64,000 nucleotides of DNA from Macrostomum lignano (Eukaryota): positions 62,001 to 126,000 of the forward strand of contig NIVC01000458.1 in assembly GCA_002269645.1 (NCBI GenBank), in the 5' to 3' direction. The notes beneath the pieces were generated by a model. The model was not told where the DNA came from and ran no database searches. It saw only the letters and a list, made by a program, of their open reading frames with translations. How positions within the stretch are numbered: the stretch's first letter is position 1; each line of letters opens with the position of its first letter. This document shows positions 1-64,000 of the stretch, piece by piece. A program made the position numbers and the translations under genes.

Positions 1-239
1 TGTTTGAGAGGGAGTTCGGGAGGGTGTTCGAGGGGATTTTCGCGAGGGTGTTCGAGAGAATTTTCAGGAGGATGTTTGAGAAGATGTTTGAGAGGATTTT
101 CGATAGGGTGTTCGAGAGGGTGCTATAGCAGCTTGAAAGGCTGGGAAATGGATAAAAGGCAGGGAGAGGAAGAGGAAGAGTCACTACCAGGAGCTTACCC
201 ACAGAGCTTGAAGATCACCCACAACTGATCATCATCTAG

Positions 240-560
240 TGCCACATATCTAGTGCTTTACCTGGCACTATCTTCATAGTGCCAAAGTGTTTTCTAAGCC
301 TTATCTTATCAATGTATACCAACAAATCTCATTTGCTAAGGAAAACATCCTAGACTATAATCATTACATTGTTTGAACTGTACAAATGGATGTTATGCCT
401 TTTAGCCTATAGAACAGAGGTCAGACATCCCAGAAATTAATTGATACTATCCTCTGTGGTCTTAACTATGTTATCACCTATGTGGACAACCTTCTTATTA
501 GTCTCAGGTCAATTCAATGACAAGACATTTTGATGACAACAACTTTGATATCAACTTGGG
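240..560 (+). pseudogene. Decayed Ty3/Gypsy LTR-retrotransposon reverse transcriptase fragment
   Basis: Frameshifted translation gives HSAKVFSK..YQQI..., then MPFSL*NRGQTSQKLIDTILCGLNYVITYVDNLLI. This matches the Gypsy RT pattern GAKVFSKLD..YHQI..MPFGLxNA.ATFQRLMD.IL.GL....YxDDILI. Stops, frameshifts and YVDN for YxDD show decay. Confidence 0.8.
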
Positions 561-3500
561 ACATTTTGGTAACACTAGTAGTCAATTTGGTAACAAGCTT
601 TTTTAGACTTGCTTTTACTATTTTTGTTGGTAAATATTTAAATATAACTTAAGACAGAAGAAAACCATCTGACTATTTTAATAACATAGACTAAAGATAA
701 TTTAGTACTTGTGTTGTGCATCTTTATTGACTTTATACAAAAGGAAATGATCTTCCTTGGTCAACTATGACCATCAATAGAATTCAGCCACTCAATTCCA
801 AGGTTGATGCCATCTAAAAGGGATGCATACAAATTTGGGAACAAACAAATTTGGCAAAAGAGATTCATTATGGACAAATTTAGCAAAAGCAAATTTGGCA
901 ACAATACAATACAGGCAAATTTGGCAAAATGTCTTATTTTAAAGTTATAGTTAAAGTTAAGTTGTTTTCTAATTGAGGAAGAATAAAACAACCTTATTAA
1001 AAAAAGTAGAGTAGAAATTTTGTTAAAATTCAAACTTCAATTCAAAGTGGGCTATAATTTTTGCAATTCAAAAGGATAGTCACATTATAATTTTTTAATA
1101 AGCATTTTATATAAAAACAATGGCATAGTACCCTCATCATGCCAAAAAACCAATTATAGGCCTACATTTATAGTTTTTCTCAACAAAAGGAGTCCAAACT
1201 ATTTTTTTCTAATATATTTCCTTTTTATTTCATCATTCTACTAATTCTTTATTCAAATCTGCATTTCGTATAAACCTACAGAGGATGGCTTAAGTAGAAG
1301 GACGGGAAACTGTTTTTGTTATGTAAAAAATTCCGTTTGTAGCTTTTCATATTAAAAAATGGGTTATTAGTGCAAAATGATCACAGAGCGTTATCTATGA
1401 AAAATACATTACCGGTAACCTGACGAAGAAAAAAAATCGAGACACTATAAAAGGCTATAACTTTGTATTACTTTACCAAATTTTACTAATAAGATATCAA
1501 AACGCTTATGTCAATAACTTCTAATAGATAAAAAATATATAATTTAACTTTAAAAATCTCGCTGGAGACTCAGGACTGAGAGTCCCTAGGCCCCTAACCT
1601 AATTTGAGCACTGAGAGAAACCGTCAGATTCGTAGAATTACAGTTTTTGACTTTGTACAGTAAGTTAAAAACCTTAACAAACAACATTGAAAAAATATAA
1701 GAAATTCGTTAGTTTTATTCAAAAGTTAAAAAATGCAGTTAATTTGTTTAAAAGTTACGGGTAAAATAATAATGAAGTTTTACATTACTTCAATTATGAC
1801 GCATACCCAATAATTGGATTGACATAATCAAGCCAGAGTATAAGACGACGGACGTCAGGCGTGCGTTAAGAAAACGATAATTATCAACTCTCTGAACATA
1901 TATTTATGTACTGTATAAGCCTAATGAAGTAAAGACTGTAGTTAATTCAAGTAAACTATTGCTGGAATATGCTCTTTGGAAAGTTTCTCTTTAAGAAAAG
2001 GATGTTGACAGTTTAATAAATATGTTAGAATTCTGAGGCTTTTCATCTGCTTGCAGATAAAAAATAATTATAAAAAAGTCAAAAAGTCAAAAAATTATCG
2101 TCTTATTGTATTCATATAGGCCTACTAATAATATACTTTAGTGTAGTGTATATACTAGGCCTATTATTATTATTTTAAAAGCAAAAAGTTGTTTTTTAAA
2201 TTGGTTTAGGCCTATGTCATAATTCTTTTTAATATTTTAAAATAAAAAGGTTATAGGCCTAATCTTTTATTAATACTATAGCCATTGGTGAATATAGGCC
2301 TTAGGCCTAATCTTTGTGATTTATATATCTGCCTTTGGATAGCTAGGCCTAGGCCCCTATAAGTTTTATCTGTTGCCTTGTTAAAAAATAGAATACTTCA
2401 TTAAATACTTTTTCATGGAATCAGACATGGAGCCTCTGTAGCTGCCTTCTGTAGTCCAATATCATACCCTGTGGCGCACACTTGGTGAATTTGATCCAAT
2501 TAGTGCAAAGCAAAAAATTATTGCATGTATTGTGCATACTTGGGATTATGGCCTACCTAGGGCCTTAGTGCCTAGGCCTATTATTATATTAGTAATTTAT
2601 TTATAGGCCTAAGCTATAGAATATTAGCCTTGGGTTGAAAACTTAGAAATTTTTCCTATAAAAAAACTAAACAACTTAGCTCAAAAGTCAATGTTTCTAC
2701 TCTAGCGCAAATTTGCACCATGCCCAAAAATGAGGCAATATGGTGCAAATGCGCAATTAATAAGGTTCGGCACAAATCTGAAAATATAGAGAATTTGCAT
2801 CAAAATTTTAACCCTTTCTGTGCTTTTGGATTCTTTTTTAAGAAACTATTATGTTTTATAATTGCAGTATTGATTTAAAGAAATTAGTCTAATACCCATG
2901 CTGTTGTAGCTATTTTTCGACCTATCTTTTGCCAAGTAGTACTTTATCTCATCCAAAATTAGATAATTTATGTTTGAGGTCCTTGGATGTTAGGTATTTG
3001 AGTTTTTTTAAATATCTCAATAGGCATCATACTGCATTAGAGCCTTAGAGGTAAAGAGTGATAATGGTGCAAAAATGAACAGCTTGGTGCAAAAAATGAA
3101 GGTTGCTGAGTGGGAACACTGACTTAACTAGAATATTGAATGAATATATATTAATGCTTTGTAACTTTTAGACTAGGGGCCTAGGCTTAGGCCTCTACTT
3201 TTAAACCTTCTAATTTAGGTTAAGCTACAATACTAGCAAGTTCTCTATGAAAAATATAGGCCCTAGAAAAAATATAAGGGTCTATTGGATTTCATAATTT
3301 TGTGTAAAGGTTAATTTTTTGAATGCCTTAGGCCTCTATAGTCTAGGCCTATATTATGTTTTTTTAAGAATAACTCTAGTTTTTAAGTTTTTAAACAGGC
3401 TATATTTTATTATATTATAAAATTCATTTATAGTTAACATAGGCTAGTTTTTACAATGTTTCATGAAATTATGCCATAGACATATTCTATAAGACATTTT

Positions 3501-4661
3501 GGCAATTTTTCTTTTTCATTTGTTAAATTAAATTTTCATTTGAACACAAACAGTACTAACTTAAAACAACACAAAATGATAATAGTATATCGTGGAAACC
3601 TTTCTAGCATTTAAAAAAGCATGAAATTGAAATTGCACCAAGGTGTATAAGAAAGTGAAGCAACAATTGTCTTTTAGCAATTGTCTGGTTAAAACTGTAG
3701 GATATCACTAGAAAACATGATGAAGTTCAAAAGTCAAAACTTTGAAGTTTGGTTTACAAGTATAAGGGGTAATAGTGGGCAATCCAATTTATAAAGGGTA
3801 ATAGTGGGCAATCCAAAAGAGTATGTTGCCAAAGATGATCTGTGGGTGCATCTTCTGCCACATGAATTCCTCGAGATATGACTCAAAGAAGGCCTGGTTT
3901 GTACCATGCATAGCTCAGAACTTCACCTTTAGTGCGCCCATGTCTTCTCAATGAGGTTTGTGTGCACAGTTGGGTCTTGAGGATTGACAAATAAGAGCTG
4001 GTAGTTGACAACAGCATGATTCTGGAGCTGGGCATACACTTGCCATCCATCAGTAATCACATGTGTATCAGGGAGAACATGATGTTGAATCAAAGGTAGC
4101 AGCATTGCAGTGGTGCGGTTAGGAATAGCAATCATCACACACTTCCTAGCAGCACGTTCAACCATGCCTAGTACCCACTGTCCAGGCTGGTGGGCACCTT
4201 GGTAGTACTTTCGGTGAAAGAAATAGGATTTGTCTATCTCTATATCTCTACCAGGACCACTTAGTGCATGTGAAATTAATGTTGCACAGCTCCAGTGTGG
4301 GACACACTTGCCTAGGGGGTACTATAAATGTAGGTGCTGCAGGGCGACCAGCCATGTCATTGAATATAATTGTATATTTTTGAGCAGTAGCTGACTAAAA
4401 ACTTAAGAGGACTTGTAAATTATTTTCTTCGTACCCCCCTTCTAGTTTTCTAGTGATATCCCCAAAGTTTTAACCAGACAGTTGCTAAAAGACAGTTGTT
4501 ATTTCACTTTCTTACACACCTTGGCGCAATTTAAATTTCATGCTTTTCTAAATGCTACAAAGGTTTCCACAATATACTGTTATCATTTTTTGTCATTTTA
4601 AGTTAGTACTATTCATGTTCAAATGAAAAATTAATTTAACAAACGAAAGAGGAAAATTGCC
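3501..4661 (-). mobile_element. Merlin (IS1016/IS1595-like) DNA transposon, non-autonomous/decayed
   Basis: ~215-bp TIRs (3501-3716 and 4445-4661, starting GGCAATTTT). Flanking 8-mers GACATTTT and AACATTTT form a 7/8-identical TSD. Internal minus-strand remnant (~4290-3790): GPGRDIEIDKSYFFHRKYYQG..WVLGMVER..ITDGW..HTNLIEKTW, then frameshifted HGTNQAFFESYLEEFMW, typical of ISXO2/Merlin transposases. Confidence 0.92.
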
Positions 4662-5176
4662 AACATTTTGGCAAAATAGACTAATATTTTTGGCAAATTC
4701 AATTTCTTTTCTTTTGTTCTCTTTACTTTCCTCTTTTATTTATCTTATTTCTCTTTCGTTTATTTTCTTTTTTCTTTGTTCCTCTTTTGTTTCTTCTTTC
4801 TATTTTTTATTCTTTACTTTCCTTTTTCTTTTATTTATTATTTATTTATTTATTTATTTTATTTTTTTATCTATTTTTTCACTATTTTCTTTTTTCTCAC
4901 ATGACCCATAAATAGGAACTATATTCTGGCTCTTAAGGTAAAAAAGTTACCTGACCCTAAGTTTAAATTCTTTAAAAAGTACTAGGATAATACCACCAAC
5001 CCAATTACAGTAGCTAGTTATTGCAATGCAGATCCTTTAGAATCTATTTAAGTATAGCTCAATACTAGAAAAAAGCAGACAAACTTCCCATGCTTATAGT
5101 TTCTATCCTAATTCAGTTAGAGTTGAGACTTTATATTTAAATAGAGAATACTTAAAAAAATAATTGTCAAGTTGTA

Positions 5177-6138
5177 CTTCGGGTGTGTCATAAGTAATGT
5201 CACTGCAGGCCTCTGTCTAAAATATGTAGGCACATGGACTTGTGGGTAGTGTAGCTGCAAAGTATACTTAGTGAAGCAATAGCAGTGCATTTGAGACGTG
5301 CATAGGTTGTTTATGGCCCAAGCTATCGCAAGAATACGCCAAGCAGATTTAGCAAGTGCAACGCGATGAAAACTCGTCTATGCAGCAAACAAAAATAACC
5401 ATGAATCTTGACAAGACGCCTGCACCTAGCAGATCCGCAAGGTGTTCAGCAGCCGGGCTTGAATGACATCCTAAACTGCCTGGTTGCTGAGGATGAAAGC
5501 TGGCTCTACCTGGATGGCAAGGGCAGCAAGGCAGACAACCGCTGCTGGCTGGGAGCTGGGGTCTGCTGCCGACCGTGACCACAAGGTCCGTCTCGGACAA
5601 GAAGACCATGCTGCTGGTGGCCTTTACGCCAAACAAAGATGTCTCATCAAGGGTCAAACGTCAAGTTCGATTGTCAGTAGTTTTTATCCACTTTTGCCCG
5701 GCACACTGGGGTCCTTTGGCGCACTCTTCGGTCAAATCCATGTCTCCTGGACGAGGTTCTGTGGCAGGTGGACACCGCACGGTCGCACACCTGTAAGCCT
5801 GTTTCGGATTTTCTACCTGCACGGCGAGTGAATCTGCTCTGACAGAGTCCCTACAGCCTGGACCTCAACCCGGACAGATTTCTGTTCAAATGGCTAAAGG
5901 CTGACTTTTCCAAGAAGAGTTTCGCAAATCATGAAGAGGTCAAACAGGCCGCGTTGCACTGGTTATGGCTGTTGGATTAAAAACACCTGCAGGCTGAGGT
6001 GGACAAGCTGTATGAGCATTGCCAGAGAGTGATTGATATTGGGGGACTCTATATTGTTGAGTGGTACAGTTTTGTTCATCTGCGATTGCAAGTTCGTCTG
6101 TTTTCACATCAGTGACATAACTTTTGACACACCCGAAG
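5177..6138 (+). mobile_element. Tc1/mariner element, decayed
   Basis: ~28-bp TIRs CTTCGGGTGTGTCA(T/A)AAGT(A/T)ATGTCACT at both ends with TA on each side (5175-5176, 6139-6140). Internal remnants KKTMLLVAF, DTARSH (cf. DNARPH) and PYSLDLNPDRFLFKWLK (cf. YSPDLAPxDFxLF). Confidence 0.9.
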
Positions 6139-7164
6139 TAAGTCAATAATTTCACAATGAGCAAGCTTATGGTAGCAAAATTTGGTCAATTTTAAAACCT
6201 TATATATCTAGCCTTATAAGGAATTGTGGTGGTAGTCTTGCTGAAAAAAGTATAGCTATAAAAGTTCACAGGGCCATTAAGGATAATCTTCAAAATTCAA
6301 AATTTAATAGAATTGTACTAAAATAGTTGAAGATTTGTTACAAGTGTACCTCCTTTTTTGCTTTTTCTAGAACAAGTTTTCTTTTTTCTTTTTGTTTCAT
6401 TGTAAGGTATAAGGTTGTCTGAATGCTCTCTTTTCAGATACACATGTGCCAACAACTGTCTTTGATCAAGAGGCCATTTTTTCTGCCCTCCTTTATGGAG
6501 GACTTCTCCAAACAGCTACCTGACATTGAGGCCATTGTTACCAAACAGAAACAGCGACTCCTTAGCCTAAGCAATTCAGAGTGGGCAGATTTTCAGTTTG
6601 TTAATCGCTTCTTCTTTGTTTTGGATGCTAACATTTCTGAATTGGAAGGCACACAGACTTTTGAAGAATCTGAGCAGGTAAATTACTGTTTCTCCATCAA
6701 GTTACTAACTGTGCTTGTTTCTTTTAAACATTAAACATTAAACATTTATCGATATTTTATTGTAAAAAAGCAGCCTGTGCAGCCCTTTCTATGTATGTGA
6801 TTACTTCCCCTATGATATTCACCATAGTTTTTCAATTAGCAGTTCATTAATATCGGTGAACAGAAACGACAGTCCTTATAGATTTAAATGTGAAATCGTA
6901 AAACAAAGCTGATTTTTTGTGGGGAGAAATTTGGCTTGCAAAAACTCTCCATTGTCGCTTTAAGCTACTTATTTGAAGATAACAACACGAAAGATGACCT
7001 CACTGCAAATCCCGCGGAAACCCTCGCACCTCGCCCATTGTGGTTGTGGCTGTAAACGACAACTTTCGGGTCGTCATCCGTCTGAGGCACGATGAGAGAA
7101 CTTCTGATCCTGAGCAGCATGTCATCAACAAGAATGTCATTAACATTTAACCAATCCAAGAGGC

Positions 7165-10100
7165 TGACACCTACACTTGATCAGTCCAAGAGACCCACAT
7201 CAACACTTGATCAGTCCAAGAGACCCACATCAACACTTGATCAGTCCAAGAGACCCACATCAACACTTGATCAGTCCAAGAGACCGACATCAACACTTGA
7301 TCAGTCCCAGATATTCACATCAACACTTGATCAGTCCAAGAGACCGACATCAACACTTGATCAGTCCAAGAGACCGACATCAACACTTGATCAGTCCCAG
7401 AGATTCACATCAACACTTGATCAGTCCAAGAGACCGACATCAACACTTGATCAGTCCAAGAGACCGACATCAGCACTTGATCAGTCCAAGAGACCGACAT
7501 CAACACTTGATCAGTCCAAGAGACCGACATCAACACTTGATCAGTCCAAGAGATTCACATCAACACTTATCAGTCCAAGAGACCGACATCAACACTTGAT
7601 CAGTCCAAGAGACCGACATCAACACTTGATCAGTCCCAGAGATTCACATCAACACTTGATCAGTCCAAGAGACCGACATCAACACTTGATCAGTCCAAGA
7701 GACCCACATCAACACTTGATCAGTCCCAGATATTCACATCAACACTTGATCAGTCCAAGAGACCGACATCAACACTTGATCAGTCCAAGAGACCGACATC
7801 AACACTTGATCAGTCCCAGAGATTCACATCAACACTTGATCAGTCCAAGAGACCGACATCAACACTTGATCAGTCCCAGAGATTCACATCAACACTTGAT
7901 CAGTCCCAGAGATTCACATCAACACTTGATCAGTCCAAGAGACCGACATCAACACTTGATCAGTCCAAGAGATTCACATCAACACTTGATCAGTCCAAGA
8001 GACCGACATCAACACTTGATCAGTCCAAGAGACCCACATCAACACTTGATCAGTCCAAGAGACCGACATCAACACTTGATCAGTCCAAGAGACCGACATC
8101 AACACTTGATCAGTTCCAGAGATTCACATCAACACTTGATCAGTCCAAGAGACCGACATCAACACTTGATCAGTCCCAGAGATTCACATCAACACTTGAT
8201 CAGTCCAGAGATTCACATCAACACTTGATCAGTCCAAGTGACCGACATCAACACTTGATCAGTCCAAGAGATTCACATCAACACTTGATCAGTCCAAGAG
8301 ACCGACATCAACACTTGATCAGTCCCAGAGATTCACATCAACACTTGATCAGTCCCAGAGATTCACATCAACACTTGATCAGTCCAAGAGACCGACATCA
8401 ACACTTGATCAGTCCAAGAGACCCACATCAACACTTGATCAGTCCCAGAGATTCACATCAACACTTGATCAGTCCAAGAGACCGACATCAACACTTGATC
8501 AGTCCAAGAGACCGACATCAACACTTGATCAGTCCCAGAGATTCACATCAACACTTGATCAGTCCAAGAGACCGACATCAACACTTGATCAGTCCCAGAG
8601 ATTCACATCAACACTTGATCAGTCCAGAGATTCACATCAACACTTGATCAGTCCAAGTGACCGACATCAACACTTGATCAGTCCAAGAGATTCACATCAA
8701 CACTTGATCAGTCCAAGAGACCGACATCAACACTTGATCAGTCCAGAGATTCACATCAACACTTGATCAGTCCCAGAGATTCACATCAACACTTGATCAG
8801 TCCAAGTGACCGACATCAACACTTGATCAGTCCAAGAGATTCACATCAACACTTGATCAGTCCAAGAGACCGACATCAACACTTGATCAGTCCCAGAGAT
8901 TCACATCAACACTTGATCAGTCCAAGAGACCGACATCAACACTTGATCAGTCCCAGAGATTCACATCAACACTTGATCAGTCCAAGAGACCGACATCAAC
9001 ACTTGATCAGTCCCAGAGATTCACATCAACACTTGATCAGTCCAAGAGACCGACATCAACACTTGATCAGTCCAAGAGACCGACATCAACACTTGATCAG
9101 TCCCAGAGATTCACATCAACACTTGATCAGTCCAAGAGACCGACATCAACACTTGATCAGTCCAGAGATTCACATCAACACTTGATCAGTCCAGAGATTC
9201 ACATCAACACTTGATCAGTCCAAGTGACCGACATCAACACTTGATCAGTCCAAGAGATTCACATCAACACTTGATCAGTCCAAGAGACCGACATCAACAC
9301 TTGATCAGTCCAAGAGATTCACATCAACACTTGATCAGTCCAAGAGACCGACATCAACACTTGATCAGTCCAGAGATTCACATCAACACTTGATCAGTCC
9401 CAGAGATTCACATCAACACTTGATCAGTCCAAGTGACCGACATCAACACTTGATCAGTCCAAGAGATTCACATCAACACTTGATCAGTCCAAGAGACCGA
9501 CATCAACACTTGATCAGTCCCAGAGATTCACATCAACACTTGATCAGTCCAGAGATTCACATCAACACTTGATCAGTCCAAGTGACCGACATCAACACTT
9601 GATCAGTCCAAGAGATTCACATCAACACTTGATCAGTCCAAGAGACCGACATCAACACTTGATCAGTCCAAGAGACCGACATCAACACTTGATCAGTCCA
9701 AGAGACCGACATCAACACTTGATCAGTCCCAGATATTCACATCAACACTTGATCAGTCCAAGAGACCGACATCAACACTTGATCAGTCCAAGAGACCGAC
9801 ATCAACACTTGATCAGTCCCAGAGATTCACATCAACACTTGATCAGTCCAAGAGACCGACATCAACACTTGATCAGTCCCAGAGATTCACATCAACACTT
9901 GATCAGTCCCAGAGATTCACATCAACACTTGATCAGTCCAAGAGACCGACATCAACACTTGATCAGTACCAGATATTCACATCAACACTTGATCAGTCCA
10001 AGAGACCGACATCAACACTTGATCAGTCCCAGAGATTCACATCAACACTTGATCAGTCCCAGAGATTCACATCAACACTTGATCAGTCCCAGAGATTCAC

Positions 10101-10680
10101 ATCAACACTTGATCAGTCCAAGAGACCGACATCAAACTTGATCAGTCCCAGAGATTCACATCAACACTTGATCAGTCCAAGTGACCGACATCAACACTTG
10201 ATCAGTCCAAGAGATTCACATCAACACTTGATCAGTCCAAGAGACCGACATCAACACTTGATCAGTCCAAGAGACCGACATCAACACTTGATCAGTCCAA
10301 GAGACCGACATCAACACTTGATCAGTCCAAGAGACCGACATCAAAACTTGATCAGTCCCAGAGATTCACATCAACACTTGATCAGTCCAAGAGACCGACA
10401 TCAACACTTGATCAGTCCAAGAGACCGACATCAACACTTGACCAGTCCAAGAGACCGACATCAACACTTGACCAGTCCAAGAGACCGACATCAACACTTG
10501 ACCAGTCCAAGAGACCGACATCAACACTTGACCAGTCCAAGAGACCGACATCAACACTTGACCAGTCCAAGAGACCGACATCAACACTTGATCAGTCTAA
10601 GAGACGTTCACAGAACTTACGTTCGCATCAACACTCGATTAGTCCAAGAGTCCGACATCAAAACTTGATCTATTGACCAG
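7165..10680. repeat. 30-bp tandem satellite (~115 units), consensus ACATCAACACTTGATCAGTCCAAGAGACCG
   Basis: Directly visible. A few recurring variants, no unique spacers; occasional 29-bp units explain the frame switches between the HQHLISPRD and STLDQSKRP ORFs. Confidence 0.98.
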
Positions 10681-11299
10681 TCCAAGAGACGGAAAGAGAT
10701 GAGAGAGTCACAGCTCTGTCAATATCGATTCTCGATTGTAGACAAAGACTGATTGTGTATTTAGCTAGTTTAATATTCCTTTCTGGTGCATACTTCTTTA
10801 ATTTAAGGAAAAGTGAATAAACAAGGTTTAAAGATAGCTGAATAAAGATATTTTTACAAAATTATCTGCCTTGATAAAACGAGCTTTACGAAGTCCCGAT
10901 AACATCAGTAGCTATAATTACCAGTGTGTAAAATCCGGTCATTCATGTACCATGTGTCACAACACCATTTTTGAAAATTCCATCGGATAACGAAAACTCA
11001 GAGGAGACATCACAAGCAGCTCGCATACACACACAAGAGGCGATAAAAAGAAGGGAAACAAGCAAAGTCTGGAAAGCAAACCACTCATTCAGACGACTTC
11101 AGTCCAGGGTTAAATATGTTATCAAAGGAGCAAAATTCTCTTCTTGCACGAGTTTTTAGAACGGAAGAAAATACTATTCGACAGCTTCTCCAACATCGGC
11201 GAAGGCAGTCGAAGGAAGAAGACCTCTTGGCAGGAGATTAACGTTTTGCACTGCAGTGGATACAAAGAGCTGAGCTAATGACTCCGCACACTCGTGGCA

Positions 11300-12125
11300 T
11301 AACGTGGAAAAATCTGCAGAGTGCAACTATAAAGAAAGTGGACAATAGTAAGTAGATGGTGTTGGATGAGACTGTTCTGAATATAGTGACCAATTAACCT
11401 ATTTCAAGTGACCAATTGCTCTTTCCACAATGCTACGGGTACGACGATGAGCTGCATTAATCTGTTTCTGACAGGAGACAGGAGGAATCAGCCATTGCAA
11501 GCATGGATAAATCGAGTTGCCTAGCAACGTGCAACTCGGGAAATAGCGAAATCGCTGAAAGCTGTCAAACAAGATAGTGTTCCAAAAAACCTGTGCATCG
11601 TTCACACATCCTGGCCAGGATGCATTCACATAGAAGAGGTGATGCTGCAGTCCGAAAGCAAGCATGAGATTCAACGAGTGTTCCCCTTTCGGTCTACAAA
11701 TCGCACCTCATCCTCACGTTATGTTGACTAATGTTCCATCCAATGCGCCACATACCTAAGGCACTTCACCGATGTTATTGAAGTTTACCACTGCATAGGT
11801 TCTCTACGTTGTTGATTGGCCATTTTTCAGTATCTTGGAATAGTGTTTCATTAATTACATAGGTGGCTCGTTTCACTACTTGGCAGCTTGCGGCCTTAGA
11901 AGGTCGATGAGCGTCCCCAACACAAATACAAATTAGTAGCGTAGAAGCGCAATGTGGTTAAAATTTGCTAACTCGATGTCAATGCACAACTGTGTCATGT
12001 TGGATGCGTCGATAACGGACCAATTTGGTGCTCAAGCTCGTCATAGGTATTCTAATTCAGTCTAAATCGTTCTACGAAGTCGCTATCATTGTCAAGAACA
12101 ATGCTCAGGCTCCTCTTTGATATTC
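11300..12125 (-). pseudogene. PIF/Harbinger (HARBI1-like, DDE_Tnp_4) transposase pseudogene
   Basis: Minus-strand pieces DSDFVERFRLN*, QILTTLRFYAT, VCGALDGTLV, FVDRKG..SLNLM, YVNASWPGCVNDAQVF, LLGNSIYPCLQWLIPP, INAAHRRTRSIVERAIGHLK reproduce the Harbinger nuclease motifs in order, with stops and frameshifts. Confidence 0.9.
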
Positions 12126-12245
12126 CACAACTGTACCAAATCTAGAGAAAGTAACTTTTTACTGATTTTAGCCGACGCATTTTAACCAGTGTTTGATTGT
12201 TGGAAGTTTCGTATCGTAAAATCATATCTACCCTGTTTTTTGTCT

Positions 12246-13040
12246 ATGGCTTCTCTAATTTACTGCGACATTGTATTTTCATTTGCCCATCTACAGGCCC
12301 TCTGTCCGGTTTCGTCGAATCCGACCAACCTATCGACGACCCATCGAGTGACGCGCAATTTATGGGACGCAGCGATATTTCTATTCGGCGATATTGACAG
12401 AAGCATTCACTCCGCCGTTGACGACATTGCGTCGGAGTTCACGCCCAGCCTAGCGTGTCAGTTGCACTCCATCGTGTGCCGAGACCTGCTGCCCAACCCT
12501 GGAAGTTACCGCCTTAGACCGGCTCGGCCAGCGAATGAACCGGACTTTTACTACGCTCCACCAGAAGAGATTTCAGATCGTCTAAACGTTCTATTTGCTA
12601 ATTGTCGTGCCGCTATTCGATCTGATAGCAGCCTGTTGGAGACTGTACACCTGGCAGCTAGCTTTATCGAACAGTACCTGGCCATACATCCATTCAGCGA
12701 TGGCAACGGTAGAACTGCCAGATTATTATGCGCTCTGCTGTTGCGACCGCTACTGCTCGAACCTGTGTCCATCTGTCTGGCCAGTTCTCAGTCCAGAGAT
12801 ATCTTCTTGCGATGTCTACGCGAGGCCCGCGGTCCCGGCGGCCATGTAGGCTTGTTAACTGCCTACTTATTGGCGTCAGTGGACAGGGCTGTGACCAGCT
12901 GGATCGAGTGGCTATATTGTTGTTCTAGAAATCAGGAACTATCACTGGTGGATGATGATGCTGCTGATGTTGAAAACGGAAAAGATGGCTCATTGTTTGG
13001 TGCAGCCGTTGCAAACCGTGCTCTATTCTGTTATAGCTAA
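12246..13040 (+). CDS. Fic-domain protein 1 (putative AMPylase); 5' end uncertain
   Basis: Open frame with canonical HPFSDGNGRTAR, preceded by LHSIV...PGSYR and followed by RDIFLRCLREA. First ATG at 12246; a polypyrimidine+CAG near 12297 could instead be a splice acceptor for an upstream exon. Confidence 0.85.
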   Translation: MASLIYCDIVFSFAHLQALCPVSSNPTNLSTTHRVTRNLWDAAIFLFGDIDRSIHSAVDDIASEFTPSLACQLHSIVCRDLLPNPGSYRLRPARPANEPDFYYAPPEEISDRLNVLFANCRAAIRSDSSLLETVHLAASFIEQYLAIHPFSDGNGRTARLLCALLLRPLLLEPVSICLASSQSRDIFLRCLREARGPGGHVGLLTAYLLASVDRAVTSWIEWLYCCSRNQELSLVDDDAADVENGKDGSLFGAAVANRALFCYS

Positions 13041-13894
13041 TTTTTTTATATTGTTTGGAAGTGTCTGTTGCTAATTTGTATGTATCATGTACAGTACTAT
13101 CAGCGTTTATTTTGTCAGTAAAGCCCCTGATTTGTCATTAACGCCCTTAAAGCATGGGTATTTAATTTACTACTCTGGCAGCAGAACTTGATTGGCTATT
13201 GTTGTGTGCAGTTTTATGTCAGTGGCCATAAGTTTAAAAATTCATGCAAATAGCATAAACCTTAGTCGAGTATTTTTAAACAGGAGTTTCCCATAGTGGC
13301 TGCTAGCAAAATGAATGAAGTCGACTCAGGAGTTAAAAGGAAAAGAGATGTAGCTCCTATCTGGTGAATTAGAATTCAATATATATTGACTTACTGGTAT
13401 ACTTTCATCAGTACGAACTAATGGCAATGGGCATGCACATTCACAACAAATTCCACAATTTTGTCCTGGATTTGCAAGCTCACTGCAGGCTTAAGTATGT
13501 ATACCGTGCTTTTGTTGAAACAACTGTCAAATATTGTCTTAATTGTATATATAGTATATTATGTAGTTGATAAATTTGTATCAAGTAAAATCGTACGGTA
13601 CCTAAATATACCTTACATGTTGTTTGAACAACAAAGTGTTTTTAGTTTGATTTCATTTGTGCTTATACGAACTATTAGCACCAGAGCGACCAAAAAATGT
13701 TAGCAGAATCCCTTCTCTATATAAAAAATGGGAATCTTGTGGTCACCTTCCTTGTAGCACTTTGGTAAAATTGGATCTACGAGTATATTGCCCTAACAGG
13801 CTATTTTAATTTTGTGTTCTAATCTTTTGGGTCTTGTTTTAAGTGTTCAGTGTTTGATTGTTAAAACCAAATAAGCGAGACCTTTTTTATTAGA

Positions 13895-14231
13895 GGCAGG
13901 GGGGTTGTGTGCACCCTGGCGCACTTTAAGCGACATAGGCACACAACCGGCGTGAGGCATTACTGCCCATTCCGCCGACTCTTCTGAGCAGGCATACAAG
14001 CGCGCAGATACGTACGCAGGCACACACTCACACAGGAGTGTACAGCGGCCCTAACTTTATATTATCGTTAGGCATGTACACTTCACTGCGCCTTGGGGGG
14101 TTGGCTCTCAAGGCCGTTAATTGCACGAGCAGAGCCAAGCCAAGACTTCAATTCAGCCCCAAATTAATGTGACTGCACTTGGAATCGAGCCTGGGTCACT
14201 GGCACATCAGAGCCTGCGCTAGACCGCTGGG
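13895..14231 (-). mobile_element. tRNA-derived SINE (family A), fullest copy in the window
   Basis: Minus strand begins GGGGCCGTAGCCCAGCGGTCTAGCGC...GGCTCGATTCC (Pol III A and B boxes). The body (GGCCGCTGTACACTCCTGTGTGAGTGTGTGCC) recurs near 20490-20530, 46318-46385, 57605-57770 and 58745-58880. Confidence 0.7.
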
Positions 14232-14609
14232 CTACGGCCCCCCAAAGCAAGACCATGCATTCGAATGATTCTCCCTGGTTGTGGTTCAAATCGGTGTTTC
14301 TTATCCAGCTAAGTTACAATGGTTGAGAAAGTCTCGAGAAGCCGAAGGTGGGAATCGGGATTCAATGATCGGATGAAGATTTTTCTTATCGAATCCTTTT
14401 CATTGTAAATTAAAGTTCTTTCATTGGCCAGAAGCAAAATCCTAACAGTTATATTCGGATGGAAAGTTGTTGGAGAATAGATGCATCACTTCAGTAATGT
14501 TAAGTAAATTTTGTATATAATTACGTATAGTGAGTAGTACATTGTTTTGTCTTTGTTTGCTGGTCTTTTAACATCTTAAACAGTTTCTTCCATCCATTTC
14601 AGCAGCCAG

Positions 14610-15596
14610 ATGTCCCGACAGCTGGAATTGCGAAAGCTGGACCATTTGGCCGTGACCTTTGACCATCGTCTGGACCCACTTCTACTACCTGACGAAACAA
14701 TAAAAGAATTGCTAGGCAATTTTGAGTACTTGGAAAACACGGTGCTATTAGCATCGCCGGATGAAATTGAATCTACCAGTATTGAATATCGGCGCTGTCT
14801 TAGCGATTCCGGGCAGAACTCAATTGAAAATGTGGCCAGACTTTATGCACTGCACGAAGTTCGTTCGTTTTCCGGTGGTCAATCTGTCACGATTGACGAC
14901 GCGTTCCTGATGCCTAGTGAAGCTGAGCAGTGTGATGCGAACGATTTGGCAGAAATTGAAAGTCTCCAGCGAGCTCTCCAGACCCTATTCGGCGTGGATT
15001 TGCGCTCGAAAATCGAAGTATCATTCGATGTTAACCTGGCGCATCGCGTTCACAAGTTGGTGATGCCGAACGCTCAAGACGCTGGGAATTTTCGTACATG
15101 CGATGCCGCGCCACGCGACTCAACCTTTCAGTACTTGAATTGGGAGCAGATACCTGCCGAATTAGAGGTGCTGTTCAACTACTGCTCAGAGCAATCAATG
15201 ACAACTCGCAACCGCGGAGACGCTTTCAAACTAGCTGCCGTGTTTCTAGAGCGCTTCCTACTCATTCATCCGTACAGAGATGGTAATGGCCGCACGAGCC
15301 GACTGCTCTGCTCGGCGCTTCTCATGCAAATGGACTGTATGAAGGTGCCATTGTTGTTTAACTTTGACAAACGGAGGAACTCCTCTGGATCGATGACCCT
15401 CTGTCGAGATCAGTATATGAGCGCGCTGCAAGGAGCCAGAGGTGCAATAGCATCGGACACCGTGCCACCGAACCTATTGGCCGCTTTTCTTGTTCTAGTC
15501 GGTGACAGGACTCTGCGCTCTTGGTCCGATTTGTTAGTTGTGGGCACGGAGCGGCAAAGGCATCGATCCAGCTCTCATAAGGAAGACGAGCAATGA
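14610..15596 (+). CDS. Fic-domain protein 2 (putative AMPylase), 328 aa, uninterrupted coding region
   Basis: Motif HPYRDGNGRTSR in Fic-core context (HRVHKLVM..DAGNFRT..IPAELEVLF..AAVFLERFLLIH; RDQYMSALQGA). No obvious TM segment or TPR upstream. An acceptor-like TTTCAGCAG just before the ATG suggests an intron upstream of this exon. Confidence 0.9.
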   Translation: MSRQLELRKLDHLAVTFDHRLDPLLLPDETIKELLGNFEYLENTVLLASPDEIESTSIEYRRCLSDSGQNSIENVARLYALHEVRSFSGGQSVTIDDAFLMPSEAEQCDANDLAEIESLQRALQTLFGVDLRSKIEVSFDVNLAHRVHKLVMPNAQDAGNFRTCDAAPRDSTFQYLNWEQIPAELEVLFNYCSEQSMTTRNRGDAFKLAAVFLERFLLIHPYRDGNGRTSRLLCSALLMQMDCMKVPLLFNFDKRRNSSGSMTLCRDQYMSALQGARGAIASDTVPPNLLAAFLVLVGDRTLRSWSDLLVVGTERQRHRSSSHKEDEQ

Positions 15597-15912
15597 GATT
15601 GCTTGGCTTGACTTAAATTTTTGCTAAGCGTTAAGCTAACAATCACAAAAAGTTACGGTTACATCAGGATGTAACAAGCTCTTAAATACAAAAAACACCG
15701 TCTTAATAGCGGAAGGCCATAAATCATCCATTAAGTGCTTCAAAATGTGGATTTTATATTTTGCCAATCCATTTTAAAGCGAAATCGGTACTTCAAATAA
15801 AATTGCAGATAGAACCAGTGTTATGCCCTGATACAATCGTAACGAACTTGTAGTGTCCTTGCGTCAAAATTTTAAGAAGCAATCGCCCAGAAATTTCTGG
15901 TATTCCATGAAG

Positions 15913-16182
15913 AAAAGGCCTGTCAACTTAAGCTCATTAAGTAGAGCCCTTAAAGGGGAGAATAAGCAAAGTGATAATTGGGGACTCCACTTTATGAGCT
16001 TTAGTTGACATACATGTAATATTCCCAATTATCCCCTTGCTTGTTCTCCCTTATCCCAAGCCAACTTTCGTCGCTTTTTGCCAAACCCAGCTTCCTGATG
16101 TCACTGTGAGCAGAATGACGTATCACTTGTGTACACAGGTTACTTGGGCTCCACTTTATGAGCTTGAGTTGACAGGCCTTTT
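15913..16182. mobile_element. MITE-like element with ~37-bp TIRs
   Basis: AAAAGGCCTGTCAACTTAAGCTCATTAAGTAGAGCCC (15913-15949) is the near-perfect reverse complement of 16146-16182. A partial inverted copy lies at ~26668-26840 in MYRF intron 4. Confidence 0.7.
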
Positions 16183-18132
16183 ACCGCACTCTGCTTTTAC
16201 AATCGGCAAGATAAAGTCGGAGCTAGCAATTGACAAAAAATTTCCGCTTGACGTTAGCACGGCCTAAAAAATTCCTCGTTGAAGTAACTTTGTAATAATA
16301 ATCTGTGCTAAAATCCCCTTAAAATTTTGATGAAGTGGTTGCCTTGTATTGTGGTTGAGGTTTTCTCGATATTGTTATCTCTTTCTCATATTGAACCAAA
16401 AATTTACCCATTTTTATCATTTTGCATATTTTATCTTTTTTACTCTCAAATCTACTAAATTGAAGGTCACTTTTAATTTTTAATACAAACAGATAGTCTG
16501 AATTTATCCTTTTTCCTAGTTTAGTTCATAAAGCGCTCTCATTTTGAACTAACACAATTTGTTGCATATAAAATTATGATTGAGGATGATTGAGGCTTGA
16601 GCAGAGACATCAGAAATTTACAGTATGATGTCCATAGTCACTTGGTGCCACATTTTGAAGGTCCAGAATCTCCGCCTGTGTGAGGGCCAGTGACCAACTA
16701 AGTCAGCTGATGTAGATACTCATTTCATTGACGTGCTGATGAAATTTGAAGGCTTTGCAAGGCGCACAGGGGTGTGTTGAATAGACTGAAAAAATCCAAA
16801 CATTCAAGAATTGTTGAATATCTCGATGGTCCAGGGGGCTGGCTTTGAGGTGCGCAACTCTTAATAGTTAGACGGGCGGAAAATGGCTTGGCAATTCTAC
16901 TGTTAATCTAATGCGTAAAACAGCTTCTTCTTGTTACTCGTAGTAACTAGCTGAGTTTTTTATATTAAGCAATTGAAATTACGCTCGTATGTAGATTTTT
17001 TCGCTAAATTAGTTTTAAGCACGCTGATCAAGTATTCGATTGCTTTTTAGCATTCAATTAAAGTGACTTTACGCATGTAGATATACTCCTATACTGGTGT
17101 GTGCTAATTACTCGTAATTTTTAAAAATTTTATTTGTACATCGTGCTTTTAAAAAAGATTTTACAGATTTCTTGAGCTTTCCTTAGTGACAATTTTAAAG
17201 GCAGAATCAAGTCTTGATTGTGAAATGTAGCCATTTCCACCGTATGCGTTTTAGTACAAAACTCCATCCATGCACTTTCATCTGCTGATTCGCTAAACGC
17301 AGGCTACTAATAGCAGCCTAACATCGCGCTGTGTTTTAATGCACGAAAGTACGAAGCAATCCTTGACCCTTGTACTTTTCCCTCTACTACCGACCCGCTA
17401 GCATAGCAACCAGAGATATCGATAGAAACCAACTAAATCCACAGTCCACACCATTAGCCTCTAACACCAGATCATCCGAAAGTATCGATAAGTATTGCTG
17501 TACATCTTATTCTGATTGCTTCATACTTCGTATTTAGGAGGTTTACATCTCTGTATTTTGCGTGAATATCACCAGTGACTAGGATTGAAATATAACATCC
17601 GAAGAGAGGGTATAACACCGCAGAAAACACTGAGTCGGACTTGCCGCTTATTGCCTCAACTTCATTAGAACATTCGGATGCAGATTCGATAGAGAGCTAA
17701 AACACATTTAAAAGTATTTCAATTGTACTTTTACTCACTTCCTTCTGTACATCTACTAATTAAAGGTTAAAGCAAATAATAGCAATAAAGACAGAATTGA
17801 CTATTAATTATTCACAACGCTTTTTCGACCGTAACAACAATAATAACCGATAACTATTATTGGCAATGCTATTATTATTGAATAATAGTTGTTACTGTAC
17901 ATTGAAAATTAAGTGCTTGCTGATGTGGCAAAGTCGCAAGTAAAGTACAAAGCAAATTACACGAAACAAATTGAGCAAAACTTGATTATCAGCGGTGATT
18001 TCCTCAATCTAATTTGATTAGTACAATTAACTGGCATTAATTTGCTTGGTAAGTCAAATTTTCAATATAGAAGAATTGCAAGGCACGAGTCAATCAGACA
18101 AAGTAAATATCTATTACTATTGATAGTAGTAG

Positions 18133-21100
18133 CTAAGCGTCCAGCTTAACTGCCGGGTGATTCTCCAACTGGGTCATATCTCTGAGCAGATCAGCCACTG
18201 TGAAGCGAAGTTGATGAAATTTTGACAGAGGAACCTGAAAAAATAGGCGAACTCTTGTTGAGTTTGGGGTTGTTGAGAGTTGGAAGAAAGCGAATGTACA
18301 TTATGATGAGGATTTGAAGAGAGACTTTACATTGCGGGTGAGGGTTGGAAGAGACGAGAGCCAGTGTACATTGTAGCTAGGTGAGAGTTGAATTGGAAGA
18401 GAATCCGTGTACATTACAGTATGGGCGAGGTTTAAAAGAGAGCCAGTGTACATTATGGGTGAGGGTTGGAAGAGCCAGTGTACATTATGGGTGAGGGTTG
18501 GAAGAGCCAGTGTACATTATGGGCATTATGGGTGAGGGTTGGAAGAGCCAGTGTACATTATGGGTGAGGGTTGGAAGAACCAGTGTACATTGTGGGTGAG
18601 GGTTGGAAAAGAGACCGTTTACATGTAAATTATGGGGTGAGGGTTGGAAGAGAGCCAGTATACATTATGAGTGAGAATTGGAGGAGAGACGGTGTACTTT
18701 GAGCGAGGGCTGGAAGGGAGCGAATGTACATGTAAATTGTGGGCAGAGGTTGAAAGAATTTGAAACCAGGCGGGGGCATGCTCCCCCAGTGAAAGCTATG
18801 GTAAGACATGCCAATGATTTGTCCCCCCAACCCCACCTAATTGCTTTGACCCGTTATGAAAATCAATAATTTTGCTTCAGGGCGACAGAACAGCGCCTGC
18901 GGCACCAAAAAGAGTGCCTGCGGCGCTAAAATAAGTGCCTGCGGCGCCAGAAAGAGTGCCTGCGACGCTAAAACGAGCGCTTACAACACCGATAATGTAC
19001 ATGTAGAAATTTAGTCATGTACATGCAGAATTTTTGGCTTTGTCCTCCCTCACTATAAAATCCATGGCGACGCCCCTGTCGGTTTCAATTGTGGTTGAAG
19101 ATTAAGTGTGAATATTGTGGTAGGTGAGAGAAAAAATCAGCCAACTCACTTCGAAGCAGTGCGGTGTGTCTCCTGTCCGAAAGCTGATGAACACAGTAGG
19201 CTCAAGAATTTTGCCGACCTTGCTAAAAATGGAATTTTTTTTGTTTTAAAGTAAAGTTAAACTACTTAAAGTAGCTAGCTTGAAAAATTTAAAAACAAAA
19301 ATACGAAACAACCGACAGACCTGGTGCAAATGTTCACGTCGATTTTCCAGGAAAACTCCTCCATTGGATCGCTGCGGGCGTCAATCTTTTTCGACTTGTC
19401 CACGGCGTCTAGAAAACTGAATAAGGATCAGAATCATTTGAATAGAGAGTTGACAGGGTTCATTGTATGAGTGTATGATCAAAATGAGCATTTGGATCTG
19501 CATCTAATAAAAAATGATCGCTTTATTTGAGCTAAGCGAGTGTTTGAGCAACTGTGGAATTCGGTGAACCCAGTGTTTATCTTTTGATATGTTGCGCCTT
19601 TCTTATAGCTCTATTGATATTTATAAAGCTTGTCGCTCAAAAAATTAAGAATTTTATGTCAATGGACTCTAACTTTCACTCTACAGAAGGGCAAAGACAC
19701 GCAATTTTTACACTTTGGAGTCTTGGTCAGAAATGCCCTGATATTCACGAAAACCTGACCCGCATTCACGGTCCCGACTCCCGATGCCATCAGTCGGCGA
19801 CAGTTTACAGGTGGATCGAACAGTGCGAGGCGGCCGGCAGTGAGTTGCCAACTTATCCAAAAGTTAGGGTCCATGGGTGGAACAAATCTTGCAGCTGCTG
19901 TCTTGCAACTCAGTGCTTGATCAGCTGTACTTGTGGCTTTCTTCTGAGTGAGCATAGAAGCACTATGCGGTGTGTATTTCTATGGCCAAGGGTATGTGAA
20001 CAAATACATGCTGCTTACAGCAGGAAGCACTTATAAAAATCGAATTTTCGTGGCATGAAAGCTAAAATAAGCCGCTAACTTTTAAGGCATATGATTTTTT
20101 AACACACATTAATACACCTTTTCACGCTCAATTCCGATCAAAGTCCAGTTTTAAAAAAACTAGCGGAAATTAAATAAAAACAAACCCCAGTTCAAAACAT
20201 TCTGTCCATTCTGCCACTGAAGCAAGGTTTAGCCATAGACAAAATTGTCCCCAGTCTGAACTGAATTTCCGCTAGTTTTTTCAGAACTGGACCCTGATCA
20301 AAATTGAACGTGAAAATGTGTACTCGTGGAAGCAAGCAAAAGTGACACTACTTCTGGGACACCACTCGTAATATGAAAGAAGTGAAAAATTCCTATCTCT
20401 GTAGTGTATTTTCGGTTAAAACCAGCCTCATAAACATTTTCTTAGAAACGTAGCTTCCCCGTGCTTCTCTACTTGAGTTGTCCTTGGCCTGACGATTAGA
20501 AAGTCAGGGCCGCCCTGTGTGAGCGCGTGCCTTGTATATTGGCTCTTGTATGTACTCAGGTCAATGTCACCTAAAGCGTTTCTGCAGATATTTACAGGAG
20601 CAGAAATTTCGGCAGAACTGACTAACCCAGCGTCAAATGCCATCTCCAGCAGGCCCTCGATCCAGGGCTCCGAGTATTTCAGCTGGCGCAGGTCGTCGCG
20701 CAGCCGATCTCGTTGGCGCAGCTTTGGCGGCAGGTCGCGAGTCAGACGGAACAGGCGGAGCAGGACGCCCAGAGCGTGCGCGCGCTTCTCACTGTCGGCT
20801 GGCGAGGCGGCGCCCGTGCAGATGCGCTGCAGCAGGGCCGGGTTCGGCTGGCCAGCGCACAGCTTTGCCGCAGCTGCCAGGTTGGCAATGAGGTTCGGTC
20901 AGTGCGACATGGGGTCAGATAAGGTTGGGTTTTGATGAAGCTAATGCGGCTGAATCTGGACAAACAACGGGTGCCAAATATTTGTGTGTTTTTTTCATGC
21001 ATTTTTCAGGGTCACGCCAGTGTGGGATACTCTGTAAGGTCAGGTCAGATACTGCCTATTTTCCAGCTACTTGAGACTGTCAGGTCATGGGTGTCAGTTT

Positions 21101-22056
21101 GGATCTGGTTATGGGTGTTAGACATAAGGTCTAGTTTTTGGTGTTAGTTATTATTATGCTAGTATTAGTTCATAGGTATCACATAGGGTATGGCAATGGG
21201 ACATGGTATCAGATATGATCAGTAAGATAATTTATTGTTGATATAGTTCATATACTTGTAGCTCTAGTGAAAGTCATTTTGATCATAAAAAGAAAAATGT
21301 AAATAAAATATTCAAAACATTGTATATTTAGGCATTTCGTATTTAAAACTAAGAAACAAATTATAAAGTACAATTTTATTTAAAATATAAAATGTAAACA
21401 AATTGTGCAGTTTTTAGTTTTTAACTTGCTAATAAATGATAACCATAATATAAAAAATTATAAAACTAGTAAATATATATACAAATTTAACATATATAAA
21501 TATAAGAAAGTTATATCAAAAGCAAATAATTAGATATTTAAAATATTTCAGATAGCAATAAAATATTATAATGTGTAAATATATATTAATTTCTTGTTCA
21601 AAAGTTAATATATGTATGAGTTTTAACTCAGAATTACTGCCAAAAAATAAGCATTCTAATAACCTTCTATCTTTTTAGACAATAAAATATAATAAATTAA
21701 ATCCTTTACACTAAAACTGATACAAAAACAATATAATTAAAAAAGAAATAGCTAATAAAATTATAACAGGGCCTATATAGGCTCCAAGTGAACTGGGATA
21801 GTTAAAGAAAGATAGGATAGGACAGGATGAAACAAAATGTTAATACTCAAAAGGTTGTTGTGTTGAACTGATAGTGATAACATTTAAACTTCTCGCAGAT
21901 ATAAAAACCGAAAGAATAGTGATTACCTTTCAGTAGCTCAGTGTCTACAGGAAGATCTACCATTACTTTTCTATTCTGCCTCAGAAATTCAATGTCGCGG
22001 TCACTGACAACAAACTCATGATACTTAATTTGCATTGGATTTATCGGCCTATTCAT
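18133..22056 (-). CDS. COMMD5: COMM domain-containing protein 5 homolog, 5 exons (22056-21927, 20873-20627, 19416-19321, 19222-19150, 18234-18133), ~215 aa
   Basis: All introns are GT-AG and phase-compatible (648 nt total). Product includes LTRDLPPKLRQRDRLRDDLRQL, EEFSWKIDVNICTS, KILEPTVFISF..CFE and VPLSKFHQLRFTVADLLRDM, paralleling COMMD5 (RLPPTSLKPDTFRDQLQEL, DFRWRVDVAISTS, SLQPSV, FEVPTAKFQELRYSVALVLKEM). Confidence 0.88.
18330..18720. repeat. Degenerate ~32-bp minisatellite in COMMD5 intron 4
   Basis: Repeated GTGTACATTATGGGTGAGGGTTGGAAGAGCCA. Confidence 0.85.
18760..19085. repeat. Dispersed repeat (second copy inverted at ~35465-35800)
   Basis: Shares the terminus CAGGGGCGTCGCCATGGATTTT and an internal AGTGCCTGCGGCGC tandem sub-repeat with 35465-35800, in opposite orientation. 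Confidence 0.7.
19656..20036 (+). pseudogene. Mariner-like transposase N-terminal HTH remnant, antisense within COMMD5 intron 2
   Basis: QRHAIFTLWSLGQKCPDIHENLTRIHG...TVYRWIEQCEAAG resembles the mariner paired-like HTH. No DDD domain follows. Confidence 0.5.
20115..20320. mobile_element. ~206-bp Tc1/mariner-type MITE (long hairpin)
   Basis: ~55-bp imperfect TIRs (CACCTTTTCACGCTCAATTCCGATCAAAGTCCAGTTTT..CTAGCGGAAATT and its reverse complement) flanked by TA at 20113-20114 and 20321-20322. Confidence 0.75.
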
Positions 22057-22739
22057 ATTGCCAAATTTATTTTTACTGCTATAAATCAATGAGTAAAGTT
22101 CAAAGTAGGAGTGGAGACGTCTTTACGCGCTAGTTTGCCAATTGCAGTTTTATTGTGTTCTATGGTTTCGCAGAAATGGATATTTTCAAAATAGCAACGT
22201 TTTATATAAAAAGACTGGAGCCAGAGTAAAACAAAAGTGCAAATGCTTTGCCTTAAAAATTGTTTTCTTTGTCTGATGTCTTTTAAGGCATGCATTTTTA
22301 ACTTTTAACTGCTGTCACTTACTATTAAAAAACTTATCACTCTTTCTTGCCTTAACTATATAATCTCGCTTGTTCCCATACCATTCGCACTCTGGTCACC
22401 ATTCCTAAATTTTGGTGTTTTAAGATAGGTACGCCTACAGTATATCTTTCTATCTTTAACTCTACTTTAAAATGTTGAACGACAGAAATCTTCCTATATT
22501 TATAATCTAGAATATATCAATCAAGAATCCACACTCTTGCCAGAATTTTGTGCTCAAAATCTGAGTGGGTATTTAATAGTTGAATAATCTTTTCACTGAT
22601 TTTCACCATAAGAGCATCGTTATCAATTTGGAAGCGAGTTTGAAACATTCGGATTAGCATCAATAACAAGCGATAAGCATTCGTAAACTTCATTCAAAGA
22701 AGATTTTTTACAAAGATTTCGATTTATAAATGACACACT
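22057..22739. promoter_or_regulatory. Probable bidirectional promoter region between COMMD5 and the MYRF-like gene
   Basis: Predicted start codons diverge only ~680 bp apart. Inferred from geometry; no specific motif identified. Confidence 0.5.
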
Positions 22740-30119
<7,380 letters not shown>

Positions 30120-31755
30120 GTTGTATCTGCCTACTAATAGTAGCGAACATTTAAAACAAAACCGAATTTCAACTCACTTTATGCTCTCTCTTTCATTACG
30201 AGTACTGTACCCAGCTTTATTGGCTTCAGGCACGGATCCAGAAAAATTTGAACGGTGCGTGGCTGCAGATTATACTAAGGCAATTTGCTTTTTGAATACT
30301 TATTTATTCTATAAATACTAATAATGTACATGTATTACCCATAGAAAAATATCTAAATCGATGGGGCGGGCGCCCTCTGAGCCCTCCCACCTAAATCCGC
30401 TACTGATTTGCTGTGTGAATAGACTCAGTGGTGGCGGGAGACAATCGTAAGGCAGGCAGGCAGGTGATCGTATATATATAAGGAAATGGGGGCATATATC
30501 CGCTATCGTGAACCGCGAGTTCCAAATCGCGAGGTAAAGAGAGTCTTCCTGTGGGCTTGGGGTTCTTCACTTTGCATAGTTGAGAAGGTTTTGTCATAGA
30601 CATAAAATGAAGCAGTAGTCCATCACATCACTCAGTGGCAGCCAAATAGATTTTATGATGGATGGAGAAGGCATGGGGAGTGATGTGGCTAGAGATCTAA
30701 AAAAATTGCTTAAATTTAAAAAAAACATTTAACAAGGTTTAAGAATGTACATTTAACAATTCAGCTTTGGAATTAATACTTTTTCTTTTGTGTTTGTCTT
30801 CTATATGTTACGTCATACCGATGTTTCCAAATAATTGTTTAACTATTTGGTAAATTTAAATTTGCTTCGTCAACATGCTTGCGCCGCATAAGTTCTCTCA
30901 CAAGGCAAAATTTTTGTGTTTCATTGCATACAGATACAGACACAGTTTATCGATTTACTGTTGAAATTTATATTAAAAAATTATAGCTACTACCTAGGTT
31001 TTTATATTAATTCCTTAAATATTTGTTTTGAATTTCCACCAAATTCATTATTTACTCATCATTAGCCACTGTACTAATCTAGTGCATGGTTTCCCACTTT
31101 TTTAAGTTAGGGCCTATTTTAATCATAACTATTTGCAAGCTGGATTGCTTGTTCTCTAAAAATTCATAAAATTCTGTGATTTTTCTGAATTTTAGATTTT
31201 TTTCTGAATTCAAATCTGATGAGTCAAATTTGGTGAGAATATTGTTTTAAAACAATTAGCAAATTATCGAGGAGATTTATTCAAATGTTTCTTGCCTTAA
31301 CTGCACATGCTTGATGTGTAACCACTGAGCCTCAACAAACTTATAAATTTAAATAAATTAAACTTTAAATCACGTATTTAAAAGGATAATGTAAAATCTT
31401 CATTGCAATATTTAATGGAATTTAATTTTTGTAAGTGTTTCTAAGGCCAAATCTCAACCATTCCGAATTCCATATAGTAATGTTTTTTTAGTAATTATTC
31501 ATTTTTGAATGCAAAGCTGCGCCAAGACAAGCTGATAAAAATAATTTAAGAAACTAAGTTCTAATTGCATGTGTAACGTTATTTGTCTAAAATAGTGGAC
31601 ACAATAATGTACACTATTAGAACATACATGACTGCATGACATTGCAATGTTACACATGATTAGGTAACTGCAGAAATGATGAGGCTGGCAGGCCAGTCTG
31701 GCATGTACCATCGGCATAGTATAGCAGTCTGAAATCAAAATCCCTAGTGGTCACT

Positions 31756-33504
31756 TCAGTCCAAAGCCTCTGCCGCAAGTGGCCGCAGCGGTTGATCCAG
31801 TCTCTGCTGCCGCAGCCGCCGAAGCTTGGCGCGATGCTGTGAGGCCAGCGCCAGACCCAGCACCAGGTTGCTAAGCAACAGTGGGCAGGCCAGCACCAGC
31901 GACTGCACAGGGACTCCGCCAGATAAGAAGCCGACCAGCGGAGCCAATGCTGACCCGGAGCGCAAGCTGAAAACACACAGCCCGAGTCCGGTGCTGCGCA
32001 GCTCAGTCGGGAAGAACTCGGAGCTCAGCGCCACCAACAGGCTGAAGGCGGCCGAACTGCAGAAGCAGCCAACGACGCCCAGGCCGGCCAGAAGAATCGA
32101 CCAGTCGGGTAAGAAGTGAGCAACGCCGCCGAAAGCGAGGCAAGCCAGCGCGGAGAGCAGGCCGCAGGCGATGAGACCTCTCCGTCTGGGAATGATGTTG
32201 AGCACAAATGCGTAAGGCAGCTGGGTGGCGCCGAGCACTACCGCGTACAGGCACACGTTGGGGATGATTCGGCTGAGCACGAAGTAGAATCCGACGCAGT
32301 TGAGTCCCAGACAGAGGCCGTGCAGGCCCAGGATGCTCAGCGGTCGAAGCAGAGCGCAAGCCACTCGGCGAATCCTTGTTACCAAGCCAGCTTTTTTGCT
32401 GCTGTTTTCGCTGCTTTGCTTGTCTTTGTGTTCGTCCATTTCGGTTTCGTCTGAAGCTACAGCGGGGGCAGCAACGACAGCCTCGATAGCGGCTGATGCT
32501 GCTGTCCGCGAAGGGACGGTCTCACCGTTGATCAAGGCGATGCGACGCAGGGCGGCCTCAGCGGCGGCGTGGCGACCGCGGGCGGCGAGCCAGACGGGAC
32601 TCTCGGGCAAGCAGAGGCCCAGCAGTAGCAGGGAGGGCGCGGCTGTGCAGCAGCTGAACAGAACATAGAGCTGATGGTGGCGAGTGGCCCAGGCCAAGCC
32701 GCCCGCCGCCAGGGTGCCCACGGAGATTCCGGTGCTCCAGGCGGCGATGAAACGGCTGCGGTGGGAGTCACTGGAATTCGATAAAGGGTTCAGAGCTCGG
32801 GGTGAGAATCAGGGCTAGTGTGGGACATTTCTGAGGCCTCGAGGTTCGATTCATCCAGAGGTGGCACCCGAAATGTACCAAATGCTACAAACACGGGACT
32901 GCAGCCATGCAGGTGTTGTAAACAGGACTGCTGGGCGATCCAAGAGTGACAAGGGCTCTCGTTGAAACATTATCTACACTACTGTCGTCAGTAGCACAGT
33001 AGGAACGCACTAGATTTGCGCTTATAAGTATTGCGCTACTCACGAGTGCAGCTCGCAGCCGTAGACTTGCATGGCGCACTGGGCCGGCATCAGGCAGCAT
33101 CCGGCCACGCAGCGAGCCGCCAAATGTAGCGCCAAATTTGGCGCGTAATTGCTAGCTAAGCTGGCTAAGACTAGCAACGCTTGGCCAATCAGAGAGCAGC
33201 GAGCTCGGCCGATTGCGTCAGAGGCCGGGCCACCTAACAGGGAGCCCACAATGGTGCCGGCGAAGAAGGCCACGTTAGTAAGGTCGCCGGTCTGCCTCTG
33301 GCACAGGCCGTACTGCTGGCTGATGGACGACAGGAACTCATCGTTGTCAATTTGGTCGGCTTCTAGGAAAGAGCCGTTGACGCCGTCGCTGCAGTTGTAG
33401 GGCAGCAGGTTGAGAAACATGCCGCTGAGGGTGATCAGCGTGGCGTAAACCATCGTGAGAAAGCCCAGGCCGCAGATGGCGGCGTGGAAGCGACCGAATT
33501 TCAT
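31756..33504 (-). CDS. MFS transporter, SLC22/organic cation transporter-like, paralog A; exons 33504-33044 and 32770-31756 (5' end may extend)
   Basis: Multiple TM helices, motif A (SDAIGRAR), LCLPESPVWLAARGR and SEFFPTELRSTG. Phase-2 GT-AG intron 32771-33043 joins ELHS|DSHRSRF. Confidence 0.88.
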
Positions 33505-34119
33505 CAGTGTCGGTTGCAGTTCGGAGGCTGAACGAGCGTCTGCATCTTGCTGATCGGTCTTGCAGTTGGTACCTTTGCATTAGTGCATTTACATTTACAG
33601 CAGTTAACTTAGTGGATTAGGTAATTTTGCCAACTATACAACAGAAGGACGCTAGCACTGATTTCCGGTTTTCAGCAGCAAAATGAATTAGCGAGATAGG
33701 AAGTTTTCGGTTTTATTAAATAAGCTAGTAAAGTAGCGCGTGTAAAAGAGTAAGAAAACACAACTTTCATGTAGCTACTTTCTCAATTTACAATGCAGAA
33801 GTTCAGAGGGCGAGATATCTAGTGAAAAAAACTTACCTACCTACTGCTTTTTGCAGCGACAACCAGTCTGTATAGTGAATTTTAATGATTTGCTGATGCA
33901 GTTGTTTATGTTAAATTACGATTCGTCACCTGTCACTTAAGTCCGCGTAGCACAATTCTTCACATAGGTAACAACTATAGCTCCGTCACAGAAATAATAA
34001 ACTAGTGGTTAGGGTTTAGGGTTATGGTTCAACCATAAAAACCACCCTGTCAACCATAAGACACTCATGTTGGAACTGCTACGATGTCAAGGCTCATAGG
34101 GGAAATTTCTGGGATTCTG

Positions 34120-35125
34120 TGACTCAGGGGGAATTGTTGAGATGCACAAAGACTCATGGGGGAATTGTTGAGATGCACAAAGACTCATGGGGGAATTGTT
34201 GAGATGCACAAAGACTCATGGGGGAATTGTTGAGATGCATAAAGAAAGACTGATGGGGGGATTGTTGAGATGTAAAGACTCATGGGGGAATTGTTGAGAT
34301 GCATAAAGACTGATGGGGGAATTGTTGAGATGCATAAAGACTGATGGGGGAATTGTTAAGATGTAAAGACTCATGGGGGAATTGTTGAGATGCATAAAGA
34401 CTCATGGGGGAATTGTTGAGATGTAAAGACTCATGGGGGAATTGTTGAGATGCATAAAGACTGATGGGGGAATTGTTGAGATGCATAAAGACTGATGGGG
34501 GAATTGTTAAGATGCATAAAGACTGATGGGGGAATTGTTGAGATACATAAAGACTCATGGGGGAATTGTTGAGATGCACAAAGACTCATGGGGGAATTGT
34601 TGAGATGTAAAGACTCATGGGGGAATCGTTGAGATGCATAAAGACTCATGGGGGAATTGTTGAGATGTAAAGACTCATGGGGGAATTGTTGAGATGTAAA
34701 GACTCATGGGGGAATCGTTGAGATGCATAAAGACTCATGGGGGAATTGTTGAGATGCATAAAGACTGATGGGGGAATTGTTGAGATGTAAAGACTCATGG
34801 GGGAATTGTTGAGATGCATAAAGACTCATGGGGGAATTGTTGAGATGCATAAAGACTGATGGGGGAATTGTTGAGATGTAAAGACTCATGGGGGAATTGT
34901 TGAGATGTAAAGACTCATGGGGGAATTGTTGAGATGTAAAGACTCATGGGGGAATTGTTGAGATGAAAAGACTCATGGGGGAATTGTTGAGATGAAAAGA
35001 CTCATGGGGGAATTGTTGAGATGTAAAGACTCATGGGGGAATTGTTGAGATGTAAAGACTCATGGGGGAATTGTTGAGATGAAAAGACTCATGGGGGAAT
35101 TGTTGAGATGAAAAGACTCATGGGG
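34120..35125. repeat. 29/31-bp minisatellite GGGGGAATTGTTGAGATG(CA)TAAAGACTCAT
   Basis: Directly visible. Confidence 0.97.
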
Positions 35126-36907
35126 GAATAGCTGAAATTGCTCATGGGGTTTCTCAGATGCTTTGAGCCAAAACTCATGGAATTTGTCGATTTGCCATCT
35201 TAGGATGGCTTTCAGGGCGGACGATTTTTTGCTTTAAACATCATGTTCTTTAAGAAATTAACAAAAGTGACCCTCTAGGTAAGAAGCTTATTAAAAAATT
35301 ATTCCTTGCTTTGTTGCCTCACGGAAGGGCGCAGAATGCTTGGTCTATATACTAAAAATGAAAATGTCTGTAAATAATGATTAGACCCGTTCTACTCTAT
35401 CTTTGATGCATCATTCTGGATCGTCTGATCACCAATCTATTTTTGCACATCCCTTCTCCGATCCATTCAACTTACATCAGGAGCGTCGCCATGGATTTTA
35501 TGGTGGGGGGGGGGGCAAAGCCAAGAATTCGACATGTACATGTACATTACTTAATTCCTACATGTCCATTTTTTAAGAATCAGTGTTGTCAGCGCCCATT
35601 TTGGCGCTTCAGGCACTCATTTGAATGCCGCAGGCACTTATTTTGGCGCCGCAGGCACTCATTTGAATGCCGCAGGCACTTATTTTGGCGCCGCAGGCAC
35701 TCATTTGAATGCCACAGGCACTTATTTTGGCGCCCAAGACCTCTTTTGGCGCCTCAGGCACTCATTTTGGCGCCGCAGGCACTCATTTTAGCGCCTTTTA
35801 TCATTTTATCGTTGAGGAATTCCATTGAAAGGGATACACATCCTGGAGGGGAGGGAGATGGGGACGCCTGAATGGTTGCAATAACGCTTAGTTTTAGTCT
35901 AGCATTTCAGCGAAGTGTCGCGATAAACACCAAATCTACACAGGTCGCTTTCGTCATAAGTTAGAAAAGTTAGGAGTTATAGATTGCTTCACCTGTTCTC
36001 TAACATAGCAAACTCAGAAACTGCTTCACAGAGAATCCACAGTAGAGTTCGTTTATGACGTAGATAGGCTTCTCACTATGAAACTTTTATGATTTAAGCC
36101 AGTGCTGCACACTTCGACAAGCTGAAAGTCTAACAGCTGTCAGTCAATCTGAACGAACCACTGCGCTATGCGGTTGACTGCGCGGCAGAGTGTCACGTAT
36201 AAGAGCTATAGAATTGTGAAAGAGCGAGGAATCTTTCTCAAAAGCTACTAATTACGTTGGACACCTATGGACGTAAGATAAAGAAGCCGCACTTATGGCT
36301 TGCTTAAAAGGCTCATAAATTGCTAAATATATTCATAAAATTCGTTTCAACAACTGCATGGTCAACTGGGGCTAAACAGCACACACTTGTAAGCTAGTTA
36401 GACAAAAGGACATGATGCACTCTTGTTTAAAAATATGATTTTCTTCAATGGCAAACTGCTTAGATAAACAATTACAAATGCAAATTTATTATAATCAGCT
36501 TACATGCACTTTGCTGCTTCAAATTTGCTGTTTCTTCTTCTGTCATAGCGAATAGGGTTGGTAATCGGTGGGGACGGGGTTGGTGTGGGGCGGCGCGGCT
36601 GTGCAGTCAAGGTAAATTTCTACCAGCGCCTAATATCAATAAGGTGCGAACATGCAGATTTTGGCAAAAACTGCGGGATTCCAGGGGTTAGCTGGCAACG
36701 AGGAAAGAGATAGTTATAGGTGGGCGACCTGCCCGCTGTCCAATAGCTGCGGGGGCAGACACGCGTCTCTACGTGATCGTCTCAATTAGACTGTAAAAGT
36801 GCGCCGCAAAAAATCTGCTCATTTTTTTCGTACGAGTACTCCAAACTTGAATTAGTATGACACGAGTAGGGGCAAAAATCCATGATCCTACGTATCCAGT
36901 ATACTTC

Positions 36908-37632
36908 TATGACCAGGGAGAAACCTACCTCTATGACCGGGAGAACCCAACCTCTATGACCGGGAGAACCCTACCTCTATGACCAGGGAGAACCCTACCT
37001 CTATGACCAGGGAGAACCCTACCTCTATGACCGCGGAGAACCCAACCTCTATGACCGCGGAGAACCCAACCTCTATGACCGGGAGAACCCAACCTCTATG
37101 ACCAGGGAGAACCCAACCTCTATGACCGGGAGAACCCAACCTCTATGACCAGGGAGAACCCAACCTCTATGACCGGGAGAACCCAACCTCTATGACCGGG
37201 AGAACCCAACCTCTATGACCGCGGAGAACCCTACCTCTATGACCGGGGAGAACCCTACCTCTATGACCGGGGAGAACCCTACCTCTATGACCGCGGAGAA
37301 CCCAACCTCTATGACCGCGGAGAACCCAACCTCTATGACCGCGGAGAACCCAACCTCTATGACCGCGGAGAACCCAACCTCTATGACCGGGGAGAACCCA
37401 ACCTCTATGACCGCGGAGAACCCTACCTCTATGACCGGGGAGAACCCTACCTCTATGACTGGGAGAACCCTACCTATATGACCGCGGAGAACCCAACCTC
37501 TATGACCGCGGAGAACCCAACCTCTATGACCGGGAGAACCCAACCTCTATGACCAGGGAGAACCCAACCTCTATGACCGCGGAGAACCCAACCTCTATGA
37601 CCGCGGAGAACCCAACCTCTATGACCGGGGAT
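36908..37632. repeat. 23/24-bp minisatellite CTCTATGACCGCGGAGAACCCAAC
   Basis: Directly visible. Confidence 0.97.
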
Positions 37633-38395
37633 AATCCAACAATGCTATCAACTAAGTCAAACAGTTGGCAATCACTGTGATCTGTAAACTTTTAGCTAAG
37701 TTAAGTAAACAAAACGACATGGCGTATGCATGAAGCCAAGCCAGTTCAACTATTGAAGGAAAGTCAAATTTATGTTATATGCCATCAATCAATTTGATGC
37801 CAGCTAGTAGCATCTGTTGCACTGTTGACACAGACCAACTGACAGACCGCGAGCTAATGCATTCAAAGATTTTTCCGCTGTCACTTTAAAAACGGGTTTT
37901 GGACGATTTTGTTTCGGCAGAGGAATAAGTTTTTCCATTCCTATGAACTTGAATACCATAAGGACAACTGAGAAAAAGCCGGCCAGTGCAGTAGCGTCTT
38001 TCCACTTCTACGACCCAGTACGCGCACAGCTATTCAAGTGTACATCGGTAGACAGGCAGCACACAATGGGTTGCACCGAAACATTTCAAAGGCGAATGCG
38101 CTTGTAAAATTTTGTAGGTAGATAAAAAAACTGTTCTTATTCAACCGCGAAAATGAGAACAATAAGAATTGATCCAGACAAAAAACGTATGTTTCTTTCA
38201 TCTCTAAGCCTCAGTCTCAACTGTTTTCATTACCTATCTTTGCTTATAAAGAAGCGTTTATTGGCAAAGTGCATGAAGGCTTAATATCGGCAGTAGATGC
38301 TTACACGTGGCAAAAATACGTGTCAGTACGAGCTAGTAAGTGTCAATTGTTAAGACCTAAAGTATAATTATATTGTCTGGGTTTAATAAGTCTAA

Positions 38396-39018
38396 AACCA
38401 GGTAATGAGACTGTTAGACCAGGTAATGAGGCTGTTAGGACCAGGTAATGAGACTGTTAGGACCAGGTAATGAGACTGTTAGACCAGGTAATGAGGCTGT
38501 TAGGACCAGGTAATGAGACTGTTAGGACCAGGTAATGAGACTGCGAGGACCAGGTAATGAGACTGCGAGGACCAGGTAATGAGACTGCGAGGACCAAGTA
38601 ATGAGGCTGTTAGGACCAGGTAATGAGACTGTTAGGACCAGGTAATGAGACTGCGAGGACCAGGTAATGAGACTGCGAGGACCAAGTAATGAGACTGTTA
38701 GGACCAGGTAATGAGACTGTTAGGACCAGGTAATGAGACTGCGAGGACCAAGTAATGAGACTGTTAGGACCAGGTAATGAGACTGTTAGGACCAGGTAAT
38801 GAGACTGTTAGGACCAGGTAATGAGACTGTTAGACCAGGTAATGAGGCTGTTAGGACCAGGTAATGAGACTGTTAGGACCAGGTAATGAGACTGCGAGGA
38901 CCAGGTAATGAGACTGCGAGGACCAGGTAATGAGACTGCGAGGACCAGGTAATGAGACTGTTAGGACCAAGTAATGAGACTGTTAGACCAGGTAATGAGA
39001 CTGTTAGACCAGGTAATG
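38396..39018. repeat. 21/22-bp minisatellite GGTAATGAGACTGTTAG(G)ACCA
   Basis: Directly visible. Confidence 0.97.
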
Positions 39019-39112
39019 AAACAGTGGCAGACAGTGCTAGACAAATAATAAACAAATACATAACCTAATCAGATCTACAAGGTAGCAGCATACATCAATA
39101 GACAATAGTTAA

Positions 39113-41373
39113 TCAAGCCCGCACCTCAAACTCAATCTGCGAATGACCAACCGGGATAACCATCTTCTCCATAGGCGCCGAGGAGTCATTCTGACTATTA
39201 CTAGACTCATCTTTATCCTCATCGTTACCAAATAATCGACAGCCGAATTGGCGAGCGCAGCTGCCGCTCAAAGCGAGTCCCAGCGGCAGGGAGGAGAGCA
39301 GCAGAGGCCAGCCAAGCGCCATGGAGCGGAGCAGGGCTCCTGGCAGGTAGTTAATCAGCGGCGCTAATGTGGAGCCGCAGCGGAGGCAGAAGGCGCAGAC
39401 ACCCAGCCCGGTATTCCTGATGCGAATCGGATAACTTTCCGCGCTGACCGACACCAGCAGATTAAAAGCCGACGTTGAGCAAAAGCTGCCGAGGACGCCC
39501 AGGCCGGCTAGCAACGCGCCGCTCCAGCCGCCGCGAGCGAGCGAACCCTGCGGCAGGAAGTAAGCAGCGGCCCCGAAGCCAACGCTGACCAATCCGGACA
39601 GGACGCTGCAAGCCAGAAGGCCCGGCCGGCGAGGCACCAGGTTCAACAGGAAGAAACTGGGCACCTGGGTAGAGCCGAGCAGCACAGCGTAGAGACACAC
39701 ATCCGGTATGACGCCGCTCATGACAAAGTAGAAGCCGTAGCAGTTCATCCCGAGGCACACGCCGTGGAAGCCCAGCAGGCAGGCCAGTCGGAGAAGTCGG
39801 CAGTTCCAGCCGCTGCCGCCGCCGCCGCCGCCGCCGCTGCCGCCGCTTCCTGTCGCCATTGTCAAAGCCGGATTGGACGGCAGCAACGACGGCGTCCTCG
39901 ATGGTTGTCGATCATCCCCTGATCGGCGTCGACCGTTAATGACGTCGACGCGTTTCAGGGCGGCCAGCGATTCGTCCACTCGGCCGCGGGCGGCCAGCCA
40001 GGCCGGACTCTCCGGTAGCCAGAGCGCCAGCAGCAGGTTGACCGGCGCCAGGCAGCAGGAGACCAGCACGTACAGCTGGTGGTCTCTGGTCAGGTGCGCC
40101 AGCAGGCCGCAGCCCACTGTCCCGATGGAGACGCCGACGCTCCAGATAGCCAGGAAGCGGCCCTGATAACGCGAACTGTGCACCTCGCTGCCGTACACCT
40201 GTACATGCGAGGTTGAGGGAATGTCAGGTCATCCTAGCAGGATTGGTCATAAAAAATTATGGGCTAGGAGGGTGGTCATTCACTACTGTATGATCAGGGA
40301 ACATTGTCATTCACTACTATATGATCAGGGAACATTGTCATTCACTACTGTATGATAAGGGAACATTGGCATTCACTATGACCCGGGGGAATGGTTACCT
40401 AAAATGATCTTGGCGAATGGTCATCCACAATGACCAGGGAGAATGGTCACCCACAATGACCAGGGAGAATAGTCATTCACAATGACCAGGGAGAATGGTC
40501 ATCCACAATGACCCGGGAGAATGGTCACCCACAATGACCCCGGGAGAATAGTCATTCACAATGACCAGGGAGAATAGTCATCCACAATGACCAGGGAGAA
40601 TGGTCATCCACAATGACCAGGGAGAATGGTCACCCACAATGACCCGGGAGAATGGTCATCTACAATGACCCGGGAGAATGTTCATCCACTTTGATCCAGG
40701 ATAATGGTCATATACAATGACTCAGAACCCCGAGAGGAAGGTGAGCCTGGTGTAAGCACCAGCTGCCGACTTGAGCTACCTGAATGGCGCACTGAGCCAC
40801 CACCATGAAGCAGCCAGCCAGGCCCCGACAAGAGAGATGAAGCCACAAGCTGGGCGCGTAGTTGCTTGCCAAAGTGACCAAGGTGGCGACCACCACGCCG
40901 ACCACAATGCAGGGCTTCCGGCCGAGCCTGTCGGACACGGGGCCGGTCAGCAGCGAGCCTGCGATGGTGCCAAACATGTAGGCCACATTGGTGAGGTCCC
41001 CGGTCGCCCGGTCGCACAGACGGTATTGTCGACTCAGCGACGAACGAAAGCCCTGATGCTCCGACCACGACAGGCTCATGTCATCGTCCTCAGCGGTGAC
41101 GTCTCCGTCTGAGTCGGTCGCCCCCGCGGTGCAGTTGAACGGCCTGATGTTGAGAAACATGCCACTGAGAATCAACAGCGTGCTGTACAGGAGCACCATG
41201 AAACCCAGCAGGCAGGTCAGGGCGTGGAACCGGGTGAACTTCTCCAAGGACTCTTCCTTCTCGTCCATGCCGGGATCGTCGCGACCCGACTCCGCTGGTG
41301 GCGGCGGCGGCGGCGGCGGCGACAGAGCCTGCCGCTCATCCTCCGCAGCTGTGGAGGCTAAAACGTCAGTCAT
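39113..41373 (-). CDS. MFS transporter, SLC22-like, paralog B; exons 41373-40780 and 40198-39113, ~559 aa
   Basis: SDRLGRKP motif A, WLPESPAWLAARGR and AESYPIRIRNTG. Phase-0 intron 40199-40779 joins CAIQ|VYGSEVHS. Clearly paralogous to 31756-33504. Confidence 0.9.
40290..40690. repeat. ~26-bp minisatellite in the SLC22 paralog B intron
   Basis: ACAATGACCAGGGAGAATGGTCATCC units. Confidence 0.9.
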
Positions 41374-41814
41374 GACTATTATTACAGTTTCGCTGGGCGG
41401 ATTCTATCTGTTGAGCAGTTCTAATCTGAGAGTCACTCTCTGTCCTCCACAGCTTTTGATCTATGGAGGCGGGTCAGAAGTCCATTGTAGTGCAAAAGAT
41501 AAGCTCTCATTTGTAGCTTAGTGGAAAACTGCAACTTAACCAATAAAGTTACACGACAAATGGCTCTTCATTTTCGGGGTTAAAACAAAATTATTACGCC
41601 AATATACATGTAGATTGTTGAGTGCTTTATCTAGGCCACCGGCATAGATTACTCGCGTTTTACGTTGTTTTATTGTGGCTAAAGAACAGTTTTAATGGCA
41701 GTTTACCTGAGTATATGGAATATGGGGCAATCAATTGAACTAACTAATAGGTATGTTATAACTGTATAGCATTAGTAATACTGTGAATAGGCTGTATTAT
41801 TATTCACATAAGAG

Positions 41815-42893
41815 TACTATGATCTGTATGAGCTAATCTATGATCTGTATGAGCAAATCTGTATGATCTGCATGAGCTAATCTATGATCTGTATGAGCTA
41901 ATCTATGATCTGTATGAGCTTATCTATGATCTCTATGAGCTAATCTATGATCTGTATGAGCAAATCTGTATGATCTGCATGAGCTAATCTATGATCTGTA
42001 TGAGCTAATCTATGATCTGTATGAGCTTATCTATGATCTCTATGAGCTAATCTATGATCTGTATGAGCAAATCTGTATGATCTGCATGAGCTAATCTATG
42101 ATCTGTATGAGCTAATCTATGATCTGTATGAGCAAATCTGTATGATCTGCATGAGCTAATCTATGATCTGTATGAGCTAATCTATGATCTGTATGAGCTA
42201 ATCTATGATCTCTATGAGCTAATCTATGATCTGTATGAGCAAATCTGTATGATCTGTATGAGCTAATCTATGATCTGTTTGAGCTAATCTATGATCTGTA
42301 TGAGCTAATCTATGATCTGCATGAGCTAATCTATGATCTGTATGAGCGAATCTGTATGATCTGCATGAGCTAATGTACATGTATGATCTGTATGATCTTT
42401 ATGAGCAAATGTATGGTCTGAATGAGCGAATCTGTATGATCTGCATGAGCTAATCTATGATCTGTATGAGCTCAACTATGATCTGTATGAGCTAATCTAT
42501 GATCTGTATGAGCTAATCTATGATCTGTATGAGCTAACCTATGATCTGTATGAGCTTATCTATGATCTCTATGAGCTAATCTATGATCTGTATGAGCAAA
42601 TCTGTATGATCTGTATGAGCTAATGTATGATCTGTATGAGCGAATCTGTATGATCTGCATGAGCTAATCTATGATCTGCATGAGCTAATCTATGATCTGC
42701 ATGAGCTAATCTATGATCTGCATGAGCTAATCTATGATCTGCATGAGCTAACCTATGATCTGTATGAGCGAATCTGTATGATCTGCATGAGCTAATCTAT
42801 GATCTGCATGAGCTAATCTATGATCTGCATGAGCTAATCTATGATCTGCATGAGCTAATCTATGATCTGCATGAGCTAATCTATGATCTGTAT
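41815..42893. repeat. 21/23-bp minisatellite TATGATCTGTATGAGCTAATC
   Basis: Directly visible. A minus-strand donor-like GGTAAG at ~42912-42917 suggests it lies in a 5' UTR intron of paralog B. Confidence 0.96.
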
Positions 42894-43589
42894 GACAAAC
42901 GCATTATGATTACTTACCAGTCAGCTGATGCGCAGAACCGTTTAAAACAGACATGACGAACTATTTTCTACTCTAGTCTATTGTGTATTTATTGAAGTAG
43001 CGAACTTAAACACACTTTTATAACCAATGTAATCCAGAAACTGTCACTGTTGACATTTAATATAAACTGGCTTAGCTGACTGACAGAGAAGCAAGTTCAG
43101 AAACCGGTTTGAAAAGTCTGGATGAAACGAACTGCTTCTGCTGCTGCCGAGGGTAAAAGGTCACGGAGTAACCCCAGGGCAAGCTAGTATTCGTGCAAAA
43201 TAGAAGTACAGACAGTCTTTTGCGTTTTTTTTCATGCTGAAATCCTGCAGCAGTTTGTCTAAATTTGTCGGAAAAAAGACAATTAAAAGGTAAAATATAA
43301 TTAATGATCGTTAAAACCTGATTAAGTTTGCCAATTAGCAAAAAAGCGACTGCGCTAGATGTATATAAAAATGGAGCCAAAAGTATAAAAATCAATGAAA
43401 TAACTCTTAGCATTAATACTATAAAATTAATTACAATTGAAAAATGTGTGGCAAGATTAAAATAGTGAATAGAGTTATTGTATAGGTGCATAGAAGGTCG
43501 AGCAGACAAATAGTTTAGGCAAATCATACCGAGGCAGCAATGGTAGTTTAAGTAGCGATTAATAGGTATAAATTAGATAGGCAAGGCAG

Positions 43590-44095
43590 GTTAAAGTTGG
43601 CAAAGTAGGTTAAGGTACCTTAGGCGCATAAACAGTAGACAAGGTAGGTAAAGTAGACAAGGTAGGTAAAGTAGACAAGGTAGGTAAAGTAGACAAGGTA
43701 GGTAAAGTAGACAAGGTAGGTAAAGTAGACAAGGTAGGTAAAATAGACAAGGTAGGTAATGTAGGCCAGGTAGGTAAAGTAGACAAGGTATGTAAAATAG
43801 ACACGGTAGGTAAAATAGACACGGTAGGTAAAATAGACAAGGAAGGTAAAGTGGGCCAGGGTTGGTAAAGTAGACAAGGTAGGTAAAGTAGGTCAGGTAG
43901 GCAAAGTAGGCCAGGTAGGTAAAGTAGGTCAGGTAGGCAAAGTAGGCCAGGTAGGTAAAGTAGGTCAGGTAGGCAAAGTAGGCCAGGTAGGTAAAGTAGG
44001 TCAGGTAGGCAAAGTAGGCCAGGTAGGTAAAGTAGGTCAGGTAGGCAAAGTAGGCCAGGCTAAGTAGTTAGGGCAGACCGGGTAGGCAAAGCAGG
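43590..44095. repeat. 18-bp minisatellite (AAGGTAGGTAAAGTAGAC) grading into a 36-bp dimeric unit
   Basis: Directly visible. Confidence 0.93.
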
Positions 44096-44216
44096 CAAGC
44101 CAGGTTATAATTAGGTAGGCAAATCAGTTTGCAAGCGGTAGACAAGTCACTGCTACAAATGGTAGAGACAGACAGCAGGTAAATCGGAACACCGATCAAT
44201 TTACCCCCCCCCCCCC

Positions 44217-46712
44217 CTAGAAGCCGCCGCACAGCTGTTCGACGCCGAACGCGGCGTCCAGCAGTTGGCCGTCGCTGAACCTCCTGCCAACCAGCATAGT
44301 GCCGATGGGCAGCGGAGGCTCCCCGGCGGTGCGGCCGCAGTTCAGCGTGATGGCTGGATGCCCGCTGGCGTTGAACGCGGCCGTGTTGCCGATCATGCCA
44401 AGGCCGTGGTTGAACACTTCAACAACGCTGGCCGATTCGTCCAGAAGGCGAGGCGGTCGCATCGGCAGAGTCGGCATCAACAAATAGTCGACGCTATTTA
44501 GCGCGTTGTCATAGCAACGACGCAGCTCGCGTATCCAATTAGCCGCTTGGCTAAAGTGCTTCAATCCATAGTTACTGGAGAGAAACTCCGACATCAGCAT
44601 CACCACCTTGACGATGTGCTGATTGTCGGCAGGAAAAGTACGTCGACCTTTGAACGCGGCGTCGACAGCGTCGGGATCGACGTAGGCGTCGTCTAACGGC
44701 AAGGCGCCGTCGGTCAGGTAGGTGGCTCGGAAGCCGTGCAGCAGGTAGGGCAGGTAGAACGCGCCCGACTGGCTGTGCAGCGGCACCGACACCTTCGACA
44801 CTTTCGCACCGGCGCTTGCCAGCTTGCCGGCCAGCTGGCGGACGGCCTCGTCGACGTCCTCGTCGACACCGTGGAAGCCTTCGACAAGTAGGCCGAACGA
44901 ATATTTTGATAGTTCGCCGCGCAGCGACTCGGAGTAGTTGTCGACTCGCAGGTCGGTCGGCTGCCGGCGGTCGAGGCCGTCTCCGTCCAAGCCGGCGATG
45001 GTCTGCAGCAGGCGGGCCGCGTCCGTGACGGTGCGCGCCATCGGGCCCAGGTGGTCGATGCCGCGCATCATCGACAGCGCGCCGGTGTACGGCACCAAGC
45101 CAAATGTCGGCTTCAGTCCAACTATGCCGCACCAGGCGCTGGGGATTCGAATCGATCCGCCCTGATCCCCGCCGATCGCCATGTCAACTAGGCCCTTGGC
45201 AACCAGGTAGCCGCAGCCAGAGCTCGAACCGCCGGCCGAGTGCAGCTCCGAGTGCGGATTTGGCACCGCGCCTTTAAAGGTGGTGTGGCTTGCACCGCTG
45301 GAATTATAATGTAGGTTTTTGCGTAAACGATGAAATGCTTAAATCACTACTTACAGTAGTCTGAAAGACTATTCACCGTTAAATTTTGAATTGGAAGCAA
45401 CGAAAATTAAGTTGGATAGGAAATTTACGAAGTTTTTAAAAAACAATATTGAGGGTATTAGATGAGAACAATATTTAGTGGCCCAACAACTGAGGATCCG
45501 GGAGGCTGCTCCAGCAACTGAGGATCTGGGAGGCTGATTCAGCAACTGAGGATCTGGGAGGCTGATTCAGCAACTGAGGATCTGGGAGGCTGATTCAGCA
45601 ACTGAGGATCTGGGAGGCTGATTCAGCAACTGAGGATCTGGGAGGCTGATTCAGCAACTGGGGATCTGGGAGGCTGATTCAGCAACTGAGGATCTGGGAG
45701 GCTGATTCAGCAACTGAGGATTTGGGAAGGCCAGCAACTGAGGATTTGGGAAGGCCAGCAACTGAGGATTTGGGAAGGCCAGCAACTGAGGATCTGGGAG
45801 GCTGGTCCATAACTGAGGATCTGGGAGGCTGCCCAAGCCGCACCTGAAGCACATGTCCTCGCAGACGGCCTTGCCAACAATCCGGCCGCCAGCAGCCAGA
45901 ATTCTGGTGACCACGGTGGCATCTTCGGTGGGCACGAAGCCCTCCAGCAGCTTGGAGCCGTTCATCATGGGTACCCCAGCCACGCTGACACTGTCCTTCA
46001 GGGCCAGGGTTTTGCCGGCAAGCGGCAGGCTGCTGTCCTGGGCCGCCGCCGGGTCCTTCAGGTCGCAGCGCCAGTACCAGGCATTGCCCGGATTGTCCGC
46101 GGCGCTGGCCCGCTGCCCGCAGCTCCTTGGCGGCACCGGCTGCGAGGCGACTGTCGACGTTGAAGATCGCATAGGATTTTCCAGTCTGTCGGGTTGTGGG
46201 GATATTGAAAATCTGTTAAAAAATCCATATTCGCGGGAAGTACTGTGGGGCACTCTGGCGTAACGCCTTCGGCAACATCGCCCCACAACCAGCGCTGACG
46301 GCAATTCTGTGGGAATGACAAGGCCGCTGTACACCCTGTGTGAGCGTGTGCCTGCTTAAGGGGTCATCGGAATGGGCACAACGGCTTGCCTGCTTGCTGG
46401 TTAAGATTCAAATTTCGCCTTGATCTGGCCCAACGCCAAAAAGAAGCCTGAAACAAACAACTGATAGACATGCTACAAACATTGACACATCAGCAATCAC
46501 CTATCCAAAGAAGTGAGCGAGGCTGAGAGCTGGCCAATAAGCTCCTTGTAGGCTGTCAGCTCGTCATCGCTAGAACTGAAGCCGAACCGGTCAGATAAGC
46601 GCCGGAGCTCCTGCAGAGACGGCTGACGAAAAGCCTGACGGCTGTACAGCGACAGGTGGCGGCAGGCGGCGGTGGCGGGGCGGAGCGAGGTAAGTCGGCG
46701 AACAGCTTGCAT
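44217..46712 (-). CDS. Amidase-signature family enzyme; exons 46712-46501, 46185-45844, 45297-44217; ~544 aa
   Basis: Ser-cisSer-Lys triad motifs [26 protein letters not shown] and [16 protein letters not shown], plus NPGNAWY and [11 protein letters not shown] across the splice junction. Phases 2/2 are consistent (1635 nt). The N-terminus is Arg-rich and acid-free. Confidence 0.92.
45485..45835. repeat. 28-bp minisatellite in amidase intron 2
   Basis: CAGCAACTGAGGATCTGGGAGGCTGATT units, starting a few nt after the donor on the minus strand. Confidence 0.96.
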
Positions 46713-46799
46713 GGCTTCCCGCTCTGAGGCTATGGCTCATTAATCAAGGCAATCGTTTATTTTTAGTCCCTGTTGCATATGGCAGGATGTCAATGTTTG

Positions 46800-47733
46800 G
46801 CAACACTGGAGGACTGCGGATCTGGGAGGGTGCGCGGTGGTGGCCCAGCAGCTGACACTCTGGGAGGCTGGCCCAGCAACTGAGGATCTGGGAGGCTGGC
46901 CCAGCAACTGAGGATCTGGGCGGTTGGCCCAGCAACTGAGGATCTGGGAGGCTGGCCTAGCAACTGAGGATCTGGGAGGCTGGCCCAGCAACTGAGGATC
47001 TGGGAGGCTGGCCCAGCAACTGAGGATCTGGGAGGCTGGCCCAGCAACTGAGGATCTGGGAGGCTGGTCCAGCAACTGAGGATCTGGGAGGCTGGCCAAG
47101 CAACTGCGGATCTGGGAGGCTGGCCCAGCAACTGAGGATCTGGGAGGCTGGCCCAGCAACTGAGGATCTGGGAGGCTGGCCCAGCAACTGAGGATCTGGG
47201 AGGCTGGCCTAGCAACTGAGGATCTGGGAGGCTGGCCAAGCAACTGAGGATCTGGGAGGCTGGCCCAGCAACTGAGGATCTGGGAGGCTGGCCCAGCAAC
47301 TGAGGATCTGGGAGGCTGGCTCAGCAACTGAGGATCTGGGAGGCTGGCCAAGCAACTGAGGATCTGGGAGGCTGGCCTAGCAACTGAGGATCTGGGAGGC
47401 TGGCCCAGCAACTGAGGATCTGGGAGGCTGGCCCAGCAACTGAGGATCTGGGAGGCTGGCCCAGCAACTGAGGATCTGGGAGGCTGGCCCAGCAACTGAG
47501 GATCTGGGAGGCTGGCTCAGCAACTGAGGATCTGGGAGGCTGGCCCAGCAACTGAGGATCTGGGAGGCTGGCCCAGCAACTGAGGATCTGGGAGGCTGGC
47601 CCAGCAACTGAGGATCTGGGAGGCTGGCTCAGCAACTGAGGATCTGGGAGGCTGGCCCAGCAACTGAGGATCTGGGAGGCTGGCCAAGCAACTGAGGATC
47701 TGGGAGGCTGGCCAAGCAACTGCGGATCTGGGA
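46800..47733. repeat. Same 28-bp minisatellite family upstream of the amidase ATG
   Basis: CAGCAACTGAGGATCTGGGAGGCTGGCC units. Confidence 0.97.
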
Positions 47734-48154
47734 AGGTAGGGTGATTGCCCAAGCAAAGAATAATAGCTTTTATGAGAATTATGAAGATAAAACCCGACAG
47801 ACAATAAAATATTAATACAAAGTGGCCGAGAGTGAAGCCTATAGTTATAGCAAAATAACATAATTCAGTATATTATTTAACAAAAGCCAATGATTGCTTA
47901 TAGAATGGAAAACACGCAGTAGTTTTAGGCCGCTCCCGAAATAACGCAATTAAGCCGGTGTGCAGTTTAACAAAATAAACAGAGAATCAGCTGAAAATTT
48001 CTACATTAATTAGACAAAAGAATTTTGTAAACGATAAAATCCTTTCCGTCCATTCATCCAGTTCATAGACAACATCAAAGGTTGGTTGATTTTGGATCAA
48101 TTTTTCCCTTTTGGATTAATTTTTTAGATTTGAAATTTGTTTTGAACAGTTAAG

Positions 48155-48752
48155 ATTTAGTTTGTACAGTTTAGATTCATTTTGTACAGTTTAGATTCAT
48201 TTTGTACAGTTTAAATTCATTTTGTACAGTTTAGATTCATTTTGTACAGTTTAGATTCATATTGTACAGTTTAGATTCATTTTTGTACAGTTTAGATTCA
48301 TTTTGTACAGTTTAGATTCATTTTGTACAGTTTAAATTCATTTTGTACAGTTTAAATTCATTTTGTACAGTTTAGATTCATTTTGTACAGTTTAGATTCA
48401 TTTTGTACAGTTTAGATTCATTTTGTACAGTTTAGATTCATTTTGTACAGTTTAGATTCATTTTGTACAGTTTAGATTCATTTTGTACAGTTTAGATTCA
48501 TTTTGTACAGTTTAAAATTCATTTTGTACAGTTTAGATTTATTTTGTACAGTTTAAATTCATTTTCTCCAGTTTAGATTCATTTTGTACAGTTTAGATTC
48601 ATTTTGTACAGTTTAGATTCATTTTGTACAGTTTAGATTCATTTTGTACAGTTTAAATTCATTTTCTCCAGTTTAGATTCATTTTGTACAGTTTAGATTC
48701 ATTTTGTACAGTTTAGATTCATTTTGTACAGTTTAGATTCATTTTGTACAGT
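48155..48752. repeat. 20-bp AT-rich minisatellite TTTGTACAGTTTAGATTCAT
   Basis: Directly visible. Confidence 0.97.
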
Positions 48753-49289
48753 TAAATCAAGTGTTCAGAGCTAAAAATAACAAGGATAAGATATAACATT
48801 TGGTCTAAGTTAACCTATCTAAAATGAATAACAATATCATCAAGCATTATTACGCTCGTACTTAACATTCAACGTAGAGAGGGGTGCTTTGACAACTAAC
48901 TGCAATACCAGAATTAGCATGCAGATTCCCCAGGAGCAACTGCAGCATGAAGAGTTTAGTCAATCAATGCGGTCTGAAAACTATCACGCATCCGAATACT
49001 TTATTACGACTAAATAAAATCGAATGTTAAGAAGCGGACAAATAAGAACTCGATGATCTATGATTAATAAAACACAACTTCGACATAGAATACTACTTAT
49101 AAATCAGTAGCAAGCAGATAATATAGCGAATAGGTAGTACTTGAGATAGTAACGGACCAGCGCAAGTAAACTGTAGGCTTAGCAAATTGGGAGTCAGCTA
49201 AATGTGACACGACACGAGTAAGCGGCCGCACAGGTGCGTATGAGAAAGGTAAACCAATTTATAGTCACGGGTTGTTCGGCTCCAGTAGG

Positions 49290-49890
49290 TTTAGGGAAAT
49301 TCCTGATGAAGTTTAGGGAAATTCCTGATGAAGTTTAGGGAAATTCCTGATGAAGTTTAGGGAAATTCCTGATGAAGTTTAGGGCGATTCCTGATGAAGT
49401 TTAGGGCGATTCCTGATGAAGTTTAGGGCGATTCCTGATGAAGTTTAGGGCGATTTCTGATGACGTTTAGGGCGATTCCTGATGAAGTTTAGGGCGATTC
49501 CTGATGAAGTTTAGGGCGATTCCTGATGAAGTTTAGGGCGATTTCTGATGAAGTTTAGGGAGATTCCTTATGAAGCTTAGGGCGATTCCTGATGAAGTTT
49601 AGGGAAATTCCTGATGAAGCTTAGGGAAATTCCTGATGAAGTTTAGGGCGATTCCTTATGAAGCTTAGGGCGATTCCTGATGAAGCTTAGGGCGATTCCT
49701 GATGAAGCTTAGGGCGATTCCTGATGAAGCTTAGAGCGATTCCTGATGAAGCTTAGGGCGATTCCTGATGAAGCTTAGGGCGATTCCTGATGAAGCTTAG
49801 AGCGATTCCTGATGAAGCTTAGGGCGATTCCTGATGAAGCTTAGGGCGATTCCTGATGAAGCATAAGAACGATTCCTAATGAAGTTTGGG
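49290..49890. repeat. 22-bp minisatellite TTAGGGCGATTCCTGATGAAG(T/C)
   Basis: Directly visible; most units contain TTAGGG. Confidence 0.96.
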
Positions 49891-50002
49891 GGGATTCTTT
49901 TCCAAGGGCGATTTATTTTCGAAACAGATTTGACTAAACCAGACTTCTAGGGTGATTCGACCGGCAAAGAAGACGACTCAAAAATTTGCGATCAATATTC
50001 AT

Positions 50003-50497
50003 TCACGCAAACGCCAATCCAATAAAGAAGCCGCCAACAAAAGTGGTGCCGAAGCAGGCATTGGGGCCCGCCAAAAAATGGCGCGCTCTGTCTAGCAGGC
50101 CGCCGCCACCGCGGGCCCCGCCGCCCCCCATAGCGCCGGCCGCAGCGGCAACCTCCGCCTCCTGTACAAACTGGCGTCCCAGCTGATTCAACCGGGTCCA
50201 ATTCACCGTTACAACTCCGCGCTGTTGAGCAATCTGCAGACAGATGATGCCGCCGCCAAGCACCAAAGCGGCTGTGCGGCCCACCCGCCCAACCAGGTAG
50301 CCTGTCAGGCAGCCGCCCGCGCCACCGATCATCGCCTGCTGGCCGGGCGTGGCGTCAGCCAGCCTGCGAGAGGCTTCGGCGGCTGCCGTAGCCAGCTGAC
50401 TGCCCACACCGCCGGAGCCGTCGCTGCTGCCGCTGCCTCCCGCTGAGTCCGACGCCGACGGCGGCGAGAGCAACTCGTCGGCCGGATCGGCCGCCTC
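50003..50497 (-). CDS. FUN14-domain mitochondrial outer-membrane protein (FUNDC1/2-like), terminal coding exon; upstream exon not resolved
   Basis: QAMIGGAGGCLTGYLVGRVGRTAALVLGGGIICLQIAQQRGVVTVNW and FGTTFVGGFFIGLA match the FUN14 pattern. The acceptor CAG lies directly after the 33-bp array. Confidence 0.85.
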   Translation of the reverse strand, partial: EAADPADELLSPPSASDSAGGSGSSDGSGGVGSQLATAAAEASRRLADATPGQQAMIGGAGGCLTGYLVGRVGRTAALVLGGGIICLQIAQQRGVVTVNWTRLNQLGRQFVQEAEVAAAAGAMGGGGARGGGGLLDRARHFLAGPNACFGTTFVGGFFIGLAFA

Positions 50498-50504
50498 CTG
50501 ACCG

Positions 50505-51330
50505 GAGTGTGGCTGAGTCTGCAGTGTTGGGTTTGCACAGCGTGGCTGAGTCTGTAGTGTTGAGTTTGCACAGTGTGGCTGAGTCTGCAGTGTTGGGTTT
50601 GCACAGTGTGGCTGAGTCTGCAGTGTTGGGTTTGCACAGTGTGGCTGAGTCTGCAGTGTTGGGTTTGCACAGTGTGGCTGAGTCTGCAGTGTTGGGTTTG
50701 CACAGTGTGGCTGAGTCTGCAGTGTTGGGTTTGCACAGCGTGGCTGAGTCTGTAGTGTTGAGTTTGCACAGTGTGGCTGAGTCTGCAGTGTTGGGTTTGC
50801 ACAGCGTGGCTGAGTCTGTAGTGTTGGGTTTGCACAGCGTGGCTGAGTCTGCAGTGTTGAGTTTGCACAGTGTGGCTGAGTCTGCAGTGTTGGGTTTGCA
50901 CAGCGTGGCTGAGTCTGTAGTGTTGAGTTTGCACAGTGTGGCTGAGTCTGCAGTGTTGGGTTTGCACAGTGTGGCTGAGTCTGCAGTGTTGGGTTTGCAC
51001 AGCGTGGCTGAGTCTGTAGTGTTGGGTTTGCACAGCGTGGCTGAGTCTGTAGTGTTGGGTTTGCACAGCGTGGCTGAGTCTGTAGTGTTGGGTTTGCACA
51101 GTGTGGCTGAGTCTGCAGTGTTGGGTTTGCACAGTGTGGCTGAGTCTGCAGTGTTGGGTTTGCACAGTGTGGCTGAGTCTGCAGTGTTGGGTTTGCACAG
51201 CGTGGCTGAGTCTGTAGTGTTGGGTTTGCACAGCGTGGCTGAGTCTGTAGTGTTGGGTTTGCACAGCGTGGCTGAGTCTGCAGTGTTGGGTTTGCACAGT
51301 GTGGCTGAGTCTGCAGTGTTGGGTTTGCAT
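50505..51330. repeat. 33-bp minisatellite abutting the FUNDC acceptor
   Basis: GCACAGTGTGGCTGAGTCTGCAGTGTTGGGTTT units. Confidence 0.97.
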
Positions 51331-51927
51331 TACATTTTACATTTTGCAATACATTTTAGAAATGCAAACTACAACGAAGCAAATAAAAGCAAGAATTTAG
51401 AAAATTTGTGCAAAACATAACGCACAGAAAAATGTATATTTGAAAGTCTAAATTAAAACTACTGCAATGGTTAGCAAAATTTTTAAACTAATGATTAGTA
51501 CATATTTGAGCTAAGTTAAGCTGCTTTAGATCGAGTGAAAACTAACATGCAGAAACGATTGACCGCACTCACACAGATACAAAAATTGCATTGCAAACTT
51601 TATAAAGAACTTGGATTTAAGTAACTCTTCGAAAATTATTTGCTAGTTTGATGCGGACCTTAATCAACTGGCAAAATAGATTAAAGATTGAATTATAAAA
51701 CAGTTAATGATGTAAAAATACTGCAGTTGCATTATTGCAATTAAATGTTTGAGAAGCCCGGCTAAAAACAGACAGACTCGAACTAAACTGAAAAAAATTA
51801 ATTAAAAACTATAAAATACTTTCAATTGCACAAAAGCGAGACAGCAAAATTGTTAGAGATTGTTATTTGGATAAAATCCATCTTGAAATTAACTTTTTCA
51901 GAGATCCCTTGAATTGAATGACAGCGA

Positions 51928-53075
51928 TACTGTGCGATCGTTGGGGGCGATTCTGTGTGATAGTTGGGGGCGATTCTGTGTGATGGTTGGGGGCGATTCT
52001 GTGTGATGGTTGGGGGCGATTCTGTGTGATGGTTGGGGGCGATTCTGTGTGATGGTTGGGGGCGATTCTGTGTGATGGTTGGGGGCGATTCTGTCTGTGT
52101 GATGGTTGGGGGCGATTCTGTGTGATGGTTGGGGGCGATTCTGTGTGATGGTTGGGGGCGATTCTGTGTGCTGGTTGGGGGCGATTCTGTGTGATGGTTG
52201 GGGGCGATTCTGCGCGATCGTTGGGGGCGATTCTGTGTGATGGTTGGGGGCGATTCTGTGTGATGGTTGGGGGCGATTCTGTGTGATGGTTGGGGGCGAT
52301 TCTGTGTGATGGTTGGGGGCGATTCTGTGTGATGGTTGGGGGCGATTCTGTCTGTGTGATGGTTGGGGGCGATTCTGTGTGATGGTTGGGGGCGATTCTG
52401 TGTGATGGTTGGGGGCGATTCTGTGTGCTGGTTGGGGGCGATTCTGTCTGTGTGATGGTTGGGGGCGATTCTGTGTGATGGTTGGGGGCGATTCTGTGTG
52501 ATGGTTGGGGGCGATTCTGTGTGATGGTTGGGGGCGATTCTGTCTGTGTGATGGTTGGGGGCGATTCTGTGTGATGGTTGGGGGCGATTCTGTGTGATGG
52601 TTGGGGGCGATTCTGTGTGCTGGTTGGGGGCGATTCTGTGTGATGGTTGGGGGCGATTCTGCGCGATCGTTGGGGGCGATTCTGTGTGATGGTTGGGGGC
52701 GATTCTGTGTGATGGTTGGGGGCGATTCTGTGTGATGGTTGGGGGCGATTCTGTGTGATGGTTGGGGGCGATTCTGTGTGATGGTTGGGGGCGATTCTGT
52801 GTGATGGTTGGGGGCGATTCTGTCTGTGTGATGGTTGGGGGCGATTCTGTGTGATGGTTGGGGGCGATTCTGTGTGATGGTTGGGGGCGATTCTGTGTGC
52901 TGGTTGGGGGCGATTCTGTGTGATGGTTGGGGGCGATTCTGTGTGATGGTTGGGGGCGATTCTGTGTGATGGTTGGGGACGATTCTGTGTGATGGTTGGG
53001 GGCGATTCTGTGTGATGGTTGGGGGCGATTCTGTGTGATGGTTGGGGGCGATTCTGTGTGATGGTTGGGGGCGAT
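51928..53075. repeat. 23-bp G-rich minisatellite GATGGTTGGGGGCGATTCTGTGT
   Basis: Directly visible; a G5 run every 23 bp. Confidence 0.97.
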
Positions 53076-53869
53076 TCATTGCGATTTCAGAAGCAATTAA
53101 CATGTTGAATTTAATCCAAAGGGCCAAAGAGCTGCATCAAACAGTGCAAAGTTATTATAACAAAAACTACACAGTCAGTGCCTGTTTCCAGTGGTGCTAC
53201 AGGAAGCCATACGATAGCTGTAAGCCAATCGCTGATGATGCAGCGCAGACTCCCGTTTCTCGTTTGAGTAGCGCAGCGATGAACTAACAGCTCTCCAAGG
53301 TGTTGTGGTGTAATAATTATCTAAAAAATTTAATTAGAAGTTTGGTTGAAAACGGGTGGCTAGTAACACTAGCTCGGCTTAAAAAATCTTGGACGACGCC
53401 AATCAAACGAAAATTTTTTTAACAACTTCAGTGAAAATCGGTTTAATTTGAAAGAATCTCCAGATATTTAAAATATTGATTAGAAATATAATCCGAATAT
53501 TGCTTATTTAATCAAAAATTACCATAGACAACACATTCCCGGCTCAAAATAGTACAATTTTTAACGATTAAATAAGCAATCGTATTTTATTTAACAAGAA
53601 TAAAAATTACACTTAGATTGGTTGCTCCACAGCCCCCCCCCCAATTTTCATAGACAATGAAAAGCATTTTTTCAAAGGCTGGATCAAGGAGTTCTATAAC
53701 TAACATCTGGACTGGAATACCGGTATGTCTGCTCCACGACCTGCTCGCTCTACACAATCAATAATAATTGATTACACCTGCCCTAATAGGCAGATGTGCA
53801 ACCGACAGCTCAGCCGCAGCTATTGCGCGGCGCATCTGAAGGCGTACGGCGTACGGCGTACGGCGTACA

Positions 53870-54082
53870 GCGTACGGCTGTTCAGTCCAAGGACTGGGGG
53901 GTCGACACACACACCCTCAATTACCCCAACTAATGCTGGTGCCCATTTTACAGCTGGGTGAACTGAAGCAATGTAAATTTAAGTGTCTTGCTTAAGGACA
54001 CAGATTGTTCCTGTGGGATCGGGAATCGAACCCTCGATCTTCCAGTCGTGAGTCCGATGCTCTGACCACTGGGCTACAACCC
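53870..54082 (-). mobile_element. tRNA-derived SINE (family B)
   Basis: Minus strand GGGTTGTAGCCCAGTGGTCAGAGC...GGTTCGATTCCC (A/B boxes), followed by TGTGTCCTTAAGCAAGACACTT...CACCCAGCTGTAAAATGGGCACC, which resembles the conserved central domains of CORE/V/Meta-type SINEs. Confidence 0.75.
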
Positions 54083-54869
54083 AACCCCTTGGGTTGTAGC
54101 TTTCAGCAGAAAGCCAAACGCAAACAAACGAATAAGTACACTTTTCTGTAACTATTGGCTGGTTTAAGTTGCTTAGTTTGTTTGCTTTTGTTCCCCACCG
54201 AGTTTTTTTGCCGTTGTGCTGGTTTTTTGTTGATAAATTTCTTATTCTCGGTTCCACTCCAGATGCTAATTATAGAACTCCTTGGCTGGATTCTCCCACT
54301 AAAAATTGAATTGCTTGCCACTAGGCCAATTGGCTTGGAAAATGCTCTTCGATATCATTATCTACACATGCAGTTGTCAGTTCGAATTTTGAGGTCCGCA
54401 GACACAAGCAAAATGATTGGTGATCGAATCAAGTTCCTAGTTCATTATTGAACTTATCGAATAATGAAACCGGATTAGGTGAATCAGCTGGTACACTGGA
54501 GATTGAGCAGGCACAACAAACTTATACATATATACGCGCTTCACCTTGTAATCGATATGGGCAATATATCAATCAAATCAGAACATCCGAAGCTTCAATT
54601 GAAAGAATTGGGTAAAATTAAATTTTATAAATAAAGGGAAGCATATTTAAACAGGGATAATACTGTTTTCTATTATATTTTACCCAGCCAATATCAGACT
54701 ACTCGCGGGTCAGTTGAATAAAGTTGAATACAAGCTAACTGGCCTGAATACTGTATGACATCCTTCTTCCCATCAGTACAGGATGGAGCATCTTGGGCTT
54801 GCTCTTCATCAATTTGAGGAGCACCAGCACCATCTGCTTCCCACTCTCTGCTGCCGCCTCCACCTCCGT

Positions 54870-55445
54870 CTCCATCCATTTATCTCCCTTTCATCTATCG
54901 CTTATCTCCGTCTCTCCCTCTCCATCCATTTATCTCCCTTTCATCTATCGCTTATCTCCGTCTCTCCCTCTCCATCCATTTATCTCCCTTTCATCTATCG
55001 CTTATCTCCGTCTCTCCCTCTCCATCCATTTATCTCCCTTTCATCTATCGCTTATCTCCGTCTCTCCCTCTCCATCCATTTATCTCCCTTTCATCTATCG
55101 CTTATCTCCGTCTCTCCCTCTCCATCCATTTATCTCCCTTTCATCTATCGCTTATCTCCGTCTCTCCGTCTCCATCCATTTATCTCCCTTTCATCTATCG
55201 CTTATCTCCGTCTCTCCCTCTCCATCCATTTATCTCCCTTTCATCTATCGCTTATCTCCGTCTCTCCCTCTCCATCCATTTATCTCCCTTTCATCTATCG
55301 CTTATCTCCGTCTCTCCCTCTCCATCCATTTATCTCCCTTTCATCTATCGCTTATCTCCGTCTCTCCCTCTCCATTTATTTATCTCCCTTTCATCTATCG
55401 CTTATCTCCGTCTCTCCCTCTCCATCCATTTATCTCCCTTTTATC
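54870..55445. repeat. 50-bp pyrimidine-rich minisatellite
   Basis: TCCATCCATTTATCTCCCTTTCATCTATCGCTTATCTCCGTCTCTCCCTC units. Confidence 0.97.
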
Positions 55446-55499
55446 TATCGTCTATCTTCCTCTCCTTCCCCGCCTATCTCCCTCTCTCCATCTCCCTCT

Positions 55500-56252
55500 C
55501 TCGATGCCCCACACCGCAGTACTCCCAGCCGCACTCACTGTCTCTCCGATGCCCCACACCGCAGTACTCCCAGCCGCACTCACTGTCTCTCCGATGCCCC
55601 ACACCGCAGCACTCCCAGCCGCACTCACTGTCTCTCCGATGCCCCACACCGCAGTACTCCCAGCCGCACTCACTGTCTCTCCGATGCCCCACACCGCAGC
55701 ACTCCCAGCCGCACTCACTGTCTCTCCGATGCCCCACACCGCAGTACTCCCAGCCGCACTCACTGTCTCTCCGATGCCCCACACCGCAGTACTCCCAGCC
55801 GCACTCACTGTCTCTCCGATGCCCCACACCGCAGTACTCCCAGCCGCACTCACTGTCTCTCCGATGCCCCACACCGCAGCACTCCCAGCCGCACTCACTG
55901 TCTCTCCGATGCCCCACACCGTAGCACTCCCAGCCGCACTCACTGTCTCTCCGATGCCCCACACCGCAGTACTCCCAGCCGCACTCACTGTCTCTCCGAT
56001 GCCCCACACCGCAGCACTCCCAGCCGCACTCACTGTCTCTCCGATGCCCCACACCGCAGTACTCCCAGCCGCACTCACTGTCTCTCCGATGCCCCACACC
56101 GCAGCACTCCCAGCCGCACTCACTGTCTCTCCGATGCCCCACACCGCAGTACTCCCAGCCGCACTCACTGTCTCTCCGATGCCCCACACCGCAGCACTCC
56201 CAGCCGCACTCACTGTCTCTCCGATGCCCCACACCGCAGTACTCCCAGCCGC
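55500..56252. repeat. 45-bp minisatellite (~16-17 units), in frame with the last armadillo exon
   Basis: CCGATGCCCCACACCGCAGTACTCCCAGCCGCACTCACTGTCTCT units. Confidence 0.97.
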
Positions 56253-59200
56253 CAATCAAGGCCGCAGGCTGCAGCAGCGGACGAGATCCGCCTGTGGAGA
56301 CAGAACCCAACGAAGGAGACGCAGTCGTCGATGCCGATAGTCGAAGCTTATCAAGCAGTTCGACAGCTCCGGCTGCTACGGCAGATCGTCTAGACCGAAT
56401 TAAACTGGCCAGCGCGGCGAGAAACTCTGGCTTGGCAGCAGCAGCAGCAGCAGAGGCGGCATCGGACAAGGCAGCTAGAAAAGCCAGACCGACCTCCTGA
56501 ATCTCTTCGGCACTGATGCCTCCGTCCGGATCGGATAGCCCGCCACCCGACAGCCGCCTGCCGCAGGCGTCGTACTCGTCGGCATCATTGGCCAGCCGGA
56601 TCGCTGCGGCGGCCAATTCGACAATTCCACCATTGACGAGGGCAACGCGCCAACGGTCGGCCAGAGCGACCAGGTTGCGGCAGAGGCCCAGGCTGGCCTT
56701 CAATAGCGGACGGCCGCACGGCAAGCCATCAGCAGGCGTTGCTGATTTTACTGGACGACTCAACAGGCAAAGCAGCGCGTTTGAGCCGTCGCAGTTGAAG
56801 AATTCCTCGGCCGCTTGGTCCGCCTTTAAAGCGATTTTGGAACATTGTGAGAGGATAATAAAGATGATGATGAAATGGCATTCCAAACTGAGGACTGGGA
56901 TCAATAACACAGACAGGATTTTTAAGATTTATAAATATGGAATCACGATTTGAGGATCAGAGAGATAAGGGATCACAATTTGAGGATCTGAGATATAGGA
57001 TCACAATTTGAGGATCAGAGAGATAAGGGATCACGATTTGAGGATCAGAGATCAGCCATATGGGATCACAATTTAAGGATCAGAGATATGGAATCACAAT
57101 TTGAGGATCAGAGATCAGCCATATGGGATCACAATTTAAGGATCAGAGATATGGAATCACAATTTGAGGATCAAATATCAGATAGGATACAGTTAGCGGG
57201 TTAGAGCAGCCACACAACCAACCAGCGGGTGGTCCCTAGTCACGTGACGCAGAGCGCAAACTAGCGGCTCGGCGAATTCCTCGCGAACGCCTGGCCGAAT
57301 GGACAGCAGCGCCACAGTCAGGGCGGCTGATCCTCCAGCTTGAACAACGGCCCGCTTGCAGGGCCGGCTGCCGCAGGTGAGGTTGCACAGCAGGCCGGCT
57401 GCGCAGGTGGCCGTGTCAGCGTCTGGCGAGGTTAGCAGCCCAGTAAGACGGACGAGCAGATCGATGATGAGGCCTGCGAGTAGGGAGGGGAGGAGGAGGT
57501 GCCGAGTAAAGAGCGGCGTTCAGCAGAGGGCCGACAATGGATATAACAATTTTAATAATGCTAATGTCAATGCTAACATTAACAATGTTGTTAATATCTA
57601 ACACGTACTCTCACACACGCTCACACAGGGTGTACAGCGGGTTTTTACTGACTTTCTAATCATCAGGCATGTACACTCTGTGCCTTGGGCGCTGGCCCTC
57701 ACGGGTTGTGAATAGCACAACATATCGGCTGGCACACAGCAGGCACCATGGAAACCTTACTAACAGAAATCCTCTTACCAGACGCCAGCGAGCCTTCAAA
57801 GCAGCAGCAGTTGCTGAGATTGCGCAGCGGCCACAGGCAGCTGAGCAGTAGGCGAGGCGACGCGCCTGGCAACACAGCCTGGCCGGCCAGAGCTTCGAAA
57901 CAGCCGGCGCGAATCACGGCCGACTTGCCGTTGGGCTCGACAGTCAGGGAGCGAAGCAGGCGAGCCGCGGCAACCAGCAGGTTCTCGTCGGCGGGTGTTG
58001 GCGAAGATTGGTGACGACGGCGCAACAGGCCGGCAAGGCGGCTTTGAACGTCCAGCTCCAGCAGGCGGCGCTTGGTTGTCGAATCACCTGCGGTACGAAA
58101 CCAGTAATTTGCATGCTATAGAGACCTGTAGTTTAATGGCGCGGATTCAGTGGCACGGAGGTAGCGGAGAGGCAGATTTCGGACAGTGAAGAGGCAAATT
58201 TCGGACAATTAAGAGGCAGATTTCGGACAATTAAGAGGCAGATTCGGACAGTGGAGAGGCAGATTTGGACAGTGGAGAGGCAGATTCGGACACAGGAGAG
58301 GCAAATTCGGGCAGTTAAGAGGAAGATTCGGACATTTAAGAGGAAGATTCGGACAGTTAAGAGGCAGATTCGGACATTTAAGAGGAAGATTCGGACAGTG
58401 AATAGGCAGATTCGGACAGTGGAGAGGCAGATTCGGACACAAGAGAGGGAGACTCCGCCCAGCTGCTCACCGAATGCCAGCAGCTGCAGGCAGTCAGCAG
58501 CGGATGCCAGCAGTCGGACATCGGCAAGGCCCAGCAAGCCGGCCAGCAGCGGCAGGCCGGGCCTGGCGGATCGGCGCGCCTCCGGCACGCTGGCCAGCAG
58601 CCGGCGAAGGCAGGTGAGCGAGTGACTCAGCGACTGCGGATCCGTGATGGCGGAGAGAAGCAGGGCTGGCGCAGACCTGCAAGAGTGGGTTTCAGTCAGT
58701 CAGGTGTGTTTTACAGAAGGATTGGCTGCTTTGGGGCCGTGGGCACAGGCCCACGCTCACACAGGGTGTACAGCGGCCCCAACTTTCTTATCGTCTGTGC
58801 CTTGGGGTGTTGGTGGGTTCATTGGTGTGAATGGCCCCGAATGAATGTGGAATCAAACCCTCAATTGTTGTGGCGCGAGGATCAGCCTTAAGTACTTTAC
58901 CTGCCACACACTCTGCCGCACCGCCAGATGGCCAAGCAGCCCCGCTCCGACTGGCTAATATGGCACAGTGCCGTCGCCGACAGACGCTTCGCCTCCTCGC
59001 CGCTGCTACTGCTGTCATCGTAGCGACAGTCCAGACGGGCCAGCAGAGCAGCCAGGAGATCCGGCTGGTCAATGAATGCCAGCCTACAGGCCTGCTTGCG
59101 GCTCAGCAGAGCGGCCAGCGCGGCGGCACCGTGAGCGGCGGTTGTCGACTCTGCCTCAGACTGAGACGGGTCGCCAACAAGCAACGCGGCCAGGTGGCTA

Positions 59201-59385
59201 GCGGCGTCGGCAGCGGCATCAGCGTCGATCTGATAATCAATCAGCAGCTCGACGGCGACTGCCAGGGCAGCCGACGGCGCCGACAGGCGGTTAACGCAGC
59301 TAGCGGTGGTTGTGGCATCGGCGGAGGCGACGTCTGGAAAGAAGGCCTGTTGGAGTCGAGCTGCCCGGCTGCCGCAGGCTGGCAT
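56250..59385 (-). CDS. Divergent beta-catenin/armadillo paralog; exons 59385-58901, 58676-58471, 58087-57779, 57473-57223, 56823-~56250 (3' end unresolved)
   Basis: Colinear with beta-catenin: RAARLQQAFFPD, LSAPSAALAVAVELLIDYQIDAD, AADCLQLLAFG, CLWPLRNLS, TCAAGLLCNLTC, AEPLVCALRHVT, LLKASLGLCRNL and EEIQEV. The four introns have consistent phases (2,1,1,0). Confidence 0.88.
56940..57185. repeat. Degenerate ~30-bp minisatellite in beta-catenin-like intron 4
   Basis: GATCACAATTTGAGGATCAGAGAT units. Confidence 0.85.
58175..58445. repeat. 21-bp minisatellite in beta-catenin-like intron 2
   Basis: GAGGCAGATTCGGACAGTGGA units. Confidence 0.9.
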
Positions 59386-59454
59386 GCTGGCTGGCTGCAG
59401 ATTGGGGTGCGGGTCGAGGAATTTTGGAAACAATCTGCTTTTAGTGATTTGACA

Positions 59455-60405
59455 GAGCCCCTGAATCCTTCCCTGAGCCCCTGAATCCTTCCCTGAGCCC
59501 CTGAATCCTTCCCTGAGCCCCTGAATCCTTCACTGAGCCCCTGAATCCTTCCCTGAGCCCCTGAATCCTTCCCTGAGCCCCTGAATCCTTCCCTGAGCCC
59601 CTGAATCCTTCCCTGAGCCCCTGAATCCTTCCCTGAGTACCTGAATCCTTCCCTGAGCCCCTGAATCCTTCCCTGAGCCCCTGAATCCTTCCCTGAGCCC
59701 CTGAATCCTTCCCTGAGCCCCTGAATCCTTCCCTGAGTACCTGAATCCTTCCCTGAGCCCCTGAATCCTTCCCTGAGCCCCTGGATCCTTCCCTGAGCCC
59801 CTGGATCCTTCCCTGAGCCCCTGGATCCTTCCCTGAGCCCCTGAATCCTTCACTGAGCCCCTGAATCCTTCCCTGAGCCCCTGAATCCTTCCCTGAGCCC
59901 CTGAATCCTTCACTGAGCCCCTGAATCCTTCACTGAGCCCCTGAATCCTTCCCTGAGCCCCTGAATCCTTCACTGAGCCCCTGAATCCTTCACTGAGCCC
60001 CTGAATCCTTCCCTGAGCCCCTGAATCCTTCCCTGAGCCCCTGAATCCTTCCCTGAGCCCCTGAATCCTTCCCTGAGCCCCTTAATCCTTCCCTGAGCCC
60101 CTGAATCCTTCCCTGAGCCCCTGAATCCTTCCCTGAGCCCCTGAATCCTTCCCTGAGCCCCTGGATCCTTTCCTGAGCCCCTGGATCCTTCACTGAGCCC
60201 CTGAATCCTTCACTGAGTCCCTGAATCCTTCCCTGAGTCCCTGAATCCTTATCTGAGTCCTTGAATCTTTGACTGAGTACCCGTATATTTTACTGAGTAC
60301 CTGAATCTTTCACTGAGTCCTTGAATCTTTCACTGAGTATCTGAATCTTTCACTGAGTACCTTACTTTTTCACTGAGTTCTTGAATATTTTTACGAGTCA
60401 CTGAA
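59455..60405. repeat. 20-bp minisatellite CCCTGAATCCTTCCCTGAGC, decaying toward the right
   Basis: Directly visible; lies just upstream of the first coding beta-catenin-like exon. Confidence 0.97.
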
Positions 60406-60727
60406 TCAGCCCAAATCTCCGCTCGAAATCAAAGCTATTAAGACTATATTTAACTATTAATTTAGTTTAGGATATAGCAGGAGTTAACAAAAATTATTCA
60501 TAAACACAGAAACTTCGATAAAAAAGGAAGCATGCATATGGACTCGTGTAGAGTCTGATGTAATTGTATCATAAACTTCATTAAAATAAGCACTAACAAC
60601 TTTGACAGATATCAATATCGTATTTACACAAAGAAATGCACATTGAATGTACTAGGCACATACAAATACTGTTGTAATGAGATTCTTCGAGATTTACGAC
60701 AAGAAAACAGAACGGTCAATTATAAGG

Positions 60728-63493
60728 TCACGTGACACTGTTGAACCCGAGAAAATCGGCATTCGCAGTCCAATTAGCGTAGGCAGTTCCATACAGCACC
60801 GGATCGGCTTTGAATGCCATCCAAACACGCCGCGGCGACTCCAGCCCGACGCTGCCCAGATAACGGCCAATTTCGGACAGACAGTCGGCCGCTAACGCTG
60901 TCCGATCTCGGCCAGGGCCAGCGGCAACCGATTTGAGGCTTGGCTGTCCAATTTTAACTGCGCCTCGGCCAGTAAGATTGGCAACCATGCAGTTCATGGC
61001 AAAGTGCTCGCAGTCCCCAATAGAATCTATGTAGTCCAGCAGTTCCGTGGGCAGGGTGTCGTGAAACAGGGCTCCGTACTGTTTGTGATAGAATGCGGCA
61101 CCCGCTAGAAGAGGGGACACGGACGGCTGCTGGCCTCCGGAGCTGCTGTCGGCTCCCAGTCCGACCAGTCTGTCCGGATTCTCCAGCCACACGTGGTAGG
61201 CAAGTAGTACCTCGCCTGCGGCAGGGAGTTTTTGTTTCCAATAATAATTAATTTAAATAAATTTATACACGCTTAGATAATAGTCCTGGATATACTCGGA
61301 AGAGTTTGAACAGTCTCAGAACATAGTCTAGGAAATACTACAGAAAATTATCAGACAAGCTCGGACACATTCAGACATATTCGGACAGACTCGGAATGTT
61401 CGGACAGGCTCGGACATATTTGGACAGGTTCCGAAAACGCTCAGAAATATTCATACATATTCGGACACACTCCGAAAAGGCCCAGAAACACTCGGTCAAG
61501 CTCGGACACATTCGGACAAGGTCGGACGTACGAAGATAAGCCGAGATATTCGTACAAACTACTCGGACATACTCCGAAAAGGCCCAGAAACACTCGGCCA
61601 AGCTCGGACACATTCGGACATGCCCAGACAAGCTGAGATACTCTTAAAAAACTACTCGGACATACTCAGAAAAAAACGTAAAGATAATCAGACAAGCTTG
61701 GACACATTCGGACAAGGTCGGACATACCCAGAAAAGCTCAGAAATACTCGGATATACTCGGACATAAGAAAAATCTTACTAGGCACCAGTACGTCAACAT
61801 CATCGTCTAGCAGAGACAACACCGCGTCAGTTTCAATTTGATCGTACGGAAAAAATCGATTAGTAAGCCGATCGTCTCCTGTTTGGACAATCTCCAAGCC
61901 GACGCCTGGAGGCATCGCGGGCCAATGGCCGCCCAGCAGAGGCGGCGGCGCTTCAGTCAGGCCGTTCCACACTATCAGAATCTTGCGCAGATGAGGCGGC
62001 CGCGGCGAAGCTGAGCCAGTCGCACCGCTAGTTACTAGGCTAGCCAGAGTGCGAATCAGTTTGGAGAAACTGCCACCTCTGGTGAGCACAACGGCTGTGT
62101 AGCCTTGATTAGAGTTCAATGGAGCCGTGTGAAACAGAGGCGGAGACGGCGAGACGGGCAGGCCGGCAACAGACTGGGGACCGTTGGACTCCTGGGGTTG
62201 GCGGAGAACTCAGCTCAGTCAGTTTTGTGTGTATTCAGCTGAGTCAGCTGCGTGAACTGAGAACACAGCTAGATGGAGTGACATCACGCGGCAAGCCGAG
62301 TGACAGATTCGATAAACTGAGAACACGTATAGATGGAGTGACACCAAGCGGTAAGCCGAGTGACAGATTCGATCAACTGAGAACACGTATAGATGGAGTG
62401 ACACCAAGCGGTAAGCCGAGTGACAGATTCGATCAACTGAGAACACAGGGAGATAGAGTGACACCAAGCGGTAAGCCGAGTGACAGATTCAATCAACTGA
62501 GAACACGGATAGATGGAGTGACACTAAGCGGTAAGCCGAGTGACAGATTCGATCAACTGAGAACACGGATAGATGGAGTGACACCAAGCGGTAAGCCGAG
62601 TGACAGATTCGATAAACTGAGAACACGTATAGATGGAGTGACACCAAGCGGTAAGCCGAGTGACAGATCCAATCAACTGAGAACACGGATAGATGGAGTG
62701 ACACCAAGCGGTAAGCCGAGTGACAGATTCAATCAACTGAGAACACGGATAGATGGAGTGACACCAAGCGGTAAGCCGAGTGACAGATCCAATCAACTGA
62801 GAACACGGATAGATGGAGTGACACCAAGCGGTAAGCCGAGTGACAGATTCAATCAACTGAAAACACGGATAGATGGAGTGACACCAAGCGGTAAGCCGAG
62901 TGACAGATTCGATCAACTGAGTCGCTCACCTGCATAGACGGAGCCATATAAGGGAAAACTCGATCATTAAGAATCTGCAGCACGGCCAGAGCCACAGCAG
63001 CGGGGCTGGCAAAGTATCGCTTATAAATAACGCGCATCTGATAGCGCATAAAAGCCACGTATTGGCGAGAAAATTTTGTCAACATTCGAAACAAGCTGCC
63101 AACGTCAGCTTCCCGATTTAATCGAATACTAAATCGATTCCATTCAATTAGCTCGTGAAATGGAAACACATTAGTGTTGGTGAGAATCACCGGGATGCAC
63201 TGACGGCTGACAGCGTCTAGGAGGGCAGCGGAGCCGGTTAACTGGGTGTAGAACACTAGGCAGAAGGTGGCCTTGGACAGCACATCTGGATAGGCGTATC
63301 TAGTACCGTTTCTAGCGCAGCGAGACTCCTCAGTTGCGGCCGAGGCCGACGGGCAGAAGTTCAATTGTAGGAAGCGTCTGTCGCCGAGGCTTCGGCGGAG
63401 TCGCTTCACCGGTTCGGGTGCGCTGGGTGGAGCGGATGCCAGCAACACGGGGCGCTCGGTTGAGTCAAGAGAGTCGTCGCTAAACGACTCCGT
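60728..63493 (-). CDS. EXT2: Exostosin-2-like glycosyltransferase, 3' exons 63493-62930, 62191-61780, 61215-60728; 5' exons lie beyond the window
   Basis: GT47 part: YPDVLSKATFCLV, CIPVI..FPFHELIEW, LQILNDRVFPY. GT64 part: QGYTAVVLT, LIVWN, NRFFPYDQIETDAVLSLLDDD, VWLENPDRLVG, GAAFYH, ADPVLY. These follow EXT2; phases 0/1 are consistent. Confidence 0.88.
61330..61770. repeat. Degenerate CTCGGACA-rich tandem repeat in the last EXT2 intron
   Basis: Directly visible, low periodicity. Confidence 0.8.
62250..62920. repeat. 60-bp minisatellite (~11 units) filling an EXT2 intron
   Basis: ACACCAAGCGGTAAGCCGAGTGACAGATTCGATCAACTGAGAACACGGATAGATGGAGTG units. Confidence 0.97.
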
Positions 63494-63639
63494 CTTGAGT
63501 TGGTTGGGAAAGTTGATTCAGAAGAATCTATTACTGCATAAGAATTTCCAAGCAAATTTTAAATGTGATGTAGAGGGCAATTCTATGGACAAGCGTCAGA
63601 GAGAGTCTATGGCCAATATAGGTACGACTGTCCGGGAGA

Positions 63640-64000
63640 ATTCATAAGAATCTAGATGGGCGATTGGCAGGGAGAATTTAGAAGAGTCTAGGGGATTGCC
63701 AGGGATAATTCAGAAGAGTCTAGGGGCGATTGTCAGAGAGGATTCAGAAGAGTCTAGGGGCGATTGTCAGAGAGGATTCAGAAGAGTCTAGGGGATTGGC
63801 AAGGAGAATTCAGAAGAGTCTAGGGGATTGTCAGGGAGAATTCAGAAGAGTCTATGAGCGATTGCCAGGGAGAATTCAGAAGAGTCTACGAGCGATTGCC
63901 AGGGAGAATTAAGAAGAGTCTATGAGCGATTGTCAGGGAGAATTCAGAAGAGTCTAGGGGTGATTGTCAGAGAGGATTCAGAAGAGTCTAGGGGTGATTG
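63640..64000. repeat. ~32-34-bp minisatellite in an EXT2 intron, continuing off the window
   Basis: GATTCAGAAGAGTCTAGGGGCGATTGTCAGAGAG units. Confidence 0.92.

Follow-up and report, generated by a model that had tools for sequence, protein, structure and literature searches.

The window analyzed, a 64,000-nucleotide stretch of a Macrostomum lignano contig (NIVC01000458.1, positions 62,001 to 126,000), carries two co-oriented genes for Fic-domain proteins, Fic1 and Fic2, with a gap of 1,569 bp between the Fic1 stop codon at 13040 and the Fic2 ATG at 14610, in line with the ∼1.6 kb given in the original prediction. The Pfam Fic profile (PF02661; gathering score, 24) was matched by the open reading frames (ORFs) at 12189 to 13040 (+) (E value of 4e-16, 60.1 bits) and 14610 to 15596 (+) (E value of 2e-15, 57.8 bits). 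Fic1 (325 aa) proved to be a two-exon gene, the upstream exon of which was located by tblastn and has GT-AG borders. The features of the locus are as follows.

6436 to 6437 (+): AG of the TTTCAG acceptor that directly adjoins the Fic1 mRNA model on its 5' side; probable SL trans-splice site
6444 to 6677 (+): Fic1 exon 1 (coding), N-terminal helices and inhibitory-helix-type segment; alternative start at 6495
6639 to 6641 (+): Fic1 GAA codon, Glu (E61 of the M. lignano protein P0002) in ...ANISELEGTQT...; candidate inhibitory/regulatory Glu
6678 to 12296 (+): Fic1 intron, 5.6 kb, phase 0, GT...AG; splice sites read in the sequence
12297 to 13040 (+): Fic1 exon 2, Fic core and C-terminal helices, stop codon included; Pfam Fic E value of 4e-16
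12687 to 12722 (+): Fic1 catalytic motif HPFSDGNGRTAR (translation); full HxFx(D/E)GNGRxxR match
14601 to 14602 (+): AG of the TTTCAG acceptor 7 nt upstream of the Fic2 ATG; probable SL trans-splice site
14610 to 15596 (+): Fic2 coding sequence, single exon, 328 aa; Pfam Fic E value of 2e-15
14868 to 14891 (+): Fic2 loop FSGGQSVT at the inhibitory-Glu position; acidic residue absent
15267 to 15302 (+): Fic2 catalytic motif HPYRDGNGRTSR (translation); Phe to Tyr at position 3
15796 to 15801 (+): first AATAAA/ATTAAA hexamer past the Fic2 stop codon

The start of Fic1 had been placed at 12246, which had to be abandoned, as the ORF stretch from 12189 to 12296 is intron read-through. Residues 1 to 74 of P0002 (97% identical to Fic1) mapped to 6459 to 6680 by tblastn, with the exon 1 donor GTAAAT at 6678, and the ATG at 6444 was favored over that at 6495 because the family-conserved "RPFF" (kvWW in the family HMM) lies upstream of the latter. 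The GenBank model PAA82702.1 (P0317), to which Fic1 is 100% identical, begins at 6438, directly 3' of ...CTCTTTTCAG; likewise, the models P0316 and P0001, with which Fic2 shares 100% and 99.4% identity, respectively, begin at 14604 with "SQM...". The Mlig_3_7 annotation splits genes at RNA-seq trans-splice sites (PMC5730564), and the 5' ends of both RNA-seq-based mRNA models adjoin TTTCAG acceptors. The tandem pair is expressed and intact, the RNA-based models matching both genes, and the upstream Fic1 exon adds neither a transmembrane (TM) helix nor tetratricopeptide repeats (TPRs). Their absence had been predicted and was borne out: the Fic domain was the only domain found in either protein (Pfam, E ≤ 0.1), and the low Kyte-Doolittle 19-residue N-terminal maxima (0.56 for Fic1 and 0.41 for Fic2) reveal no TM helix in either, the 17-aa extension of Fic1 from the ATG at 6444 having a hydropathy of ∼0.36 (hand calculation).

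Both catalytic motifs were exact translations of the DNA and were intact, as claimed beforehand; compared with HxFx(D/E)GNGRxxR, Fic2 differs by a conservative substitution of Tyr for Phe and retains all catalytic residues. The strong divergence between the two proteins was also evident (33% identity across 187 aa). AlphaFold2 (AF2) models reached pLDDT values of 84.9 (Fic1) and 75.9 (Fic2), with values of <50 for Fic2 residues 1 to 47, and the top PDB matches of both in Foldseek were the class II Fic proteins BT_2513, FICD, and SoFic (TM score of 0.57 to 0.66 over ∼270 to 300 aligned columns). Both proteins are thus predicted to adopt a class-II-like fold, with N-terminal helices packed on the Fic core.

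The pair had been described as apparently lacking the inhibitory glutamate, a view that held for Fic2 and failed for Fic1. The upstream exon, which had been flagged beforehand as possible, encodes ISELEG, and because it supplies the N-terminal region, Fic1 does carry a candidate inhibitory Glu. A residue matching the first Glu of ISELEG was present in 130 of 132 nongapped family sequences, including the third paralogue (P0003), P0122, the beetle protein, and giant-virus-like members. In a family HMM from which flatworm sequences had been left out, the Glu of Fic1 fell in the "YlrevwvgE" column; Fic1 could be aligned through the corresponding family segment "Y[LI]REVW[VI][SGT]E" as FVLDANISE, with the Glu kept, and the AF2 model places this Glu in a loop after helix 39 to 58. 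Compared with the canonical (S/T)xxxE(G/N), ISELEG has the E-G, but its first position is not S/T, and its alignment to FICD E234 could be off by 1 to 3 residues. HMMER placed the family Glu three residues before E234 with low posterior probability, and the hhalign alignments of the family with class II/FICD profiles ended immediately downstream of the Glu rather than passing through its segment, such that the register is not fixed by hhalign. The local family motif, [VI][SGT]E..P, is also unlike (S/T)xxxE(G/N). The family Glu at the inhibitory-helix position is hence a candidate equivalent of the canonical inhibitory Glu.

In Fic2, the inhibitory-helix position reads HEVRSFSGGQSVTIDD, as originally aligned by eye, and the loop VRSFSGGQSVTI is devoid of acidic residues whichever alignment register is taken, the Glu column being occupied by S88 (MAFFT A2) or S88/G90 (MAFFT A1). 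The AF2 model of this region (helix 66 to 86, loop 87 to 94, and helix 95 to 98) mirrors that of Fic1, and the (S/T)xxxE(G/N) motif was absent from the equivalent loop. Two upstream near-matches mentioned in the original prediction, STSIEY and NSIEN, were rejected as the inhibitory motif of Fic2, since they lie inside model helices 50 to 63 and 66 to 86, upstream of the structurally equivalent loop. Fic2 residues 1 to 96 could not be aligned to the family profile by HMMER, and no HMM alignment was obtained at the "Y[LI]REVW[VI][SGT]E" segment. Judged by these alignments, Fic2 has lost the inhibitory Glu.

Exhaustive profile search brought to light a family of single-domain Fic proteins (∼260 to 340 aa), defined operationally here, with 196 representatives at E ≤ 1e-30; a word-indexed search with Fic2 returned solely its own M. 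lignano cluster, and one with a family alignment, capped at 8,000 candidates, yielded few members. With the family HMM built without flatworm proteins, Fic1 and Fic2 scored 188 and 155 bits, respectively, compared with ≤105 bits for phage and bacterial Fic proteins, while Timema FICD scored ∼86 bits on the family profile and members scored >200 bits. A simple neighbor-joining (NJ) tree recovered the family (bootstrap of 90 to 92%), a FICD clade (100%) sitting inside bacterial class II proteins, and a flatworm clade (88 to 89%), with 0% support for the monophyly of the family and FICD. The claims that these genes are not FICD and that they form a lineage-specific expansion were thereby sustained: Fic1 and Fic2 belong to a little-known, non-FICD family that also occurs on giant-virus-like contigs, in protists, and in a beetle.

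Family members were carried by dense contigs of giant-virus-like character, by eukaryote-like contigs, and by the beetle Ignelater luminosus; they were most abundant on giant-virus-like metagenome contigs, and this patchy distribution fits a putative horizontal acquisition. A scan of IMG/VR yielded mostly phage/prophage Fic proteins, contig L007 alone holding a true family member (212 bits versus ≤105 bits for the rest). The Mimivirus early-promoter motif AAAATTGA was ∼2.5-fold enriched on contigs L007 and L093 but not on L004, L005, and L091, weakly suggesting an Imitervirales origin. Most family members (106 of 150) have HPFxNGNGR, in which Asn replaces the metal-binding Asp that the flatworm copies keep; since Asn predominates, the ancestral chemistry of the family may not be AMPylation. 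The closest viral-library structural matches were WSSV wsv406 (E value of 7e-6) and the Oryctes rhinoceros nudivirus FIC-like protein (E value of 2e-4), which are likewise short, single-domain, and invertebrate-associated, a likeness of structure with only ∼20% identity. Literature searches returned nothing on the Fic gene identifiers, on Macrostomum with AMPylation, or on "Fic domain" with "giant virus."

The structures of the two genes, their place in the family, the state of their motifs, and their conservation among the assembly copies were observed directly. On this basis, the best explanation, to which we assign a probability of roughly 60%, is that Fic1 and Fic2 are soluble class-II-type AMPylases, Fic1 being autoinhibited and Fic2 being naturally de-repressed or otherwise regulated. 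No catalytic residue that nucleotidyl (AMP) transfer requires is missing from either protein, so both would be enzymatically active, and with neither a membrane anchor nor a signal peptide they are most likely cytosolic or nuclear AMPylases. If the Fic1 Glu behaves like its counterparts in class II Fic proteins and FICD, it would extend to the second motif Arg and keep ATP from binding productively, so that Fic1 would be autoinhibited and possibly bifunctional (AMPylase/deAMPylase). With the Glu replaced and the N-terminal ∼96 residues remodeled, Fic2 may be a naturally de-repressed AMPylase or may be controlled differently. The pair was probably born by duplication in the flatworm lineage from a family found mostly on giant-virus- or protist-like contigs, the direction of any horizontal transfer being one that we infer.

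The pair was also compared with known systems. FICD/HYPE (FIC-1 in Caenorhabditis elegans and Fic in Drosophila), the animal endoplasmic reticulum (ER) AMPylase/deAMPylase of BiP, shares the Fic core with HPFxDGNGRxxR and a helical N-terminal region ahead of it (class II topology) and is among the best matches by fold (TM score of ∼0.6). The flatworm proteins differ from it in lacking the TM anchor and TPRs, in belonging to a separate clade (∼17 to 20% identity), in their predicted solubility as opposed to an ER-luminal location, and in the regulatory motif, which is TVAIEG in FICD, ISELEG in Fic1, and [VI][SGT]E..P in the family, with no Glu in Fic2. Bacterial class II Fic proteins (BT_2513/3cuc, SoFic, and CdFic) resemble the pair in size and in holding an intramolecular N-terminal regulatory helix within one polypeptide, BT_2513 (3cuc) being the top Foldseek match for Fic1 (TMt of 0.75). 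However, identity to them is 19 to 26%, SNAIEGN is replaced by the family-specific motif, and the flatworm family occurs in eukaryotic and giant-virus-like contexts, Fic1 having gained an intron and probable SL trans-splicing. FICD E234G, FIC-1 E274G, and SoFic E73G are Glu-to-Gly de-repressed mutants, and the effector Fic enzymes VopS and IbpA naturally lack the inhibitory Glu. Fic2 is like these enzymes in having Ser/Gly at the Glu position with the motif intact, a genotype that is constitutively active in them, whereas it differs from the mutants and the secreted bacterial effectors in being a natural, conserved animal gene that has diverged throughout its N-terminal region as well.

According to reviews, the ER-resident FICD is the sole Fic enzyme of most metazoans (PMC8097203), with SelO as the one further AMPylase family in metazoans. 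A second animal Fic lineage, predicted to be soluble and lacking the TM helix and TPRs, would broaden the sites of Fic-mediated AMPylation in animal cells, and Fic2, as a conserved variant without the autoinhibitory Glu, would correspond in nature to the E234G mutant used in the field. The abundance of the family on giant-virus-like contigs points to unexplored viral uses of Fic and to a route of gene exchange between viruses and eukaryotes. Since M. lignano is amenable to transgenesis and RNAi, the question of Fic1 and Fic2 is directly testable.

An alternative that we consider unlikely is a writer/eraser or toxin/antidote-like module, in which Fic2 would be a constitutive AMPylase and Fic1 a deAMPylase or heterodimeric trans-inhibitor, their adjacency being kept and the two perhaps being cotranscribed. 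Tandem order was preserved, with both genes intact, in all three assembly copies (Mlig_3_7 contigs), SL-type acceptors stand at both mRNA starts, and the sole AATAAA/ATTAAA hexamer between the Fic1 stop codon and the Fic2 acceptor lies at 14409, with none within 1.37 kb past the stop. DeAMPylation by FICD and by Enterococcus faecalis Fic needs the same Glu that Fic1 putatively keeps, and giant-virus-like contigs, too, have Fic genes in pairs, which are neighbors on L093 and separated by ∼6 kb on L005. However, the annotation names Fic1 and Fic2 as different transcriptional units, the partner genes on L093 and L005 are distantly related Fic types outside this family (45 and 73 bits, respectively), and the paralogue P0003 stands alone on a different contig. 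A class I toxin of the VbhT/VbhA type with a small upstream antitoxin ORF was rejected: the two (S/T)xxxE(G/N) matches in six frames of the 1,562-bp spacer, neither in an ORF of ≥50 aa, did not exceed the ∼2 to 3 expected by chance (our own estimate). In its broadest form, that some invertebrates possess a second, cytosolic AMPylation system acquired from giant viruses or from the protists that these infect, with the Macrostomum pair as de-repressed writer (Fic2) and Glu-bearing regulator/eraser (Fic1), the proposal is doubtful; if true, it would amount to Fic toxin/antitoxin logic encoded by an animal, possibly serving defense or stress control.

It is similarly improbable that Fic2 is compromised or neofunctionalized, as a pseudoenzyme or an enzyme of other chemistry (phosphocholination, UMPylation, or GMPylation), such that loss of the Glu would reflect relaxed or changed function. 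Fic2 forms the longest branch within the flatworm clade (NJ), its N terminus cannot be aligned to the family, its motif carries the Phe-to-Tyr change, and the Asn typical of the family hints at noncanonical chemistry. On the other hand, the His, Asp, Gly-Asn-Gly, and both Arg residues of Fic2 are intact, and Tyr at position 3 of the motif is seen in 5 of 150 family members. Moreover, purifying selection appeared strongest in Fic2, whose copies are 99.4 to 100% identical: against the L089 copy, its dN/dS was 0.15, from only 6 substitutions, compared with 0.36 for Fic1 exon 2 (97.7% identical), from only 17 substitutions. Fic1 exon 1 was 100% identical to that copy, while the flanking DNA was ∼92% identical, and among all copies coding identity was 97.7 to 100%, with no indels, versus 92 to 97% in noncoding flanks. 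These values and the intact ORFs point to selective maintenance of Fic1 and Fic2.

That the genes are diverged FICD orthologues with overlooked TM and TPR exons is very improbable, even though, among solved structures, human FICD matched the family profile best by sequence (92.7 bits); this reading is contradicted by the RNA-based models, which begin at trans-splice acceptors with the Fic2 ATG 7 nt downstream, by intronless homologues of 259 to 282 aa (P0003, P0122, and the beetle protein P0175) that share the same start position, and by the separate FICD clade and low FICD score described above. Contaminant DNA (bacterial, viral, or from a food organism) or dead insertions, which the prevalence of the family on giant-virus-like metagenome contigs might suggest, are less credible still and were ruled out by the intact, RNA-supported ORFs, by three colinear homeologous copies on contigs of 177 to 700 kb, by animal neighbors (a COMM-domain gene, MYRF-like, MFS, amidase, and FUN14), and by the spliceosomal Fic1 intron with its host repeats, all of which mark the genes as animal in a polyploid assembly. 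The repeats of this intron comprise a minisatellite at 7155 to 10605 (period of 30, 115 copies; TRF) and a Harbinger-type DDE fragment (DDE_Tnp_4 match at 11399 to 11674, minus strand).

Two co-oriented open reading frames (ORFs) on the forward strand, 12189-13040 (Fic1) and 14610-15596 (Fic2), lay 1,569 bp apart and matched the Pfam Fic domain PF02661 with 60.1 and 57.8 bits, respectively (cut-off 24). Their translations contained exactly the catalytic motifs of the original prediction:

12687-12722, forward strand, Fic1 catalytic motif HPFSDGNGRTAR
15267-15302, forward strand, Fic2 catalytic motif HPYRDGNGRTSR

The two proteins are as diverged as had been claimed, with 33% identity over 187 residues, and the matches, motifs, identity, and tandem layout together are far beyond chance. 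The reported lack of a transmembrane (TM) helix and TPRs was also borne out, as a hydropathy scan revealed no N-terminal hydrophobic segment in either protein and Pfam no domain besides Fic. Databases label both proteins only as "hypothetical" or "Fido domain-containing," and a literature search turned up no paper on either gene. They belong to a non-FICD, single-domain family, of which 196 proteins were retrieved at E<=1e-30 when 1.84 billion cluster representatives were searched with a profile.

Fic1 has an upstream exon, with residues 1 to 74 of the GenBank model P0002 mapping to 6459-6680 (tblastn). The splice donor (CAG/GTAAAT, 6677/6678) and acceptor (TCTACAG/GCC, 12296/12297) are in phase 0, and the previously reported ORF reads through intron sequence at 12189-12296. 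Of the mRNA models, P0317 is the longest; it starts at 6438, directly 3' of CTCTTTTCAG, followed by ATGs at 6444 and 6495. Since RPFF, encoded between these ATGs, aligns with an aromatic pair conserved in the family (kvWW in the HMM, RPWF in the member P0122, and NPYF in P0003, a third Macrostomum lignano paralogue), the start was taken as 6444, giving 325 aa. The 5.6-kb intron consists mostly of a minisatellite and also contains a Harbinger DDE fragment:

7155-10605, minisatellite, 30 bp x ~115 copies, 90% matches, consensus TCCAAGAGACCGACATCAACACTTGATCAG
11399-11674, reverse strand, PIF/Harbinger-type transposase fragment (Pfam DDE_Tnp_4, E 4.7e-9)

The minisatellite generates long spurious ORFs (HLISPRDRHQ repeats), and L089, the homeologous copy, has an array shorter by ~2 kb.

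The original prediction, largely right as to the pair itself, held up only in part in its interpretation; the proposed lack of an inhibitory glutamate does not hold for Fic1, which has a candidate Glu. When the best 150 of the 196 family proteins were aligned, one Glu occurred in 130/132 non-gapped sequences, within the segment Y[LI]REVW[VI][SGT]E. At this segment the upstream exon of Fic1 encodes FVLDANISELEGTQT, with the invariant Glu at 6639-6641 and E-G two residues on, and a family HMM built without flatworm proteins aligned Fic1, P0003, and P0122 across it. The register relative to the canonical motif is uncertain by 1 to 3 residues because the placements differ: alignments made up mostly of bacterial class II proteins put the SNAIEGN Glu column at Fic1 E63, hhalign paired G64-T65 with the canonical N-T after E-G, and HMMER against FICD, at low posterior probability, aligned the family S/T to T230 and the family Glu to the next residue. 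Both candidate positions are occupied by Glu in Fic1, within the loop after helix 39-58 of a confidently predicted model (pLDDT 84.9). Structure prediction, as originally proposed, located the equivalent loop in Fic2 as well, where the topology is the same (helix 66-86, loop 87-94, and helix 95-98) and the loop and its flanks, VRSFSGGQSVTI, contain no Asp or Glu. The Glu column is occupied by S88 (MAFFT alignment A2) or S88/G90 (A1), the HMMER alignment between Fic2 and the family profile begins only at residue 97, and the Glu-less loop sequence is common to all three Fic2 copies. Sequence and predicted structure thus support the absence of the inhibitory Glu from Fic2. The near-matches STSIEY and NSIEN, once considered candidate motifs, sit within helices 50-63 and 66-86 of the model, outside the equivalent loop, and were rejected.

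We favor, with a probability of about 0.6, the reading that both proteins act as soluble Fic nucleotidyl-transferases, in which the N-terminal Glu would keep Fic1 inhibited, as it does class II Fic proteins and FICD, while Fic2, its brake gone and its N-terminus remodelled and partly disordered, would be constitutively active or otherwise regulated. All steps from sequence to activity are here drawn by homology. It appears unlikely that the two form a writer/eraser or toxin/antidote-like pair, and about equally doubtful that Fic2 is neofunctionalised or has altered chemistry. The importance could be considerably higher if Fic2 were a constitutively active cytosolic AMPylase functionally paired with Fic1.

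That the genes are FICD with missed exons is very improbable. The best structure matches of both models were the class II proteins BT_2513, FICD, and SoFic (TM 0.57-0.66, ~270-300 columns); Fic1 and Fic2 share this class II-like predicted fold with FICD but fall in a separate clade and have no hydrophobic N-terminus. In a neighbor-joining tree (100 bootstraps), the family was monophyletic (90-92%), FICD (human and Timema) formed a separate clade among bacterial class II proteins (100%), and a grouping of family and FICD received 0%. The family profile scored Timema FICD at 86 bits versus >200 for members. Judged from these comparisons, Fic1 and Fic2 are not FICD orthologues. Reviews describe one Fic gene in most metazoans (PMC8097203), and Khater and Mohanty list four eukaryotic Fic/Doc groups (Basidiomycota; Dictyostelium/plants/fungi; metazoan FICD; fungal Doc-like), none of them presented as a family of TM-less animal or giant-virus proteins. 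The sequences indicate that some invertebrates have a second Fic lineage apart from FICD, including a natural Glu-less paralogue.

Contamination or dead insertions can be dismissed as extremely improbable, considering the ordinary animal neighbors (COMM-domain gene, MYRF-like, MFS transporters, amidase, and FUN14), the three contig copies, the intact coding regions, and the RNA-based models. The annotation places this tandem pair on three Mlig_3_7 contigs (700, 241, and 177 kb), and wherever both genes have accession numbers these are adjacent; the three copies fit the neopolyploid genome. Fic2 is 100% identical to the M. lignano model P0316 and 99.4% to PAA92673.1, and Fic1 100% to P0317 (PAA82702.1) and 97.1% to PAA92674.1. 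The GenBank models imply expression, since the annotation drew on RNA-seq together with mapped sites of trans-splicing and polyadenylation (PMC5730564). Colinearity extends between the window and L089 (NIVC01000042.1), with 92-97% non-coding identity and coding identities of 100% (Fic1 exon 1), 97.7% (Fic1 exon 2), and 99.4% (Fic2), and no coding indels in either gene. The dN/dS values, 0.36 for Fic1 exon 2 (9 non-synonymous, 8 synonymous) and 0.15 for Fic2 (2 and 4), point, from small counts, in the purifying direction.

Fic2 is a single exon with its ATG at 14610; the 5' end of its mRNA model, 14604, lies past CCATTTCAG, whose AG is at 14601-02. Both Fic mRNAs begin at TTTCAG acceptors, and their 5' ends look like spliced leader (SL) trans-splice acceptors. 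In 13041-14602, no AATAAA or ATTAAA occurred for 1.37 kb past the Fic1 stop, the first being at 14409. The two genes may be processed by SL trans-splicing from one polycistronic precursor; contrary to this, they are annotated under different transcriptional-unit names.

Within the family, Fic1, Fic2, P0003, and P0122 formed a clade (88-89%), in which Fic2 was the deepest and longest branch. P0003 is intronless and on a different contig, and P0122 is probably animal-derived because it adjoins a Bcl-2-family gene. P0175 (KAF2895358.1), an intronless protein of the click beetle Ignelater luminosus (species name from PMC10816139), is encoded on a 275-kb contig, where the genes around it are ArgRS, an LRR gene, and UFSP2. 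Its grouping with the flatworm clade was unsupported (26%), and a single ancient animal origin and separate transfers are equally compatible. Several other members lie on long contigs with an ORF coverage of 72-94%, versus 23-41% at animal loci, which are ORFan-rich, carry zf-MYND, RING, Skp1, kinesin, DnaJ, OTU, LRR, ankyrin, Lon, FtsJ, and dUTPase genes, and appear giant-virus-like in gene content and density. Among them is the 93-kb IMG/VR viral contig L007 (member scoring 212 bits). Two such contigs, L093 (7180-9485, adjacent) and L005 (5235-6200 and 12128-13102), each hold two Fic genes, one in the family and one of a distant Fic type (45 and 73 bits against the family HMM). P0005 (RYH05706.1), labelled "[archaeon]," lies beside a eukaryote-type protein kinase ORF (L002; GCA_004146225.1, SDYO01001269.1); this bin probably holds eukaryotic or viral DNA, the label being a mislabel. 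In the family alignment, ~70% of members have HPFxNGNGR, with Asn replacing the metal-binding Asp/Glu (for instance, P0130, P0127, and L007 7659-8582), the Asp is kept in the flatworm copies, P0004, and P0005, and P0122 has Lys in place of the final Arg.

Elsewhere in the window, the following were found:

18436-18757, compound tandem repeat downstream of Fic2, periods 32, 41, 73, and 105 bp
23915-25279, forward strand, MYRF-like large exon (NDT80/PhoG DNA-binding, Peptidase_S74 intramolecular chaperone, and MYRF ICA domains)
31756-32721 and 39113-40198, reverse strand, two MFS/sugar-transporter-like exons ~7 kb apart
44217-45266, reverse strand, amidase exon
50003-51349, reverse strand, FUN14-domain ORF
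54783-56393 (forward strand) and 55474-56910 (reverse strand), long overlapping ORFs, extreme GC skew (0.39 then -0.44)

The transporter-like exons are probably a tandem duplicate, and the overlapping ORFs, with a weak His-rich low-complexity match, are probably repeat DNA and no gene. The compound repeat also occurs, diverged, in L089.
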